The notes beneath the pieces are model-generated. The model saw only the letters and a list, made by a program, of their open reading frames with translations. It was not told the origin of the DNA and did no database searches. Positions 1 to 64,000 of a stretch of 64,000 bases of DNA are shown in pieces. The stretch spans positions 72,794 through 136,793 of the forward strand of contig CAVPYW010000008.1 in assembly GCA_963710055.1 (NCBI GenBank). Direction: 5' to 3'. Source of the stretch: an uncultured Chitinophagaceae bacterium. Lineage in GTDB: Bacteria; Bacteroidota; Bacteroidia; Chitinophagales; Chitinophagaceae. How positions within the stretch are numbered: position 1 is the first letter of the stretch; every line of letters begins with the position of its first letter. The translations under genes and the position numbers were made by a program.

Positions 1-1157
1 TTTTCAGAAAAGCAAACAATACTGATAATGATCATAAATGCGGTCAGGAGGATATCCTTTTTTTTCCAGGCGATAACAAAGCCATACAAAAGGGTCAATA
101 AAAAGATGATCAGCCCGGCAATACCTGTTTTTAAAGTGATGCCCAGGTATTGGTTATGCGCATTCAGTTCGTGCAAATACGAATTATAGAATTTGTTCTC
201 AAAATATTTTTCTTTCAGCAATCTTTTTTCCGAACCGCTGCCATGGCCAAAAACAGGTGATATTTTTATCAATTGCAGCGCAAAATTCCAGCGGATGATG
301 CGTGGCTCCAGAATTTCATTGTTGATAGAAGCCTGCGTAAGATCTTTTTTAAGATCTGCCACATATCTTTTTTTAAAAGAATCGATCCTGCTAATTCCGA
401 GTATGGCGATAAGCAGAACCAGTAAGGCAACAATGATGAATCTCATTCTTTGGATCCCTGAAGGCATTAAGAATGGGAATACAAGTACGTTGAGAATGAT
501 AAAAGCGACCAATACTGAACGGGAACCTAATTGTAATAATCCTCCGAGAAGGATAGCAATGACGATAAAATAAAAAAGGCGGTAATTATTCTTTTTTTCT
601 TTCATTAGTAATAGCAGAAAAAGCGTTGCGGATAAAGCAACATACATGGAAAGATAAGTGGCATGAAGCCCGATCGGTTCTGAAAAGTTGTGATTGATAA
701 AAGCTTGCGAAAAAAGCGATCGTAAAGGCAATTTATTATACAGGATGATATGAATAGCGTCAGCATACAGGTACAGCACTGTAAGGGTACAGGTAAAACC
801 AAATATCCCGAGTAATCTTATTTTATATTGATGCCAGTCCAAACCTGTCAATGAAAATATGACCGGGAATAAAATAATAGCCAGTTGCCGTGTAAGATCT
901 TTTGATGCTTCTTTTTGATCGGTTGAGTAAATGAGACCTGCGAGACACAGAAAAAAAACGGAACTAAGAATAAGGTTTTGCAAAGTAAAGACTGCATGTA
1001 GTCTTGATCTTTTGATATGAATGAAAGTGTGTAACAACAAACTTATCAATACCAGTTCGCAATAAAACCTGTCAAAAGGAAGCAATACAAGAAATGCTGC
1101 CAGGTGATAATAACTGATCTTATCCGCAACTGAATCTTTATCGATCGACTTTTTCAT
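1..1157 (-). CDS. O-antigen ligase/polymerase (Wzy_C) family membrane protein, truncated by the left window edge
   Basis: Not in the ORF track. Hand translation from ATG at 1157 (MKKSIDKDSVADKISYYHLAAFLVLLPF...) stays open to the edge. It has many TM segments and the motifs GSRS, GHGSG and NAHNQYL...GIAG typical of O-antigen ligase domains. Confidence 0.85.
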   Translation of the reverse strand, partial: MKKSIDKDSVADKISYYHLAAFLVLLPFDRFYCELVLISLLLHTFIHIKRSRLHAVFTLQNLILSSVFFLCLAGLIYSTDQKEASKDLTRQLAIILFPVIFSLTGLDWHQYKIRLLGIFGFTCTLTVLYLYADAIHIILYNKLPLRSLFSQAFINHNFSEPIGLHATYLSMYVALSATLFLLLLMKEKKNNYRLFYFIVIAILLGGLLQLGSRSVLVAFIILNVLVFPFLMPSGIQRMRFIIVALLVLLIAILGISRIDSFKKRYVADLKKDLTQASINNEILEPRIIRWNFALQLIKISPVFGHGSGSEKRLLKEKYFENKFYNSYLHELNAHNQYLGITLKTGIAGLIIFLLTLLYGFVIAWKKKDILLTAFMIIISIVCFSE

Positions 1158-1158
1158 A

Positions 1159-2106
1159 TCAGTATCTGTTCGGCCTGTTGCGGTAAATAAAAAAGACCAT
1201 ATTGCGGGGAAGAAAAGACATGCAATAAAGGAAATAGGTCATTGGCTTTGCAGGATAATAGCCCAATAGTTTTCTCAGGAAGCTGCGGGCTTTGACAGGA
1301 TCGTGATTGTCCCACAAATATTTTTTTGCCATCAGGGAATAATAAGATGCTTTTTTTATTTTATCTGTATTCTGTGTTTTGATGATCTGCTGAAGGATCT
1401 TACCTTCTGCAGCAGTTGCATTGCCTTCATGCAAACACTTATGTTTTAATTTTCTGAAAGTTTTTCCTCTCCATTTTTCATCGATCGTAAATGATTCCGG
1501 GTTGAACCTTACTTTCACCAATGATCGTTTGATGTTACATACTTTTCCCATCGGGATCATATTCAACCATAACAAGTGATCCTCGAAAGTTGGTGAATAC
1601 ATATTATAACCACCTGCTTTGATCACTTCCTCTTTTTTATACATTACCGTTGTATGGGAGAAAGGACATACAGCAGGATCAAGTTTTCGTATCTCTTCAT
1701 CAGAATATCCTTTGTAAGTGTAAGTGAAAATATGTTCGCCTTTCATATCTACATAACCGGCATCGGTTCCCGTTAAAATATATTCGGGATGCGCCGTCAT
1801 AAAATCATATTGAACTTTTAAGCGGTCGGGGCAACAAATATCATCGGCATCAAAGCGGGCGATATAGTATCCTTTCGCTTCACGGATACCCCTGTTCAAT
1901 GTTGCGGCAAAACCTTCATGAGGAGCTTCGATCAACCTGATACGGGGATCATTAAACTTGCGGATTTCGGCTACGGTGTTATCGACCGATCCGTCATCAA
2001 TGATCAGTAATTCAAAATCAGAAAAAGTTTGATCCAATACAGAACGGATAGCTTCGCCAATATAGGCTTCTACATTATAGGCAGGTATCAGTACCGTTAA
2101 TTTCAT
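1159..2106 (-). CDS. Glycosyltransferase family 2
   Basis: LTVLIPAYN...IIDDGSVD...ARFDADD (DxD) GT2 signature. Confidence 0.93.
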   Translation of the reverse strand: MKLTVLIPAYNVEAYIGEAIRSVLDQTFSDFELLIIDDGSVDNTVAEIRKFNDPRIRLIEAPHEGFAATLNRGIREAKGYYIARFDADDICCPDRLKVQYDFMTAHPEYILTGTDAGYVDMKGEHIFTYTYKGYSDEEIRKLDPAVCPFSHTTVMYKKEEVIKAGGYNMYSPTFEDHLLWLNMIPMGKVCNIKRSLVKVRFNPESFTIDEKWRGKTFRKLKHKCLHEGNATAAEGKILQQIIKTQNTDKIKKASYYSLMAKKYLWDNHDPVKARSFLRKLLGYYPAKPMTYFLYCMSFLPRNMVFFIYRNRPNRY

Positions 2107-3770
2107 TGTACGTTTTGTTCTTTTGTTTCTTTAATATTCAATAGCATCAATAGTTCAAAAAATATCACGATAGATAATTGTTCGTACCAATATTCCACGC
2201 CAAAAGCACCCAGCAATAGCAATAAAATCGGGATACTATAACTAAGTTTTTTTAGATGTTTTATAAAAAATGCAAGGTAGAACAAGATAAAAGCAAGCAG
2301 GCCAGGCAAGCCATACTCGGCGATCAATTGGTCGTACACTGAATTAGGACTATTGACCAGTGAATGCAATTCGATATCCTTACTGAAATAGGTGAGATAA
2401 AGATTAAGATGATTATTCAAAAAATCATTGTGGATATAAGCCATCTTTTTTGGATAACCTCCCGCCATTTGCAAAGCTGTAGTCCGGAAAGCCAGCTTGG
2501 ATGAGAAGTTGCCCATGCCATTGCCGGTAATTATTTTTAACGGGTGACGTTTAAGAAATTGAAACGTTTGTTGTAAGCCAATGAATTTACCAGGAATTTT
2601 CCGGGTCTTGGTTTGATGAAGACTCGTATCAAAAGCCGGTATCGTTGTATGGGCAAAATCCATTAGTTCTTTTTGGTAAGCTGTTGTATCTCTTCTGCGC
2701 TGGTAAGGCTCCGTATGGATATTTGCTTTGGGAATAGTTGGTTTTAACCCGGAACTAATACTTATCACACCAGGCATGGTAGCTATTAGATACGGATCTT
2801 TTTTTGCTTCTGCTTCTACTATTTTTTTATCAAGACTATCCAGGTAAAGCATTGCTGTTTTTTGTTTTTTTTCTTCTGAAGTAAGAAGACTGTCTGGTTT
2901 TTCTGTAACCGGGATAGAAATTTTTTGCCGGGCTATCGCACCGATTTTTTTATCAAAGAGTTTGTTGTAAAAGCCAATGACATAATTATCATTCTGCGGC
3001 GATATTTTGCTCATAAAGATGACCAGCAGCAAGGAACAAACTATGATAATACTTTTTTGTTCTTTGGTACTTTGAAGGATAAAAAGATAAACAAGAACAG
3101 CTAATAATAATATATTGGTGAAATTGCTTGCTGTGAGCAGAAGCGCCACCATACAAAACAAAACAAGGATCATTTTGTTTCGCTTTAAAAAATAAACTAT
3201 CCCGAAAGAATTTATTATTGCATTGGTCGTAGAAACATCTAAGGTAATTCCCGTCATAAGATCGCCGGTGCCAATAAAATATTTTTGACGCATGCCCTGG
3301 TATAGATAAGGATTCAGCGAGCCGGCATCCAGCATGATCAATAGTAATTGACCAACAGTTACAGCAATATTCAAAATAAAAAAAAGTGTAACGGTAGCAT
3401 GCAATTTTTCAGTACCGGTTCTTTCGACGAACCAGCTATTAAGCAATGCGGCGCCAATACAAAGCAGCCAGAAAACGATCCCGGTAAATACAGCAAAAAG
3501 ATAGGGAACGGAAATGGAGGAGATCGTGATGAGTAGATTGATCAGCCCAATCACGATCATACTGCAATAAAACCATATAAATTTTTGGCGATAAATATTT
3601 TTTTCAAAAAATAATTTTCTGTTGAACAGGAGCAACAAAATAATAGCAGCAATTTTTACCGTCATCTTTACATTAAGAACAAGCAGCAGGAACAACAATA
3701 AGCTCCAGTTTATTTTACTGAGATAGTTGTTTTTGAACCGATATATTGCTGTTGTTAGCGTTGACGACAC
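2103..3770 (-). CDS. Polytopic membrane protein, probable Wzy-like polysaccharide polymerase with a large soluble loop
   Basis: About 10 TM segments, GNGMGNF and NSVYDQLIAEYGLPG resembling the ligase/polymerase C-terminal motif; lies between wzx and a GT. Confidence 0.6.
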   Translation of the reverse strand: MSSTLTTAIYRFKNNYLSKINWSLLLFLLLVLNVKMTVKIAAIILLLLFNRKLFFEKNIYRQKFIWFYCSMIVIGLINLLITISSISVPYLFAVFTGIVFWLLCIGAALLNSWFVERTGTEKLHATVTLFFILNIAVTVGQLLLIMLDAGSLNPYLYQGMRQKYFIGTGDLMTGITLDVSTTNAIINSFGIVYFLKRNKMILVLFCMVALLLTASNFTNILLLAVLVYLFILQSTKEQKSIIIVCSLLLVIFMSKISPQNDNYVIGFYNKLFDKKIGAIARQKISIPVTEKPDSLLTSEEKKQKTAMLYLDSLDKKIVEAEAKKDPYLIATMPGVISISSGLKPTIPKANIHTEPYQRRRDTTAYQKELMDFAHTTIPAFDTSLHQTKTRKIPGKFIGLQQTFQFLKRHPLKIITGNGMGNFSSKLAFRTTALQMAGGYPKKMAYIHNDFLNNHLNLYLTYFSKDIELHSLVNSPNSVYDQLIAEYGLPGLLAFILFYLAFFIKHLKKLSYSIPILLLLLGAFGVEYWYEQLSIVIFFELLMLLNIKETKEQNVQ

Positions 3771-3776
3771 AGAAGT

Positions 3777-5231
3777 TTATCCCGGTTTTTTCTTTTTAAC
3801 AGATCGAAGGACATAAACTATATCGTTTATCCTCAACTGCTTGGTTGCCAGCAATAAAAAAGAAAATACAGGTAGGGCAAAAGCAAGGCGTAAAACAACA
3901 TTATCAGTGAGGTAAAAGGCCGCAAAACCGGTACCGCCCGCCGCTATCATACAAATAAGAAGTGACTGCCATGTTTCCGGGATCTTCGATAAAGAAGACG
4001 ACCGCATGTAATTAAGATATTCAACGATCATTGCCAGCAGGTAAACCAGCGCTGCGCCTGTTACATTGTAAAGCGGGATAAAGACCAGGTCGCCGATTAT
4101 AATGATGCAGAAAGTAACTAGCGTGATCCGTAAAATGAGTTTTAACCGGTTTTGCGCAAAACTCGCCGACCAAATTATATTACTGATATACTGGAACGGG
4201 ATGCAACAGGAAAGAATGAGAAAGGTTTGTTGATTGACGGCGCCATATTTATTTCCTGTTAAGGAATCGATGAAAGGCGCCCAGATAATATTCAGTATAA
4301 GTGGTACAAATGTGGCCAGTATCATTTCACTTCTTACCAAAAGACCGAGTCTTTCTTTTTGCTGTTGCAAAAGAGATTGTTCGGTATTCGAGGCAAAATA
4401 TCTTGAAAAACGACTTAATAAAACCGGTGCAATGATCAGTAATGGGAGGGGTGATAATTCATAAACACGGTAAGCAAAACTGTATTCTGCGGTAACTGCA
4501 GCGGTTGAAAAAAGCCCAAGCAATATCCAATCCATTCTTGATATGCCTGCCATTAAAATGGCAACGCCGATCTGTGGTAATGATTCTTTTAATAGATGTA
4601 CATAATCATTGAACCGGGCATGAGCGCTGAGTTTTACCTGCATGCGGTTTGTTACGAGATAAAAACAAACCATTAATTCAATAAATGAAGTGACGATAAA
4701 TATTCCAAGCACCCATTGGATAGAAAGCCGGAAGAAAATAATGATGATACATAAACTGATCGCCCGGATAAGGTTGGCGGTTGATGACATAACGGCGAGG
4801 AACACGAATTTTTCTTTTCCATTGGCAACATTCTTGAATGGTAAAGCAAAAAATGTGAGCAATTGGCTTATACCAAGCGCCAGTAAAAAACTATGCACCG
4901 AAAAAAAAGAGGGAAAAATAAAACTGGCTATTAAAAGCAAGAGATAAAAACCCATGCCTGATAATAATACATGCACCATAAAAAGTGTCATGATCCCTGA
5001 AGTGTCTTGATCGGTCGCCGCTCTTCTGACAACGATTTGTTCCAATCGCAGGCTAAGGATCGTTGTGACAAACATAAGTATCGCATACGACCAGTTTAAT
5101 TCTCCATAAATATCTTTTGGCAAATACAATGAAGTAAGAAGAAATACTACCACTCCCAATACCTGGTTCAGGGTCACTTGTAATGTGCTGGCAGAAACAT
5201 CAGTAAACAATTTTCGGGTCATAGAATGCAT
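3777..5231 (-). CDS. wzx: Oligosaccharide flippase (Wzx/MOP family)
   Basis: About 12-14 TM segments, RMDWILLGLF...AEYSFAYRVYE flippase motif; alternative start ATG 5222. Confidence 0.85.
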   Translation of the reverse strand: MHSMTRKLFTDVSASTLQVTLNQVLGVVVFLLTSLYLPKDIYGELNWSYAILMFVTTILSLRLEQIVVRRAATDQDTSGIMTLFMVHVLLSGMGFYLLLLIASFIFPSFFSVHSFLLALGISQLLTFFALPFKNVANGKEKFVFLAVMSSTANLIRAISLCIIIIFFRLSIQWVLGIFIVTSFIELMVCFYLVTNRMQVKLSAHARFNDYVHLLKESLPQIGVAILMAGISRMDWILLGLFSTAAVTAEYSFAYRVYELSPLPLLIIAPVLLSRFSRYFASNTEQSLLQQQKERLGLLVRSEMILATFVPLILNIIWAPFIDSLTGNKYGAVNQQTFLILSCCIPFQYISNIIWSASFAQNRLKLILRITLVTFCIIIIGDLVFIPLYNVTGAALVYLLAMIVEYLNYMRSSSLSKIPETWQSLLICMIAAGGTGFAAFYLTDNVVLRLAFALPVFSFLLLATKQLRINDIVYVLRSVKKKKPG

Positions 5232-5286
5232 CGGTCAGCGGTTTTGGGCATTTTTCTTACAGTTGTTTTGTAAGATAATATTTTTC

Positions 5287-6381
5287 TTATTGGCAAACAT
5301 GCAGAAGGAGATCCTCGTAAGCAGTTACAATTTTTTCGGGATCATAGGTATCCCGGATCTTTTCTATATTCTTTATCCTGTTATGATCGGCCTGCGACTG
5401 ATCTTTTGGTTTTTTTATGATCATAGCTACATCATCTGCCGATGAAAAAAGATCGGGTCCCTCTTGCAGCACAGCCCGGTTAAAGATATTGTTATGGGCA
5501 GCAATATTACATCCGCAAGCCATTGCTTCCAACAGCGACGGATTAGTGCCGCCTACAGAATGCCCATGAAAATAAAGCGAAGAATAATGGCGGATATTAT
5601 TCAATGAACGATCATCATAAACAGCACCCGCAAAAATTACCCGGGGATCTTTATACTTCCGGGTCAAATAGTTCCCTGTTTTATTATTTGTATTGCCAAT
5701 GATAAATAGCGGGTAGTTGTGACCCGATCGTATATACCCATTGATCACCATTTCAATATTGTTTTCCGGTTCCATACGGGCTATCAATAAAAAATATTCA
5801 AATGGTTTGAGACCGTATTTAATTAAAGCCGCAGGATCCGGTTCTGTAAAAACAGTGGCAGCATAAGGAATGAAAACCGGGTTTATTTTATACGTAGCGA
5901 AAAGATATTCCTGCATAGCGATCGAATCTGCGATCATTGTATGTGCATGTTTGGCTGCCAATGATTCGGCTCTTTTCAAAAACCTTCTTGTTAACCAATT
6001 ATATTTTGTCCTTTTCCATTCCAGCCCGTCCATGTTCACAATGTTGATAGTGTTTGCGGGCCATTGCCGCCACCAAACAGAATCACTGGAATATCCGAAA
6101 TGCAAAAGCACATCATAATTTCTTTTTGAAGCATCACGATTGCAGTTGAGGTCGTACAGGAATTGCCCAAATGTCCCGAATTTATTTTCCGGGTCTTTAC
6201 AATGAATGACCTGTACGCCGTTCCATTCTTTTTGCTGGTAAGGATGATGATTAGAATTATAAACAAATACTTCGTGTCCTTTTTTTACCAATGCAGGCGC
6301 AAGGAATTGTGTGAATTGTTCAAATCCGCCATACTGGTTAGGAATACCTCTTGTGCCAAGGATGCCGATCTTCATATTCAA
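5287..6381 (-). CDS. GT4 glycosyltransferase with DUF1972-type N-terminus
   Basis: ILGTRGIPNQYGGFEQF, NMDGLEWKR, GGTNPSLLEAM motifs. Confidence 0.92.
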   Translation of the reverse strand: MNMKIGILGTRGIPNQYGGFEQFTQFLAPALVKKGHEVFVYNSNHHPYQQKEWNGVQVIHCKDPENKFGTFGQFLYDLNCNRDASKRNYDVLLHFGYSSDSVWWRQWPANTINIVNMDGLEWKRTKYNWLTRRFLKRAESLAAKHAHTMIADSIAMQEYLFATYKINPVFIPYAATVFTEPDPAALIKYGLKPFEYFLLIARMEPENNIEMVINGYIRSGHNYPLFIIGNTNNKTGNYLTRKYKDPRVIFAGAVYDDRSLNNIRHYSSLYFHGHSVGGTNPSLLEAMACGCNIAAHNNIFNRAVLQEGPDLFSSADDVAMIIKKPKDQSQADHNRIKNIEKIRDTYDPEKIVTAYEDLLLHVCQ

Positions 6382-7451
6382 ATGAAATTTTTATATGCAT
6401 CCAATGTTGCCGTTGCCGCGTGTTGCCAGGTAAATTGTTCTGTTATCTTATTCATTAGATCCCCGTTTGTTTTGCTTGCGGATGCGGTTTCAATAGCTTT
6501 TAATATAGAAGAAGGATCGGCAGGGTCACAATAAAAAGCGTCATCTCCAAAATAATTTCTGGTAAATCCTTTCTCCGTGATCACAATATTACAACCCATA
6601 GCTGCAGCTTCCAGCGACGAAAGTCCGCATGTTTCAAACCAGCTTGGTAAAACATGCACTTTTGCTTTTTTATAATGGTTGATTAGTAATTCCTGTGGTA
6701 TATGTTCTTTGAAAATGATATTAGCGGCTGCTTCGTTGCGGCAGATCGAATAATATTTTTTTTGGTTAGGCGCTGCCGCACCGATCAGCAGCAACGTATA
6801 GCTGGTATTGTTCAGGGCTTTTATAAGGTTCAATTGATTTTTGATCCCTTCGATACGGGCGGCACATATAACAAGCTTGTCATCTTTTGCAACTGTTTTA
6901 TCCGGGATGAATAATGAAGGATCAATTCCGTTCGGTACAACAAACGAAGGCTTTTCTATGCCAAACATTTTTTTTATGGCTAACTCTTCTGCTTTTGAAT
7001 TGGGCAGGATGGCTGCAGCCTTACCCAAAATTTCTTTCATACTTCTTTTCTGTCCTTTCCATATATAATTCTTGCTCTGTAATTTGTCCTTACCGGCCAT
7101 CCACCGGCCCATCGTTTTTATATACTCATTGGTAAAGGAAGAAAAATTTCTAAAAATAAAACCGGGCAAACCGTTACGAAAGAGTTTATCATACTCACTA
7201 TAATCAACCAGCAATGGCGAAACGAGATACGGTTTTTTTGTTTTCCCAATATGAGAAAGTATATCTGCCGGACGGATAATGTTGAAAAAATGAAAGAGAT
7301 CGTAACTAGTAGGATCGATCGGCTGATTGGTTAAACATATATCAACTTCTATCCCCAGGTCGCGGAGATGACTGGCGGTTTGCGATACCTGTATAGAATC
7401 GCCGCCGGGAACTTTGTACAATGTCGAACGGGTAATAAAAGCAACTTTCAT
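6378..7451 (-). CDS. GT4 glycosyltransferase
   Basis: PSWFETCGLSSLEAAAMG (EX7E) motif, VVPNGID. Confidence 0.92.
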   Translation of the reverse strand: MKVAFITRSTLYKVPGGDSIQVSQTASHLRDLGIEVDICLTNQPIDPTSYDLFHFFNIIRPADILSHIGKTKKPYLVSPLLVDYSEYDKLFRNGLPGFIFRNFSSFTNEYIKTMGRWMAGKDKLQSKNYIWKGQKRSMKEILGKAAAILPNSKAEELAIKKMFGIEKPSFVVPNGIDPSLFIPDKTVAKDDKLVICAARIEGIKNQLNLIKALNNTSYTLLLIGAAAPNQKKYYSICRNEAAANIIFKEHIPQELLINHYKKAKVHVLPSWFETCGLSSLEAAAMGCNIVITEKGFTRNYFGDDAFYCDPADPSSILKAIETASASKTNGDLMNKITEQFTWQHAATATLDAYKNFI

Positions 7452-7572
7452 TTACAGCACTTTTTCGATGATCTTATAACGTAAGAAACAACACTAAGGC
7501 AGCCGGGGAAAAAAATATTAGTAATAATAATTGAAAAATAAGAACCTTGTTTTTGGTTATCTTGCGCCCCCT

Positions 7573-8550
7573 ATGCCGCATTATATTGTTACCGGGGGAG
7601 CCGGTTTTATTGGTAGCAATCTTATTAGTACGCTTTTCCGCCAGCAACCGGGAATAAAAATTACCTGCATTGATAATTTCGATCCCTTTTATTCAGCCGA
7701 TATAAAACAACTTAATATCCGGGAATTTAAGATCAATCCCGATTTTCATTTTTTGTATTGCGACCTGGCGTCAATTTCAGCAGAGGAACTGGCTGAAATG
7801 ATCGCCGAACCGGTAGATGTTATTATTCACCTGGCAGCAAAAGCAGGTGTGAGGCCGAGTATCCAAAACCCGATGGCGTACCAGCAGGTAAATGTGATCG
7901 GGCTTCAGAATTTACTGGAGTTTGCAAGACAAAAAGGCATCAAACAATTTGTTTTTGCATCGAGCAGCAGTGTGTATGGGATCAACGATCATTTTCCATG
8001 GAATGAAGAAGAAAAATTATTACCGGTAAGCCCTTATGCAATGACGAAACAGGCGGGAGAAATGCTGGGGCATGTTTACAGCCGGCTTTTTGATATACGA
8101 TTTATTGCGTTGCGGATTTTTACAGTGTATGGACCTGCACAACGTCCCGATCTGGCTATTCATAAATTCATCAAAGCGATCCTGAACGATGAACCGATAA
8201 CGATGTATGGCGATGGTAATACCAGCCGTGATTATACTTTTGTGGATGATATTGTCAGCGGTATACTAGCCGCTGTACAATATGATAAAACGGGTTTTGA
8301 GATCATCAACCTGGGAAATAATTACAGCATTCCGCTGAAAGATCTTATTAGAACGATCGAAGAGATTACCGGAAAGCAGGCTCATATCGAACAACTTCCC
8401 GAACAAGCCGGTGATGTGCCGAAGACTTTTGCCGATATTACAAAAGCAAAAAGCTTATTAGCCTATGCGCCAAAAACCCAATTAAAAGAAGGGATACAAA
8501 GATTTTACGATTGGTTCAAAGCCAACGAAGTGATCATAATGAATGATTGA
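7573..8550 (+). CDS. NAD-dependent epimerase/dehydratase (UDP-glucuronate 4-epimerase-like)
   Basis: TGGAGFIGS, HLAAKAGVRPS, SSSSVYG, YAMTK, FTVYGPAQRPDLAIHKF; likely start ATG 7573 rather than the track's 7531. Confidence 0.9.
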   Translation: MPHYIVTGGAGFIGSNLISTLFRQQPGIKITCIDNFDPFYSADIKQLNIREFKINPDFHFLYCDLASISAEELAEMIAEPVDVIIHLAAKAGVRPSIQNPMAYQQVNVIGLQNLLEFARQKGIKQFVFASSSSVYGINDHFPWNEEEKLLPVSPYAMTKQAGEMLGHVYSRLFDIRFIALRIFTVYGPAQRPDLAIHKFIKAILNDEPITMYGDGNTSRDYTFVDDIVSGILAAVQYDKTGFEIINLGNNYSIPLKDLIRTIEEITGKQAHIEQLPEQAGDVPKTFADITKAKSLLAYAPKTQLKEGIQRFYDWFKANEVIIMND

Positions 8551-8689
8551 ATGATCGAATGATTTTAAATTCTGATTGCGTAGTTTTTACTACATAGGAA
8601 TATAGAAAAGATAGGGAGACATAGTTCATTGTCTGGTAGTAGCTATATTTTAAAGAATTGCATCATGTAAGCAATAAAATGTACAGCCT

Positions 8690-9661
8690 TTATTCTTCAT
8701 CAATAGGCTGGGAGATGGGTTTCTCTTGTTTGCCTTTAAATACCTTTCTTATAGTGTATGTCTTCTTATTCTGCGATTCAAAATACGTTCTTGTATTGAT
8801 ATCCGCAATGATACCAATGGTGATGAATTGTATGCCGCCCAATAATAATATCAATCCTAATATCAGCAATGGTTTGCCCCAGATATCCTGTCCCATTATT
8901 TTTAAGATCAATAAATAAATATTGATGGCTACACCTAAACCGAAACTGATAAAACCGATCGTTCCGAAAAGATGCATAGGCTTTTGCATATACTTCCGCA
9001 GGAATACCATCAGCACAAGATCACTCATCACTTTAAATGTCCGGTTGATACCATATTTACTTTTGCCATGCACCCGTGGATGATGTTTTACATCCACCTG
9101 TGTAATTTTAGCGCCCTGTAGTTTTGCCAATACAGGAATAAAACGATGTAATTCTCCATACAACCCCAGTTCTTCTGCAATTTCTCTTCTGAAGATCTTT
9201 AATGTGCAACCATAATCTTTAAAATGAACACCCGTCATGCGGCGGATCAATGCATTTGCAATACGGCTTGGTATCTTACGAAGAAAGAAACCATCTTTCC
9301 TGTTCTTTCTGTTACCTGCTACTACATCCCAATCTTCTTTTTTCAATAGGTCGAGCATCGCAGGAATATCAGAAGGATCATTTTGAAGATCGCCATCCAG
9401 CAAAGCGATATACCGGCCACGACTATGATCAATGCCGGCGGTCATAGCGGTACTTTGGCCATAATTCTTTCTTAACTCGACCAAAATAGTTCTGTCGTCA
9501 GTATGTTCCAGTATTTGTTGTTTGGTCTTATCGGTCGATCCGTCATCCACTAATACAATTTCATAATCAATACCACTTAAGGCTGAACGCACCGAGCCCA
9601 GCAGAGGTTCAATATTCTCCTGTTCATTCATCACTGTTATGACAACAGATAGTTCACGCAT
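8690..9661 (-). CDS. GT2 polyprenol-phosphate glycosyltransferase (DPM/ArnC-like)
   Basis: VDDGSTD, RKNYGQSTA, LDGDLQNDP, HRFIP, RVHGKSKYG plus two C-terminal TM helices. Confidence 0.9.
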   Translation of the reverse strand: MRELSVVITVMNEQENIEPLLGSVRSALSGIDYEIVLVDDGSTDKTKQQILEHTDDRTILVELRKNYGQSTAMTAGIDHSRGRYIALLDGDLQNDPSDIPAMLDLLKKEDWDVVAGNRKNRKDGFFLRKIPSRIANALIRRMTGVHFKDYGCTLKIFRREIAEELGLYGELHRFIPVLAKLQGAKITQVDVKHHPRVHGKSKYGINRTFKVMSDLVLMVFLRKYMQKPMHLFGTIGFISFGLGVAINIYLLILKIMGQDIWGKPLLILGLILLLGGIQFITIGIIADINTRTYFESQNKKTYTIRKVFKGKQEKPISQPIDEE

Positions 9662-9822
9662 GGGCGCAAAGATAGATAAACAGTGAAAAGTGAAAAGATA
9701 ATAGATAAAAGTGCATTATATTTTAAGTTTTATCAAAGAACCGACATGATTTACAGTAAATAGTATTTCGGAAAACAATATGTTCTTTGAAGAACTATTA
9801 TCTTTTCACTATTAGTTTTTAT

Positions 9823-11079
9823 CTAAATTACTCCTGCCAGTTCCAAACTTCTTTTTCTCAGTTGACGTGTAGCTATCTCTTCAACAACAGGGTTGGGCAA
9901 AAGAATAAGTGAAGTTCCATTTTCTTTCCACCAGGTATTTTCTTTCAATGCTGAAAAGGAAATAACACCTGCAAGATATTTCCTGTTTTCCTGCGCATGC
10001 CATTCTTCTATCCATTCAAACTGTTCTTTGGGAATATGATCGATGTTCTCAAAACTTATATAAGTTCGAAGGAAATAATCATTGCTTAGCTCGTGCGGCT
10101 GATGCTGGTATAGTTTTTTGTATTCATATTTATAATCATAACGAAGCGCTGCAATATCACTTAACACGGCAGAAGCTGTCGGAAAGCTGCCGGCGCCTTT
10201 GCCATAAAAGAATTGTTTGTCAGCAAAACTGCTTTCAATGACTACGCCATTATATTCATTTTTTACAAAAGCCAAATGATCGTCTTGTTTTACAAATTGC
10301 GGCAAAACAAATGCGGCTACTTTGCCATTCTTTAATTTCTGCGCCTGTGCCACCAGTTTTATTTCCTGTTTTTTGGAACCGGCGACAACGGCATCGGTTG
10401 CATGAATGTTTTGTATACCATTGAACAAAATATTTTCTGCCGGTTCAATGATGCCATAAGCATGCGTGAGAAGGAAGGTCCATTTGTTCACCGCATCATA
10501 TCCTTCCACATCAAGTACAGGATCGCTTTCTGCAAAACCGGCCTGTTGTGCCAATAGCAATGCCTGTTTGAAGTCAAGGCCATCTTCAAACATTTTTGTA
10601 AGAATAAAATTTGTTGAACCGTTTACAATGGCTTTGATCGAATGAAGAAGGTCATTGTCATAATATTCTTCCAGGTTGCGGATAACAGGAATAGAAGCAC
10701 AGGCGGCCGATTCATACAAAAAAGATCTTCCTGTTTCCAATTGTAACTTTAATATTTCCGGTAAATGTGCGGCGATCATTTTTTTACTGGCACTTACAAC
10801 ATGCTTTCCATTTTTCAAAGCGGTACTTACAATTTCAAATGCGGCATCGGCATCATCGATCACTTCTACGATGACATTGATAGCACGGTCATTTAGAAGA
10901 TCATTCCTGTCTGTAGTAAATAGAGAAGCGGGGGCATTTCTTTTCTTACTATAGTTTTTGATACAAACTTTTTTAATATCGGCTTTCAATGATGGTGTTT
11001 GCTGCAACACTTTGTAAAGTCCTTCACCTACGACACCGAACCCGAAAAGACCTATTATTAGTTGGTTATTTGTTGGCAT
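9823..11079 (-). CDS. hom: Homoserine dehydrogenase (monofunctional)
   Basis: GFGVVG, YESAACASIP, VNGSTNFILTKM, AESDPVLDVEGYDA, GKGAGSFPTASAV. Confidence 0.92.
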   Translation of the reverse strand: MPTNNQLIIGLFGFGVVGEGLYKVLQQTPSLKADIKKVCIKNYSKKRNAPASLFTTDRNDLLNDRAINVIVEVIDDADAAFEIVSTALKNGKHVVSASKKMIAAHLPEILKLQLETGRSFLYESAACASIPVIRNLEEYYDNDLLHSIKAIVNGSTNFILTKMFEDGLDFKQALLLAQQAGFAESDPVLDVEGYDAVNKWTFLLTHAYGIIEPAENILFNGIQNIHATDAVVAGSKKQEIKLVAQAQKLKNGKVAAFVLPQFVKQDDHLAFVKNEYNGVVIESSFADKQFFYGKGAGSFPTASAVLSDIAALRYDYKYEYKKLYQHQPHELSNDYFLRTYISFENIDHIPKEQFEWIEEWHAQENRKYLAGVISFSALKENTWWKENGTSLILLPNPVVEEIATRQLRKRSLELAGVI

Positions 11080-12248
11080 GATCGGGTTTCGTTTTTAGTT
11101 TCATTTAATTTATTGAATGCATTGGCAAGATCATCGATAAGATCCGGGGCTTCTTCAAGCCCGACGGAAAGGCGGATGAGACTATCAGCTACGCCGGCGG
11201 CCCTTCTTTTTTCCTGCGGGATAGATCTATGCGTCATTTGAGCGGGATGACATAAGAGGCTTTTTACTCCGCCAAGACTTTCAGCCAACTTGAAATATTT
11301 TGTAGAAGTGACAAATGTTGTGGCTGCTTCTTCTGTATCATTTTTCAATGTGAAAGATACAATGCCGCCAAAACCTTGTGATTGCCTGGCTGCAATATCA
11401 TGGTTGAAATGATCTTTCAAACCGGGATAAAAAACTTTACCGACAGCAGGATGTGTTTCTAAAAATTCAGCAATGATCTGTGCATTGATGCAATGTTGTT
11501 TTATTCTCAACGGTAATGTTTCGATGCCACGAATGACCAGCCAGCTATCAAACGGAGAAAGGATAGCACCGCTGGCATTTTGTATGAACTTTATTTTATC
11601 GCCCCACTCTTTTTCTTTGGTCACAACAAGACCGGCGATAAGATCGCTATGCCCGCCCAAATATTTGGTAGCAGAATGAATTACAATATCAGCTCCCAGC
11701 GAAAGAGGTTGTTGTAAGGCGGGTGAAGCAAAAGTGTTATCCACGCAAAGTAAACACCGGTTGGCCCTGGCTATTCTAGCGATCGCTTCAATGTCTGAAA
11801 TTTTCAGTGTAGGATTGGTCGGTGTTTCGATCCAGATCAATTTTGTTTGCGGTGTAACAGCATTGAAAACATTTTCTGCATTGGTGGTATCAACATAATT
11901 GACCTTGATACCGAATTTTTGATAGATATGCGTGAAGAGCCGAAAGGCACCGCCGTAAATATCATCGACAGCAAGGATCTCATCACCGGTTTGTAAAAGT
12001 TTTAAGACCGCATCTATCGCAGCAAGTCCGCTGCCGAAAGCGATCCCCGTTGTGCCATTCTCTAATTTGGCAATAATGTTTTCCAGTGTTGCTCTTGTTG
12101 GATTGCCGGTGCGGGCATAATCAAAACCTTTGTTTACACCCGGTGCTTCCTGCACAAAAGTGGATGTTTGATAAATAGGAACAGCAAGTGCTCCTGTCAA
12201 TTCATCTACCGGGATACTGTGGATCAGTTGTGTTGCATTGTTACTCAT
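11058..12248 (-). CDS. metB: Cystathionine gamma-synthase / trans-sulfuration PLP enzyme
   Basis: YARTGNPTR, ETPTNP, VDNTF, HSATKYLGGHSD (PLP lysine), AESLGGVKSL; downstream of a SAM riboswitch. Confidence 0.85.
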   Translation of the reverse strand: MSNNATQLIHSIPVDELTGALAVPIYQTSTFVQEAPGVNKGFDYARTGNPTRATLENIIAKLENGTTGIAFGSGLAAIDAVLKLLQTGDEILAVDDIYGGAFRLFTHIYQKFGIKVNYVDTTNAENVFNAVTPQTKLIWIETPTNPTLKISDIEAIARIARANRCLLCVDNTFASPALQQPLSLGADIVIHSATKYLGGHSDLIAGLVVTKEKEWGDKIKFIQNASGAILSPFDSWLVIRGIETLPLRIKQHCINAQIIAEFLETHPAVGKVFYPGLKDHFNHDIAARQSQGFGGIVSFTLKNDTEEAATTFVTSTKYFKLAESLGGVKSLLCHPAQMTHRSIPQEKRRAAGVADSLIRLSVGLEEAPDLIDDLANAFNKLNETKNETRSCQQITN

Positions 12249-12356
12249 TTTTCTTACCCTCCATCTCCCTAAGGGAGTGTTTAGTGATCTTAAAATTGTT
12301 TGTGACTACTTGCAAGAAGGGAAGAGAATAGAATATTACCAGGAGAGCTTTACAAT

Positions 12357-12408
12357 GATCCTCGACTTCGCTCGAATCAAATCACGGTCCTTCGACTTCG
12401 TTCAGGAC
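12357..12408. repeat. Pair of REP-like units CCT(T)CGACTTCG(C/T)TC in the met leader
   Basis: cctcgacttcgctcga at about 12360 and ccttcgacttcgttca at about 12389, seen directly. Confidence 0.6.
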
Positions 12409-12445
12409 AAAAAAAAGCTCACCCGATAAAATCAGATGAGCTTTA
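12409..12445 (-). terminator. Intrinsic terminator of the SAM riboswitch expression platform
   Basis: Minus strand AAGCTCATCTGA-TTTTA-TCGGGTGAGCTT followed by a T run, between the aptamer and metB. Confidence 0.8.
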
Positions 12446-12483
12446 AATATGTTGTTGAAGATATTTTGAAGCTGTGGATCTGA

Positions 12484-12597
12484 CTTATCTGTCCCAACAT
12501 TTATTGTCAGGATGGAATTGGCACCTTTTCCCGCACGTGCGGGACAGGTTGTCAAGGCTTCACCGGGCCATTACCCTCAGCCTTTCTTGATAAGTAG
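12484..12597 (-). ncRNA. SAM-I (S-box) riboswitch
   Basis: Minus strand CTTATCAAGAAAGGCTGAGGGTAATGGCCCGGTGAAGCCTTGACAACC...AAGGTGCCAATTCC...GATAAG matches the SAM-I consensus; upstream of methionine genes. Confidence 0.95.
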
Positions 12598-12613
12598 CTG
12601 TAAAGAACTGGTA

Positions 12614-12621
12614 CAAAGATA
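12614..12621 (-). promoter_or_regulatory. Bacteroidota sigma-70 -7 element (TATCTTTG) driving the riboswitch/met transcript
   Basis: Exact TAnnTTTG match about 17 nt upstream of the aptamer. Confidence 0.7.
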
Positions 12622-12722
12622 ACGGACAAGAATTTTAATTTCCAAATTTCTTCAGTAAAAAATTTTATAAACGAGTGTTTGAAGGAGGCTCCAAATGCAG
12701 TGCAGCTAAAGCTTTCAGGGGT

Positions 12723-13247
12723 TTATATTTTTTTTAGCCAAGCCTCCTGGGAGGGTGCTGAATGATCAATAATGATCTTTTTTTCGATCTTCTTTTGTGC
12801 AGTATGAATGGAATTGCTGATCATTTTATGTTCTATTACTTCATCTTCTTTCATTCCTAATTGTTTCATCAGGCCTGTTATTCTTTCTCCGCCAAAGAGT
12901 TTAAAAAAAGGTTCATCCAGTGAAGAGAAGACACAGGCAGTATCCGGAGATATTTTCTTAAAGAGTTCCTGCTCTTTATTGCTTAAAAGATAATGTTCGG
13001 CATAGATTATTTTTTTACCCTTCAGATGAGAAGCCTCTTTTGCCATCAATAGATTAACGGGTTCATTGGTACGGCTTGTAAAGTAAGTAGCTGCTTTATT
13101 TAAGCTTTCTTCGAACCAGAAAATAAAAAATGTATTCTTGTCGGTGTTCCATTGATCGAAGAGGGCATTCATTTTTGCATCTTCACTCATGACTACTTTA
13201 TCCGTTACCGGAACGCTTGTTTCTTTCTTTTTAAATAAATTGAACAT
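12723..13247 (-). CDS. Small protein resembling a C-terminal fragment of SecA
   Basis: FSSLDEPFFKLFGGERITGLMKQLGMKEDEVIEHKMISNSIHTAQKKIE parallels SecA FYLSLEDDLMRLFGSERI...MG..EGEVIEH.MI..SIE.AQKKVE; no NBD1. Confidence 0.6.
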   Translation of the reverse strand: MFNLFKKKETSVPVTDKVVMSEDAKMNALFDQWNTDKNTFFIFWFEESLNKAATYFTSRTNEPVNLLMAKEASHLKGKKIIYAEHYLLSNKEQELFKKISPDTACVFSSLDEPFFKLFGGERITGLMKQLGMKEDEVIEHKMISNSIHTAQKKIEKKIIIDHSAPSQEAWLKKI

Positions 13248-13336
13248 ACAGGTATTTACCCGCTAAATTAAAAAGAAAGAGGTTGCAGTGTTGCAACCCC
13301 TTTACGTTACTGTAATGAACCGTCCCAATGAAAAAC

Positions 13337-13978
13337 TTAATTAGCTGCTGTTTCAACAACTATTTTTGTTCCGGTATAGGTCCAGGGCTTAGGCTTCTCT
13401 ACAGTTTTTGTTTTTTTGGATTTGGATTTCGTAGTTACTGCAGGAGCAGGTTCTTCAACCGGCGCTGCAAATGCGGCTGCGGGATCTTCAGCATTGAAAG
13501 GTTGACCAATGCTTATGCTTAATGTGTTCAATTCTTTATCAAATATCAACGTACCTTCTGCAACTTCTTTTCCGTCCTCGGTTTTTTGAGCGGGGATCTT
13601 ATAGGTAGCGGGAGATCTTCTAAGCATGGCTTTAACTCTGCCTTGCGGAAGTCCGTCGATCCATACCATTCCTTTGTTTTCTGCATCCAGTGCAATACTT
13701 ACGGAAGGAGCATCTGCATTCGTCCCTGATTCATATTTTCCAATAACAGGAAAAATATCTGCTTCGGTTGAAGCCGGACGGGCTGTTAAATATTTTCCTT
13801 CATACTTTGAAGTGATAGCAGTAACAGTTGGATTCTTTTTTGGATCCCATGTTTGCTGAACAGGTGTAGTTGCAGGATCGACAACCGGCTGTGTATTTGT
13901 TTGAGGTGTTTGAGCATTGGCGCTTGTCATGGCCAGGCAAAATGCTATCACCCCAACGATTCCGAGGGTCTTTTTCAT
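13337..13978 (-). CDS. Secreted hypothetical protein
   Basis: Sec signal peptide (MKKTLGIVG...ANA-Q), Pro/Thr-rich linkers, basic C-terminal segment. Confidence 0.75.
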   Translation of the reverse strand: MKKTLGIVGVIAFCLAMTSANAQTPQTNTQPVVDPATTPVQQTWDPKKNPTVTAITSKYEGKYLTARPASTEADIFPVIGKYESGTNADAPSVSIALDAENKGMVWIDGLPQGRVKAMLRRSPATYKIPAQKTEDGKEVAEGTLIFDKELNTLSISIGQPFNAEDPAAAFAAPVEEPAPAVTTKSKSKKTKTVEKPKPWTYTGTKIVVETAAN

Positions 13979-14193
13979 AAATTAAAATTTTGTTGTTTAA
14001 TAGGTACTCGGCCACTACTTCAAAATATTGTGCCAAACATTTTTTTTGTGGAAAACTTGAAGAATACCGGGCAGTAGAACAGAGAACGTTAAATGTCGAA
14101 TGAAAACGTTTCTTATTGATACTGCGTCACTTCATTTGTTCTGAATTCCTTGTTCATCTGTTCAACATTCATCAGTATCTTCGTAGACTTCAT

Positions 14194-17151
14194 ATGGCAA
14201 AAGCAACTAATAACGGGACAGAAGAGATAGCAGAGAATAAAGAAATGATAGAAGTATTCGGAGCCCGGGTTCATAACCTGAAGAATATTGATATTTCCAT
14301 TCCCAAAAATAAACTCGTCGTCATTACCGGTATCAGCGGAAGCGGTAAGTCTTCGCTTGCATTCGATACAATTTATTCCGAAGGACAACGCAGGTATATG
14401 GAAACCTTCGGTGCTTATGCCCGTCAATTTATCGGTGATATGGAACGGCCGGATGTAGATAAGATCACCGGTCTTTCTCCTGTTATTTCCATTGAACAAA
14501 AAACAACGAATAAAAATCCACGGTCAACGGTTGGTACCGTAACAGAGATCTATGATTTTCTCCGTTTACTTTTTGCAAGGATCGGCGAAGCCTATTCTTA
14601 TAACACGAAAAAGCGAATGGTGAAATGGAGCGAAGACGAAATAGTAGAAAATATTTTTACTAAATACAAAGGAAAAAATATCGCATTGCTGGCGCCATTG
14701 GTGCGTGGAAGAAAAGGTCACTACCGCGAATTATTTGAAGATGTACGGAAAAAAGGTTTTTTGAAAGTAAGAATTGATGGAGAGATCAAAGACCTCGTTC
14801 CTAAAATGCAGGTGGATCGTTATGTGATACACGATATAGAACTTGTGGTGGATCGTTTACAGGTAACAACTGATCTGAAAGCCCGGCTAAGCCAGAGTGT
14901 ACAGCAAACGATGAAGCTTGGAAAAGATCTGATGTTTGTATTATTGGACCTCACCCCAAACCCCTCTCCAAAGGAGAGGGGCCTCGCAGACTCCGGAAAA
15001 ACAAAAAGTCTTTCCAGGTTGAAAGACTCTAAAGCCTCTCCTTCGGGGGGATTTGGGGAGGTCATTATGTATTCCAAATTATTGATGTGTGAAGACACAG
15101 GTATCAGTTATGAAGAGCCATCGCCCAATGCATTTTCATTTAATTCGCCTTATGGCGCCTGTCCCGTTTGCAAAGGATTAGGAACAAAACATCATATTAA
15201 TATGGAAGCGGTGATCGCTGATCCTTCACTCAGTATCAGCGAAGGCGGGATCGCACCGCTCGGGGAAGAAAGAGATGCATGGGTCTATCGCCAGGCACAG
15301 GAGGCAGCGAAGAAAAATAAAATATCATTGAAAACCCCTGTTAGTAAACTTTCAAAAAAGCATTTGAATATAATGCTCTATGGAAATGAAGAGGGGCAAC
15401 AGGAAGATCTTGATTTTGAGAATATGAAATTCGATCCGTATGGGCCATTTGAAGGTATTGTCAACATGATCCAGCGATGGTTTGCGAGTCCATACAGCGA
15501 AACGATAAGGGAATGGACCGAAGATTATATGACCGTCAAACCCTGCGATGCCTGCAATGGCGCAAGGTTGAAAAAAGAAAGTTTGTGGTTCAAAGTGAAT
15601 GGAAGAAATATTTCTGACCTGAGCAATATGAACCTCGATAATTTGGCGGCATGGTTTGACGGGATCGAATTAATGCTCGACAACAAACAAAAGACGATCG
15701 CAAAAGATGTATTGAAAGAAATAAGAGAAAGGCTGCAATTTTTATTAGATGTTGGGTTGACCTATCTCACTTTATTCAGGCCATCGAAATCATTGAGTGG
15801 CGGTGAATCGCAACGCATAAGACTGGCCACACAGATCGGCTCGCAGTTACAGGGCATCACTTATATATTGGATGAACCCTCTATCGGGTTGCACCAGCGG
15901 GATAATCATCGCCTGATCGATGCATTGAAGAATTTAAGAGATATCGGTAATAGTGTGTTGGTAGTGGAACATGATAAAGACATCATGTTAGCGGCGGATC
16001 ATTTAATTGATATTGGACCGAAAGCAGGTTTTCATGGAGGAAAAATTGTAGCGCAGGGCAGTCCTGCCGATATCCTGAAACTGGATACACTTACATCCGG
16101 TTATTTGAATGGTCATCATCGTATTGCCGTTCCCGCGGAAAGAAGAAAAGGCAATGGAAAATGGTTGGAATTAAAAGGAGCCAAAGGAAATAACCTTCAG
16201 AATGTTGATATAAAACTTCCGCTGGGAAAATTTATTTGTGTGACAGGAGTAAGCGGCAGCGGTAAATCAACGCTGATCAATGAAACATTATACCCGATCC
16301 TTTCCAAACATGCTTATGGTTCTAAAATGACACCGCTTGAGTATAAAACGGTGAAAGGACTGGAGCATATCGATAAAGTGGTCGAGGTCGATCAATCGCC
16401 TATTGGAAGAACGCCGCGAAGCAACCCCGCTACCTATTGCGGTTTTTTTACAGAGATAAGAACTTTGTTCGCTTCTATACCGGAAGCAAAGATCAGGGGA
16501 TATACTGCCGGTCGTTTTTCTTTCAATGTAAAAAGCGGCCGCTGTGAAGTGTGCGAAGGCGGAGGAATGAGAGTGATCGAAATGAATTTTTTGCCCGATG
16601 TATATGTGCATTGCGAGAAATGCAATGGCAAAAGATATAACAGGGAAACACTGGAGATCCGTTATAAAGGCAAATCCATTTCCGATGTATTGCAAATGAC
16701 GGTGGAAGAAGCAGTGGAATTCTTTCAGAATGTTCCTTATCTCTATCGTAAGATAAAAGTGCTGGAAGAAGTTGGTTTGGGGTATATCACATTGGGACAA
16801 TCGGCCGTAACATTAAGCGGGGGAGAAGCGCAGCGGGTAAAATTGTCAACGGAGCTTTCTAAAAAAGATACGGGTAAAACATTTTATATTTTGGATGAAC
16901 CAACCACCGGCTTGCATTTTGAGGATATCCAGCATTTGCTCGATGTATTGAATAAGTTAGTGGACAGGGGCAATACGGTTCTTGTGATCGAACATAATAT
17001 GGATGTGATAAAAGTTGCGGATCATATCATCGATCTTGGCCCGGAAGGAGGCGATGGCGGCGGAAGGATCTTATATGAAGGAACACCGGAAGAATTGATA
17101 AAGAATAAAGAAAGTTATACGGCCCAATTTTTAAAAGCGGAGATAGCATAA
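14194..17151 (+). CDS. uvrA: Excinuclease ABC subunit A
   Basis: GARVHNLKN, GISGSGKSSLAFDT, zinc fingers, two LSGGE signatures, LDEPTTGLHF; likely start ATG 14194. Confidence 0.98.
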   Translation: MAKATNNGTEEIAENKEMIEVFGARVHNLKNIDISIPKNKLVVITGISGSGKSSLAFDTIYSEGQRRYMETFGAYARQFIGDMERPDVDKITGLSPVISIEQKTTNKNPRSTVGTVTEIYDFLRLLFARIGEAYSYNTKKRMVKWSEDEIVENIFTKYKGKNIALLAPLVRGRKGHYRELFEDVRKKGFLKVRIDGEIKDLVPKMQVDRYVIHDIELVVDRLQVTTDLKARLSQSVQQTMKLGKDLMFVLLDLTPNPSPKERGLADSGKTKSLSRLKDSKASPSGGFGEVIMYSKLLMCEDTGISYEEPSPNAFSFNSPYGACPVCKGLGTKHHINMEAVIADPSLSISEGGIAPLGEERDAWVYRQAQEAAKKNKISLKTPVSKLSKKHLNIMLYGNEEGQQEDLDFENMKFDPYGPFEGIVNMIQRWFASPYSETIREWTEDYMTVKPCDACNGARLKKESLWFKVNGRNISDLSNMNLDNLAAWFDGIELMLDNKQKTIAKDVLKEIRERLQFLLDVGLTYLTLFRPSKSLSGGESQRIRLATQIGSQLQGITYILDEPSIGLHQRDNHRLIDALKNLRDIGNSVLVVEHDKDIMLAADHLIDIGPKAGFHGGKIVAQGSPADILKLDTLTSGYLNGHHRIAVPAERRKGNGKWLELKGAKGNNLQNVDIKLPLGKFICVTGVSGSGKSTLINETLYPILSKHAYGSKMTPLEYKTVKGLEHIDKVVEVDQSPIGRTPRSNPATYCGFFTEIRTLFASIPEAKIRGYTAGRFSFNVKSGRCEVCEGGGMRVIEMNFLPDVYVHCEKCNGKRYNRETLEIRYKGKSISDVLQMTVEEAVEFFQNVPYLYRKIKVLEEVGLGYITLGQSAVTLSGGEAQRVKLSTELSKKDTGKTFYILDEPTTGLHFEDIQHLLDVLNKLVDRGNTVLVIEHNMDVIKVADHIIDLGPEGGDGGGRILYEGTPEELIKNKESYTAQFLKAEIA
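14947..15063. repeat. 117-bp palindromic MITE/REP-like element inserted in-frame in uvrA
   Basis: Terminal inverted repeats GACCTCACCCCAAACCCCTCTCC...GGGGGGATTTGGGGAGGTC; internal hairpin AGTCTTTC-CAGGTT-GAAAGACT; encodes DLTPNPSPKERG...PSGGFGEV. Confidence 0.8.
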
Positions 17152-17154
17152 AAT

Positions 17155-17186
17155 AAAAAGACCCCGTATCTACAGGGCCTTTTTTA
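17155..17186 (+). terminator. Intrinsic terminator after uvrA
   Basis: AAAAAGACCCCGT-ATCT-ACAGGGCCTTTTTT imperfect stem with T tail. Confidence 0.65.
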
Positions 17187-17237
17187 TAGAAATAAGTGCC
17201 TCGTCCTGAAATAAGTTGACACAAAAGTTGACTTATT

Positions 17238-17651
17238 ATGGATATTATCAATGAAAGGAAGGACTATTCCAAACGCACCCAGCGGGACTACAGTTTAGCT
17301 TTCAAGTTACAGGTGATTAATGAGGTGGAAAAAGGCTATTTGACCTGGAAGCAAAGCCAAAAGAAATATGGTATTCAGGGGCGAAGTACAGTTTTGGTGT
17401 GGTTAAGAAAACACGGAACTTTAGATTGGTCAAGTAAAAAACCGATGAAAAAGAAAGCTCCACCCAAAACTTACATCACTGAATTAGAAGCAAAGATCAA
17501 GAGACTGGAAGCCGAAAAAGAAATTTTGAACCGGGCTATTGATATTGCCGACGAGATGTTTAGTACAGATATCAGAAAAAAGTACTTACCCCTGTCGCAG
17601 CAAGCTTCCGAAAAGCAGCAGGGGGAAGACAACATTCAGTCGGACAAATAG
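17238..17651 (+). CDS. IS3 transposase OrfA (HTH)
   Basis: YSLAFKLQVINEVE...YGI...STVLVWLRKHG HTH plus coiled coil ELEAKIKRLEAEKEIL. Confidence 0.9.
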   Translation: MDIINERKDYSKRTQRDYSLAFKLQVINEVEKGYLTWKQSQKKYGIQGRSTVLVWLRKHGTLDWSSKKPMKKKAPPKTYITELEAKIKRLEAEKEILNRAIDIADEMFSTDIRKKYLPLSQQASEKQQGEDNIQSDK

Positions 17652-18466
17652 CAGCCGCATTAGGTTATAGCCGTCAATGTGTTTATAAACAGTCTAAAAA
17701 TGCTGCTGAAAAATTAATACGACAGCAAGCTGTAAAGCAATTGGTAGACAGAGAACGCAAGCAATTACCGCGGCTGGGCACACGAAAGATTTATTTTCTT
17801 ATAAAAAACGATTTGCAGCAAAGAGGTTTAAAGCTTGGCCGGGATGGACTCTTTGATCTAATGCGATTGTATGGACTGCAAGTCAAACCCAGGCGCCGCT
17901 ATGTGCAGACCACTATGAGTAAACACTGGCTGCGTAAATGGCCAAATATCATAAAACAAAAAACCGTTCGGTATTCTGATGAAGTTTGGGTGAGTGACAT
18001 TACCTATTTAAAAACCGAGCAAGGTAATTGCTATCTTAATATGATAACAGATGCCTGTAGCAGAAAGATTGTAGGCTATGCTGTTGCTGATAACATGGAG
18101 ACCGAAAGCATGATCGGTGCATTGAAAATGGCCATCACACAAAAAAAGAATGCCTGTAGTGAGACTATCCATCATTCAGACCGGGGACTGCAGTATTGCA
18201 GTAAAGAATATGAAATATTGACCCGGCAAAACAATATTACTCTGAGCATGACTGAAAATGGAGATCCTTATGAAAATGCCCTGGCTGAACGGATGAACCG
18301 AACCATTAAAGAAGAATTTGGAATGGACAGGGTCCTGAAAACAAAACAGCAGGCAAAGCAATTAGTTCGGGAAAGCATATTTTTATACAACCAAAAAAGA
18401 CCCCATCTGGCCTTAAAAATGAAAACACCCGAACAAGTCTATCAAACAAAAATCCCGGCTACCTAA
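17579..18466 (+). CDS. IS3 transposase OrfB (DDE), reached by -1 frameshift at A AAA AAG (17576-17582)
   Basis: WVSDITY, IHHSDRGLQY, GDPYENALAERMNRTIKEE DDE motifs; the -1 frame is open from the slippery site to 18466. Confidence 0.9.
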   Translation, partial: KVLTPVAASFRKAAGGRQHSVGQIAAALGYSRQCVYKQSKNAAEKLIRQQAVKQLVDRERKQLPRLGTRKIYFLIKNDLQQRGLKLGRDGLFDLMRLYGLQVKPRRRYVQTTMSKHWLRKWPNIIKQKTVRYSDEVWVSDITYLKTEQGNCYLNMITDACSRKIVGYAVADNMETESMIGALKMAITQKKNACSETIHHSDRGLQYCSKEYEILTRQNNITLSMTENGDPYENALAERMNRTIKEEFGMDRVLKTKQQAKQLVRESIFLYNQKRPHLALKMKTPEQVYQTKIPAT

Positions 18467-18527
18467 GGCACCCGGGACTTATTTTAAATCTGTCAACCTA
18501 TTTTAGGACTATTCAAAGTTTAGCTTA

Positions 18528-18947
18528 TTATTTGTTCGCTGGCATTTTAACCATTCCCCAAACAAAGAGAGCTCCTATTACACCGGCTGCAAGAGCAAGG
18601 AATATACCAAATGAAAGGTATTTCATATTAGCCAATAAAGTGATAAGCGTAAATGCAGCAGCGCCACCGAAGCAGGCAGCTGTGAATGTTTTATCCTGGC
18701 CTTCGAAAGGTTTGGACTTATCACCTACGACAAAAGGCACGATAGCCGCACCGATAAATGCGATAAATGCAACGATACCCAGCTTATGGAGTCCGTTAAT
18801 TGATACGCCACCATAACCATAGCCGAACTTAACATGCCACCACGGTAAAATGCAGGAGATTATTCCAACAGCTGCGATGATGACGGCATAAAGTTTTTGC
18901 TTGTTAAGACCCGCAAGTGGGTTCGACACTGAATTTTGTTGTTCCAT
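18528..18947 (-). CDS. Hypothetical membrane protein (4 TM)
   Basis: Hydrophobic segments, LPW...G...SING-type N-terminal motif. Confidence 0.75.
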   Translation of the reverse strand: MEQQNSVSNPLAGLNKQKLYAVIIAAVGIISCILPWWHVKFGYGYGGVSINGLHKLGIVAFIAFIGAAIVPFVVGDKSKPFEGQDKTFTAACFGGAAAFTLITLLANMKYLSFGIFLALAAGVIGALFVWGMVKMPANK

Positions 18948-19091
18948 AAAAGCTTGGTTGATTTTGGTTTTGGCCTACTCGTATGGCTTTTCGGCATTCG
19001 CCCCTGCTTTTGGGTTCAGGTTCTCCCGTCTTTAAGACAGTCCAATATAGGACAGTTTTTGAAAAATAAGCTTTTGAAAATGATTTTTTTT

Positions 19092-19275
19092 CGCACCGTG
19101 TTGTAACAGTGCCGGGTAGCAGTGGAGATGCGTTTTACGCAGACCCGAAGGTGCGGCAGGAAGTGATTGAAAAAATCTTTTCGGTAGCCAGGGGTACTGG
19201 GTTTTTCACCGGATATGGATTGAATCAATTTTCCTGCCTTGTCTGCCTGAGTGTAAAGAATTACATGAAGGCGTG
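19092..19275 (+). ncRNA. Candidate rod-shaped ncRNA (6S RNA-like)
   Basis: Nested stems found by eye with G-U wobbles that work on the + strand, an asymmetric internal bubble, about 184 nt; not checked with a covariance model. Confidence 0.3.
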
Positions 19276-19581
19276 ACCGTACGGGTTTCTTAGTTATGAC
19301 GATTAAAAAGAGCTAGTGTTAGAAGTTTAAGGTTTCACGTTTATGGTTTAAAGTTTCGTGCTATCGCTGAGAGATTCCGGAGTTGCGGAAACTCAACTTG
19401 AAACCATAAACGTGAAACGATAAACGTTTTTATTACCAGGCAAGCGGGGCAGAGAGTGTTTAATAAAATTTATACTAAATGAGAGTACCAATAGAGAACG
19501 GATCAGGTTTTTTCAACCAGGGTATCAGATTTTATTAAGCTCCCTGCCGCTTACCGGCATGGCATTAAATATCTTTAATGA

Positions 19582-20019
19582 TCAGCGTATCTCGAATTTA
19601 CCGGCAGCAGTTTCTTCATCACCGCAGAATACACGGTAGATATAAGTTCCTCTTGCCAGTCCTGCGATACGGTAATGATCTTTTTCTTTCATTTTATAAT
19701 TCTGTACAAGGGCTCCCTGTACATCAAAAACAAAAAAGTCTACCAGTTTGCCATCGTTGTCTTTTGCTACCACATGCATTTCTCTTTTTAATACATCAGG
19801 GTAGATCTTTACCGAACTGTTATTAAGAGATCCAAAACTTCTCGATGTTTTTGTTTTGGCCTTCTTTTTTACAGGTTCTTCTTCTGACGGTTTAGTGATT
19901 GAAGAAAACTTTTTCACCGGCTTAACTTCAGCATGACCCGGTTGTGCAAACAGCACAGCGGCGCTCAAACTGAGGGCTAACATTTTAGTGAATTGTTTTC
20001 GGGTGGAATTCAGTTTCAT
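19582..20019 (-). CDS. T9SS type-A sorting domain protein, almost no passenger domain
   Basis: Signal peptide, short Lys/Ser-rich linker, then VKIYPD...FVFDVQGALV...LARGTYIYRV...KFEIR CTD. Confidence 0.8.
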   Translation of the reverse strand: MKLNSTRKQFTKMLALSLSAAVLFAQPGHAEVKPVKKFSSITKPSEEEPVKKKAKTKTSRSFGSLNNSSVKIYPDVLKREMHVVAKDNDGKLVDFFVFDVQGALVQNYKMKEKDHYRIAGLARGTYIYRVFCGDEETAAGKFEIR

Positions 20020-20059
20020 AGTGGGCGGGATTTTTAGGGGTGATGTTTGTATATTTTAA

Positions 20060-21016
20060 TTAATAGAATACGGGACATTTTAAATGTTTCAGGCTGCCAT
20101 TTGCATTGCCGATCCTCCAGCCAAATCTTAATATGCTGGAGAAATAAGCATCATTTTGTTTCGGGTCGCCTCTTTCTGCAAAATCCTGGTAAGGTCTTGT
20201 TGCCGCGAAAGTATAGGTACCCCGATAATACAATTGCCTTGCCATGGCTGCATCTGCTGCAGGCAGGTGTGCATCGAAAGTGATCGGATCGACATAATGA
20301 TCATGGCTTACATCATCCACATAATCGGTGAATAATTTCCTGTGTAATATCTCAAGGCCTATGTACATATTTTCTTTCAGGTAATATTTGAAACCAAAAC
20401 CTGCCAGCACATTCATCTGGGTAAGTTTGTAAGGTTTGCTGTCAGGGTATTCCGAAAAGCCCTGTCCTTCGAGATGCAACGGAGCAAGGTTCACCCATTT
20501 CCCATTCATATCTTTTGCCTGTGGATTGAAATGATACATACCAACACCACCGATAACATACGGACGGAACTTGCCCTGCAATCCATCGTATTGTTCAAAA
20601 AATACGGTCGGATAAAATTCCAGTGCAGCATATACTTCACTGATCTTTGATCTGAAATGAAGGTTACGGTATTTGCGATCTTCTTCAGGACCGCCTTTGG
20701 CCGGTGCTTCTGAATCATCACCTTCTACATAACCTAAATTTCCTGCGAGCCGTAAGCCGACCCATTCCGCAGGATAATAATTGATGTAAAGGCCTTTATT
20801 CAATTTTGTAAGAGGAAGATCGAGATCCTTCACAAATGTTTTTCCAACGCCGGCACTTCCGCCAAGATCACCCAGGAAGAACATCGGGCCTATGCCAAGT
20901 CCCAATTCAAATTTTCCATTGGATGAACTGATAGATTGCGAATTGCCTTGTAAGGAAAAAACGGTGAAGAAACAGATAAGTACGGACAGCCGTACAAGTA
21001 GTAAACTTGTTCTCAT
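20060..21016 (-). CDS. Outer-membrane beta-barrel protein (DUF6089/PorT-like)
   Basis: Signal peptide, GPMFFLGDLGG, RNLHFRS, FTDYVDDVS, RGDPKQNDAYF motifs. Confidence 0.7.
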   Translation of the reverse strand: MRTSLLLVRLSVLICFFTVFSLQGNSQSISSSNGKFELGLGIGPMFFLGDLGGSAGVGKTFVKDLDLPLTKLNKGLYINYYPAEWVGLRLAGNLGYVEGDDSEAPAKGGPEEDRKYRNLHFRSKISEVYAALEFYPTVFFEQYDGLQGKFRPYVIGGVGMYHFNPQAKDMNGKWVNLAPLHLEGQGFSEYPDSKPYKLTQMNVLAGFGFKYYLKENMYIGLEILHRKLFTDYVDDVSHDHYVDPITFDAHLPAADAAMARQLYYRGTYTFAATRPYQDFAERGDPKQNDAYFSSILRFGWRIGNANGSLKHLKCPVFY

Positions 21017-21183
21017 TGGTATCGGATTTCTGGTTTTTCGCCGAAGGACGACCTTCGGACTAACTATTGGTTCTCGGGGGCTAAAGTAGAATGCAAAAAA
21101 CTTTACAAAGAATCAATGAGTGATTTTTTTAATTGAAAGCATCAATAAAAGTTTATCTACGTCGGGGTTCTACGAAAAATGTA

Positions 21184-21657
21184 TTATGATTTTACCATTT
21201 CAATGTGTTCGATGCTGTCTTCAATATATGCATCGCCTGTTGTTTGGAAACCAAAGCCGGTGTAAAATTTAATAAGATAGACCTGAGCACTGATCCTGAT
21301 AGGGGTTTCACCGTATAAAGTATGAATATGATCGATAGATCGTTTCACCAGGTCTTTTCCAATACCCGTTCCTCTTGTTGATGATGAAGTAACGATACGG
21401 CCTATCGAAGGTTCTTTATATACAATTCCCGGCGGTATGATCCTGGCATATGCTACGAGCCGATAGCTATCGGCTTCTTTATCCTGCTCCGATAGTTCTT
21501 TGGACCAGCACATAATATGATAGGATGGTTGGTCCCTGTCATCCATATCAGGATAAACACAGTTTTGTTCGATGGCAAAAACTATATTCCGCAATTGGAG
21601 AATGGCGTAGAGTTCTTCCAGGGTTAGTTCGTTGAATTTTTTACAAAACCAATTCAT
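21184..21657 (-). CDS. elaA: GNAT acetyltransferase, ElaA family
   Basis: KKFNELTLEELYAILQLRNIVFAIEQNCVYPDMD, SIGRIVT, RGTGIG, ISAQVYL..FY..FGF, YIEDSIEHIEM; likely start ATG 21657. Confidence 0.85.
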   Translation of the reverse strand: MNWFCKKFNELTLEELYAILQLRNIVFAIEQNCVYPDMDDRDQPSYHIMCWSKELSEQDKEADSYRLVAYARIIPPGIVYKEPSIGRIVTSSSTRGTGIGKDLVKRSIDHIHTLYGETPIRISAQVYLIKFYTGFGFQTTGDAYIEDSIEHIEMVKS

Positions 21658-21819
21658 AATCTTATTTTGAAATTTTAGTCCCGATATTATCGGGAGGGAA
21701 ATTGCTTCATAGTTCATAAAATCATCCAGCATCAATATTTTAAGAAGATCAAAGAGATCTGGAGAATGAGAAAATTTCCCAATTTCCCAATTCCACTTTT
21801 CCCAATCTACTTCCCCCGA

Positions 21820-23172
21820 TCACCTTCCCGCCGGCACCGGCACCACCGCCAACCCTTCATTCCCTTCTTCACTGACAGATTGCACGGCAAAAAAATAATT
21901 ATCCTTGGAATAAGGCAGATCCATTTTTGTATCCGTCGTAAAAAATTTCTTTTGCCAGGAAGCAGAAGTTGTTTCCCGCATCATTACATAATAGCCTTTT
22001 ACTTTGCCGGACTTAGGAGCTTTCCATGTAAGGTTGGTATAATTGGTCAGTTTTTTTGTATCCACTTTTACTTCCTGCGGCATCGATGGCGATTTGGAAA
22101 GATTGGCCAGGTTGCAAAGATTCATACAGGTATTCTTTCGGAGGTATTCAAAGTCCATGAACTCCGGTAAGTCGCCGTACCGGATCCCGTTTTCCATTCG
22201 AACATCCTGGTGCTGGTGATAATAATTCTCATTCATTTCGGTGATACGAACGGCCGCATAACCTCTCTGCACATAAGGTGTATGATCGCCGCCGCGGAGA
22301 AAACGATCGTTGCGATATACCATCACTATTTCTAAATTATCGACATAACGTTCGCTTGTTTCTTTTACATAACGGGCCAGTTGCCTTGCTTTGCCATCAT
22401 TTTCCAAACCAAGACTGCGGATATTCAATGCTGCTCTCCCTGTATCCAGTACAGAAAATGCTTCGCTGAACACCCGGATCCTGGTATTGTTGATCACATT
22501 TGTCTCACTGCTGTTATTGCTTCCCATGATATCGTTATTCAATACAGCTTCGATATTCCAGTTTTGTTTTTTTGCTTTTTCAGCCATGAAGTTGGCGCCG
22601 AGTAATCCCTGTTCTTCGCCGCTCACGGCAACAAAAATGATCGTAGCAGGAAAAGAACGCTGGCTCATCACTCTTGCACATTCCATTACATTGGCAACGC
22701 CACTGGCATCATCGTTAGCGCCGGGCGCATCGCCGGTACTATCCATCACATTCGTTCTCATATTATCCAAATGACCACTGACAATGAAGATGCGGTCATC
22801 ATTCGGATCCGTACCTTTTAATGTTGCTACAACATTTCCCAATACAATGGGCCTGTTCACACGGCGGCCATCTGCAGCCAATGTGATCGTATCGATGAAT
22901 GCGGTCAACCTGCCAGCCGATTGTTTTGCAAATTCATTGAAGCGGCTCAACACCCAATTGCGGGCAGCACCGATACCTCTTTTAGGATCGGCTTGTGTGC
23001 TTAATGTGTTCCGGGTGCCGAAACTCACCATTTTCCTGGTATAGGATTCAAGCGAATCTTTTGATACTTCGCTTACCATCTTTTCTATCTGCGGATCACG
23101 GTTGATCGTTGTTTGCGCTTGTAAGCGGGTAATGAATAATACAAATGCAAAAAAGAAGAACAGCTTTTTCAT
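21820..23172 (-). CDS. M28 family metallopeptidase with C-terminal FN3-like tail
   Basis: FGTRNTLS, SGHLD, GANDDASG, GEEQGLLG, NNDI, RGGDH, HQHQD; likely start ATG 23172. Confidence 0.9.
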   Translation of the reverse strand: MKKLFFFFAFVLFITRLQAQTTINRDPQIEKMVSEVSKDSLESYTRKMVSFGTRNTLSTQADPKRGIGAARNWVLSRFNEFAKQSAGRLTAFIDTITLAADGRRVNRPIVLGNVVATLKGTDPNDDRIFIVSGHLDNMRTNVMDSTGDAPGANDDASGVANVMECARVMSQRSFPATIIFVAVSGEEQGLLGANFMAEKAKKQNWNIEAVLNNDIMGSNNSSETNVINNTRIRVFSEAFSVLDTGRAALNIRSLGLENDGKARQLARYVKETSERYVDNLEIVMVYRNDRFLRGGDHTPYVQRGYAAVRITEMNENYYHQHQDVRMENGIRYGDLPEFMDFEYLRKNTCMNLCNLANLSKSPSMPQEVKVDTKKLTNYTNLTWKAPKSGKVKGYYVMMRETTSASWQKKFFTTDTKMDLPYSKDNYFFAVQSVSEEGNEGLAVVPVPAGR

Positions 23173-23272
23173 TTCAAAAATTTTGAATGATAAATGTAAG
23201 AAATGAAAGGCATTGCAGGGAAAAGAGTACATTTAGAATGATAAACAGCACCATCAACCTTAAACCTCAATT

Positions 23273-23890
23273 ATGCTTATTACTTCACAACAACTCGATG
23301 CGATCACAGCGACGCTGGGACCCGCCCGCTGTATTGAAATGGCTGACCTGATCAATGAACTTTGTACTACTTACGGTCTTATAGACAAACTTCCTTTCCA
23401 GATGTTCCTTGCGAATGTGATACAGGAAAGTGGTGAGTTCGGTGCCAAGCAGGAAAATATGTATTACCAGGCAAAGACATTGATGAAAGTATGGCCCAAG
23501 CGTTTTCCTACTAATCAAATAGCGATGCAGTATGAAAAAAATCCGCAGAAGCTTGCCAATTTTGTGTACGGCGGAAGAATGGGTAATACAGATCCCAATG
23601 ACGGATGGCAATACCGCGGCGGTGGTTTTATTGGATTAACAGGAAAAGATATCTATACAAAATATGCAAAGTATATCGGCAAAGGAGTATATGAAGCGGC
23701 GGACCTTGTGCATACACAAGACAGGTATGCGCTGGATAGTGCCTGCTGGTTTTTTGCGGTGAATAATAAATTAATTCCTGTTGCAAAGAAAGGAGATTTT
23801 GTAGCGGTTGTGAAAGGAATTAATGGCGGTACAATTGGATTAGCCACACGGCAGCATTATTATAGCTTGTGTCAATCAGTATTGAAATAA
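23273..23890 (+). CDS. Glycoside hydrolase family 19 (lysozyme/endolysin-like)
   Basis: FLANVIQESGEF..KQENMYY, LANFVYGGRMGN..PNDGWQYRGGGFIGLTG, SACWFF, INGGTIGL..R. Confidence 0.88.
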   Translation: MLITSQQLDAITATLGPARCIEMADLINELCTTYGLIDKLPFQMFLANVIQESGEFGAKQENMYYQAKTLMKVWPKRFPTNQIAMQYEKNPQKLANFVYGGRMGNTDPNDGWQYRGGGFIGLTGKDIYTKYAKYIGKGVYEAADLVHTQDRYALDSACWFFAVNNKLIPVAKKGDFVAVVKGINGGTIGLATRQHYYSLCQSVLK

Positions 23891-23907
23891 TTTCAGGTAT
23901 ACATAAG

Positions 23908-23979
23908 TTTCACGCAACGAACGCAAAGGAGCGTCGGCGCCACGTTGCGTTCGTTTACTGTGGCGTTCGCTGCGTGAAA
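23908..23979. repeat. 72-bp palindromic element with 9-bp internal periodicity
   Basis: TTTCACGCAACGAACGC...GCGTTCGCTGCGTGAAA inverted ends. Confidence 0.7.
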
Positions 23980-24018
23980 AAAAATATGATAATGTTGATT
24001 TTAATAATTTGTTATTGA

Positions 24019-24897
24019 ATGCCCGTTAAGGATCTTAGTTTAATTCATCATTTGATCACCGATCTTTTTCAGTGGCCGCAAAACGCTGCCGAATGGGAAC
24101 AGTATAAATTAAAGCAGGAGCAAATCGATCTTTTCAATGAGAATGGTTTTGTCAGCGGTATAAAAATGCTGGAGGATGAACAAGTTGAGGTCATCCGGAA
24201 AGAGTTAGCCGAAATTGCAGATCCAAAACACCCGGGGCATGCATTGTTCTATGAATTTCATTCCAACGAATCGACCGATCCATCTACTATTTTATTTCAT
24301 GCATTAGGCGCCTGGAGAATAACTCCGGGTTTGCATGATGCATTATGGAATCCCCGGTTCGTAGCTGCAGCGGGCCAGTTGCTCAATGGCAATGCCCGGT
24401 TTTGGCATGACCAGCTATTCTGGAAACCTCCGAAGCAAGGCGGCGTTGTAGCATGGCACCAGGATTATTCTTACTGGACAAGAACAAAACCCATTGCGCA
24501 TCTTACCTGCTGGTGTGGCCTCGATGATGCAACAAAAGAGAATGGTTGTTTGCAATATATTCCCGGCAGTCATAAATGGGGATTGTTACCCAAACCTGTT
24601 ATTGCCGGCGAATTGCAGGGCATCAAAGATTTTTTAAATGATGAACAAAAAAAGCAATTCGAAGCTCCCATGTATGCTGAAGTAAAAGCAGGGGAAGCTA
24701 TTTTTCACCATTCGCTGACCCTGCATGGCTCCGGTGCCAATACATCTTCCAAACCAAGAAGAGCATTTGTTATCAATGCATTTGCGGATGGTGTTATTTC
24801 CGATTCTGATGAACCATTACTGGATGGCGTGGATATAGTGCCGAAAGGAAAGAAGATGGAAGGGCAGTTCTTTCCCTTGCTAAAACAGGAAGATTAG
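24019..24897 (+). CDS. Phytanoyl-CoA dioxygenase (PhyH) family Fe/2OG enzyme
   Basis: DQLFWKPP, WHQD (HxD), NGCLQYIPGSHKW, HHSLTLHGSG.N.S..PRRA. Confidence 0.9.
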   Translation: MPVKDLSLIHHLITDLFQWPQNAAEWEQYKLKQEQIDLFNENGFVSGIKMLEDEQVEVIRKELAEIADPKHPGHALFYEFHSNESTDPSTILFHALGAWRITPGLHDALWNPRFVAAAGQLLNGNARFWHDQLFWKPPKQGGVVAWHQDYSYWTRTKPIAHLTCWCGLDDATKENGCLQYIPGSHKWGLLPKPVIAGELQGIKDFLNDEQKKQFEAPMYAEVKAGEAIFHHSLTLHGSGANTSSKPRRAFVINAFADGVISDSDEPLLDGVDIVPKGKKMEGQFFPLLKQED

Positions 24898-24966
24898 TAG
24901 GGAGTAGCTAGTAGGAAGTTTACAATAGCACGCAATCCCTGCTCGCCACTAGCCATTCCCCACTAC

Positions 24967-26256
24967 CTAATAATTGTATTTATCCTTCCACAAACTCTTC
25001 AAAAATTTTCTTAACTCCTCTTCTCTTGCATTCTTTCCGGGATCGAAGAATTTCATACCGGCAATTTCTTTGGGCAAATATTCCTGCGGAGAAAAGTTAT
25101 TCTCATAACTGTGCGAGTATTCATAATTCTTTCCGTAACCCATATTCTTCATCAGTTTTGTCGGCGCATTGCGGATATGCAATGGCACGGGAAGATCGCC
25201 ATGTTGTTTAACGGCATTCATAGCCGCCCCGATGGCTGCGGTGGCAGCATTGCTTTTTGCACTTGAAGCCAGATAGATGACACATTGCGATAATATCAGC
25301 GCCGATTCAGGATAACCGATCTTATTCACTGCATCGAAAGTAGCATTGGCCATTACCAGTGCAGTTGGATTAGCATTACCGATATCTTCGCTCGCCAGTA
25401 TCAGCAATCTTCTTGCAATGAATTTTACATCTTCACCGCCTTCGATCATTCTTGCAAGCCAATACACCGCTGCATTGGGATCGCTGCCACGTATCGATTT
25501 GATAAAAGCAGAAATGATATCATAATGTTGTTCGCCGCTTTTATCATACAGGGCAATTCTTTGCTGGGCTACATGCATTATATATTCATCGGTGATAACT
25601 ATTTTATCGGAGTCTTCGGAACCCCCTCCTGCGGAGGGGTTTGGGGAGACTGCAATTTCCAGCAGGTTCAGTAATTTCCGGGCATCGCCACCGGAAATAT
25701 TGATCATCGCTGCTGTTTCTTTTAATTCGATCTTTTTCTTTTTTAAGATCCCGTCTTTTTGAATGGCAGTCTTTAAAAGACCGGTAAGATCTTTTTCCTC
25801 CAATGGTTTTAATACATATACCTGGCAACGGCTAAGCAAGGCGCTGTTCACTTCGAAAGAAGGGTTCTCTGTTGTGGCACCGATTAATACAATGATCCCT
25901 TTTTCAACAGCACCCAATAATGCATCCTGCTGGCCTTTATTAAAACGATGGATCTCATCAATGAATAATATAGCGCCGGGTTTTGATCTTGCTTCTTCGA
26001 TCACTTCTCTTACATCTTTTACACCGGAACTGATAGCGCTGAGTTGAAAGAACGGAACTTTTAATGTGTGTGCAATGATATTGGCAATCGTTGTTTTGCC
26101 GGTACCCGGCGGCCCCCAGAATATCATCGAAGGCACTTTGCCTTTTTCAATGGCAGTTCGTAAAATACCTCCTTTGCCAACAAGATGTTGTTGTCCCAGC
26201 AATTCATCCAATGAATTGGGACGAATGCGTTCCGCCAGCGGCACGTTAGTGTTCAT
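24967..26256 (-). CDS. rarA: Replication-associated recombination protein A
   Basis: PLAERIRP, WGPPGTGKTT, FIDEIHRFNK, ATTENPSF, ISAFIKSIRGSDP, ASEDIGNANP. Confidence 0.96.
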   Translation of the reverse strand: MNTNVPLAERIRPNSLDELLGQQHLVGKGGILRTAIEKGKVPSMIFWGPPGTGKTTIANIIAHTLKVPFFQLSAISSGVKDVREVIEEARSKPGAILFIDEIHRFNKGQQDALLGAVEKGIIVLIGATTENPSFEVNSALLSRCQVYVLKPLEEKDLTGLLKTAIQKDGILKKKKIELKETAAMINISGGDARKLLNLLEIAVSPNPSAGGGSEDSDKIVITDEYIMHVAQQRIALYDKSGEQHYDIISAFIKSIRGSDPNAAVYWLARMIEGGEDVKFIARRLLILASEDIGNANPTALVMANATFDAVNKIGYPESALILSQCVIYLASSAKSNAATAAIGAAMNAVKQHGDLPVPLHIRNAPTKLMKNMGYGKNYEYSHSYENNFSPQEYLPKEIAGMKFFDPGKNAREEELRKFLKSLWKDKYNY

Positions 26257-26387
26257 AGCATAAAGTTACTGCCAGTCTGGGTTTCTGGTTTCAAGTTTCT
26301 GGTTTAAGGTTAGGTCGTTCAAACTTTAAAAGACTCGGCACATAGCACGCCAACCAGAAACCAGAAACTTGAAACCAGAAACGAATC

Positions 26388-27248
26388 TCAATTTACATTC
26401 GCATTAATGAAAGCTGTGATCTTATCAAATGAATCTGCCAGGTTGGGCCCCACCCATCCATGATTTTCAGTGGGGTAAAAAACATATTGGTTCACTACGC
26501 CGAATGTTGTCAACTTATTTTTCAACGCCACCGACTGGCCAAACAATACAACAATATCAACACCGCCATGAAGGATGATGGTCGGCGGACTTTGTGCTGT
26601 TACATAGTTAATGGGACTTGACTGCGCAAATAAAGCGGGAAGTGTTGCGGGTGTACCGCCAGTTACCTGTAATAATTGAAATGGCACTAATGGGTTCGCA
26701 GGGTTGTTATACATATCCACCATATCGGTAGGCCCGAAGAAATCCACCACTGCTTTTATTTTTACCGGCATTGTGTTTTTATAAGCATGCAGCAACGCAA
26801 GATGTGCGCCGGCACTGGTCCCGATCATTACATATTTATCGCCGATAAAATATTCATTTCTTTTTCCATAAATAAAATCAACGGCAGCCTTCACATCGTT
26901 TTCCTGTGTAGGAAAAAAATTGACAGAGCCGTTACCCAAACGATAATTGATATTGAAGATGGCATAGCCCGGCAATCTTTTCTTTAATGTATCCACATAA
27001 GCTGTCAATTCTGATTTATCTCCCTGGCTCCAGCCGCCGCCGTGGATCATGATGATGACCTTAGTATTCGTTGTTGTTCTTCCTGCCGGTAAATAGATAT
27101 CCATTTTTTGAGCAGCATCGGAACCATATGATACATTCAGCTCTGTTTTTTCAGGTATAGTGTTGGGAACGGGAAAATCATTTATACCGTGCTTTTTGCA
27201 GGAAAAAAGTATAAGGGAAAAGACTGTAGCCACCAGGACATATCTCAT
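26388..27248 (-). CDS. Alpha/beta hydrolase (esterase/lipase) lipoprotein
   Basis: Lipobox LFSC, HGGGW, GTSAGAHL, HGGVD, H catalytic; likely start ATG 27248. Confidence 0.88.
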   Translation of the reverse strand: MRYVLVATVFSLILFSCKKHGINDFPVPNTIPEKTELNVSYGSDAAQKMDIYLPAGRTTTNTKVIIMIHGGGWSQGDKSELTAYVDTLKKRLPGYAIFNINYRLGNGSVNFFPTQENDVKAAVDFIYGKRNEYFIGDKYVMIGTSAGAHLALLHAYKNTMPVKIKAVVDFFGPTDMVDMYNNPANPLVPFQLLQVTGGTPATLPALFAQSSPINYVTAQSPPTIILHGGVDIVVLFGQSVALKNKLTTFGVVNQYVFYPTENHGWVGPNLADSFDKITAFINANVN

Positions 27249-27455
27249 GCGATCTTTTTTTTGTAAGTTAATAAAACAGTTCAAATAAGTCAAAATGGTC
27301 CTATTGTGGTAGTATGTCATTTTGCCGGAAAGACGGGAAGACGATAAGAAAAGAGTTTGTAAATCAATCTGCCCGGCCATTTTTCAAACTGGTACACTAA
27401 TCGTATTGTACAGGTGCACAAATTCTACGGTGGAAAATTCATTTGGTATTTCCAG

Positions 27456-27755
27456 CTATTGGCCCTGTACCTTTTTAAAATACTCTTTGATAAGCGAGGT
27501 GTACAATTTATTGCTGGTTACATTTAAGCGGACCTGTGCGGCGTTCCGTAAGTTTTCATCAGCCATGATCCTTTTCGCTTCATCATTGGCCTGCTCCATT
27601 ATTTTATTGACCTTTTTTTGTTTAACACTCAGTTTGCGCCGGCTCATATCGGGGTACTGGCTGATGATCGTCTTATCGCCGTATTGTTTTACCACCAGTT
27701 GCCGGCCGATATGACCGGATAATTTTTTAAGTAACAGGTTATTGCTGATAGCCAT
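27456..27755 (-). CDS. Small basic hypothetical protein (resembles DUF6266-type Bacteroidota proteins)
   Basis: MAISNNLLLKKLSGHIGRQLVVKQYGDKTIISQYPD pattern recognised from memory; Lys-rich. Confidence 0.65.
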   Translation of the reverse strand: MAISNNLLLKKLSGHIGRQLVVKQYGDKTIISQYPDMSRRKLSVKQKKVNKIMEQANDEAKRIMADENLRNAAQVRLNVTSNKLYTSLIKEYFKKVQGQ

Positions 27756-27820
27756 AGATAGGGTTTTAATTGCTTGTTCCTTGCTTTAAGGTAGTGTTAA
27801 AGATACAGCATTTTATACTA

Positions 27821-27960
27821 TACTTAAGGTTATTGTAAGCTTATCTTAGGGTTCTTATCATAAAAAACCTTAAGAATACCTGATAAAGAGCCTAAGATAA
27901 CCCCAGGATGATATATAGATAACACATGAATAAAGCATGGATAAAGGATGATGTAAGCAA
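27821..27960. repeat. 11-bp periodic repeat array in two opposed blocks
   Basis: taaggttattg/taagcttatct/tagggttctta, then gataaccccag/gatgatatata/gataacacatg/aataaagcatg/gataaaggatg. Confidence 0.6.
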
Positions 27961-28296
27961 TTAAAGAGGATGTTCAATATTAACCAGGGCTCAAAGAATG
28001 CGAATAGTGGTACACCTGATAGCTACGGGGTTTCAATTTCCACCAGGTGACGCAGATCGAATACACGCAGATTTCGCAAAATTATTTACTCTTATCTGCG
28101 ATTGTCAGCGAAAAGACCGGCGTGATCAGCGGGGAATAAAAAGTAATTTCAAACTGTACCACTTCCTGGATCCGCAAAGCCGCTAAGCGTTTGTGCTCCT
28201 GCAAAAGCTTATGCATTTTTGCGGTTAAGGATTTGGCCCGGGATTCACCCTTCGCTGATTTTTGTTTTCAGTAACTTGTAAATTAAATTATTAAGG

Positions 28297-28986
28297 ATGA
28301 GAACCGCAATCGTTACCGGTGCGTCGGGGAATCTTGGCCAGGCAGTTGTAAGCAAGTTCATTGCTGAAGGATATAAGGTTGTTGGAACAGTAGTGCCGAA
28401 TGACCCGGTAGCTGTTGATTTTCCTGCTGATAGTTTTGAAAAAACAGTGGTTGACCTGATGGACGAAGCCGGCTCCAATAAGTTTATTGATGCAGTGATC
28501 TCGAAATACGGTTCTGTTGATGTGGCTGTTTTAACGGTGGGCGGTTTTGCAATGGGAAAAATGGCGGATACTTCTGCTGCCGATATCCTGAAGCAATACA
28601 AATTGAATTTTGAAACGGCTTATCATGTCGCAAGACCTGTGTTTGCACAAATGATGAAACAAAACAGCGGAAGGATTTTTATCATCGGTTCCAAACCCGG
28701 GCTTAGTGCAGACAATGGAAAAGGTATGATCGCCTATAGCCTCGCAAAATCATTGATCTTTCGTTTGGCAGAACTGATGAATGCAGAAGCGAAAGGAAAG
28801 AATATTGTGACCTGTGTAGTTGTGCCCAGTACGATCGATACAGCTCAAAATAGAAAAGCAATGCCGGATGCTGACCCGGATAAGTGGGTGAAGCCGGAAG
28901 ATATTGCGAATGTTATTTATTATAATAGTTCGGAGGAAGCGGGAGTGTTGAGGGAGACGGTGCTTAAGGTTTATAATAATGCGTGA
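28297..28986 (+). CDS. Short-chain dehydrogenase/reductase
   Basis: TGASGNLG, YSLAK (YxxxK), PSTIDT. Confidence 0.9.
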   Translation: MRTAIVTGASGNLGQAVVSKFIAEGYKVVGTVVPNDPVAVDFPADSFEKTVVDLMDEAGSNKFIDAVISKYGSVDVAVLTVGGFAMGKMADTSAADILKQYKLNFETAYHVARPVFAQMMKQNSGRIFIIGSKPGLSADNGKGMIAYSLAKSLIFRLAELMNAEAKGKNIVTCVVVPSTIDTAQNRKAMPDADPDKWVKPEDIANVIYYNSSEEAGVLRETVLKVYNNA

Positions 28987-29147
28987 GCAGGTAATTGGGT
29001 ATTTGGAATTTGGGAAGTTCGGGTTCAGCCGCAAGAAAGTAATCATTGCTTTAGATTTAGTTTACTAGAAAATAGGGCTAGCATGCTAGAAATCAAGTTT
29101 TAATCACTTGTTAATTTATTCGATATATTCTAAATTAGTATTAGCTT

Positions 29148-29185
29148 GATAAAATAATTAGCAAAAAAGCGCTAATTATTTTATC
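29148..29185. promoter_or_regulatory. Perfect 15-bp inverted repeat overlapping the likely promoter of the Panacea module
   Basis: GATAAAATAATTAGC-AAAAAAGC-GCTAATTATTTTATC; the right arm overlaps TATCTTTA (-7-like, 29182-29189). Confidence 0.65.
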
Positions 29186-29210
29186 TTTACAGGCTCTAAA
29201 AAAACTTCTC

Positions 29211-29807
29211 ATGAAATCCGGGATAGTATATTCCAAAAATCAAATTGAAAAACTTGGGAATACGCTTGTTTACCTGTGTGATCATATAAATCCCATTTCT
29301 AAGACTCATATATTAAAACTGGTATTCATTATAGAAGAAATATCTATAAAAAAGTATGGTATTCCTTTTTTTGATTTAAGATTTAATGTATGGAAGCTTG
29401 GGCCGGTATCACAAGATTTATTTGCAGAGCTTTCGGGCGAACCTGTATTGTTGTCAGAATTTATTTGCAGAGAAAAACCAGAAGAAGAAAATTCCCCGTT
29501 TAAGAAAGTAAAAGAATTTTCTGATGATGAGTTTAGCGATAATGAATTAAAATTACTGGAAACAATAGTTGACCGTTTCAAATATTGCACAGCTAAAGAG
29601 CTGATAAACTATACACACAAAAAAGATTCTCCCTGGTATAATACTGCTTATAAACATGGGATATTAGAGGAGTTGGAAGCTGGCAAAATAAACACTACAG
29701 GTATTGAAATTAAGTTAGAAGAAGCTATAGCCAATGATAAGGCAAAATATGCTCTTTATAAAAACCACAAGGAGTTTTTAAGTCAGTCGAAAAGTCTTAA
29801 AGCTTAA
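29211..29807 (+). CDS. Panacea-domain (DUF4065/SocA-like) antitoxin
   Basis: ISKTHILKLVFII, FNVWKLGPVSQDLF (W..GPV), FSDNELKLLETIVDRF...AKELINYTH...SPW. Confidence 0.85.
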   Translation: MKSGIVYSKNQIEKLGNTLVYLCDHINPISKTHILKLVFIIEEISIKKYGIPFFDLRFNVWKLGPVSQDLFAELSGEPVLLSEFICREKPEEENSPFKKVKEFSDDEFSDNELKLLETIVDRFKYCTAKELINYTHKKDSPWYNTAYKHGILEELEAGKINTTGIEIKLEEAIANDKAKYALYKNHKEFLSQSKSLKA

Positions 29808-29811
29808 ATTA

Positions 29812-30258
29812 TTGTATACTCCAGGCAAACTGATATATTTTGATCCTTTCTATTTTAAAGATGGAGGTGAAAACAAGCCAAAGTATTTTTTGGTTTTGAA
29901 AGTAATTGATGGGAACGCAATTTTAGTCAGCCTTCCATCAAGTATAAACCATTTACCCCAGGATCGTCTAATAGCTCATGGCTGTTTAGAAATTCCTGAT
30001 ATATGTGTTAACTGCTATATTTTTGAAGCAAACAGACCCATCACAAAATCTGGTTGGGCCTTTCCTTTAGATACTCTCTTATATGGCAATTGGCTTGATG
30101 ACTATAGCGTTCAGTCGTTAAATGAAAAATATTCAATTGAAGGCGTAGATTATGAGATAAAAGGAGAACTAACAGATGAAGAATTAAAAAATGTAATTGA
30201 ATGCTTCGCTAACTCAAGTGTAGTAAAAAGGAGGTTTAAAAAGATCTTAGCCTCGTAA
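29812..30258 (+). CDS. Putative toxin partner, PemK/MazF-like N-terminus
   Basis: TTG start 4 nt after the antitoxin stop; PGKLIYFDPFYFKDGGENKPKYFLVL resembles the PemK beta-hairpin; the function is inferred. Confidence 0.5.
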   Translation: MYTPGKLIYFDPFYFKDGGENKPKYFLVLKVIDGNAILVSLPSSINHLPQDRLIAHGCLEIPDICVNCYIFEANRPITKSGWAFPLDTLLYGNWLDDYSVQSLNEKYSIEGVDYEIKGELTDEELKNVIECFANSSVVKRRFKKILAS

Positions 30259-30291
30259 ATTTCAATCAGGTCGTTACCTGAATCTCCACTA

Positions 30292-31347
30292 TTAAGCAAT
30301 TACTTCTTTTTTCGAATTAACTTTTTTTGTGGATGCGCGGATCAATAATTCCGTCGTTAACACTTTCGTTTCAAAATCCGTAACGGGTCTTTTACTTTCT
30401 ATTAATTGTAATAAAAGGTTGGTTGAGATTTCTCCCATTTCAAAGGCGGGCTGTTTGATAACTGACAAGGGCGGATCCAGTAATTCTGTAAGATCTGTAT
30501 TGGAAAATCCTATCAGGCCGATATCTTCCGGAACACGGAGGTCTCTTACTTTAAAATTCCGGAGACAACCCGTGGTCAATTTATCTGATGATGCAAAAAC
30601 AGCATCCGGTTTTTGCCGCAGTTGAAATAATTCTTTGATCGCTTCATCCACTTCCTGGGCTATCATACCTCCATGCTGGCAATATTCGATAAGACAAGGA
30701 TCCACTTCAATATCATTATCCTTCAATGCGGCCATATAACCACCGATCCTTTCACGGGTTATGGATAATACTTCGGAATTGCCGATCGCAGCAATGCGGC
30801 GGTACCCGCAATTGATAAGATGAAGCGTGGCATCATAAGCGCCTTTATAATTATCCACTCTCACTTTATGCGTTTCGATCTCATCCACGATCCTGTCGAA
30901 AAAAACGATGGGCAATCCTTTTTGGTTCAATTCTTTCAGGTAACTGAAATCCTTTGTTTCGGTAGATACAGAGATGATCAATCCATCGATGGAACGGGAA
31001 GTGAGGTACTGAAGGTTCAGCATTTCCCTGTCATACGATTCCCGGCTTTGGGCAATGATAACATTATAGCCATTATTATAAGCGATGTTCTCGATACCAT
31101 TGATGGCCTGGGAGAAAAAACTATTGGCGATCTCGCAAACGATCACACCGATAGAACGGCTTCTTCTTTCTTTCAGGCTAAGGGCAATGGGATTGGGATG
31201 ATAGTTATTTTTTTCGGCGTACTCGAGTACGAGTTTTTTGGTTTCGGCGCTTATTTCATAGCTATCCCGAAGGGCTCTTGATACGGTGGAGGTGGACAGG
31301 CCAAGGGCCTTTGCAATGTCCTTTATAGTAAGGGCTTCAAACTTCAT
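30292..31347 (-). CDS. LacI-family transcriptional regulator
   Basis: TIKDIAKALGLSTSTVSRAL HTH, PBP-like domain, VPEDIGLIGF. Confidence 0.96.
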   Translation of the reverse strand: MKFEALTIKDIAKALGLSTSTVSRALRDSYEISAETKKLVLEYAEKNNYHPNPIALSLKERRSRSIGVIVCEIANSFFSQAINGIENIAYNNGYNVIIAQSRESYDREMLNLQYLTSRSIDGLIISVSTETKDFSYLKELNQKGLPIVFFDRIVDEIETHKVRVDNYKGAYDATLHLINCGYRRIAAIGNSEVLSITRERIGGYMAALKDNDIEVDPCLIEYCQHGGMIAQEVDEAIKELFQLRQKPDAVFASSDKLTTGCLRNFKVRDLRVPEDIGLIGFSNTDLTELLDPPLSVIKQPAFEMGEISTNLLLQLIESKRPVTDFETKVLTTELLIRASTKKVNSKKEVIA

Positions 31348-31406
31348 AAACCATTTTCTGCGAAAGATTTGAAGTTACAGTTTTTCGGTGGCTTTGTAAG
31401 GGGGAA

Positions 31407-31590
31407 TAGTAGGGAGTAGCTAGTAGGGAGTAGCTAGTAGGGAGTAGCTAGTAGGGAGTAGCTAGTAGGGAGAGCTAGTAGGGAGTAGCTAGTAGGGGGT
31501 ATCTGATAATTTAAGACTCTTCCCTACTCGCTACTTCCTACTCCCTACTCGCTACTCCCTACTCGCTACTCACCATTCCCTGCTAACTAC
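31407..31590. repeat. Tandem 14-bp array (TAGTAGGGAGTAGC x6, one copy with a 1-bp deletion) followed by an inverted degenerate array
   Basis: Units at 31407, 31421, 31435, 31449, 31463, 31476; complementary CCCTACT/CGCTACT heptamers at 31521-31590. Confidence 0.9.
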
Positions 31591-31617
31591 AATATCAGCC
31601 AACTTATTCAAAATGAC

Positions 31618-31635
31618 ATCGTTACCGGGAACGAT
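31618..31635. promoter_or_regulatory. Candidate LacI-family operator upstream of susC
   Basis: ATCGTTACCGGGAACGAT near-palindrome; second copy at 46398; TAGACTTG -7-like element 66 bp downstream. Confidence 0.75.
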
Positions 31636-31892
31636 TGCGTAAAAAAATCTATCTAAAACGTTCTAACACAATGAAGTTCTGTGTAGACTTGTTCTGTTAT
31701 CGGGCAGCCTGTACCACATAAATGCTGTCTGGGTAACAGGAAGATTGCTTGCTGTTATGAAAAAAACGTTTACCGAATTCACTTATCCGGCAGGATCTGC
31801 AAAGCCTGCCCGTTTCATTTCTGAAACAGCCTTCGCTTCTTCTATTCTGAAATTTTTTCCGGTGAATTACTGCTTAAAATAAAAACTGCATT

Positions 31893-34800
31893 ATGATGAG
31901 AATCTTTAAAAAACTGGGATTGCTGATGCTGTTGCTTGCATGCTTTTCCAATAACCAACTTTTTGCGCAGGGAAGAACAGTTACGGGTACTGTTACATCT
32001 TCTGAAAATAAACAGGCGGTGAGTGGCGCAACTGTTTCTGTAAAAGGAACCAGTACCACCACCACCACCGATGCACAGGGAAGCTTCAGTATTACTGTAA
32101 ATAACCCGTCAGCCATACTGGTTGTCAGCAACAGTGGTTTTGTAACACAGGAAATATCCACTGAAGGCAAAACATCTGTAACCATTGAATTGACAGCCGA
32201 TGTAAAAGCATTAGATGATGTTGTCGTAATAGGATATCAAACAGTGAAAAGAAAAGATCTTACCGGGTCTGTTTCTTCCATTAGTGCAAAACAATTGAAA
32301 GATATTCCTATCAACTCTGCGGCACAGGCACTCGCCGGCCGGTTAGCCGGTGTACAGATCACCGGTACGGAAGGAACTCCTAATGCAGAGGTCATCATCA
32401 GGGTAAGAGGCGGTGGTTCTATCACCCAGGATAATTCTCCTTTATACATCATTGATGGTATACAGGTGGAAAATGCATTAAATACAATTTCCCCGCAAGA
32501 CATAGAAAGCATAGATGTATTGAAAGATGCTTCGGCAACCGCCATCTATGGTTCAAGAGGTGCTAATGGCGTAGTGATCATTACTACAAAAGGCGGACGC
32601 AATGTAAGGACCACTATCAGTTATAGCGGACTTGTTGGTTTTAATAAAATGTACAACCCGCTGGAAGTTTTTAAGCCTTATGATTTTGTTGCTTATCAAT
32701 ATGAAAGAAACAGGCCATTGGGCGGAGCCGACAGTACTTCTTTTGTACAGCAATATGGAACCACATGGGATACATTGAACAATTATAAAAATGTTCCTTT
32801 CCTGGATTGGCAAAAACAAATGTTTGGCCGTACTGCCATGACGACATCGCATAATGTTAGTCTGAACGGTGGTAACAGCACCAGCCAGTATAATCTTAGT
32901 CTTACTACCAATAAAGAAGAAGGATTGATGCTCGATTCGGAATTCGATCGTAAGCTTGTATCATTTAAATTCGATCACAACTTTACATCAAAACTGAAAA
33001 TAGGTTTCAATGCACGGTATAATCATACAAGCGTAAAGGGCGCCGGTACATCCAATTCGGGTTCGATCTCCACTAACCGTCTTCGTCAAAGTGTTAAGTA
33101 CAGGCCATTGCTGGTAGGCGGGCAGGACCTTGATGATTACGATCCTACTTATGCAACACAAACAAATGGCAACAGTTTAGCACTGGTAAACCCCATCCTG
33201 CTGAATAAAGCCGAATACAGGAGAGATTTTTATGACATCATTAATTTGAGCAGTTATTTTGACTGGAAGCTTACCAAGTTCTTATCCTTCCGTACGACAG
33301 TAGGTTTTAATAGTACCAAACGTCTCCAGCATTCCTATGACGATTCTATTACCAATGCGTCCAAACTGAATGGCTCTAACCTGCCGATGGCTTCTATCTC
33401 AACCACCGAGTTGCGGGGTATAGTTAATTCCAATGTTTTGACATTCTCAAGTACAGGATTGCAATCAGAGTTCACAAAGAAAAATGTATTCTCAGTAATT
33501 GTCGGACACGAGATCAATGATAACAGGGCAACGAACACTAATATGTTTGCAAGATATTTCCCGCAGGGCTTTGGAGCTGAAAAAGCCATCGATAATATGA
33601 ATATGGGTACGCTTTATACAGATCCGGCCAGGCCCGGTTCTTCACGACTGGATGATCATCTTGTATCATTCTTCGGAAAAATAAATTATGCTTTTGATGA
33701 CCGGTTTCTGGTTGCATTAAGTTTGCGTGCAGACGGTTCATCCAAATTCGCAGAAGGTAATAAATGGGGTTATTTCCCTGCAGCATCGGTTGCGTGGCGT
33801 GTATCCAATGAAAAATTCTGGGAAAATATGTCAAGCACGATCAGCGATTTTAAAGTTCGTGTTAGTTATGGCGCTGCCGGTAATAACCGCATTCCCAATT
33901 TTGCTTACCTGACACAATACTTAAGCAACACACAATATTGGATCAACAATGCTTTGGTGCCGGCTTATTCTTCACCGGTATTAGCTAACCCGGACCTGGT
34001 GTGGGAAACAACTGTTAGCCGCAACTTCGGTCTTGATTTTGGTTTTTCGAAAAACAGGTTCCAGTTGTCTGTTGATATTTATAAGAACACAACGGAAGAC
34101 CTGCTGATCAATGTGCCTATCTCTTCTTCACTCGGATATACTACGCAATTTCAGAATGTAGGTTCTACCGAGAACAAGGGGATAGAAATACAATTGAATG
34201 CGAATATCATTAATAAAAAGAATCTTGCCTGGACAGCCACCTTCAATCTTTCTTCCAATAATAACAGGGTGAAAAGCCTAGGTAATTACCTGGCAAAATA
34301 TCCGGGAACGGATCAGCGCTTCTTCCTGCAAAGTTCAGGTTGGGGTATTGCCAGCACACCTTCAGATTATATTGTTCGTGTAGGCGATCCTGTAGGAGCT
34401 ATCTATGGTTTTGTAACGGATGGCTGGTATTCGACCGACCAGTTCGATTATAATACGGGTACTGGTATCTATACATTGAAAACAGGTGTAGCCAGTAACC
34501 AGCCGATCATTTCACAGTTACCGCAGCCGGGTTCATTAAGATTTAAAGACCTGAATGGCGATGGTATTATCAACGATCTCGATAAAAAGATCATCGGTGT
34601 AGCGCAACCAAAAATATTCGGGGGTTTGAATCAACAGGTAAGATGGAAGAACTTCGACTTCAGCGTATTTGTCAATTACCAGTTTGGCAATGATGTTTAT
34701 AATGCTAATAAACTGGAATTCACCAGTGGCTATCAAACCAATTCAAACCTGCTGGAAGTAATGAACGGAAGATGGAGAAATGTGGATCCAACGGGGAAAG

Positions 34801-35195
34801 TGTTACTGCGTGTTGTAACGATCAGCAGTGTTCAATATGTACAGGGTGTAGCACCGGCTGAATTGAATGCTAATAATTCGAATGCCCAGATATGGTCTGC
34901 AAGTACGGCGGCGAATGCCTACACATTGCATTCATGGGCTGTGGAAGACGGATCTTTTGTACGTTTGAATAATATTACGATCGGTTATACATTGCCGGCA
35001 AAATTGCTGGCGAAATTGAAACTGCAAAATCTGAGAGTGTATGCAACAGGTAATAACCTGCATGTGTTTACCAAGTATAGCGGTTACGATCCTGAAGTAA
35101 GTACCCGGAGAAATAATCCAACCACTCCCGGTGTTGATTATTCAGCTTATCCAAGAGGACGTTCTTTTGTTTTTGGTGTAAATCTTAGTTTTTAA
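31893..35195 (+). CDS. susC: SusC/RagA TonB-dependent transporter
   Basis: CarboxypepD-like N-terminus, VVVIGY, PLYIIDG, DIESIDVLKDASATAIYGSRGANGVVIITTK, C-terminal F. Confidence 0.97.
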   Translation: MMRIFKKLGLLMLLLACFSNNQLFAQGRTVTGTVTSSENKQAVSGATVSVKGTSTTTTTDAQGSFSITVNNPSAILVVSNSGFVTQEISTEGKTSVTIELTADVKALDDVVVIGYQTVKRKDLTGSVSSISAKQLKDIPINSAAQALAGRLAGVQITGTEGTPNAEVIIRVRGGGSITQDNSPLYIIDGIQVENALNTISPQDIESIDVLKDASATAIYGSRGANGVVIITTKGGRNVRTTISYSGLVGFNKMYNPLEVFKPYDFVAYQYERNRPLGGADSTSFVQQYGTTWDTLNNYKNVPFLDWQKQMFGRTAMTTSHNVSLNGGNSTSQYNLSLTTNKEEGLMLDSEFDRKLVSFKFDHNFTSKLKIGFNARYNHTSVKGAGTSNSGSISTNRLRQSVKYRPLLVGGQDLDDYDPTYATQTNGNSLALVNPILLNKAEYRRDFYDIINLSSYFDWKLTKFLSFRTTVGFNSTKRLQHSYDDSITNASKLNGSNLPMASISTTELRGIVNSNVLTFSSTGLQSEFTKKNVFSVIVGHEINDNRATNTNMFARYFPQGFGAEKAIDNMNMGTLYTDPARPGSSRLDDHLVSFFGKINYAFDDRFLVALSLRADGSSKFAEGNKWGYFPAASVAWRVSNEKFWENMSSTISDFKVRVSYGAAGNNRIPNFAYLTQYLSNTQYWINNALVPAYSSPVLANPDLVWETTVSRNFGLDFGFSKNRFQLSVDIYKNTTEDLLINVPISSSLGYTTQFQNVGSTENKGIEIQLNANIINKKNLAWTATFNLSSNNNRVKSLGNYLAKYPGTDQRFFLQSSGWGIASTPSDYIVRVGDPVGAIYGFVTDGWYSTDQFDYNTGTGIYTLKTGVASNQPIISQLPQPGSLRFKDLNGDGIINDLDKKIIGVAQPKIFGGLNQQVRWKNFDFSVFVNYQFGNDVYNANKLEFTSGYQTNSNLLEVMNGRWRNVDPTGKVLLRVVTISSVQYVQGVAPAELNANNSNAQIWSASTAANAYTLHSWAVEDGSFVRLNNITIGYTLPAKLLAKLKLQNLRVYATGNNLHVFTKYSGYDPEVSTRRNNPTTPGVDYSAYPRGRSFVFGVNLSF

Positions 35196-35210
35196 ATAAT
35201 AAAAAACTAT

Positions 35211-37028
35211 TTGAATATGAAGTCTAAATATTTTAAATCGTTTACTTACCTGGTTGCTGTTTTTGCAATAGTAATGTCATTAGGTTCCTGCAAAAAATAC
35301 CTGGAAGTACAACCGTCATCGTCATTCGATCCCGCTTTTGTTTTCAGCAATGTTGAGAACGCCAAAAGAGCGGTATTAGGCGCTTACGCCGATCTTGGCG
35401 GTGATAATGGTTATGGTATCCGTATAAGTATGTACTACCCGCTGGATGATGACCTGATGATGGGACAGGGAGGTACGCCTTATCCCGATGGCGAAAGAAG
35501 GGATATTGCGCATTATAATGTAACGGCAACCAATTCACAACTGGCCAATCCTTTTAACCAGTTATATAATGGTGTGGAAAGAGCAAACCTTTGTATCTAT
35601 TATATCCCCAAAATGGGATTATATACAGCGGGTACACCATCAGAGATCGCCGAGTTGAAAAGATTACATGGTGAAGCGCTGACGTTGCGGGCTATCTATT
35701 ATCTGGAACTGATCCGTAACTGGGGAGACCTTCCTGCACAGTTCATTCCTTCATCAATGGAAACGAATCTCTATAAAGGAAAAACAAGCAGGGATTCTAT
35801 TTATAATGTATTGCTTGCCGATCTTGATGTTGCGAAAAATCTATTACCGTGGAGAGCAGCTGTACCAAGAGATGAGCGTATCACACAAGGTTCTGCCCGT
35901 GCATTGCGTGCAAGGATCGCATTGTATCGTGGCGGGTATTCTTTGAGGCAGAGCAGAACAATGGAAAGAGGCAGTGATTATCTTACTTATTATCAAATAG
36001 CAAAGGATGAGTGTGCCGCAATAATGGCCCGTCCCGGCGATCACACATTGAATACAAGTTTCAGAAGTGTTTTTAAAGATTATATCTGCGGCCGCAGTAT
36101 AGATCCCAGCGGTGAAGTATTGTTTGAAGTAGCAATGGATGGTGGAACCAGCGCATTGGGAGACAGCAAACTCGGTTATTATAACGGGCCAAGAGTTAAT
36201 AATGTTGGTAACTCTGCATTGACCGTATTGCCTAATTATTTTTACATGTTCGATTCAACAGATCTTAGAAGAGACGTAATGTGCTGTGTATATAATGTAG
36301 CTAATACAAGTGGCGCATATAATTATACAAGTCCCAACAGGACCCTGGCAACATTGGTAGATGGCAAATTCCGCCGGGACTGGATACAACCCAGTATGCT
36401 CGCTTCTGCTGCCCAATATTTCGGTGTTAACTGGCCGATGATCCGTTTCTCCGATGTATTACTGATGTATGCTGAAGCAGAAAATGAAATAAGCAATGGC
36501 CCTACTGCTGCTGCTTATGATGCGATCAATAAAGTGAGACGCCGCGGATATGGTAAACCTATTGCTGTTGCAGATCCTGCGCCGGGAGGTGTAGATCTTC
36601 CTGCTGGTTTAACAAAAGCTACTTTCTTTGATGCTTTGGTAAAAGAAAGAGCATTGGAGTTTGGAGGCGAAGGCATTCGTAAGTATGATCTTATCCGCTG
36701 GAATTTACTGGCTTCTAAAATTGCCGGCGTAAAAGCATTGTTGCCTGTTATGGCTGCAAGAAGCGCTGCGCCATGGAATACATATCCCACGATCATGTAT
36801 TTCCTGCCGAATGTTTCTACTATCAGTTACCCGGGTTCATTTTATAAAACGGTTGTAACACCTGCACCGGCAGGTTATACTGCCAACAACTGGTTGCACA
36901 GCAGTATCACTTCTACTATCACTACATATTATGCTGTTGCATTTACACCGAATAAAAGTGAATTGCTTCCATTACCTCAATCGGTTCTTGATGCAAATCC
37001 CAATCTTAAACAGGATTATGGTCATTGA
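35211..37028 (+). CDS. susD: SusD/RagB nutrient-binding lipoprotein
   Basis: Lipobox LGSC, GEALTLRA.YY.ELIRNWG, IRFSDVLLMYAEA, ERALEFGGEGIRKYDLIRW. Confidence 0.96.
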   Translation: MNMKSKYFKSFTYLVAVFAIVMSLGSCKKYLEVQPSSSFDPAFVFSNVENAKRAVLGAYADLGGDNGYGIRISMYYPLDDDLMMGQGGTPYPDGERRDIAHYNVTATNSQLANPFNQLYNGVERANLCIYYIPKMGLYTAGTPSEIAELKRLHGEALTLRAIYYLELIRNWGDLPAQFIPSSMETNLYKGKTSRDSIYNVLLADLDVAKNLLPWRAAVPRDERITQGSARALRARIALYRGGYSLRQSRTMERGSDYLTYYQIAKDECAAIMARPGDHTLNTSFRSVFKDYICGRSIDPSGEVLFEVAMDGGTSALGDSKLGYYNGPRVNNVGNSALTVLPNYFYMFDSTDLRRDVMCCVYNVANTSGAYNYTSPNRTLATLVDGKFRRDWIQPSMLASAAQYFGVNWPMIRFSDVLLMYAEAENEISNGPTAAAYDAINKVRRRGYGKPIAVADPAPGGVDLPAGLTKATFFDALVKERALEFGGEGIRKYDLIRWNLLASKIAGVKALLPVMAARSAAPWNTYPTIMYFLPNVSTISYPGSFYKTVVTPAPAGYTANNWLHSSITSTITTYYAVAFTPNKSELLPLPQSVLDANPNLKQDYGH

Positions 37029-37052
37029 TCTTTCTCATATTTTGTTTTAACG

Positions 37053-37080
37053 TAAGGCTGCTTTAATGCAGCCTTATTTT
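37053..37080 (+). terminator. Intrinsic terminator after susD
   Basis: TAAGGCTGC-TTTAAT-GCAGCCTTA followed by TTTT. Confidence 0.75.
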
Positions 37081-37156
37081 CTTAACATCGTCTTGAAATA
37101 CGGAATAAAGAATAAAGAATAAGGAACAAGGAACAAGAACAAGAGTACATGTCAAA

Positions 37157-38593
37157 ATGAAAAACATAGTAATGATATCATGTGGGTGGTTGATCCTTTC
37201 ATTGACGGCATGTGCGCAGCAAAACCTGCCTGGGGGACAGGCAGGCAAAATTCAAACATCCGCTGAGCCGGCTATCGCTTTTCCGGGTGCAGAAGGATTT
37301 GGAAAATTTACCACCGGCGGCCGGGGCGGGAAAGTTTTTATCGTTAGCAATTTAAATGATAATGGTCCCGGCAGTTTCCGCGAAGCGTCAGAAGCAAAAG
37401 AAAAAAGGATCATTGTATTTGAAATTTCGGGAACGATCCATCTTGAAAAAAAATTGCTGATAAAAGGCGATGTAACGATCGCCGGTCAATCAGCACCGGG
37501 TGATGGAATTTGTTTGGCGGACCAACCCGTTTCATTGAATGGCGATAATATCATTGTTCGCTATCTGCGTTTCCGCATGGGAGATAAATACCAGAGCCAG
37601 GCAGGTAAAGTAGATGGCAGCGGCGGCGATGATGCATTCGGAGGATTCAAAAGGAAGAATATCATCATCGATCATTGCAGTATGAGCTGGAGCACCGATG
37701 AAGTGTTCTCCATTTATGCCGGCGACAGCACTACCTTACAATGGAATATCATTTCCGAGCCATTGAACTATTCTTATCATTTCGAAACAGGCGATACGGA
37801 TTGGGAATATCATGGTTATGGCGGTATCTGGGGCGGACTGCACTTATCGGCCCATCATAATTTATTTGCACATTGCAGTAACCGCAATCCAAGGTTCAAC
37901 GGCATTCGTCATACTGCAACAGAGTTTGTTGATTACCGTAACAATGTTATTTACAACTGGGGCGGTAATAATATATATGCAGGGGAAGGCGGTAATTATA
38001 ATATCGTCAATAATTATTTTAAGTACGGCCCCAATACCAGCAATAGTGTGAAGTACCGCATTTGCAATCCCGGTAAAAATGAAACGATCGGTTTTGGTAA
38101 ATGGTATGTAGGAGGAAATTATGTTGATGGATCAAAAGAAGTAACAGAAAATAACCGGAAAGGTATTCATATGGGCAATGGCGGTACAGAGGAAGATAAA
38201 AAAACAACGGTGCAGGAAAAAGAATTTGCCACAGAGGGTATCCCGGATCAATCGGCGGCAGATGCATATGAGAATGTATTGAAATATGCAGGCGCCAGCT
38301 TTAGCAGGGATACATTGGATCAGCGTATCATCAATGATGTAAAGAACAGGACAGGCGATTTTATTGATGTGCAGGGTGGTTTTCCGCATGGTACGGCATA
38401 TGCAATGACGGTGAATGCATGGCCCGCTTTATATTCAATACAAATTCCTGTTGATAAAGACAGGGACGGTATGCCGGATGCATGGGAAAGAAAAAATGGA
38501 TTGGATCCTGCGGACGCCTCAGATGCTTCTAAGAATAAATTGCATACACATTATACTAATATTGAAGTGTTCTTTAACAGTTTAGTGAAATGA
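37157..38593 (+). CDS. Pectate lyase, PL1 (Bacteroidota type)
   Basis: AFPGAEGFG..TTGGRGG, TIAGQSAPGDGI, IIDHCSMSWSTDE, RNPRF, C-terminal DKDRDGMPDAWE. Confidence 0.92.
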   Translation: MKNIVMISCGWLILSLTACAQQNLPGGQAGKIQTSAEPAIAFPGAEGFGKFTTGGRGGKVFIVSNLNDNGPGSFREASEAKEKRIIVFEISGTIHLEKKLLIKGDVTIAGQSAPGDGICLADQPVSLNGDNIIVRYLRFRMGDKYQSQAGKVDGSGGDDAFGGFKRKNIIIDHCSMSWSTDEVFSIYAGDSTTLQWNIISEPLNYSYHFETGDTDWEYHGYGGIWGGLHLSAHHNLFAHCSNRNPRFNGIRHTATEFVDYRNNVIYNWGGNNIYAGEGGNYNIVNNYFKYGPNTSNSVKYRICNPGKNETIGFGKWYVGGNYVDGSKEVTENNRKGIHMGNGGTEEDKKTTVQEKEFATEGIPDQSAADAYENVLKYAGASFSRDTLDQRIINDVKNRTGDFIDVQGGFPHGTAYAMTVNAWPALYSIQIPVDKDRDGMPDAWERKNGLDPADASDASKNKLHTHYTNIEVFFNSLVK

Positions 38594-39345
38594 AAAAAAT
38601 ATTTCTCTTCCTGGTAGTTGCATTGGCACTTGCTTTTGCCTTGCCTGAAAAAAAGAAGATAAAGATCTTCATGGCGGGTGATTCCACGATGAGTATAAAG
38701 GAAACAAAGGCTTATCCTGAAACAGGATGGGGAATGCCATTTGTTTATTTCTGGGATTCTACTGTAACTGTTGTAAACCGTGCAAAGAACGGCCGCAGTA
38801 CCAAATCATTCATCAATGAAGGTTTATGGAAAACCATTTATGATGAAGCGGGTCCCGGTGATTATGTTTTTATACAATTTGGTCATAACGATGAAGCCAA
38901 AGAAAAAGGCGAACGATATGCAACACCGGATACTTTCAGAATGAATTTGACAAGATTTGTAAAAGAAACAAGAGCCAAAGGCGCCACACCCATTTTGTTT
39001 ACACCGGTAAGCCGCCGCAAATTCGATACGACAGGAACGGCTTTAGAAACACACCGGGAATATTCGGCTTATGTAAAAGAAGTAGCAGTTAAAGAAAATG
39101 TTTTGTTCATCGATCTCGATACAAAAAGCCGTGAGTTATACCAGCAAATGGGAAAGAACGATTCCAAATTATTATTCCTTCAGTTAAAACCGGGTGAACA
39201 TCCCAATTATCCCGAAGGCAAGGATGATAATACGCATTTCACGGAATTGGGTGCAAGACTGATCGCACAGATCATTTTAAAGGAATTGAGAGAATTAAAA
39301 ATTGAATTGACAGAGCGGGTATTTATTCCGCCGGTAAAAAAATAA
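38590..39345 (+). CDS. Rhamnogalacturonan/pectin acetylesterase (CE12, GDSL)
   Basis: AGDST, GWG, NRAKNGRSTKSF, IQFGHND, DDNTHF. Confidence 0.92.
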   Translation: MKKIFLFLVVALALAFALPEKKKIKIFMAGDSTMSIKETKAYPETGWGMPFVYFWDSTVTVVNRAKNGRSTKSFINEGLWKTIYDEAGPGDYVFIQFGHNDEAKEKGERYATPDTFRMNLTRFVKETRAKGATPILFTPVSRRKFDTTGTALETHREYSAYVKEVAVKENVLFIDLDTKSRELYQQMGKNDSKLLFLQLKPGEHPNYPEGKDDNTHFTELGARLIAQIILKELRELKIELTERVFIPPVKK

Positions 39346-39484
39346 ATCAACTTTATTTAAAAAATGAAACCACACAGGCACATAAGGAACATAAGCAAAT
39401 ACATACATAGTAAATTCTATGTGCATCCTATGTTCTTATAATCCTATCCCGCATCTGTGCGGGACAAGTTGTGGTAAAAAACTG

Positions 39485-41368
39485 ATGAAAAAATTTTACT
39501 GCATATGTACTTTTGTCATCCTCGGATTAGTTTCCAAAGCACAATCCACTGCGGGTATCACGGGAGTAAGAGATACATCGTATAACCTGCAGAATGAATA
39601 TAATAAACAGGTAAAGAATTATTCTTTTATCAGTGTACCATTTCTGTTTTTTACCGGGCACATCTCTGTACAGCAAAACATTCTTTTTTCTGAAACCCGT
39701 GAGCGAAACTTACGCCTCGATATTTATTATCCAAAGGAAGATCACAGTACTAAAAGAACGGCGATCATCTTTTTACATGGCGGTGGATGGAGGAGCGGCA
39801 ATAAAGAAATGCATAGCCCGCTTTTGCAGCGATTGGCCGACAGGGGATTTGTTTGCATTGCCCCCGAATACAGGCTTTCAACAGAAGCATTGTATCCTGC
39901 CGGAGTATATGATGTTAAAACTGCTATTCGCTGGGCGAGAAAAAATGCGTCGAAATATAATATTGATATAAATAAAATAGTGATCGCCGGTCATTCTGCC
40001 GGCGGAGAACTGGCAGCTTTTGCGGGAGCCACCAATAATAATTCATTGTTCGAAGGGAACGGTGAGTATAAAAAATATTCGAGTGTTGTGAATGCAGTGA
40101 TCGATCTGGATGGAACACTGGCCTTCATTCATCCTGAATCGGGCGAAGGAGATGACAGCAAGAAAACATCATCGGCTACCTATTGGTTCGGTTATTCGAA
40201 AACAGAGAATCCCGATCTCTGGAAGCAGGCGGCTCCGCTGACATGGGTGGGAAAACATATGCCGCCCACGCAATTCATCAATAGCGGCGTTGCAAGAATG
40301 CATGCGGGACGGGAAGATTTTATCAAAGTGCTGAAAGAAGATAATATCTATTCGGAAGTAAAAAGTTTTGAAGGATCGCCCCATTCGTTTATTTTTTTTG
40401 ATCCGTGGTTTGATTCCACCGTTCATTATATGGATAAATTTCTAATGAAGATATTTCCCTATGAAAAAAAAGCAGCCAGATCGATCAGGGTGGCGCAGGA
40501 TGGAAGCGGAGATTTTAAAACAGTGCAGGCGGCTATCAATTCTATTCCTAAAAAGAATACAAAACCGGTAACTATTATTGTAAAAGAAGGGGTTTATAAG
40601 GAAAAAATATTCATTGATTCATTACAGCAATTCATCAGCATTGCCGGTGAGGATCCATTCAATACTGTGTTTACATGGAACGATCATACAGGAAAAATTT
40701 CTGCTGCCGGGGACACGATCAATACAAGAACATCCTGGAGTTTTAAAGTAAAGGCCGATAATTTTTCAGCAATGAATATCACTTTTAAAAATGATGCAGG
40801 ATTCTCAGCCGGCCAGGCCGTAGCCGTTGAATCGGATGGCGATAAAGCTGTGTTTGATAATTGCCGTTTCATTGGCAACCAGGATGTATTATTTCTTAAT
40901 AATGAAAAGAGCAGGCAATACTTTGAGGATTGTTATATAGAAGGAACAACGGATTTTATCTTTGGATCGGCTACCGCCTGGTTCCAGAAATGCGATATAT
41001 ACAGCAAAAAGAATTCTCATGTTACGGCGGCTTCCACAGCAAAAGAGAATGAATTTGGTTTTGTTTTCAATTGGTGCGGGCTGGATGGCGACACTTCATT
41101 GCATAATGTTTCATTGGGAAGACCATGGAGGCCTTATGCTGCTGTAACGTACCTGCATTGTTATATCGGTGCTCATATAAAACCGGAAGGATGGAGCACC
41201 TGGAACAATAATGAAAATCATTTAACCGCCCGTTATGCAGAATACGGGAACTTTGGTCCTTCGGCACCGGCTGGTAAAAGAGTAAAATGGGCAAAAGAGT
41301 TAACACCGGATGAAGTAAAAAAATATACATTGGTAATTGTGCTGAGAGGATGGGATCCCGGGAAATAG
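39485..41368 (+). CDS. Fusion: alpha/beta-hydrolase esterase + CE8 pectin methylesterase
   Basis: N-terminal HGGGWRSG / GHSAGG; C-terminal VAQDGSGDFKTVQAAI, GQAVA, QDVL, GTTDFIFG, LGRPW; likely start ATG 39485. Confidence 0.9.
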   Translation: MKKFYCICTFVILGLVSKAQSTAGITGVRDTSYNLQNEYNKQVKNYSFISVPFLFFTGHISVQQNILFSETRERNLRLDIYYPKEDHSTKRTAIIFLHGGGWRSGNKEMHSPLLQRLADRGFVCIAPEYRLSTEALYPAGVYDVKTAIRWARKNASKYNIDINKIVIAGHSAGGELAAFAGATNNNSLFEGNGEYKKYSSVVNAVIDLDGTLAFIHPESGEGDDSKKTSSATYWFGYSKTENPDLWKQAAPLTWVGKHMPPTQFINSGVARMHAGREDFIKVLKEDNIYSEVKSFEGSPHSFIFFDPWFDSTVHYMDKFLMKIFPYEKKAARSIRVAQDGSGDFKTVQAAINSIPKKNTKPVTIIVKEGVYKEKIFIDSLQQFISIAGEDPFNTVFTWNDHTGKISAAGDTINTRTSWSFKVKADNFSAMNITFKNDAGFSAGQAVAVESDGDKAVFDNCRFIGNQDVLFLNNEKSRQYFEDCYIEGTTDFIFGSATAWFQKCDIYSKKNSHVTAASTAKENEFGFVFNWCGLDGDTSLHNVSLGRPWRPYAAVTYLHCYIGAHIKPEGWSTWNNNENHLTARYAEYGNFGPSAPAGKRVKWAKELTPDEVKKYTLVIVLRGWDPGK

Positions 41369-41476
41369 AGTTTAAGGTTTAAAGGTTAATAGTTCAAAGT
41401 TAAGTTTCCGCAAGCCGGAGCTTTATACAAGCACGAAACCTTAAACCCTTAAACGATTAAAATTTTAAACTACGAT

Positions 41477-42538
41477 ATGCAACCGATCAATGCAGGATTA
41501 TGTTCTTTCGGAATGAGTGGCTGGGTATTTCATGCGCCCTTCATCAGTATCAACCCGGGTTTTAAATTGTATGGCGTTTGGGAAAGAACGAAAAACCTGG
41601 CGCAGGAAAAATATCCCGGTATAAAGACGTTCAGGTCGCTGGAAGAGATGTTAGCCGATGATAATATTGAACTGGTGATCGTCAATACTCCCAGCGTTAC
41701 GCATTATGAATATGCAAAGAAAACTATTGAAGCCGGGAAACATTTAGTGGTTGAAAAACCTTTTACGGCCACCCTTGCACAAGCAGAAGAATTGATCGGG
41801 CTTGCCAGCAGGAAAAATGTAAAGATCTCTGTTTATCAAAATCGCCGGTACGACAGCGATTATAAAACAATAAAGAAAGTATTAGAGGAAGGACTGATCG
41901 GTAAAATAATTGAAGCGGAGATCCGGTATGACCGCTTCACTCCTGAATTAAGTTATAAAGTACATAAAGAAACTCCGACAGCGGCTGTTGGTTCTTTGTA
42001 TGACCTGGGTTCGCATTTGATCGACCAGGCATTGCAATTATTCGGAATGCCCAATGCTGTTTCAGCAGATATTGCCATGATGCGGCCGGGCTCGCAGGTG
42101 GATGATTATTTTGACCTGAAACTTTTTTATCCCTGGCATAGAGTAACACTTAAATCCAGTTATTATGTAAGGGAACCATTGCCGGGTTATGTTTTTCATG
42201 GTACCAAAGGTTCGTTCATCAAAACAAAGACCGATGTGCAGGAAACAAAATTATTAGCGGGGATTTCGCCGGCCAGTGATGATTGGGGCATTGAGCCGGA
42301 ATCACAACAAGGCTGGTTGCATACGCAGGTTGGTACGCAGGTAATAAAAAGACATATTGAATCAGAGAGAGGAAATTATGGAGATTATTATAATGGTATC
42401 TATGAAGCGATCAGGAATGATAAAGAAGTTCCGGTAACTGCTAAAGAAGGAATGAACGTAATTAAAATCATCGAAGCGGCTTATCAAAGTCATAAAGAGA
42501 GAAGATTGATCGATCTGCGAGGAATGGAACAAGGTTGA
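41477..42538 (+). CDS. Gfo/Idh/MocA oxidoreductase (YdgJ/IolW-like)
   Basis: FGMSG..FHAP, VVEKPF, YQNRRYD, DLGSHLIDQAL.LFG. Confidence 0.9.
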   Translation: MQPINAGLCSFGMSGWVFHAPFISINPGFKLYGVWERTKNLAQEKYPGIKTFRSLEEMLADDNIELVIVNTPSVTHYEYAKKTIEAGKHLVVEKPFTATLAQAEELIGLASRKNVKISVYQNRRYDSDYKTIKKVLEEGLIGKIIEAEIRYDRFTPELSYKVHKETPTAAVGSLYDLGSHLIDQALQLFGMPNAVSADIAMMRPGSQVDDYFDLKLFYPWHRVTLKSSYYVREPLPGYVFHGTKGSFIKTKTDVQETKLLAGISPASDDWGIEPESQQGWLHTQVGTQVIKRHIESERGNYGDYYNGIYEAIRNDKEVPVTAKEGMNVIKIIEAAYQSHKERRLIDLRGMEQG

Positions 42539-42590
42539 CACGGATCTACACAGATTTATTTTGATCTCAAAACAGGCAGTATAAACGAAA

Positions 42591-44207
42591 ATGAGGGTTA
42601 CGCTAATTATATTGTTAGGGATAATATCTACAGCGGTGTCAGCGCAAACCATTTCAAAAGTTTGGGTGGCGGATAATGGCGATGGCACTTTTAAGAATCC
42701 CGTTATTCATGCTGATTACAGCGATCCGGATGCGATAAGAGTAGGCAATGATTATTATATGATCTCTTCCAGTTTCAATCATGTGCCGGGATTGCCGATA
42801 CTTCATTCAAAAGATCTTGTGAATTGGGAATTGACCGGGCATGCTTTAAAAAGATTGGTGCCGGAAAAACATTTCGATACGGTCCGGCATGGCGGCGGTG
42901 TATGGGCGCCGAGTATCCGTTATCATAACAATGAATTCTATATCTATTATCCCGATCCCGATTTTGGTATTTATTTAATTAAAGCAAAAAATATTAACGG
43001 GCCATGGACCGAACCGGTGATGGTAGAAGCAGGAAAGGGATTGATCGATCCCTGCCCGCTTTGGGATGATAATGGAAAAGTTTATCTCGTGCATGCGTAT
43101 GCCGGCAGTCGTGCCGGGATTAAATCGGTCATTGTTATTAAAGAATTAAACAAGCAAGGAACAAAAGTCATCAGCGAACCTGTTCTTGTTTATGATGGAC
43201 ATAAGGATGATCCAACGATCGAAGGGCCGAAATTTTATAAACGTAATGGATACTATTACATTTTTGCGCCGGCCGGTGGTGTAAGTACAGGATGGCAAAC
43301 CGTTTTGAGAAGTAAAAATGTATATGGACCTTATGAAAGAAAAGTGGTATTGGAAAAAGGGAATACAAAAATAAACGGTCCGCACCAGGGCGCATGGGTA
43401 AACACAATAACGGGTGAAGATTGGTTCCTTCATTTCCAGGATAAGGAGGAGTTTGGAAGGGTCGTTCATTTGCAACCAATGAAATGGGTAAATGACTGGC
43501 CGGTGATCGGGGAAGATAAGGACGGAGATGGCAAAGGATGGCCGGTATATGTTCATCAAAAACCCAATGTGGGAAAAAACTATCCCCGCCTTTCACCTGC
43601 TGACTCGGATGAGTTTGATAAAAGAACCATCGGTTCGCAATGGCAATGGCAGGCGAACCCAAAAGAAGGTTGGGCTTATTGCACTTCGTGGGGAATGTTA
43701 AGAATGTTTGCTGTGTATAATACTGAAAATAATTTATGGAATGCACCCAATATCCTTGCGCAAAAATTACCTGCGGAAGAATTCTATGCAACGGTAAAAC
43801 TCAGCTTTCATCCTAAGTTATACGATGAAAAATTCGGGTTGATCCTTTTTGGCAGCAGCTATGTATATATTTCTGTTAACAAAAGGCAGGACGGCAATTA
43901 TATTTCTGCTGCCAGTTGTTTACGGGCTGACCTGGATTCTGCAGAACAAAAAGCCGAGATCAAAGAGAGAAAAATAGAAGGGGAAACGATCTATCTAAGC
44001 ATGAGAATAGATGAAAATCAATTGGCGCAATTCTATTACAGTACAGATGGATCTAACTATTATGAATTCTGGGGAAGATTCGGTCTCACTCCCGGTAAAT
44101 GGGTAGGTGCAAAATTGGGATTTTTTTATACAAGAAACGACATTACCAATGATGGAGGCTATGTTGATATAGATTGGTTCCGTATCGAGGAAATGGTACG
44201 CAGATGA
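42591..44207 (+). CDS. Glycoside hydrolase family 43 with C-terminal beta-sandwich
   Basis: NPVIHADYSDPD, GVWAPSIRYH, IDPCPLWD, IEGPKFYKRNG, PHQG, GRVVHLQP. Confidence 0.93.
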   Translation: MRVTLIILLGIISTAVSAQTISKVWVADNGDGTFKNPVIHADYSDPDAIRVGNDYYMISSSFNHVPGLPILHSKDLVNWELTGHALKRLVPEKHFDTVRHGGGVWAPSIRYHNNEFYIYYPDPDFGIYLIKAKNINGPWTEPVMVEAGKGLIDPCPLWDDNGKVYLVHAYAGSRAGIKSVIVIKELNKQGTKVISEPVLVYDGHKDDPTIEGPKFYKRNGYYYIFAPAGGVSTGWQTVLRSKNVYGPYERKVVLEKGNTKINGPHQGAWVNTITGEDWFLHFQDKEEFGRVVHLQPMKWVNDWPVIGEDKDGDGKGWPVYVHQKPNVGKNYPRLSPADSDEFDKRTIGSQWQWQANPKEGWAYCTSWGMLRMFAVYNTENNLWNAPNILAQKLPAEEFYATVKLSFHPKLYDEKFGLILFGSSYVYISVNKRQDGNYISAASCLRADLDSAEQKAEIKERKIEGETIYLSMRIDENQLAQFYYSTDGSNYYEFWGRFGLTPGKWVGAKLGFFYTRNDITNDGGYVDIDWFRIEEMVRR

Positions 44208-44277
44208 CGCGGATGCGGCGGATTTACACGGATACTATCAGCGATGATCAGCTAAATCCGCGTCATCAGCGTTCTAT
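44193..44277. repeat. 9-bp periodic palindromic element (ATGGAACGC...GCGTTCCAT family) supplying the GH43 stop codon
   Basis: ATGGTACGCAGATGACGCGGATGCGGCGGATTTACACGGAT...ATCCGCGTCATCAGCGTTCTAT. Confidence 0.75.
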
Positions 44278-44423
44278 CCTGGCGAATAGCGGACAGAACG
44301 ATGAAGTGTGATTATTAATTTCTCTTCCACCGGAAGAAAAATTAATAACAAATCGGAGATTGCAAGGGACGATCATAGTAGCACAGGCGATGACATCATA
44401 ATTTTATTAATAAAATATAAATC

Positions 44424-45836
44424 ATGGAACGCCGCAAATTTTTAGGATATACTGCCGCTACCGGGGCCGCATTGATGCTGAATCCTTTTGAATCCTTTGC
44501 TTATACTGATGTAAAGATCCGGTTAGCATTGGTTGGAACAGGGCATCGTGGTTCCGGATTTTGGGGAAGCGCATTAAAAGATAGTTTCAAAGATGTGGTG
44601 GAATTCGTCGGGCTTTGTGATATTAATCCCGGTCGCATGGCTTATGTAAAACAAGTTATGAAAGTGGATTGCCCCGGCTTTACTAATTATGAAGAAATGC
44701 TGCGGACAACGAAGCCTGATTATGTTATTGTCACGACCGTTGATGCAACACATGATGAATTTATTGTGAAAGCGCTGGAAATGGGTTTCAATGTCATTAC
44801 CGAAAAACCAATGACGACGGATGAAGTAAAATGCAAAAGAATACTTGAAGCGGAAAAGAAAAGCGGCAAGAAAGTAGTGGTAGCATTCAATTACCGTCAC
44901 AGCGTACATGCGATGCAATTGAAAGAACTATTGGTAAAACAACGAATAGGTAAAGTAACATCGGTCGATTTCAACTGGTACCTGAATGTATTTCATGGCG
45001 CCGATTATTTTCGCCGCTGGCATGGAAGAATGAACCGCAGCGGTTCGTTGTGGGTACACAAGGCCACGCATCATTTCGACTTGCTGAACTGGTGGCTCAA
45101 TTCAGAACCTGTTGAAGTAACGGCTTACGGAAGTCTCGATCATTATGGAAAGAATAATTCGTTCCGCGGAATAAAATGCCGTGGCTGTGAATACAAAGAC
45201 AAATGCAAATTCCATTGGGATATCACTAAAGATGAGCGGTTGAATAATTTGTATGCAAAAAATGAGCAGCACGATGGTTATATACGGGATGGTTGTGTAT
45301 GGAGCAATGAAATTGATATTTATGATAAGATGTCGGCGCAGATAATTTATGCCAATGGAGTTACTGCTAATTATTCATTAACGACCTATTCCCCTTATGA
45401 AGGATGGCAGATCGCATTTAATGGAATGAATGGCCGTATCGAAACATGGGAAGATATTCCTTACCTGCAAAAAACAGCGGATGACCAGGCCAATCGTCAT
45501 GCCATGGAAATGAGCAATGCCGATGATGCTATTGCCGGTGAATTCAGGGAAATAATGGTGATGGATAATTTCGCAAAGAACCTTCCTTCCGGACAGGCAG
45601 GCTACGAGATATTTACTACGCCAAAGATCAAAGGAGGACATGGCGGTGGTGATATACGAATGCAAAGAAGAATATTCGTTGACAAAAATGATAACCCTCA
45701 TAATGTAATGGCCGGAACAAGAGAAGGTGCCATGTCGGTACTGATCGGCATTGCGGCAAGAAAAAGTATTCAATTAAAAAGACCGGTAAAAATTTCCGAA
45801 CTGACCGATCTTATTCCAATGGCAAACCGTTTCTAA
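44424..45836 (+). CDS. Tat-exported Gfo/Idh/MocA oxidoreductase (YteT-like)
   Basis: MERRKFL twin-arginine signal, VGTGHRG, ITEKPM, FNYRH, HKATHHFDL, GHGGGD. Confidence 0.88.
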   Translation: MERRKFLGYTAATGAALMLNPFESFAYTDVKIRLALVGTGHRGSGFWGSALKDSFKDVVEFVGLCDINPGRMAYVKQVMKVDCPGFTNYEEMLRTTKPDYVIVTTVDATHDEFIVKALEMGFNVITEKPMTTDEVKCKRILEAEKKSGKKVVVAFNYRHSVHAMQLKELLVKQRIGKVTSVDFNWYLNVFHGADYFRRWHGRMNRSGSLWVHKATHHFDLLNWWLNSEPVEVTAYGSLDHYGKNNSFRGIKCRGCEYKDKCKFHWDITKDERLNNLYAKNEQHDGYIRDGCVWSNEIDIYDKMSAQIIYANGVTANYSLTTYSPYEGWQIAFNGMNGRIETWEDIPYLQKTADDQANRHAMEMSNADDAIAGEFREIMVMDNFAKNLPSGQAGYEIFTTPKIKGGHGGGDIRMQRRIFVDKNDNPHNVMAGTREGAMSVLIGIAARKSIQLKRPVKISELTDLIPMANRF

Positions 45837-45845
45837 AATAATTGT

Positions 45846-46277
45846 ATGAAAAAAATATTTTCAATTGTTATCCTTGTTTTTTTAATGAGCATCATTACAA
45901 ATGCACAAAGCAAACATGAGAAAGCAGTGACCAGTGCAGTCGAACAACTTAGAAAAGCAATGATCGATGCGGATAAAGCGGCATTGGAAAATTTAGTGAC
46001 TGATAATTTAAGTTATGGTCATTCCGGCGGTCATATTGATGATAAAAAAGAATTTGTTGAAAAGATCGTGAGCGGGAGATCAGATTTTGTAACGATCGGT
46101 CTTTCCGATCAAACGATCAGCATTACCGGAAAGACTGCAATTGTTCGTCATAAATTAAATGCAACCACCAACGATAGTGGTAAGCCCGGTGAAGTTCATT
46201 TACTGGTAATGCTGGTCTGGCAAAAGCAACATGGTCAATGGAAATTGCTGGCCCGGCAAGCGGTGAAGCAGTCGTGA
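45846..46277 (+). CDS. Secreted NTF2-like (DUF4440) protein
   Basis: Signal peptide, LSYGHSGGHIDDK, VWQKQHGQWKLLARQAV. Confidence 0.85.
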   Translation: MKKIFSIVILVFLMSIITNAQSKHEKAVTSAVEQLRKAMIDADKAALENLVTDNLSYGHSGGHIDDKKEFVEKIVSGRSDFVTIGLSDQTISITGKTAIVRHKLNATTNDSGKPGEVHLLVMLVWQKQHGQWKLLARQAVKQS

Positions 46278-46397
46278 GTCAATAGTCTTTAGTCATTAGT
46301 GAGAACCAAATACTATATAACTTTCTTTTATATATGCGTTTTTTTGCTTCCAAAACGACCCGGCTAACGACTAAAGACTATTGACTCAGGACTGGCT

Positions 46398-46415
46398 TTC
46401 GTTCCCGGTAACGAT
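46398..46415. promoter_or_regulatory. Second candidate LacI-family operator, upstream of GH28
   Basis: TTCGTTCCCGGTAACGAT followed by TGCGTAAAAAA as at 31618; TAGACTTG at 46464, same 66-bp spacing. Confidence 0.75.
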
Positions 46416-46509
46416 TGCGTAAAAAAACCAATGCAATTCGTTGATTAACAGTTAATATCTGGTTAGACTTGTAGAACTAAACTCCTCATCAGGGGACTAA
46501 AACTTGCCG

Positions 46510-48148
46510 ATGAAAAGAATCTTTTTGCTGATCGCTTTGGCGTTGCCTGTTTTGCTGTTTTCGCAAACAGGGAAATTGCCTGTTATTATCGTCCCGAAAT
46601 TTAAAAAAGATACGATCAATATTGCAAAGAATGGTGCAGTGCCGGATGGAAATACATTGAATACGGTACGTATCAATTCAGCGATCGATATACTTTCAAA
46701 AAGAGGAGGTGGTGTAGTACTGGTACCAGCCGGCTTATGGCTAACGGGTCCCGTTGTTTTAAAAAGTAATATCAACTTACATCTTGCAACCGGCGCCACT
46801 TTATTATTTACAAAAGATTTTGATCTCTATCCTTTGGTAAAAACCAATTGGGAAGGTTTGCCGCAAATGAGAAATCAATCGCCGGTCTCTGCAACAGATG
46901 CTGTCAACATTGCTATTACCGGTAAAGGGATCATCGACGGCAACGGCGATGCATGGAGAATGGTGAAGAAAGACAAACTGAATGAAACGCAATGGAAAAA
47001 AGTAGTTTCAGGCGGCGGTGTGCTTAGCGATGATAAAAAAACATGGTATCCTTCGGAGATAGCGATGAAAGGTTCAAAGATGACGAATCCCGGCGCTATT
47101 TCACCGGAGAAAGATGATGCATTCTATGCAAGTGTAAAAGATTTTCTTCAGGCCCAACTTATTAGTACTTACAAACTGTAAAAATATTTTGCTTGAAGGA
47201 GTAACTTTTCAAAATTCACCGGCCTGGTGTTTACATCCATTGATGTGTGAGGATCTTACGGTAAAAAATATCTCGGTAAAAAATCCATGGTATGCGCAGA
47301 ACGGTGATGGTATTGATGTAGAGAGTTGTAAAAATGTTTTGATCGAGAATTCTGTTTTCGATGTAGGCGATGATGCGCTGTGCATGAAAAGCGGCCGCGA
47401 TGCGGAAGGAAGAAAAAGAGGAAAGCCAACAGAAAATGTGATCATCCGTGGTTGCACAGTATATGCTGCGCATGGCGGTTTCGTGATCGGCAGCGAAATG
47501 AGCGGAGGCGCAAGGAATATTTATGTCAGCAATTGCACATTTATTGGAACCGATATTGGTCTTCGTTTTAAAACAACAAGAGGAAGAGGCGGTGTGGTGG
47601 AGAATATTTTCATTAAAGACATTTATATGAAAGATATTCCCGGCGAAGCTATCTTGTTTGATATGTACTATGCTGCCAAAGATCCTATTCCGCTGGCGGG
47701 AGAAAAAAGAGAATTACCCAAAGTAGAATTCAAACCCGTGGATGAAACAACACCTGTCTTTAAAAATTTTCATATCAGCAATGTGTATTGCAATGGAGCA
47801 GACAAAGCCATTTTTGTAAGAGGCCTTCCGGAAATGCATGTAAAGGATATTGTTTTGGAGAATATGGTGCTGCAGGCTGATAAGGGATTTGATATACAGG
47901 AAGCAACCGGTATCACTTTCAAAAACATTAAAGTAATAAGCGATGATACCAAACCTGTGATCGATGTAGTGCAGAGTGATAAACTGGTGTTTGATAATAT
48001 AACTTATAAAGACGGAACAGAGTTATTGTTCCGCATCAGCGGGGAAAGAAGCGGTAATATCAATATAGGCAAAACCGATGCATCGAAGGCAAAAGAGAAG
48101 ATCAGTTATGAATTGGGCGCATCGGAAAAATCAGTGACTATCAAATGA
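46510..48148 (+). pseudogene. GH28 polygalacturonase, split by a +1 frameshift near 47146-47150 (mutation or assembly error)
   Basis: Removing one base restores DFLRPNLLVLTNCKNILLEGVTFQNSPAW; NGDGID, GDDA, HGG, RFK catalytic motifs intact. Confidence 0.88.
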
Positions 48149-50063
48149 AAAAATTACTTTTCATAGCCTTGCTCTTTCTTGCCACCCAGGCGACTTCACA
48201 ACGTATAGGACGTGGTATTCCCTATGGTACGGATATGGCTCAAACCGTAATGAATACGTGGAAGGATTCATTTTCCCTCGATGGCAAACCCGCCAAATGG
48301 ACCTATGATATGGGAGTTATATTAAAAGGCTTTGAAGGGTTATGGATGAATACCGGCGATGTGAAATATTACAACTACATCCAGCAGCAAATGGATTTTT
48401 TTGTAAAGGATGATGGAACGATCAGGACCTACAAGCCTGATGAGTACAATATCGATCATATCAATAATGGTAAACTGTTATTGTTATTATATCGTGTTAC
48501 GCTCAAAGAAAAATATTTGAAGGCTGCGAAATTGTTGCGGCAGCAATTGCAAACTCATCCAAGAACGAATGAAGGCGGTTTCTGGCATAAGAAAATATAT
48601 CCTTATCAAATGTGGCTGGATGGTTTATATATGGGCGCCCCATTTTATGCGGAGTATGCAATGCTTGCCCATGAGGATACGGCTTTCAATGATGTAGCCA
48701 GCCAATTCACCTGGATGGAAAAACATGCAAGGGATCCAAAGACTGGCTTATTGTATCATGCATGGGATGAAAGCAAACAAATGAAATGGGCCGATCCAAA
48801 AACAGGCTTGTCACCATTATTTTGGGCAAGGGCCATGGGTTGGTATGGAACTGCATTGGTTGATGCACTGGAATATTTTCCGGAGGATCATCCAAAAAGA
48901 AAAGACCTGATTGCAATTCTAAATCGTTTGGTGAATGCAATTGAAAAACAACAGGACAAGACAACCGGTTTGTGGAAAGACATATTGAACTATAATGGTC
49001 CCGGTAAAGAAAAAAATTATTTTGAAGCATCGGCTTCCTGTCAATTTGTGTACACAGTGGCCAAAGGCGTAAGAAAAGGTTATTTACCTGCTGCTAAAAT
49101 GATCATCGCCACCAAAGGATATAAAGGTATCAGGAACAATTCATTAAAACGGAAAATGGTCAAACCAATTTGCACGGCACAGTAAAAGTTTCCGGGCTGG
49201 GCGGTAATCCGTTTCGTGACGGAAGTTTTGAATATTATATGAGTGAGCCGGTTATCGTCAATGATCCAAAAGGTGTTGGCGCATTCCTGTTAGCCAGCAA
49301 TGAAATGGACATGGAAAGAATACGATCTATCGGTAAAGGAAAGACGATAGTAATGGATAACTATTTTAATCGTGAAACAAAAGAAGATGCATTCGGTAAA
49401 AAAATTGTTTTTCATTACAAATGGTGGGAAAAGGATAATGGTGGATTTTCTTTCATGGGACATATATTCAATAAATTCGGTGCAGGTACAAAAGTCCTGG
49501 ATGAAGCACCCGCTGCTGCCAATCTTAAAAATGTTTCTGTTTATTTTTTGATCGATCCCGACTGGCCAAAGGAAAATAAAACACCCAATTATATTGAGCA
49601 AAAGCATATCGATGCCATCTATAATTATGTAAAGAACGGCGGCATCTTAGTAATGATGGCTAATGACAGCAACAATGTAGAATTTAAAAATTACAACAAG
49701 CTGGCAGAAAAATTCGGGATACACTGGAATGAAAATATGCGCCATGATGTAATTGATAATAAGTTTGAACAAGGCGCCCTCTTTTTTGATGAAGCCGATG
49801 CCATATTCGGAAAAGTAAAAAAGGTTTTCATCAAACAGTTGTGTACACAAACCATCAACAAGCCGGCTGTCAGTTTATATAGCGAGAACGGGGAAGTGAT
49901 CATATCAATGGCAACCGTTGGAAAAGGAAAAGTGTTGGCGGTCGGAGATCCCTGGTTCTATAATGAATATGTAGACGGGAGAAAAATTCCTGCAGAGTAT
50001 GAAAATTATCAGGCGGCCGAAAACATGGTTGGATGGTTATTGAAACAGGCCATTATCAAATGA
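48145..50063 (+). pseudogene. GH105 unsaturated uronyl hydrolase fused to a GATase-like/DUF4350 domain, split by a -1 frameshift near 49135
   Basis: WTYDMG, GGFWHK, QMWLDGLYM, FWARAMGW, EASAS; adding one A restores KQFIKTENGQTNLHGTV...NDPKGVGAF. Confidence 0.85.
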
Positions 50064-51071
50064 AAATACCAGCAACGATATTATTCATTTTGATCGTATT
50101 TCAATTGTCTGCGCAAGTAAAGATCGTTGTCGCTATCGACGGTAGTGGTGATTTTAAAACTATACAGGGCGCTATCAACAGCTTGCCTGATTCATCAGCA
50201 ACGGCCAGGACGATCTTTATTAAAAAAGGAACCTACGCTGAAAAATTATATATCGAAAAAGCCAATATCATTTTTGAAGGAGAAGACTCGGGAGAAAACA
50301 ATTATCGTTGCTTCCATTGCAAGAGATGAATGGCGTTGTGGTCATACCGATGATTGGGGTGTAGCTACAATGAATATAGGTGCCAATGATATTACATTGA
50401 AAGATCTTACTGTTTCTAACAATTTTGGTTTTGATCATTCGGAAAGAACGATCTGGTGTGCATCCGATACTTCTGCTAATAAAATGAAGAAGTTAAGAAA
50501 GGACGGTCATCAAATGGCATTGCGGACAATGAATATGGCAACAAGATTAAAAGCGATCAATTGCCGCTTCAAAGCTTTTGGTGGTGATACGGTGAGTCCA
50601 TGGGAGATATATAATGGTATGTGGTATTTCAAAGATTGCATCATGGAAGGAGGTGTTGATTTTTATTGTCCACGTGGTTGGGCATGGGCCGAGAATTGCG
50701 AATTCATTACGCATACCGGCCCCGCTGCTATCTGGCATGATGGTTCGGGTAGCCAGGATTCAAAAACTGTATTGGTGAATTGCAAGTTCACCGGTTATGA
50801 TGGTTTTATGCTGGGTCGTTATCATAGGGAAGCGCAATTCTTTTTGGTGAATTGCCAGTTTGCAAAAAATATGAAAGATGCGCCGATCTATCGTGTGGCG
50901 ACGAGCAATGTTATCAATTGGGGTGAAAGGATATATTATTATAACTGTCATCGTGATGGCGGCAATGATTTTAGCTGGTACGGCGATAATCTTCCCGCGG
51001 GAGTGATGGCGAATGATATAAATGTTAAATGGGTTTTTGGTGATCGGTGGAAACCGGAGATGGAACGCTGA
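50060..51071 (+). pseudogene. CE8 pectinesterase family protein, split by a +1 frameshift near 50288
   Basis: VAIDGSGDFKTIQGAIN; removing one base restores EGEDREKTII; GGDT, GGVDF, LGRYH; ATG overlaps the upstream stop. Confidence 0.85.
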
Positions 51072-51144
51072 TGACGCTGGTGACGCTGATTTGGCGGATT
51101 AATGCTGATAAGATTTATTTAAATCCGTTTCATCTGCGTTCCAT
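51060..51144. repeat. Full-length 85-bp copy of the ATGGAACGC...GCGTTCCAT element, supplying the CE8 stop codon
   Basis: ATGGAACGCTGATGACGCTGGTGACGCTGATT...ATCCGTTTCATCTGCGTTCCAT. Confidence 0.8.
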
Positions 51145-51168
51145 TGCTTGGTAAATAAAAAAAAATTT

Positions 51169-52707
51169 ATGCAATTATCTAAAGATACATTGGCGCAAAT
51201 TGCAGCACAGCCGGGATTGGAAGTGCCGGATGAAAAAATATTTGAACTGCCGGAAAAGGTTTTACAATTTGGAACAGGTGTTTTATTGCGGGCCCTGCCT
51301 GATCATTTTATTGATAAGGCCAATAAGCAGGGTATTTTTAATGGAAGAGTAGTGGTAGTGAAATCGACCGACAGCGATAGTTCAGCATTTGATAAACAGG
51401 ATGGATTGTATACGGTTTGTGTTCGCGGCGTAGAGAATGGAAAAACAGTAGAAGAAAATATTATCAATGCTTCTGTCAGCCGGGTGCTTAGCGCCAAAAC
51501 AGACTGGCAACGAATTTTGGAATGCGCACATAATCCAGAAATGAAGATCATTATTTCCAATACCACCGAAGTCGGTATTCAATTGGCTGATGATAATATC
51601 AATGATGAACCGCCGGTTTCTTTCCCGGGTAAACTGCTTGCTTTTTTATACGAACGATTCAAAGCATTTAACGGGAGCAAGGAAAGTGGCATGGTGATCG
51701 TTCCGACCGAATTGATAACCGATAACGGAACTAAATTGGAAAGCATTGTTTTGGAACTGGCGCACCGGAATGGTCTTGATTTCAAATTCATCGAATGGCT
51801 GGAGAATCATAATACATTTTGCAATTCACTCGTGGATCGTATCGTTCCCGGTAAACCTAATGTAGATGAAACAAAAAAATTAGAAACATCGCTTGGATAT
51901 ACTGACGGCTTGCTTACGATGAGTGAAGTGTTCCGTCTATGGGCGATCGAAGGTGATGAACATGTAAAAAATGTACTTTCATTTTGCAAAGCAGATGAAG
52001 GAATGGTAATAGCGCCGGATATTGACCTGTTCAAGGAATTGAAATTGCGTTTGCTGAATGGAACGCATACATTCAATTGTGGTGTAGCATTCTTGTCGGG
52101 ATTTAATATTACAAGAGATGCGGTAACAGACCCTGTATTTTCTGTTTTTGCAAAGAACCTGATGCATAATGAAATCGCAAAAGCCATTCCTTATACTATT
52201 GATGAAAAAATAAAAACGGATTTTGCCGATCGTGTATTCGAACGTTTTTGCAATCCTTTTATCGATCACCAATGGCAAAGCATTACCGTGCAATACACTT
52301 CCAAAATGAAAATGCGGAATGTGCCCTTGTTGTTAAGACATTATGAATTGAATGATATTCCGCCGGTGCATATGGCCACCGGTTTCGCAGGTTTTTTGCA
52401 GTATATGAAAGTGACAAGAGTAGCCGGCAACCTGCCTGGACAGGCAGGTAAATATTATGGTGAAAGAAATGGGGAAGAGTACGAGATAAAAGACGATTCC
52501 GCCGCTTATTTTCATGAAGTATGGAAAAATAATGACACAGCCGCCGAAGTAGCGCAGCGGGTAATGCAGAATGAAGAATTGTGGGAAACCGATCTTACCA
52601 AATTGCCCGGCTTCCTGCATACGGTGCAGGAACAATTAGAAGAATTTGCGATCAAAGGAGTTTTGTTGACCATTTCACAGGCAGCAATTAAAAAGGTAAC
52701 TGCATAA
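51169..52707 (+). CDS. uxaB: Tagaturonate reductase (altronate oxidoreductase)
   Basis: VLQFGTGVLLR, ISNTTEVGI, SFPGKL, PTELITDNG, NSLVDRIVPG, KLRLLNGTH, RFCNPFIDH; likely start ATG 51169. Confidence 0.93.
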   Translation: MQLSKDTLAQIAAQPGLEVPDEKIFELPEKVLQFGTGVLLRALPDHFIDKANKQGIFNGRVVVVKSTDSDSSAFDKQDGLYTVCVRGVENGKTVEENIINASVSRVLSAKTDWQRILECAHNPEMKIIISNTTEVGIQLADDNINDEPPVSFPGKLLAFLYERFKAFNGSKESGMVIVPTELITDNGTKLESIVLELAHRNGLDFKFIEWLENHNTFCNSLVDRIVPGKPNVDETKKLETSLGYTDGLLTMSEVFRLWAIEGDEHVKNVLSFCKADEGMVIAPDIDLFKELKLRLLNGTHTFNCGVAFLSGFNITRDAVTDPVFSVFAKNLMHNEIAKAIPYTIDEKIKTDFADRVFERFCNPFIDHQWQSITVQYTSKMKMRNVPLLLRHYELNDIPPVHMATGFAGFLQYMKVTRVAGNLPGQAGKYYGERNGEEYEIKDDSAAYFHEVWKNNDTAAEVAQRVMQNEELWETDLTKLPGFLHTVQEQLEEFAIKGVLLTISQAAIKKVTA

Positions 52708-54345
52708 ATGAAGCATAAGGTTTTAAAAGTTCATCCGAAGGACAATGTGATAGTAGCATTGACCAACCTGGAAAAGGGAGAAACAATTTCTTTTGAAGGG
52801 ATGGACTATGTAATGAAAGAAAATATTCCTGCCAAGCATAAATTTTTTATGCGGGATATGAGTGCCGGCGATGACATCATCATGTATGGTGTGCTGGTAG
52901 GAAAAGCGCAGCAGGCTATTGAGAATGGAAGCCGGATGTCAACCGAAAATACAAAACATGCGGCGCAACCTTACGACTGGCGCAATGCAAAATTTGAATG
53001 GCATGCGCCGGATGTTTCCAAATTCAAAGGAAGAACATTCAATGGTTATCATAGAAGCGATGGAAGAGTGGGAACGGCTAATTACTGGTTATTCATTCCA
53101 ACCGTTTTTTGTGAGAACAGGAACCTGGATGTGATCCGCGAAGCAATGCATAATGAATTGGGCTATGCAGTAACGGATAAATACAAGCAGTACACACATC
53201 AGTTGGTAAACGCTTATCAAAAAGGAGAACAACTCGATAGTATCGATCTTTCGCCATCCTCCAATGGGCAGGATCGTATGTTTAAAAATGTGGATGGGAT
53301 AAAATTTTTAAATCACCAGGGTGGTTGCGGCGGTATAAGACAGGATGCTGCAATATTGAGTAAGTTATTGGCAGCTTATGCCGATCATCCGAATGTGGGT
53401 GGCGTTACGGTGTTGAGTTTGGGTTGCCAGAATTTGCAAGTGCAGGATCTTAAGAATGATCTGGAAGCACACAATCCCCGTTTTGATAAGCCGCTTTTTA
53501 TTTTCGAACAGCAGCAATCGCAAAGCGAAGAGCAATTAATTGCCGATGCGATCAAAAAAACATTTGAAGGACTTATTGAAATAAATAAACTGGAAAGACA
53601 ACCGGCAACGCTTGATAAATTATGTATCGGTGTAAAATGCGGCGGCAGCGATGGTTTCAGTGGTATCTCTGCCAATCCATCTGTTGGTTATTGTTCTGAC
53701 CTGGTGGTTGCATTGGGCGGAAAAGTATTACTGGCAGAATTTCCTGAATTGTGTGGCGTTGAACAGGAATTGGTTGACCGTTCGGTGAATGAAGCGACGG
53801 CAAAAAAATTCATGCAGCTGATGAAGAGTTATGATGAGATCGTTACGAGGGCCGGTTCAAGTTTTTCGATGAATCCTTCACCGGGAAATATCAAAGATGG
53901 TTTGATAACGGATGCAATGAAAAGTGCAGGCGCTGCGAAGAAAGGCGGCACTTCACCCGTTGTTGATGTATTGGATTATACTGAGCCCGCTGTGAAACCC
54001 GGATTGAATTTGGTTTGTACGCCGGGCAATGATGTAGAAGCGACAACGGGTAAAGCGGCGAGCGGCGCTACATTGATATTATTTACTACCGGTTTGGGAA
54101 CGCCGACCGGTAATCCTGTTTGCCCGACGATAAAAGTTTCGACAAACAGTAATTTGACAAAACGGATGAATGATATAATAGATATTGATTGCGGCCCGGT
54201 GATCGAAGGAGAAAAGACCATTCAGCAAATGGGAGAAGAAATTTTAGAGTATTGTATCAAAGCGGCGAGCGGCGAAGTGACACCGAAAGCGGTGATGTTG
54301 AACCAGGATGATTTTATTCCGTGGAAGAGAGGCGTGAGTTTGTGA
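52708..54345 (+). CDS. uxaA: Altronate dehydratase
   Basis: SAF domain, GTANYWL, HQGGCG, KCGGSDGFSGISANP, PSPGNIKDGL, KGG, FTTGLGTP. Confidence 0.95.
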   Translation: MKHKVLKVHPKDNVIVALTNLEKGETISFEGMDYVMKENIPAKHKFFMRDMSAGDDIIMYGVLVGKAQQAIENGSRMSTENTKHAAQPYDWRNAKFEWHAPDVSKFKGRTFNGYHRSDGRVGTANYWLFIPTVFCENRNLDVIREAMHNELGYAVTDKYKQYTHQLVNAYQKGEQLDSIDLSPSSNGQDRMFKNVDGIKFLNHQGGCGGIRQDAAILSKLLAAYADHPNVGGVTVLSLGCQNLQVQDLKNDLEAHNPRFDKPLFIFEQQQSQSEEQLIADAIKKTFEGLIEINKLERQPATLDKLCIGVKCGGSDGFSGISANPSVGYCSDLVVALGGKVLLAEFPELCGVEQELVDRSVNEATAKKFMQLMKSYDEIVTRAGSSFSMNPSPGNIKDGLITDAMKSAGAAKKGGTSPVVDVLDYTEPAVKPGLNLVCTPGNDVEATTGKAASGATLILFTTGLGTPTGNPVCPTIKVSTNSNLTKRMNDIIDIDCGPVIEGEKTIQQMGEEILEYCIKAASGEVTPKAVMLNQDDFIPWKRGVSL

Positions 54346-54420
54346 CCCCTGTCCCCTGAAGGGGAACTTAGATCGTAAAGTCTTTCAGGGAATTAAAAGA
54401 ATTATAGCAATAAATGCATT

Positions 54421-54501
54421 ACCCCGTAGGGGTAAAATGCCGGTAGCCCCGGATGAAATCCGGGGAATATAAGAGAAATGTTTTTGGCACCCCGAAGGGG
54501 T
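54421..54501. repeat. REP-like composite: two ACCCCG(T/A)AGGGGT hairpins flanking CCCCGGAT-GAA-ATCCGGGG
   Basis: Hairpins at 54421-54433, 54447-54465 and 54489-54501, read directly. Confidence 0.7.
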
Positions 54502-54603
54502 TCAATAAATGTTGAATAAAGGACAGAACGATGAAGAGTGCGACGCAACAGGCGATGCCATGAAAAACTGTAGCCGGGCTAATAAAAAAATTAAACGAGT
54601 TGT

Positions 54604-56043
54604 ATGAAACAATTTTTGGATGAGAATTTTTTGCTGAGCAATGATTCAGCGCAACGGTTGTATCATGAGTATGCTAAAGACATGCCCATTATTGATTATC
54701 ATAACCACCTGCCGCCAAATGAAGTGGCGGAAAACAAAAATTTTGAGAACATAACGGGAGTTTGGTTGAATGGCGATCATTATAAGTGGAGGGCTATGCG
54801 TACCAATGGGGTGGATGAATCTTATATCACCGGTGATAAAAGCGATTGGGAAAAATTCAATGCATGGGCGGCTACCGTTCCGTACACATTGAGAAATCCT
54901 TTGTATCACTGGACGCACCTGGAACTGCAGCGTTATTTTGATGTGCATGATATATTGAATGCAGATACCGCGAAGAAAATGTATGATGAAACGTCTGCTA
55001 AACTGCAAACAAAAGAATACAGTGTAAGAGGTTTGCTGGAAAAGATGAATGTGAAGCTCATTTGTACAACGGATGATCCTGTTGACAATTTGCAATATCA
55101 CCAGCAGATCAGGAACGACGGCTGGAAAGTGAAAGTGTTGCCTGCTTTTCGTCCCGATAAAGCAATGAATGTGGATGATGTGAATACATTCAATAATTAC
55201 CTGACCAATCTCGAGAAAGCTTCGAATAATTCTATCAGTACATATAATGATTATCTCGCTGCATTAAAAAAGCGTCATGAATATTTTGTTTCGAATAACT
55301 GCAGTGTAAGTGATCATGGACTGGAAGAAATTTATGCGGAGAATTATACGACAACGGAGATCGCAGGCATTTTTGCAAAGATCCGTTCCGGTGGCGCCTT
55401 GTCATTGGAAGAGAATCGCAAATTCAAATCAGCTATGCTGGTAACATTTGCCGAATGGGATTGGGAAAAAGGATTTGTTCAGCAATATCATTTGGGCGCA
55501 TTACGCAATAATAACAGCCGCATGCTGAAACAATTGGGTCCCGATACCGGCTGGGACAGTATCGGTGATTTTTCACAGGCAAAAGCATTGGCTAAATTCC
55601 TTGATCGCCTTGACAGCAATAATACGTTAGCGAAAACGGTTATTTATAATCTCAATCCTGCCGACAATGAATTGTTTGCAACGATGATCGGTAATTTCAA
55701 TGATGGTACGGCTGCCGGAAAAATTCAATGGGGTTCATCATGGTGGTTCCTCGATCAAAAAGATGGAATGACCAAACAGATCAATGCGCTTAGCAATATG
55801 GGTTTGCTGAGCCGTTTTATCGGAATGTTAACGGACAGTCGTTCTTTCCTTTCTTTCCCGAGGCATGAATATTTCAGGCGTTTGTTATGTAACTTGTTTG
55901 GTGAGGAAATTGAAAACGGCGAATTGCCCAATGATATAGAATGGGTAGGAAAAGTGATACAGGATATTTGTTTTAATAATGCAAAGAATTATTTTAACTG
56001 GCAGCAGATCGATGAAACGGTTCATCAGAAAGCAAAGGCGTAG
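54604..56043 (+). CDS. uxaC: Glucuronate/uronate isomerase
   Basis: PIIDYHNHL, DHYKWRAMR, NPLYHWTHLEL, WWFLDQKDG, GMLTDSRSFLSFPRHEYFRR. Confidence 0.97.
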   Translation: MKQFLDENFLLSNDSAQRLYHEYAKDMPIIDYHNHLPPNEVAENKNFENITGVWLNGDHYKWRAMRTNGVDESYITGDKSDWEKFNAWAATVPYTLRNPLYHWTHLELQRYFDVHDILNADTAKKMYDETSAKLQTKEYSVRGLLEKMNVKLICTTDDPVDNLQYHQQIRNDGWKVKVLPAFRPDKAMNVDDVNTFNNYLTNLEKASNNSISTYNDYLAALKKRHEYFVSNNCSVSDHGLEEIYAENYTTTEIAGIFAKIRSGGALSLEENRKFKSAMLVTFAEWDWEKGFVQQYHLGALRNNNSRMLKQLGPDTGWDSIGDFSQAKALAKFLDRLDSNNTLAKTVIYNLNPADNELFATMIGNFNDGTAAGKIQWGSSWWFLDQKDGMTKQINALSNMGLLSRFIGMLTDSRSFLSFPRHEYFRRLLCNLFGEEIENGELPNDIEWVGKVIQDICFNNAKNYFNWQQIDETVHQKAKA

Positions 56044-56094
56044 ATGGAACACGGATGACGTGGATTTAGATTATTACGGATGTAATTCATAAAT

Positions 56095-56925
56095 ATGGAA
56101 ATCAGGTTTACAAATAGCCCGGAAGAAACAAAGCAAATGGATACGGAACAACTCCGTAAAAATTTCCTGGTGCAGCATTTAATGCAGGATGATACTGTTC
56201 AATTAGTGTATTCGCATTACGACAGGATGATCATCGGTGGAATAAAGCCTGTTAATAAAACGATCGTTCTTCCCAATCATCCGGAGTTACGGGCAGACTA
56301 TTTTTTAGAAAGAAGAGAAGCGGGAATAATAAATGTCGGTGCAGCCGGAATCGTTATTGCCGATGGAAAAGAATTTGCGATCGATAAACTGGGCTGCGTA
56401 TATCTCGGTAAAGGAACGAAGGAAGTAAAATTCAGAAGCAGAAGTAAAAAAGATCCTGCTATCTTTTATTTATTATCGGTACCTGCACATCATAAATATC
56501 CCAACAGGTCAATGTCAAAAGAAAAAGCATCGCCGTTGAATTTGGGTGATGTTTCTACTTCCAATAAAAGAACTATTTATAAATACATACATCTTGACGG
56601 CATCAAAAGTTGCCAGTTGGTAATGGGATTAACAGTATTAGAAAACGGCAGCGTTTGGAATTCCGTTCCGCCGCATACACATACAAGAAGGATGGAAGTG
56701 TATTTTTATTTTGATGTGCCGGGATCACAAAGAATATTTCATTTTATGGGCGAGCCGCAGCAGACAAGACATTTGATAATCGGGAATCATGAAGCGGTGA
56801 TATCTGCGCCATGGAGTATGCACTTCGGATGCGGCAGTTCCAATTATGGATTTATATGGGGAATGGCAGGAGAGAACCAGGTATTTACCGATATGGATCC
56901 GGCACCGATAGCTACGCTATTGTGA
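56095..56925 (+). CDS. kduI: 5-dehydro-4-deoxy-D-glucuronate isomerase
   Basis: YSHYDRMIIGG, FLERREAGIINVG, SCQLVMGLT, WNSVPPHTHTRRMEVYFYF, FIWGMAGEN. Confidence 0.96.
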   Translation: MEIRFTNSPEETKQMDTEQLRKNFLVQHLMQDDTVQLVYSHYDRMIIGGIKPVNKTIVLPNHPELRADYFLERREAGIINVGAAGIVIADGKEFAIDKLGCVYLGKGTKEVKFRSRSKKDPAIFYLLSVPAHHKYPNRSMSKEKASPLNLGDVSTSNKRTIYKYIHLDGIKSCQLVMGLTVLENGSVWNSVPPHTHTRRMEVYFYFDVPGSQRIFHFMGEPQQTRHLIIGNHEAVISAPWSMHFGCGSSNYGFIWGMAGENQVFTDMDPAPIATLL

Positions 56926-57054
56926 GAATGGAACGCTGATGACACGGAGGAGACGGATGAAAACGGATTTTTTTTAAAACAAGCAATTTTAATTACAATA
57001 AAGTAAACGACTCAAAGTCCCCTTTAGGGGATTTAGGGGCAAATCAAAACAACA

Positions 57055-58080
57055 ATGTCAAAGAAGATAGTAACAATGGGAGAGATCATGCTGCGATTAT
57101 CCACTCCCGATTTCAAACGATTTGTACAGGCAGATACATTCGATGTAACCTACGGCGGCGGCGAAGCCAATGTAGCAGCAGCCTTATGTAATTATGGATT
57201 GAACGGAACTTTTGTAACAAAAGTGCCGAACAATCCTATTGGCCAGTCGGCGATCAATCATCTTCGCCGCTATGGTGTGGACACACAATATATAGTAAGA
57301 GGTGGCGATCGTTTAGGGATTTATTTCCTGGAAACAGGCGCTTCCATGAGAGCTTCACAGGTTGTTTATGATCGTGCCGGTGCTTCCATCGCCGATGTAG
57401 ATATCAAAGAATTTGATCTTGATAAAATACTGGATGGCGCAAGCTGGTTCCATACAACCGGTATCACACCCGCATTGAGCGATAAAGCGGCTGCATTGAC
57501 AGAAGCTGCTTTGAAAGCGGCAAAAGCAAAAGGCATCACCACCAGTATCGATCTTAACTACCGGAAAAAATTATGGAGTAAAGAAAAAGCAAGAGAAGTG
57601 ATGACAAAGCTTTGCCAGTATGTCGATGTTTGTATCGGCAATGAAGAAGATGCGGATACAACACTCGGCTTTAAAGCAAAGGACACCGACGTTACCAAAG
57701 GCGAATTGAATCTTGATGGTTTTAAAGATGTATTCAAACAAATGAAAGAAAAGTTCGGATTCAAATTCATCGCTTCTTCATTGAGGGAAAGTCATAGCGC
57801 CAGCGACAATGGCTGGAGTGCATTGGTATATGATGGCAATGATTTTTATCATACCAAACAATATAATGTACGCATAGTAGACAGGGTGGGAAGCGGCGAT
57901 TCTTTTGCCAGCGGTTTGATCTATGGATTGGTTACAGGCATGCCGATGAATGAAGCTGCAGAATTTGGCGTGGCTGCATCAGCATTGAAGCATACTATTC
58001 CCGGTGATCTTAATCATGCAACACTGGCTGAGGTAAAAGAGCTGGTGAAAGGCGATGGAAGCGGAAGGGTGCAGCGATAG
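57055..58080 (+). CDS. kdgK: 2-dehydro-3-deoxygluconokinase (PfkB)
   Basis: GEIMLRL, GGGEANVA, YDRAGAS, DLNYRKKLW, DRVGSGDSF, KHTIPGD. Confidence 0.93.
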   Translation: MSKKIVTMGEIMLRLSTPDFKRFVQADTFDVTYGGGEANVAAALCNYGLNGTFVTKVPNNPIGQSAINHLRRYGVDTQYIVRGGDRLGIYFLETGASMRASQVVYDRAGASIADVDIKEFDLDKILDGASWFHTTGITPALSDKAAALTEAALKAAKAKGITTSIDLNYRKKLWSKEKAREVMTKLCQYVDVCIGNEEDADTTLGFKAKDTDVTKGELNLDGFKDVFKQMKEKFGFKFIASSLRESHSASDNGWSALVYDGNDFYHTKQYNVRIVDRVGSGDSFASGLIYGLVTGMPMNEAAEFGVAASALKHTIPGDLNHATLAEVKELVKGDGSGRVQR

Positions 58081-58329
58081 AAAGCCCTCTGTCTCCCAAA
58101 GGGAAGACTTAGGTCAAATTGTCTTTTTATATTCAATAAGTTCTTTATAGAAATATTTTTTTTTATGTTGCCGGCGATATTGCTACTATCATCGCCTGTT
58201 GCGTCGCACACTTGTACTGTAGGAATTCTACTGAGCAATTAAGCGTTTTCCATCCCCTCCTGGGAGGGGCGACAGACTGTATGAATAAGGAAATTTTCAA
58301 AGGGGTGGGTTAAAAACTTCAAACTGGTT

Positions 58330-58779
58330 ATGATAATAGATACGATACAAAACGCTTCGAAATATTTTTCGGTTCACCCGTTGTTTAAAAAAGCGTTTGA
58401 ATATATCCAGCAAACCGACCTTGCAAATGCTGCAGATGGAAAAGGTGATATCGCTGAAGGATTAAAATTCATTTTCAGCAATGCACCGGGAAAAACAAGA
58501 GAAACAAGTTTGGCAAAATTTGAATGTCATGATAAGAATATCGACATACAGCTTTGCATTAACGGTATCGAAACTTTTGGATGGAAGCCAAGGGAAAAAT
58601 GTGTAACACCGAACGGCGATTACAATGCAGAAAAAGATGTTCGTTTTTTCAGCGATGCGCCGGATACATTTTTTGAATTAACCAATGGGCAGTTCGCTAT
58701 TTTCTTCCCCGAAGATGTACATGCACCGATGATCGGGGAAGGGGAGATCAAGAAACTTGTTATAAAGGTTAAATTATAA
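58330..58779 (+). CDS. YhcH/YjgK/YiaL family protein
   Basis: MIIDTI, FECHDKNIDIQL, FFPEDVHAP, IKKLVIKV. Confidence 0.9.
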   Translation: MIIDTIQNASKYFSVHPLFKKAFEYIQQTDLANAADGKGDIAEGLKFIFSNAPGKTRETSLAKFECHDKNIDIQLCINGIETFGWKPREKCVTPNGDYNAEKDVRFFSDAPDTFFELTNGQFAIFFPEDVHAPMIGEGEIKKLVIKVKL

Positions 58780-58830
58780 ATGCTAAATAAGCGAGCACGA
58801 ATTTAAAATCTAACACTTAAAATTTAAAAC

Positions 58831-59493
58831 TTGAGCAAGACACAACAAATAACCGACGCCATCATTCAGCAGGGTATTCTTCCTTTATATTTCAATGCTG
58901 ATGAAACAATAAGCGTAGAAGTGATGAGAGCTATTTATCGTGCCGGTATCCGTGCTGTCGAATATACCAACCGCGGTGACGAAGCGCTGAATAATTTCAT
59001 AAAAATGACAACGGTAAGAAATGCTGAAATGCCGGAATTGTTATTGGGAGTAGGAACGATAAAGAATTTAAAAGATGCAAAGAATTATATGGCAGCGGGG
59101 GCCGATTTCCTGGTGAGTCCTGGTTTTGTAAAAGAAGTCGCCGATCATGCAGTGAGTAAAGATATTTTTTATGCGCCCGGTTGTATGACGCCAGGCGAGA
59201 TCATTGCCGCTGAAAATGCCGGCATTAAATTCATCAAGTTATTCCCGGGAAATATGATGGGAACAGAATTTTTAACTACTATAAAAGATATCTTTCCAAA
59301 GCTGTTGTTCATGCCGACGGGCGGCGTAGATACAACAAAAGAGAATATTGAAAGCTGGTATAAGGCCGGTGTTTGTGCAGTAGGAATGGGAAGCAAACTG
59401 ATCAGTAAAAAATTGATGGAAGCAAAAGATTATGCAACGATCGAATCAGAAACAAAAAAAGTATTGGAAGTTATAGCCATTGTTAAAAAATAA
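58831..59493 (+). CDS. eda: KDPG/KHG aldolase
   Basis: VEYTNRG, GVGTI, FLVSPG, PGCMTPGEI, KLFPG, MPTGGV; TTG start. Confidence 0.92.
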   Translation: MSKTQQITDAIIQQGILPLYFNADETISVEVMRAIYRAGIRAVEYTNRGDEALNNFIKMTTVRNAEMPELLLGVGTIKNLKDAKNYMAAGADFLVSPGFVKEVADHAVSKDIFYAPGCMTPGEIIAAENAGIKFIKLFPGNMMGTEFLTTIKDIFPKLLFMPTGGVDTTKENIESWYKAGVCAVGMGSKLISKKLMEAKDYATIESETKKVLEVIAIVKK

Positions 59494-59495
59494 TC

Positions 59496-64000: not shown

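Follow-up and report, generated by a model that had tools for sequence, protein, structure and literature searches.

An inverted doublet of triplex-motif repeats in frame within uvrA of a soil Chitinophagaceae bacterium, and DUF559 as a candidate for the missing mobilising enzyme

The intrastrand triplex motifs of bacteria follow a class pattern that consists of a C-block, N3-6, a G-block, N3 and a second G-block (Holder 2015, NAR 43:10126, PMC4666352). These motifs are present in thousands of copies, inverted pairs occur, and no transposase or other mobilising gene has been found for them; TM_ECO forms an intrastrand triplex in vitro, and the motif of E. coli K-12 has intergenic copies only (PMC4666352). 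The so-called potential intrastrand triplex (PIT) elements also belong here (Hoyne and Maher 2000, as cited in PMC4666352). Among the REPs, which are another type of short palindromic repeat, some are in frame within genes and encode 7-50 extra residues; REPs have been noted in uvrA of Opitutus terrae and Thioalkalivibrio, and DNA-repair genes are over-represented among their hosts (PMC3733652). The triplex-motif class is thus already known, and what has been lacking since the 1990s is its origin and the enzyme that mobilises it. Two further groups are the Rickettsia palindromic elements (RPE; Ogata et al. 2000, also referred to in PMC3733652), which are reportedly about 100-150 bp long, and the small dispersed repeats (SDR) of Nostoc (Elhai et al. 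2008), which are reportedly simple hairpins of 21-27 nt.

The window, by which is meant the whole 64-kb stretch of DNA that was analysed, contains a uvrA gene (Table 1) whose product possesses the Pfam domains UvrA_inter, UvrA_DNA-bind and ABC_tran, matches the solved structures 9gxk and 2r6f at E = 0, is 63-89% identical to 63 orthologs and retains every invariant motif. A first-pass annotation had placed a 117-bp palindromic element in frame inside this gene, and the element is borne out: 14947-15063 comprises 39 codons (DLTPNPSPKERGLADSGKTKSLSRLKDSKASPSGGFGEV), is free of stop codons and in frame within the ORF 14191-17151, and its inverted repeats could be located. The outer inverted repeat (14947-64 and 15046-63) has arms of 18 nt that are 72% complementary, and whole units are inverted relative to each other, so that the element has the terminal inverted repeats of a MITE. 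Inside it are a perfect hairpin, CCCCTCTCC-AAA-GGAGAGGGG, at 14961-81 and a further hairpin at the centre (15007-28). The RNA of the insert folds with -51.5 kcal/mol (z = -3.1; 0/200 shuffles equally stable), and its G+C content is 55%, compared with 41-42% for the window and the remainder of uvrA.

The doublet is made of two units and a spacer. In the left unit the block GGAGAGGGG is followed by a conserved 3' extension, and in metagenome contigs this unit has sharp edges at 14946-49 and 14980-84; independent metagenome contigs cover and confirm the left junction of the doublet only. The hairpin of the right unit is partly decayed. The window spacer is significantly like the spacers of doublets elsewhere (z = 6.7 for uvrA of L277, 4.1 for rarA of L082 and 3.9 for L262). 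A second gene with a unit is rarA, the product of which has the Pfam domains MgsA_C, AAA_assoc_2 and AAA and matches the E. coli RarA structure 3pvs at E = 1e-110. The 30-bp relative that had been noted here at 25621-25650 (VSPNPSAGGG) is real, and the homologous unit is longer, at 25611-25653, where it encodes AVSPNPSAGGGSED. All six of its reading frames are open, its residues are missing from most RarA orthologs, and it is located in the loop following the AAA+ lid helix. As had been stated, both coding copies keep the frame. Against R1, a covariance model of the repeat family, the left unit scores 50.7 bits (E = 6e-11), the right unit 40.1 bits (E = 2.5e-8) and the rarA unit 43.9 bits (E = 3e-9), matches that hold by construction because all three units were R1 seed sequences.

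Table 1. Genes, repeat units and motifs located in the window
Feature	Coordinates	Strand	Description
Three-block motif, other subfamily	12257..12277	+	CCCTC-cat-CTCCC-taa-GGGAG; 9 nt upstream of ATG of minus-strand ORF 11058-12248
uvrA CDS	14191..17151	+	986 aa from ATG at 14191; carries the doublet
Palindromic doublet, 117 bp	14947..15063	+	two inverted triplex-motif units with a spacer between; codons 253-291
Left unit	14947..14993	+	C-rich strand on +; CCTCACCCC (14949-57), AAA, CCCCTCTCC (14961-69), AAA, GGAGAGGGG (14973-81)
Spacer core	14994..15022	+	own 8-bp hairpin AGTCTTTC / GAAAGACT, 15007-15028, extending into the right unit
Right unit	15023..15065	-	G-rich strand on +; CCTCTCC (15035-41), TTC, GGGGGGA (15045-51), TTT, GGGGAGG (15055-61)
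rarA (mgsA) CDS	24967..26256	-	429 aa; carries the single unit
Single rarA unit	25611..25653	-	on +: CCCCTCC (25623-29), TGC, GGAGGGG (25633-39), TTT, GGGGAGA (25643-49)
Three-block motif	54346..54365	+	CCCCT-g-TCCCC-tgaa-GGGGA; begins 1 nt past stop of ORF 52708-54345
Three-block motif	57018..57039	-	on +: TCCCC-ttta-GGGGA-ttt-AGGGG; ends 15 nt before ATG of ORF 57055-58080
Three-block motif, one bulge	58084..58113	+	CCCTCT-g-TCTCCC-aaa-GGGAAGA; begins 4 nt past stop of ORF 57055-58080
Plain C/G hairpin, non-member	58254..58269		CCCCTCC-tg-GGAGGGG, no third block adjoining

On the grounds of architecture, the 117-bp insert and the rarA unit are both assigned to the BoxC / PIT / TM_ECO class of intrastrand triplex motifs. 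A unit of about 35-45 nt consists of a hairpin and a third block that mirrors one of its arms; the blocks are a pyrimidine run, a second run mirroring it and the complementary purine run. Because the third block mirrors a hairpin arm, the G-rich single strand could fold into a purine-motif triple helix, and the units may adopt this fold in vivo. The blocks are 9+9+9 nt with AAA/TTT loops in the left unit and 7+7+7 nt in the rarA unit. When the sequence is read against the published rule (G.G-C, A.A-T, T.A-T; at most one mismatch; PMC4666352), the triads of the purine motif are canonical at 9/9 positions in the left unit (G-rich strand), at 6/7 in the rarA unit and at 5/7 in the decayed right unit. 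In a set of 124 copies drawn from many phyla, the sequence flanking the search pattern is a mirror of the hairpin arm, and mirror length follows stem length; there are 58 C/C and 30 T/T pairs versus 12 discordant ones at position 7, the third-strand base at position 5 is A or T in 113/124, and an inverted partner is present no more than 160 nt away in about 25/124. The TM_ECO pattern itself, CCCTCNCCC N3-6 GGGNGAGGG N3 GGGNGAGGG, is not matched by the units, whose blocks are CCCCTCTCC / GGAGAGGGG / GGGGTGAGG; the window units and TM_ECO have the class in common and differ in subfamily. The earlier assignment to a MITE/REP family stands as far as a dispersed palindromic repeat is concerned, but the family is of the BoxC / PIT / triplex-motif class and not a GTAG- or CGTC-tagged REP, the tag that defines REPs (PMC3733652) being absent from the unit and its consensus.

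The window holds additional motifs between genes. A strict three-block search recovered 4 motifs in the window, against none in any of 30 Markov simulations, and missed the motif at 58084..58113 because of its bulge. When R1 was applied to the five intergenic candidates that had been proposed as relatives, it recognised the generic hairpin core only (E = 0.2-2.7). Four of the five do share the three-block architecture, but they represent other, shorter subfamilies, and the fifth (58254-69) is a plain hairpin. The tally for the 64-kb window is three units of the uvrA/rarA subfamily and four of other subfamilies.

In UvrA a surface beta-hairpin located directly after the UvrB-interaction domain carries the doublet at its tip. 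Solved UvrA structures have 4 residues at the insert point, and the window UvrA has about 38. AlphaFold2 assigns pLDDT <50 to residues 256-287, flanked by strands 247-252 and 291-295, and the insert is predicted to be a disordered loop. The doublet would be translated as a Pro/Ser/Gly/Lys-rich disordered loop of 39 residues that UvrA accepts, probably with neutral effect. Units are almost without stop codons (5-6 of 6 frames open), because their blocks are all-pyrimidine or all-purine, and a clean insertion of 33 nt is a multiple of three, so that a copy landing in a gene would preserve the frame. Tolerance of the family in protein loops, as had been suggested, is supported by the conservation of the DNA rather than the peptide and by the tight 4-residue turn in most orthologs.

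Aligned with their relatives, UvrA and RarA show the inserts as additions relative to solved structures and to the majority of orthologs. Of 81 UvrA orthologs, 13 have the site occupied and 63 have a tight turn there; extra residues are present at the RarA site in 11 to 13 of 74 orthologs, depending on the cut-off, and in the orthologs compared each protein has one internal insertion site only. Filled sites are dispersed over the gene trees, where intact, decayed and remnant copies are intermixed with empty sites, and changes of state number at least 7-9 for UvrA and 12 for RarA (at least 6 of them forced). Both loops have been filled more than once, in independent events. Occupants vary in orientation, reading frame, length and sequence; they are 11-55 aa long, and all keep the frame. 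In the closest relatives (L001, L035) UvrA is without an insert, and where the site is empty the ancestral NDxN turn is retained at the length seen in outgroups. Units are found at the same beta-hairpin in a Sphingomonadaceae UvrA that is only 40% identical, such that this hairpin is occupied in both Bacteroidota and Alphaproteobacteria. Five of the six significant model hits in 970 kb fall in the uvrA and rarA loops; L002, one of these five, and the seed sequence L162 are one and the same stretch of DNA. The insertion is apparently shared with L071, the gene of which is just 76% identical in nucleotides, yet the left unit in the window is near-consensus, which plain neutral decay does not predict for an old-looking insertion. 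Equally long, non-palindromic linkers in close orthologs had been named as an observation that would count against an insertion; L003, L049 and L066 do have such linkers, but amid clearly palindromic ones in L002, L034, L026, L071 and L047, and on our reading the three long linkers are decayed copies.

Sequence conservation in the units lies in the DNA rather than in the encoded residues. In another species (L082), rarA contains a 125-bp doublet whose left arm matches that of the uvrA insert almost exactly and whose reading frame is another one (TSPQTPLQKRGA versus LTPNPSPKERG), and in L094 the unit is in reverse orientation. The sister genes L088/L119, which are 90% identical in nucleotides, differ by a clean 33 nt; this one filled/empty pair (AC|33 nt|A) is without a target-site duplication. 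In four soil metagenomes the left unit is present with at least 8 different flanks. The earlier view that the hosts are two DNA-repair ATPases is correct for uvrA and rarA but too narrow, as in-frame units are also encountered in purH (PurH), metG (MetRS), htpG (HtpG), aroA (AroA) and aroC (chorismate synthase).

Units of this type bracket DUF559 genes. DUF559, a very widespread domain, has no activity known to us and is not known as a transposase. Among 144 loci ascertained by the repeat pattern, 7/7 DUF559 hits are flanked by units on both sides. In the reverse direction, 80 loci ascertained by the DUF559 protein alone have a motif density of 2.36/kb within 300 nt versus 0.13/kb beyond 500 nt, an 18-fold enrichment that includes the related genus Ferruginibacter, and two-sided bracketing is present in 26 of the 80. 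The Ferruginibacter unit-DUF559-unit cassettes L313/L314 have the ends GACCTCACCCC...CCCCTCTCC / ...GGGGTGAGGTC, and their terminal units share about 30 of 35 nt with the left unit in the window. At L187, L278, L261 and L331, DUF559 is in frame inside host genes. DUF559 is absent from the window and from 160/160 uvrA/rarA loci, and no robust sub-terminal similarity was found between the window spacer and the DUF559 cassettes. The bracketing makes DUF559, as a Vsr-like nuclease, a candidate mobiliser of the units, and solo units and doublets would then be stripped-down derivatives of unit-DUF559-unit cassettes. A more far-reaching and tentative possibility, which we hold to be rather less than even, is that triplex-motif repeats at large are terminal modules or derivatives of a pan-bacterial DUF559 (Vsr-like PD-(D/E)xK) cassette that repeatedly enters the same surface loops in conserved genes, the UvrA beta-hairpin foremost.

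The reading favoured here, with a probability of roughly 0.8, is that the insert is a non-autonomous inverted doublet of triplex motifs around a partly conserved spacer, read through as a tolerated UvrA loop. A native, lineage-specific, low-complexity linker that is palindromic by chance and involves no mobile DNA could account for the long linkers without clear palindromes of L003, L049, L066 and L019. It is very improbable, and is contradicted by the arm that recurs in another frame in rarA of L082 and by the many different metagenome flanks; near-identity of the DNA to units in other genes, species and frames, the G+C content of 55% vs 42% and the ancestral turn of outgroup length in empty relatives also speak against it. 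Still harder to credit is removal of the insert before the protein is finished, by way of an intron, an intein or translational bypassing. The strong RNA structure formed by the insert would suit such a process, but nothing needs removal because the insert is in frame and stop-free, and occupants of 11-55 aa all keep the frame; an intein would have to be far longer than these 39 low-complexity residues, and Rfam gave no match to an intron or other family at the insert site.

Two further explanations concern what brings the units to these genes or keeps them there. Co-option supposes that the loop tunes UvrA, or that the hairpin or triplex tunes uvrA expression or local mutation and recombination, with selection explaining the hits in repair genes. 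Unrelated REP families in uvrA, uvrB, uvrD, polA, recBCD and dnaE2 have been argued to be unlikely to be fortuitous (Di Nocera et al. 2013, PMC3733652), triplex motifs have been linked to local genomic instability (Holder 2015, PMC4666352), and the left unit is near-consensus in spite of the apparent age of the insertion. We regard co-option as quite unlikely, as the peptide is unconserved, with frame, orientation, length and sequence all varying among occupants, the closest relatives are without the insert, the loop is predicted to be disordered, and the same units are present in metabolic enzymes. Homing, in which DUF559 nicks empty alleles and the filled allele is copied in by recombination after cross-species transfer, is somewhat less improbable but still doubtful; doublets and solo units would be what remains after decay of the nuclease gene, as in the homing cycle. 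It would fit the single site per protein, the sporadic occupancy scattered over the trees with intact to empty states intermixed, the filled hairpin in a Sphingomonadaceae UvrA of 40% identity, the unit-bracketed and sometimes in-frame DUF559 genes and the concentration of five of six significant units within two loops. Against it, a DUF559 gene is present in none of the 160 uvrA/rarA loci, the domain is without known activity, and the frame and orientation of occupants vary, which exact homing would not give. The codons around empty sites are moreover not conserved at the DNA level, so there is no evident homing recognition sequence.

What is new is that units of this class, probably translated, are located within essential genes of a Chitinophagaceae bacterium from soil, and that one UvrA loop and one RarA loop are recurrent landing sites across species, the former across phyla. 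The two-way statistical association with DUF559 puts forward a specific candidate for the missing enzyme, one that experiments can test; among the papers searched, none was found that links BoxC/PIT/TM motifs to DUF559. Should the candidate prove correct, an orphan repeat known for 30 years and a very widespread domain without assigned function would each account for the other, and the preference of palindromic repeats for DNA-repair genes would become approachable by experiment. If the cassette reading is true, the intermediate that is recognised would be the triplex folded by a single strand, and the recurrence in NER genes could reflect an interplay between triplex DNA and excision repair. 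If the candidate fails, what is left is ordinary selfish DNA tolerated in a protein loop, comparable to RPE.

Compared with the described systems, RPE are likewise selfish palindromic DNA that sits in frame in housekeeping genes, where surface loops accommodate the translated peptide; they are unrelated to the units here in sequence and taxon and are not three-block motifs. To our knowledge, recurrent use of one loop across families or phyla has not been described for RPE. The Nostoc SDR resemble the units in being tiny hairpin repeats, with no enzyme known for them, that reportedly enter not only genes and spacers but also other repeats. Intragenic REPs and REP dimers (PMC3733652) and REPINs (Bertels and Rainey 2011, PMC3116915) are short palindromes that occur as singles and inverted dimers, as here, and 14947-15063 is such an inverted doublet with a short spacer that folds into a long hairpin. 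The third mirror block of the window units is missing from REPs, however, and the units have no known association with RAYT, the bracketed gene being DUF559. The closest likeness is to BoxC/PIT/TM_ECO, with which the units share three consecutive G/C-rich blocks of 7-10 nt (a C-rich block, its G-rich complement and a second G-rich block in mirror arrangement to the first), separated by loops of 3-6 and 3 nt, high conservation across many phyla including cyanobacteria, frequent inverted pairs and no transposase nearby. The kinship in sequence is weak: L305, a copy found downstream of gcvP in E. coli, agrees in block order and shows 81.6% identity with the left unit (BLAST E = 7), but it reaches only 9.9 bits against R1, the model of the window subfamily, and TM_ECO has CCCTCNCCC blocks with TTA or CCG loops where the window units have CCCCTCTCC with AAA loops. 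The host belongs to the Bacteroidota, a group that PMC4666352 does not discuss, and whereas the E. coli K-12 motif is always intergenic, the units described here are in frame within genes and recur at fixed loops.

The 117-nt stretch within uvrA is an insertion; it keeps the reading frame and has terminal inverted repeats, as the first-pass annotation had described, the outer repeat being 18 nt long, and it contains hairpins. Its G+C content is 55% versus 42% for the uvrA gene, its predicted RNA fold (-51.5 kcal/mol, z = -3.1) is more stable than any of 200 shuffled sequences, and it is open in three reading frames. When the encoded protein is compared by phmmer with solved UvrA structures, the alignment is broken at query 250/289 and chain 256/261, the structures having 4 residues where this UvrA has about 38, and most UvrA orthologs form a tight turn here with the consensus L-L-N-D-D-N-K-V-V (alignment, n = 80). 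In an AlphaFold2 model built with 64 sequences, whose mean pLDDT is 83, the insert lies between strands 247-252 and 291-295 and pLDDT falls below 50 for residues 256-287; the UvrB-interaction domain, as delimited by Pfam, ends at residue 251. All invariant UvrA residues are retained, and the gene thus looks functional.

Coordinates of the elements discussed, in window positions
Feature	Position	Strand	Remarks
uvrA ORF	14191-17151	+	starts with ATG
Palindromic insert in uvrA	14947-15063	+	117 nt, 39 codons, reads DLTPNPSPKERGLADSGKTKSLSRLKDSKASPSGGFGEV
Perfect internal hairpin of insert	14961-14981	+	CCCCTCTCC-AAA-GGAGAGGGG
Centre hairpin of insert	15007-15028		
Right unit of insert	15023-15065	-	partly decayed copy, 40 bits; seed member of covariance model
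rarA ORF	24967-26256	-	host of single unit
rarA unit	25611-25653		
ORF downstream of riboswitch	11058-12248	-	
SAM-I riboswitch	12482-12596	-	RF00162, 76 bits
Short three-block motif	12257-12277		between riboswitch and start codon, 9 nt from ATG
Three-block motif	54346-54365		other subfamily; starts 1 nt past stop codon
Three-block motif	57018-57039		other subfamily; ends 15 nt before start codon
Three-block motif	58084-58113		other subfamily; starts 4 nt past stop codon
Hairpin	58254-58269		

A short relative had also been reported in rarA, where 25621-25650 encodes VSPNPSAGGG. This peptide does lie in the minus-strand ORF, and the unit is longer than was claimed, since the similarity to the left arm of the uvrA insert continues into ...GAAGACTCCG. 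The unit is open in all six frames, and its residues follow the lid helix ...ARKLLNLLE, in a loop that is 5 residues shorter in E. coli RarA (3pvs) and 8-10 residues shorter in most orthologs.

The repeated unit consists of three blocks. The left unit of the uvrA insert can be written CCTCACCCC-AAA-CCCCTCTCC-AAA-GGAGAGGGG, in which a pyrimidine block is followed by its mirror image and then by the purine complement, and on the opposite strand it reads CCCCTCTCC-TTT-GGAGAGGGG-TTT-GGGGTGAGG. If the last block were folded back antiparallel on the middle block, nine canonical purine-motif triads (G.G-C, A.A-T, T.A-T) would be formed. This three-block architecture has been published under the names BoxC, PIT elements and TM_ECO, the last with the pattern CCCTCNCCC-N3-6-GGGNGAGGG-N3-GGGNGAGGG (Holder et al. 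2015, PMC4666352). The same study counted 3610 copies across 262 proteobacterial genomes and an abundance in cyanobacteria, demonstrated triplex formation in vitro, noted that E. coli K-12 has five pairs in inverted orientation, found no transposase, and described the motif as "always located intergenically" (PMC4666352). An E. coli copy downstream of gcvP (L305) reads CCCTCACCC-TAA-CCCTCTCTCC-AAA-GGGGCGAGGGG and has an inverted partner upstream, and it scores only 9.9 bits against the covariance model of the CCCCAAACCCC subfamily, which places the window's units in the class and not in the E. coli subfamily. A sub-threshold Rfam match of the left unit to whalefall-1 (16.8 bits) is absent on eight other units and was dismissed as chance, and literal unit sequences searched as strings in the literature gave chance matches only.

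Independent copies were collected with the pattern CCCCAAACCCCTC-N3-11-GAGGGG in one genome per species, which yielded at least 120 loci. The matches listed span many phyla and include Chitinophagaceae, Bacteroidales, Sphingomonas, Rhizobium, cyanobacteria and Anaerolineae, and in these listed copies conservation extends beyond the pattern to a C at -3 and to CTT following the last G. Upstream, the flank is a mirror image of the hairpin arm: among the 124 listed copies, position 7 is C/C in 58 and T/T in 30, versus 12 that are discordant, and the mirror symmetry ends where the stem ends. At position 5, 113 of these 124 have A or T, which the purine-motif rule permits. The pattern is also matched exactly by 24 IMG/VR viral contigs (L281-L304), and in a Bacteroidetes MAG one unit (L274:4589-4705), located at the edge of a five-tRNA cluster, stops 4 nt short of a tRNA gene.

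About 25 of the 124 listed copies have an inverted partner no more than 160 nt away. The two units in uvrA might be taken for chance neighbours, yet doublet spacers are significantly similar across different genes and species, likeness to the window's uvrA spacer reaching z = 6.7 for the uvrA of L277, 4.1 for the rarA of L082 and 3.9 for L262; the doublet of about 117-125 bp, spacer included, is therefore a conserved composite. A search of sequencing runs located the window's gene in four soil DNA metagenomes and in no RNA run. In these metagenomes only the left unit recurs, in at least 8 distinct flanking contexts and with its ends sharply defined at 14946-14949 and 14980-14984. No further occurrence of the spacer was observed in the four metagenomes, whose contigs break inside the element and cover only its left junction.

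Insertions recur at the same two places. In UvrA the beta-hairpin is the only internal site at which a minority of orthologs (13/81) carry extra residues, and RarA likewise has a single such site, with 11 orthologs having at least 5 extra residues. On a UvrA tree computed without the insert columns, long inserts are confined to the Chitinophagaceae clade and need 9 changes, at least 7 of them forced by well-supported branches; the nearest relatives of the window's UvrA are one occupied (L071) and two empty with the ancestral turn (L001 and L035). The insertion in the window appears to be the ortholog of the one in L071, whose gene is 76% nucleotide-identical, yet the window's left unit is near-consensus. 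RarA inserts, scored as loops of more than 21 residues (13/74), need 12 changes, at least 6 of them forced, and their scatter equals that of shuffled labels. Across 970 kb surrounding uvrA and rarA genes, five of the 6 significant model matches fall in the two loops, one of the five (L002) being the same stretch as a model seed sequence. Farther afield, a Sphingomonadaceae MAG encodes a 40% identical UvrA (L259:1042-2427) with an insert of roughly 55 residues in the same beta-hairpin, which holds two units, KPSPSMGEGLGGG ... TPPQTPPHQEEGL. The RarA proteins of L113 and L160 share 77-78% identity with that of the window and come from MAGs titled Citrobacter freundii and Bosea thiooxidans; both are probably mis-binned Chitinophagaceae contigs.

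These units are most probably mobile DNA that is tolerated in frame. In the rarA doublet of L082 the left arm is almost identical to the window's, yet it is read TSPQTPLQKRGA, one base out of register relative to the window's LTPNPSPKERG, and in L094 the unit is in the opposite orientation. A single 33-nt unit, cleanly delimited as AC|GGCCTCCCCAAACCCCTCCAAAGGAGGGGCTTT|A and open in all six frames, distinguishes two sister loci (L088 and L119; 99% support, 90% nucleotide identity); a target-site duplication was sought at this filled and empty pair and none was found, nor was a target motif seen at empty sites. Units also lie in frame in PurH (the same site in two species), MetRS, HtpG, EPSP synthase, chorismate synthase, an IcmF-like mutase and DUF6298, and at the C-terminal ends of ArgG and of an ATP-grasp protein. 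With metabolic enzymes among the hosts, the units are not a peculiarity of repair ATPases. The earlier picture of a MITE/REP family tolerated in loops holds in outline, with a more precise family name; the restriction to two DNA-repair ATPases falls away. Why the two loops are favoured may be explained by tolerance alone, by homing through recombination, or by a target at the DNA level.

A candidate mobiliser is DUF559, a Vsr-like nuclease domain (PF04480, confirmed by Pfam). When the DUF559 domain embedded in L187 was searched by tblastn against 144 loci ascertained by the unit pattern alone, 7 matches were obtained, all 7 with units on both sides and 5 no more than 130 nt from the unit by which the locus was ascertained; the domain is absent, by tblastn, from the window and from all 160 uvrA and rarA loci. 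In the reverse test, three-block motifs were counted in 80 loci that had been selected solely for the DUF559 protein (a three-sequence alignment), and their density was 2.36/kb within 300 nt of the DUF559 gene versus 0.13/kb beyond 500 nt, an 18-fold difference. At least one motif occurs in 50 of the 80 loci and 26 are bracketed on both sides, most commonly by an inverted pair with the C-strand upstream and the G-strand downstream. Taken together, the two ascertainments establish the association of units with DUF559, from which we infer that the nuclease may mobilise them. Among the papers searched that mention DUF559, titles and abstract openings make no apparent link to these repeats.

In Ferruginibacter, which belongs to the window's family, the cassettes L313 and L314 end in GACCTCACCCCtttCCCCTCTCC... 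and ...GGAGAGGGGctGGGGGTGAGGTC, the window's own terminal units, and one Ferruginibacter MAG carries, besides a cassette, solo units that include one lying in frame within purH. A test of whether the 117-bp doublet arose by deletion from such a cassette gave no clear support: the terminal units match, the sub-terminal parts do not align reliably, and the window's spacer has no reliable match in the DUF559 cassette interiors. The unit-DUF559-unit cassettes of two Ferruginibacter MAGs (L313:712-1353 and L314:705-1352) lie directly upstream of trpA, with a frame open into that gene (ORFs of 443 and 424 aa, measured from stop to stop). Elsewhere, unit-flanked DUF559 domains lie in frame within large host ORFs (L187:2014-5970, minus strand; L278; L261/L328; L331), the hosts being an IcmF-like B12 mutase of a Bacteroidota MAG and, in Chloroflexota, in Acaryochloris and in an unclassified MAG, long ORFs, so that the nuclease may be made as part of a host protein.

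Run with filters off, R1, the covariance model of the window's subfamily, finds only three units in the 64 kb, two in uvrA and one in rarA, all of them model seed sequences. All three lie within the 11-kb uvrA-rarA stretch; the two genes are no more than about 10 kb apart in the window and also share contigs in several relatives (L014/L088, L071/L118, L066/L095, L019/L131, L009/L147), with loop occupancy uncorrelated between genomes. As to the five intergenic relatives listed by the first-pass annotation, four are three-block motifs with shorter blocks and first loops of 1-3 nt that abut gene ends, and the fifth, at 58254, is a plain hairpin by both model and motif search. The motif at 12257 lies between a SAM-I riboswitch and the start codon of a minus-strand ORF, and the other three could serve as terminators or as structures at mRNA ends.

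REPs and REP dimers belonging to other families have been described inside genes, uvrA of Opitutus terrae and of Thioalkalivibrio among them (Di Nocera et al. 2013, PMC3733652). Elements of this kind are already known, both as triplex-motif repeats and as intragenic palindromic repeats; what is new is the triplex-motif class in frame, its recurrence in the uvrA and rarA loops of Chitinophagaceae, and the tested link to DUF559.

Follow-up and report, generated by a model that had tools for sequence, protein, structure and literature searches.

Results

Three short palindromes in genes of pectin degradation

The window, by which we mean the whole 64,000-nucleotide stretch analysed here, belongs to a soil Chitinophagaceae bacterium and carries three copies of a mini-palindrome, each inside the gene of a pectin-degrading enzyme (Table 1). 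The first-pass annotation had placed these copies in one frame, and its positions, lengths and frame were all confirmed. Its naming of the host genes also stands (pectate lyase, from the names of homologues, oxidoreductase and UxaB), although the PL1 gene had no Pfam match. The uxaB gene likely starts at the ATG at 51169. All three copies share one codon phase (AA-C CTG CCT ...). The exact 10-mer GACAGGCAGG occurs three times in the window, always at these copies, and the pattern CCTGCC-N(1-12)-GGCAGG is found twice, against 0.02 occurrences expected from shuffles.

Table 1. Copies of the mini-palindrome and their host genes (positions within the window).
Feature	Position	Strand	Description
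Host gene 1, pectate lyase (PL1) lipoprotein	37157..38593	+	homologues named pectate lyase; insertion at residues 24-30
Copy 1	37225..37245	+	21 bp, CCTGCCTGGGGGACAGGCAGG, peptide (N)LPGGQAG
Host gene 2, GFO/IDH/MocA-family oxidoreductase	44424..45836	+	insertion at residues 387-393
Copy 2	45581..45601	+	21 bp, CCTTCCTTCCGGACAGGCAGG, peptide (N)LPSGQAG
Host gene 3, tagaturonate reductase UxaB	51148..52707	+	insertion at residues 422-427 of the 512-aa form
Copy 3	52431..52448	+	18 bp, CCTGCCTGGACAGGCAGG, peptide (N)LPGQAG

Compared with the family consensus CCTGCCTGCCGGACAGGCAGG, copy 1 has a CC>GG change in the loop, copy 2, of the 'TCC' variant, has an additional G>T change, and copy 3 is most simply the consensus with three loop bases deleted. 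A Flavobacteriaceae genome (L050) also contains the 18-mer of copy 3, set in the surroundings of a repeat that bears the 21-mer. The window's 'GG'-loop forms derive by decay from CCTGCCT-R-CCGGA-CAGGCAGG. When folded as DNA, copies 1 and 3 form hairpins of -8.9 and -6.5 kcal/mol, respectively, while copy 2 gave no stable hairpin, its fold having been lost. The three copies are old, mutated members of a widespread family and not an oddity of this window. Since all of them have diverged from the consensus and one no longer folds, the element is apparently inactive here.

Copies 2 and 3 were found ungapped in contigs of an independent soil-metagenome run (X1), which covers only these two because copy 1 falls at one of its contig breaks. 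No filled/empty polymorphism within one population was seen; this run simply agrees with the window. Single-base indels distinguish the window from the independent short-read contigs.

The copies are in-frame insertions

Comparison with orthologues at the protein and the DNA level confirmed that copies 1-3 are true in-frame insertions, as had been proposed from the letters alone. In uxaB, the 88%-identical orthologue of a relative (L001) misses exactly the 18 bp of copy 3 (GGCAA[18 bp]TAAATA when filled, GGTAATAAGTA when empty), and the peptide is absent from 119 of the 119 closest UxaB orthologues. The same relative shows a clean 21-bp gap opposite copy 2 in the oxidoreductase gene; none of the aligned oxidoreductase homologues has that peptide. 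The PL1 gene differs in that 7 of 120 orthologues contain an element-derived peptide at exactly the site of copy 1, next to sister genes that are empty, as in the pair L270 (filled, CAACAAAA[CCTGCCTGCCGGACAGGCAGG]TAAAGT) and L272 (empty, CAACAAAATAAAGT) and in a second pair, L273 and L274. The first-pass annotation had named orthologues with the same peptide in divergent codons as what would refute it, and this was not the case: the filled PL1 genes use the element's own codons and not synonymous alternatives. They are scattered across the tree, and recurrent insertion cannot be told apart from a single ancient insertion that was later lost precisely several times. No proto-palindrome was present at the empty orthologous sites.

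Mapping onto structures supported the earlier suggestion that the peptides occupy protein loops. In the AlphaFold models, the peptide of copy 3 is predicted as coil between strands 417-419 and 428-433 of UxaB, and that of copy 2 as coil between strands 369-381 and 394-402 of the oxidoreductase; in these models both peptides sit at the tip of a beta-hairpin, with a local dip in confidence. Copy 1 lies in the N-terminal linker of the pectate lyase, directly past the lipobox cysteine.

A dispersed family in bacteria and phages

The family consensus, CCTGCCT-R-CCGG(A)-CAGGCAGG, describes a stem of 8 (or 7) bp around a CCGG(A)-centred loop and exists in two forms, a 21-mer (E21) and a 20-bp perfect palindrome (E20). 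A metagenome scan, with a pattern that permitted five gap lengths and 64 loop triplets, detected the element at no fewer than 120 loci (at least 120); among the 123 matches listed, 116 were a single 23-mer, AACCTGCCT[A/G/T]CCGGACAGGCAGG. In viral contigs, E21 is present at 29 sites and E20 at 56, whereas two permuted controls each gave 0. For the scan of genomes the pattern was badly chosen, and its matches are only those listed, without a copy number for the source genome.

Copies occupy ORFs, the tips of intergenic hairpins, tandem heptamer arrays, the variable arm of a tRNA, phage genes and other copies of the element. Heptamer arrays also occur in the window itself. A P22-like phage contig has six exact E21 copies, five of them within three translated ORFs and all five reading LPTGQAG; in a phage tRNA-Met, the variable arm consists of E20. 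In MurB, a copy is orthologous between genes that have diverged to 72% identity. The element is letter-for-letter identical in genomes of very different G+C content, its carrier contigs ranging from 31 to 72% G+C. Hosts include Chitinophagaceae and Flavobacteriaceae (Bacteroidota) as well as phages, and outside Bacteroidota hosts are assigned from bin labels and G+C content only. As 7.3 Gb of plasmid records contained no copy, the host range is patchy. The first-pass inference of a very small mobile hairpin thus gains support from the size and dispersal of the family, from alleles with and without the element, and from copies nested in one another or carried by phages.

The inserted unit and its target

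One phage contig contains three self-nested E21 copies at three different internal positions, which defines the unit as exactly 21 bp. No target-site duplication was found: filled minus empty sites equals exactly the element, and the same holds for the nested copies. The base 3' of the element is C or T in 29 of 29 viral copies, and C in 50%, T in 34% and A in 3% of the metagenome matches listed. Depending on the set, 84-100% of copies have a pyrimidine at +1, and T is avoided at -1; apart from these preferences, the flank profiles revealed no conserved tetra- or pentanucleotide target. The AA that precedes the copies, noted earlier as a common feature, is indeed present at the window sites, but it belongs to the local target and not to the element.

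Direct repeats (at least 9 of 10 bases) flank 13.5% of copies, compared with 0.6% of controls, and inverted repeats (at least 7 of 8) flank 13.5%, compared with 1.8%. At one locus (L303), E20 lies at the centre of MITE-like hairpins, GTAG stands directly 5' of the element in two of four copies, and an inverted pair of elements flanks an ORF that is not a transposase.

Coding and non-coding copies

In low-GC loci, about half of the E21 copies are inside ORFs. Of these intragenic copies, 49 are forward with respect to the gene and 3 reverse, and 44 of 52 (~85%) are in the LPxGQAG frame, as LP(T/A)GQAG. E20 is mostly extragenic, with 12 of 13 copies in low-GC viral contigs being non-coding. Selection, rather than the insertion step, is the best explanation of the frame that the copies share. 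Within genes, only lengths divisible by three would survive, that is, 21 bp, or 18 bp after a deletion in the loop. The surviving frame would be almost exclusively Leu-Pro-(Thr/Ala)-Gly-Gln-Ala-Gly, a flexible segment that could be tolerated at beta-hairpin tips and in linkers, and selection would keep the 20-bp perfect palindrome to non-coding DNA.

Discussion

We consider it quite probable that a non-autonomous mini-element of 20-21 bp, mobilised in trans, left the sites in the window as copies that are now old and mutated, and that its insertions were then sorted by selection. The mobilising enzyme, which would recognise the hairpin, is inferred and none has been identified. A single-strand hairpin mechanism of the HUH/Y1 type (IS200/IS605 or RAYT) would fit, because there is no duplication and the element has a liking for structure-prone DNA. 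The 'dedicated insertion mechanism' of the first-pass annotation therefore remains an inference: a Pfam scan of window ORFs revealed no Y1/HUH or RAYT gene, 1.45 Mb of related loci (not whole carrier genomes) yielded no candidate when screened crudely for an HUH-plus-Tyr motif, and no gene family was found to recur beside the element.

An RNA intermediate fits the data about equally well as the single-strand hairpin mechanism. The same mini-element would then move not as single-stranded DNA but by reverse transcription of a transcript hairpin followed by insertion, an account that we consider unlikely without dismissing it. Heptamer arrays, mini-transposon hairpins and self-nesting are reportedly common to the Nostoc small dispersed repeats, and the strong orientation bias within genes points the same way, as does a decayed copy (L276) in which two C-G pairs became pairs that would be G-U in RNA. 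The bias, however, is also explained by selection, given that among the reverse frames of the A variant one has a stop codon and the others encode Cys or Arg; E20, being a perfect palindrome, cannot have an orientation; no reverse transcriptase was noted in the vicinity of copies; and the wobble-compatible changes are a single, anecdotal case. It is improbable, in our judgement, that the element is instead the footprint of a larger transposon, with ends CCTGCCTRCC... and ...GGACAGGCAGG, that inserted without duplication and on excision left its joined tips as a constant scar of 20-21 bp. Such an origin would account for the constant sequence, the lack of target duplication and a palindrome resembling two abutted inverted ends; nested copies could result from re-insertion into a scar and a second excision, and the 20 and 21 bp forms might be two outcomes of repair. 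But across the 1.02 Mb of carrier DNA, a right half follows almost all left halves within a few bases, as part of full or variant copies; only a few short fragments lack a matching right end in their vicinity, and no halves are parted by a long insert. Neither is there a recurrent transposase near the copies and, to our knowledge, bacterial DNA transposons do not normally leave such uniform scars.

We give very little credence to the view that nothing moves, and that local template switching at quasi-palindromes, gene conversion between copies or retention of a useful NLPxGQAG peptide produced the pattern. Template switching can perfect palindromes, and the PL1 site, filled in several lineages, is readable as retention. 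Against this, the same 20-21 bases occur in non-coding DNA, within a tRNA gene and in genes of both phages and bacteria, amid unrelated flanks, and the empty sites without proto-palindromes, the use of the element's codons and the dispersed copies largely refute it. It is hardly conceivable that the motif is a sequencing or assembly artefact, for instance an adapter or linker. An identical short palindrome in many unrelated data sets could raise the suspicion, as could the indels between the window and the short-read contigs, but the lengths divisible by three, the consistent frame, the decayed and orthologous copies in diverged genes (MurB, PL1) and the recovery of two copies in an independent short-read assembly speak otherwise. 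The sequence is not known to match any common library adapter.

Returning to the trans-mobilised mini-element, a wider claim can be made only tentatively, and we regard it as possible but somewhat doubtful: that the palindrome of 20-21 nt moves actively in its own right, is common to several bacterial phyla and their phages and is inserted precisely and without scar by a single unidentified enzyme family, and that, outside Nostocaceae, no smaller mobile DNA is known, with the element steadily supplying proteins with new loop segments and tRNAs with extra arms. If our reading is right, a unit of 20-21 bases acts as mobile DNA across unrelated bacteria and phages and is among the smallest mobile DNA seen. 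Enzymes would gain loop residues in one step, with selection on the frame separating the 20-bp from the 21-bp form. For annotation, copies account for recurrent inserts of the 'LPTGQAG' type and for odd long-armed tRNAs. An enzyme able to place a defined hairpin scarlessly, if it exists, might be of technical interest.

Among known systems, the nearest to E20/E21 are the Nostoc small dispersed repeats, REP sequences and Rickettsia palindromic elements, which are treated below. MITEs are likewise non-autonomous, have inverted-repeat ends and need an enzyme in trans, but they measure 50-300 bp and have target-site duplications, which E20/E21 lack, being smaller than one pair of MITE terminal repeats. 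Elements of the IS200/IS605 type make no target duplication and insert beside a fixed short target; for E20/E21 no duplication was seen, and the only preferences seen are for a pyrimidine at +1 and against T at -1, without a tetra- or pentanucleotide target. The mobile G+C clusters and palindromic mini-elements of fungal mitochondria are likewise very short, G+C-rich hairpins, and A+T-rich DNA is their target, coding DNA included and sometimes in frame; these are 30-50 bp long, reside in organelle genomes, include some classes with short target duplications and are unrelated to E20/E21 in sequence.

REPs and REPINs are also short G+C-rich palindromes (20-40 bp) in many copies without target duplication, and single-strand hairpin recognition makes REP/RAYT the most plausible mechanistic analogue. 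E20/E21, however, end in no conserved GTAG or CGTC tag on either side. REPs have a cognate RAYT gene in their genome, which they typically flank, and none was found for E20/E21 in the window or in the 1.45 Mb of loci. REPs are usually species-specific and mostly extragenic, often in inverted doublets, whereas E20/E21 keep their sequence across very different genomes, all three window copies are intragenic, and doublets are rare, the inverted doublet not being the main arrangement. The Rickettsia palindromic elements (RPEs), to which the window copies had been likened at the outset, are of the RPE-1 type about 100-150 bp long. The comparison holds in that RPEs are palindromic, inserted in frame in functional genes (PMC3733652) and add a tolerated peptide, and the host genes of E21 stay open. 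RPE segments are far longer than the unit of the window (18-21 bp, 6-7 residues), RPEs are confined to Rickettsia, and they have no sequence similarity to E20/E21. Some REPs are intragenic too, and intragenic dimers of the REP type add 20-30 residues (PMC3733652).

In size and behaviour, E20/E21 also resemble another group of repeats. Elhai et al. 2008 (Genome Res 18:1484) are said to have described small dispersed repeats, SDR1-8, of 21-27 nt in Nostoc punctiforme and its relatives. These reportedly show presence/absence between orthologous regions, tandem heptamers, mini-transposon hairpins and self-insertion, their enzyme is said to be unknown, and an RNA intermediate is said to have been proposed. 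We know of no description of SDRs that includes frequent in-frame residence in enzymes or a split between a 20-bp non-coding and a 21-bp coding form. The 2008 study is cited by PMC3116915, PMC4390886 and PMC5861425. E20/E21 share with the SDRs the size class (20-21 bp against 21-27 nt), the dispersal, the filled and empty sites (in uxaB, the oxidoreductase gene and PL1), the heptamer arrays, the mini-transposon hairpins (at L303) and the self-nesting. They differ in occurring in Bacteroidota, in phages and on contigs of 31-72% G+C, whereas SDRs are reported only from Nostocaceae (PMC5861425). How a small hairpin is recognised, copied and precisely inserted without duplication is a puzzle that E20/E21 share with the Nostoc SDRs, where it has stood since 2008. 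With many genomes, phages and clear filled/empty alleles, E20/E21 offer far more material for phylogenetic profiling than the SDRs.

Results

Three copies of a palindromic unit in a pectin-utilisation locus

The first-pass annotation had placed one mini-palindrome, in the same frame and always after AA, within three different enzymes. All three copies were found at those places, on the + strand, each in a + strand ORF, in one codon phase and after AA. The host genes are part of a pectin-utilisation locus (SusC/SusD, esterases, GH43, GH28, GH88 and UxaB/UxaA/UxaC/KduI/KdgK/Eda), and Chitinophagaceae are the source of the closest homologues. Within the window, the motif CCTGCC-N(1-12)-GGCAGG occurs 2 times against 0.02 expected, and the exact 10-mer GACAGGCAGG occurs 3 times, at copies 1-3 only. 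Copies 2 and 3 are present, ungapped, in contigs of an independent soil-metagenome run (X1); copy 1 is not covered in that run, where there is a contig break.

Features of the window (positions in nucleotides)
Feature	Position	Strand	Remarks
Copy 1	37225-37245	+	Host gene pectate lyase lipoprotein (name from homologues; no Pfam match); encodes NLPGGQAG
Copy 2	45581-45601	+	Host gene GFO/IDH/MocA oxidoreductase; encodes NLPSGQAG
Copy 3	52431-52448	+	Host gene tagaturonate reductase UxaB; encodes NLPGQAG
Homoserine dehydrogenase gene	9823-11079		Downstream of SAM riboswitch
Cys/Met-metabolism PLP enzyme gene	11058-12248		Downstream of SAM riboswitch
SAM riboswitch	12482-12596	-	76 bits
IS3-type integrase ORF	17741-18466	+	Core domains rve, rve_3
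Intergenic tandem heptamer arrays	19323-19427, 26280-26382, 31407-31581, 37102-37143, 58800-58829		
SocA/Panacea antitoxin-domain ORF, then directly a 148-aa ORF	29211-30258	+	148-aa ORF without family match; may be a toxin-antitoxin pair
GH28, two ORFs	46504-47181, 47189-48148		
GH88, two ORFs	48145-49185, 49170-50063		
Pectinesterase	50127-51071		Start apparently shortened
Pvc16 N-terminal-domain ORF, then a 409-aa ORF	61072-62900	+	Near window end; 409-aa ORF without family match; suggestive of a contractile-injection (phage-tail-like) cluster

Short-read contigs of run X1 disagree with the window at 46487, 47147, 49136, 50287 and 51165, each time by a single-base indel. The frames rejoin when one base is removed or added at 47147 (GH28) and 49136 (GH88), and in the related locus L001 GH28, GH88 and the pectinesterase are each encoded by one unbroken gene (545, 652 and 334 aa). 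The split GH28 and GH88 genes and the apparently short pectinesterase likely come from assembly indel errors in the window, or else are very recent pseudogenes.

Occupied and empty sites in orthologues

That the peptides are insertions was borne out by relatives of UxaB and of the oxidoreductase, in which the peptide is missing, and by the DNA of L001, which is gapped. LPGQAG is missing from 119/119 of the closest UxaB orthologues, including one that is 88% identical, and the window reads GGCAA[CCTGCCTGGACAGGCAGG]TAAATA where in L001 GGTAA runs directly into TAAGTA. The oxidoreductase peptide is absent in every aligned homologue, from a fragment 80% identical down to 35% identity, and the DNA of L001 has a clean gap of 21 bp.

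Of 120 pectate lyase orthologues, 7 have a related peptide (NLPAGQAG, NLPTGQPG, NLSTGQVG, SLTAGQAG and similar) at precisely the position of copy 1 (CAQQN^K). Divergent codons in such orthologues would have refuted the proposal; the peptides use instead the codons of one DNA unit. The seven bearers are dispersed on a neighbour-joining tree and adjoin sisters without the peptide. A filled site in L270, CAACAAAA[CCTGCCTGCCGGACAGGCAGG]TAAAGT, is paired with an empty one in its sister L272, CAACAAAATAAAGT, and filled L273 (CCTGACTGCCGGACAGGCAGG) with empty L274, while the site in L276 holds CCTGTCTACCGGACAGGTAGG. This site has gained or lost the unit more than once.

No target duplication was found at any site compared (UxaB, oxidoreductase, pectate lyase). 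Direct repeats of 12 bases beside some copies had suggested one, a possibility that we rejected because the clean filled/empty pairs show none; these repeats are pre-existing heptamer arrays.

Further short inserts were seen in a pectinesterase and in UxaB orthologues. A decayed 21-mer, CCAGCCTGCCGGAAAGGCAGG, lies in the N-terminal part (codon 29) of a pectinesterase of the Chitinophagaceae relative GCA_031410875.1 (L002, 1272-1292), where it encodes N-QPAGKAG-K. Six UxaB orthologues (P0028, P0069, P0057, P0073, P0101, P0047) carry inserts in or beside the β-hairpin loop equivalent to window 52420-52470, namely ARPDEPVGR, KIPAN, PDPSIP, PD and, at precisely the same site, NPQDAVH; that of P0028 is 18 bp long and has no palindrome.

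The repeat family and its distribution

A metagenome scan with a pattern made to fit all three window copies, AACCTKCCT-N(0-4)-GGACAGGCAGG, returned at least 120 loci. The pattern set no constraint on the loop triplet and admitted gaps of five lengths, and one 23-mer, AACCTGCCT[A/G/T]CCGGACAGGCAGG, accounts for 116/123 among the matches listed (loop triplet ACC 67, GCC 46, TCC 3). By our own count of contig names, 80 of the matches listed come from ~70 assemblies, and G+C among the matches listed ranges from 31 to 72%. Because this 23-mer dominates, the window copies are derivatives of a family consensus: copy 1 has CC>GG in an otherwise GCC form, copy 2 is the TCC form with one further change and copy 3 is, most simply, the GCC form less three loop bases. 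A Flavobacteriaceae genome has, in one repeat context, the 18-mer of copy 3 where the 21-mer would otherwise stand.

In viral contigs, scanned with no flank demanded, we found 29 copies of the 21-mer form (E21), and composition-matched controls with permuted loop or permuted arms gave 0 matches each. Inspection of half-sites revealed a second form (E20), a perfect palindrome of 20 bp, CCTGCCT[G/A]CCGG[C/T]AGGCAGG, with 56 sites in viral contigs; both forms are covered by the pattern CCTGCCTRCCGG(A)YAGGCAGG. E20 is also present, exact and between genes, in GCA_031410875.1 (start of L002 / L003 1409-1428). Genome-wide enrichment was assessed for the family as a whole and not in the source genome beyond the 64 kb. 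Plasmid records held no copy of the element, no Rfam family overlaps it, and a tandem of the encoded peptides used as protein query gave 712 candidates, of which none scored. The window's own GG-loop form was discarded as a query of the genome collection, since its matches (at least 120, in all phyla) were mostly unrelated hairpins and terminators. Hosts beyond Bacteroidota rest on bin labels (one Nitrospirales bin holds variants of the element), on one Acido-Lenti-1 RNA in an E20-rich phage contig (L303, 10903-10948) and on G+C content.

Boundaries and DNA context

A P22-like phage contig (portal, terminase, D5 primase, PD-(D/E)XK nuclease) carries 6 exact E21 copies, and in it three copies each interrupt another copy, every time at a different internal position (CCTGCCTA[E]CCGG..., ...CCGGA[E]CAGG... 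and CCTGCC[E]TACC...). The unit is therefore exactly 21 bp, without duplication. Five of the six fall within the three ORFs that were translated, whose products include the primase and a glucosaminidase-domain protein; 5/5 read LPTGQAG. The same contig (L250, L258; IMGVR_UViG_3300038551_000082) has 4 copies of another mini-palindrome, CCTGCCTGTCGGCAGACAGG, two of them within ORFs as LPVGRQG. Apart from one change and one deletion, this palindrome is similar to the main element in reverse complement, and so may be a sister family.

The preceding AA, noted in the first-pass annotation, was rejected as part of the element after an unforced viral scan (GA 6, CC 5, CG 5, AA 2); it is a property of A-rich targets. 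On the other side, the +1 base is C or T in 29/29 viral copies, and among the metagenome matches listed C 50%, T 34%, G 12% and A 3%; coding cannot explain this pyrimidine, because all GGN codons give Gly.

Of the copies, 13.5% lie between direct repeats (at least 9/10 bases; controls 0.6%) and 13.5% between inverted repeats (at least 7/8; controls 1.8%). The former are tandem heptamer arrays, e.g. CYACAAA, with the 3x7-bp element in register; the latter form a longer hairpin that has the element at its tip. Such hairpins include MITE-like repeats centred on E20 or on another palindrome, as in L303 (8850-10750), with arms GGGTGCCCCATCCTTG...CAAGGGTGGGTC and centre TCCGCCGCGGCGGA or E20. An inverted pair in L303 was considered as a REPtron-like unit and rejected: the ORF between is no transposase, and the pair belongs to the MITE-like repeats. 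In other genomes the mini-palindrome is often within the same kind of heptamer array as the window's. Three of the window arrays form inverted pairs round a short centre, e.g. (TAGTAGG GAGTAGC)x7 and its own reverse complement, and for the array that directly precedes the pectate lyase, run X1 shows a difference of 6 bp.

In phages, E20 also forms the long variable arm of a tRNA-Met (L307, 2239-2330) that ARAGORN still calls; around 8616 of L279 it stands in the same tRNA flanks, but ARAGORN makes no tRNA call there. A tRNA fragment in L318 (around 515) has E20 in its D-loop.

Reading frame and position in the protein

All three forward frames of E21 are open, and one predominates, the frame L-P-(T/A)-G-Q-A-G being used in 44/52 copies (low-GC loci, at least 50 open codons each side). 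The remaining frames give Cys and Arg, and one reverse frame of the A-variant has a stop codon. E20, of frame-shifting length, is non-coding in 12/13 low-GC viral contigs. Frame calls in G+C-rich viral contigs were set aside as unreliable (many spurious long ORFs), and the statistics are taken from low-GC loci and one annotated phage contig.

The proposal that the peptides occupy loops agrees with AlphaFold models, in which those of UxaB and the oxidoreductase lie in inter-strand coil. This coil joins strands 417-419 and 428-433 in the UxaB model (pLDDT 74), and strands 369-381 and 394-402 in that of the oxidoreductase (pLDDT 89); in both, confidence dips locally at the peptide. The peptide of copy 1 is in a linker of the pectate lyase, after the lipobox cysteine. 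We infer that the common frame and the loop position are the expected remnant of purifying selection.

Discussion

The unit inserts whole, without duplication and before a pyrimidine; its targets are structure-prone or A-rich DNA, the element itself and phage genomes; and its sequence is conserved between very different genomes. An artefact and a convergence of peptides are both excluded by the observation of the copies, the evidence for insertion, the definition of the unit and its DNA context. A scar left by a larger transposon is unlikely, as no half-sites with a long insert between them were present in 1 Mb.

Insertion of the unit would rest on a trans-acting enzyme that recognises the hairpin, inferred here without any enzyme having been found. 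The absence of duplication, together with the preference for repeat arrays and the tips of hairpins, suggests a HUH/Y1-type mechanism that acts on a single strand, as in REP/RAYT or IS200/IS605. An RNA route, like that proposed for Nostoc repeats, is about as likely. Among the window ORFs scanned, Pfam gave no Y1, HUH or reverse-transcriptase domain and only the IS3-type integrase ORF, round which we saw no clear terminal inverted repeats; nor did these ORFs include the RAYT/Y1 gene flanked by the motif that the first-pass annotation had suggested seeking. A crude screen of 1.45 Mb for HUH/Y1 motifs gave nothing, and no gene family recurs beside the copies, only ordinary housekeeping genes.

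The literature searched makes no mention of the element's exact sequence or peptide. The likeness to Rickettsia palindromic elements (RPEs) holds for in-frame residence and fails for size, RPEs being many times longer. The small dispersed repeats of Nostoc are reportedly 21-27 nt long, found in heptamer arrays and mini-transposons and nested in themselves, and are said to have been termed 'perhaps the smallest known mobile elements'. In behaviour these repeats (Elhai et al. 2008) are the closest match, by analogy only; later papers (PMC5861425) report none of this kind outside Nostocaceae. REPs share with our element the hairpin and occasional intragenic copies (PMC3733652), but have a GTAG/CGTC tag and a RAYT, whereas here there is no tag and no RAYT is visible. 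With its mover unidentified and no recent activity observed directly, we therefore class the element as a new family of mobile repeats, palindromic and very small, that crosses lineages and is carried by phages.
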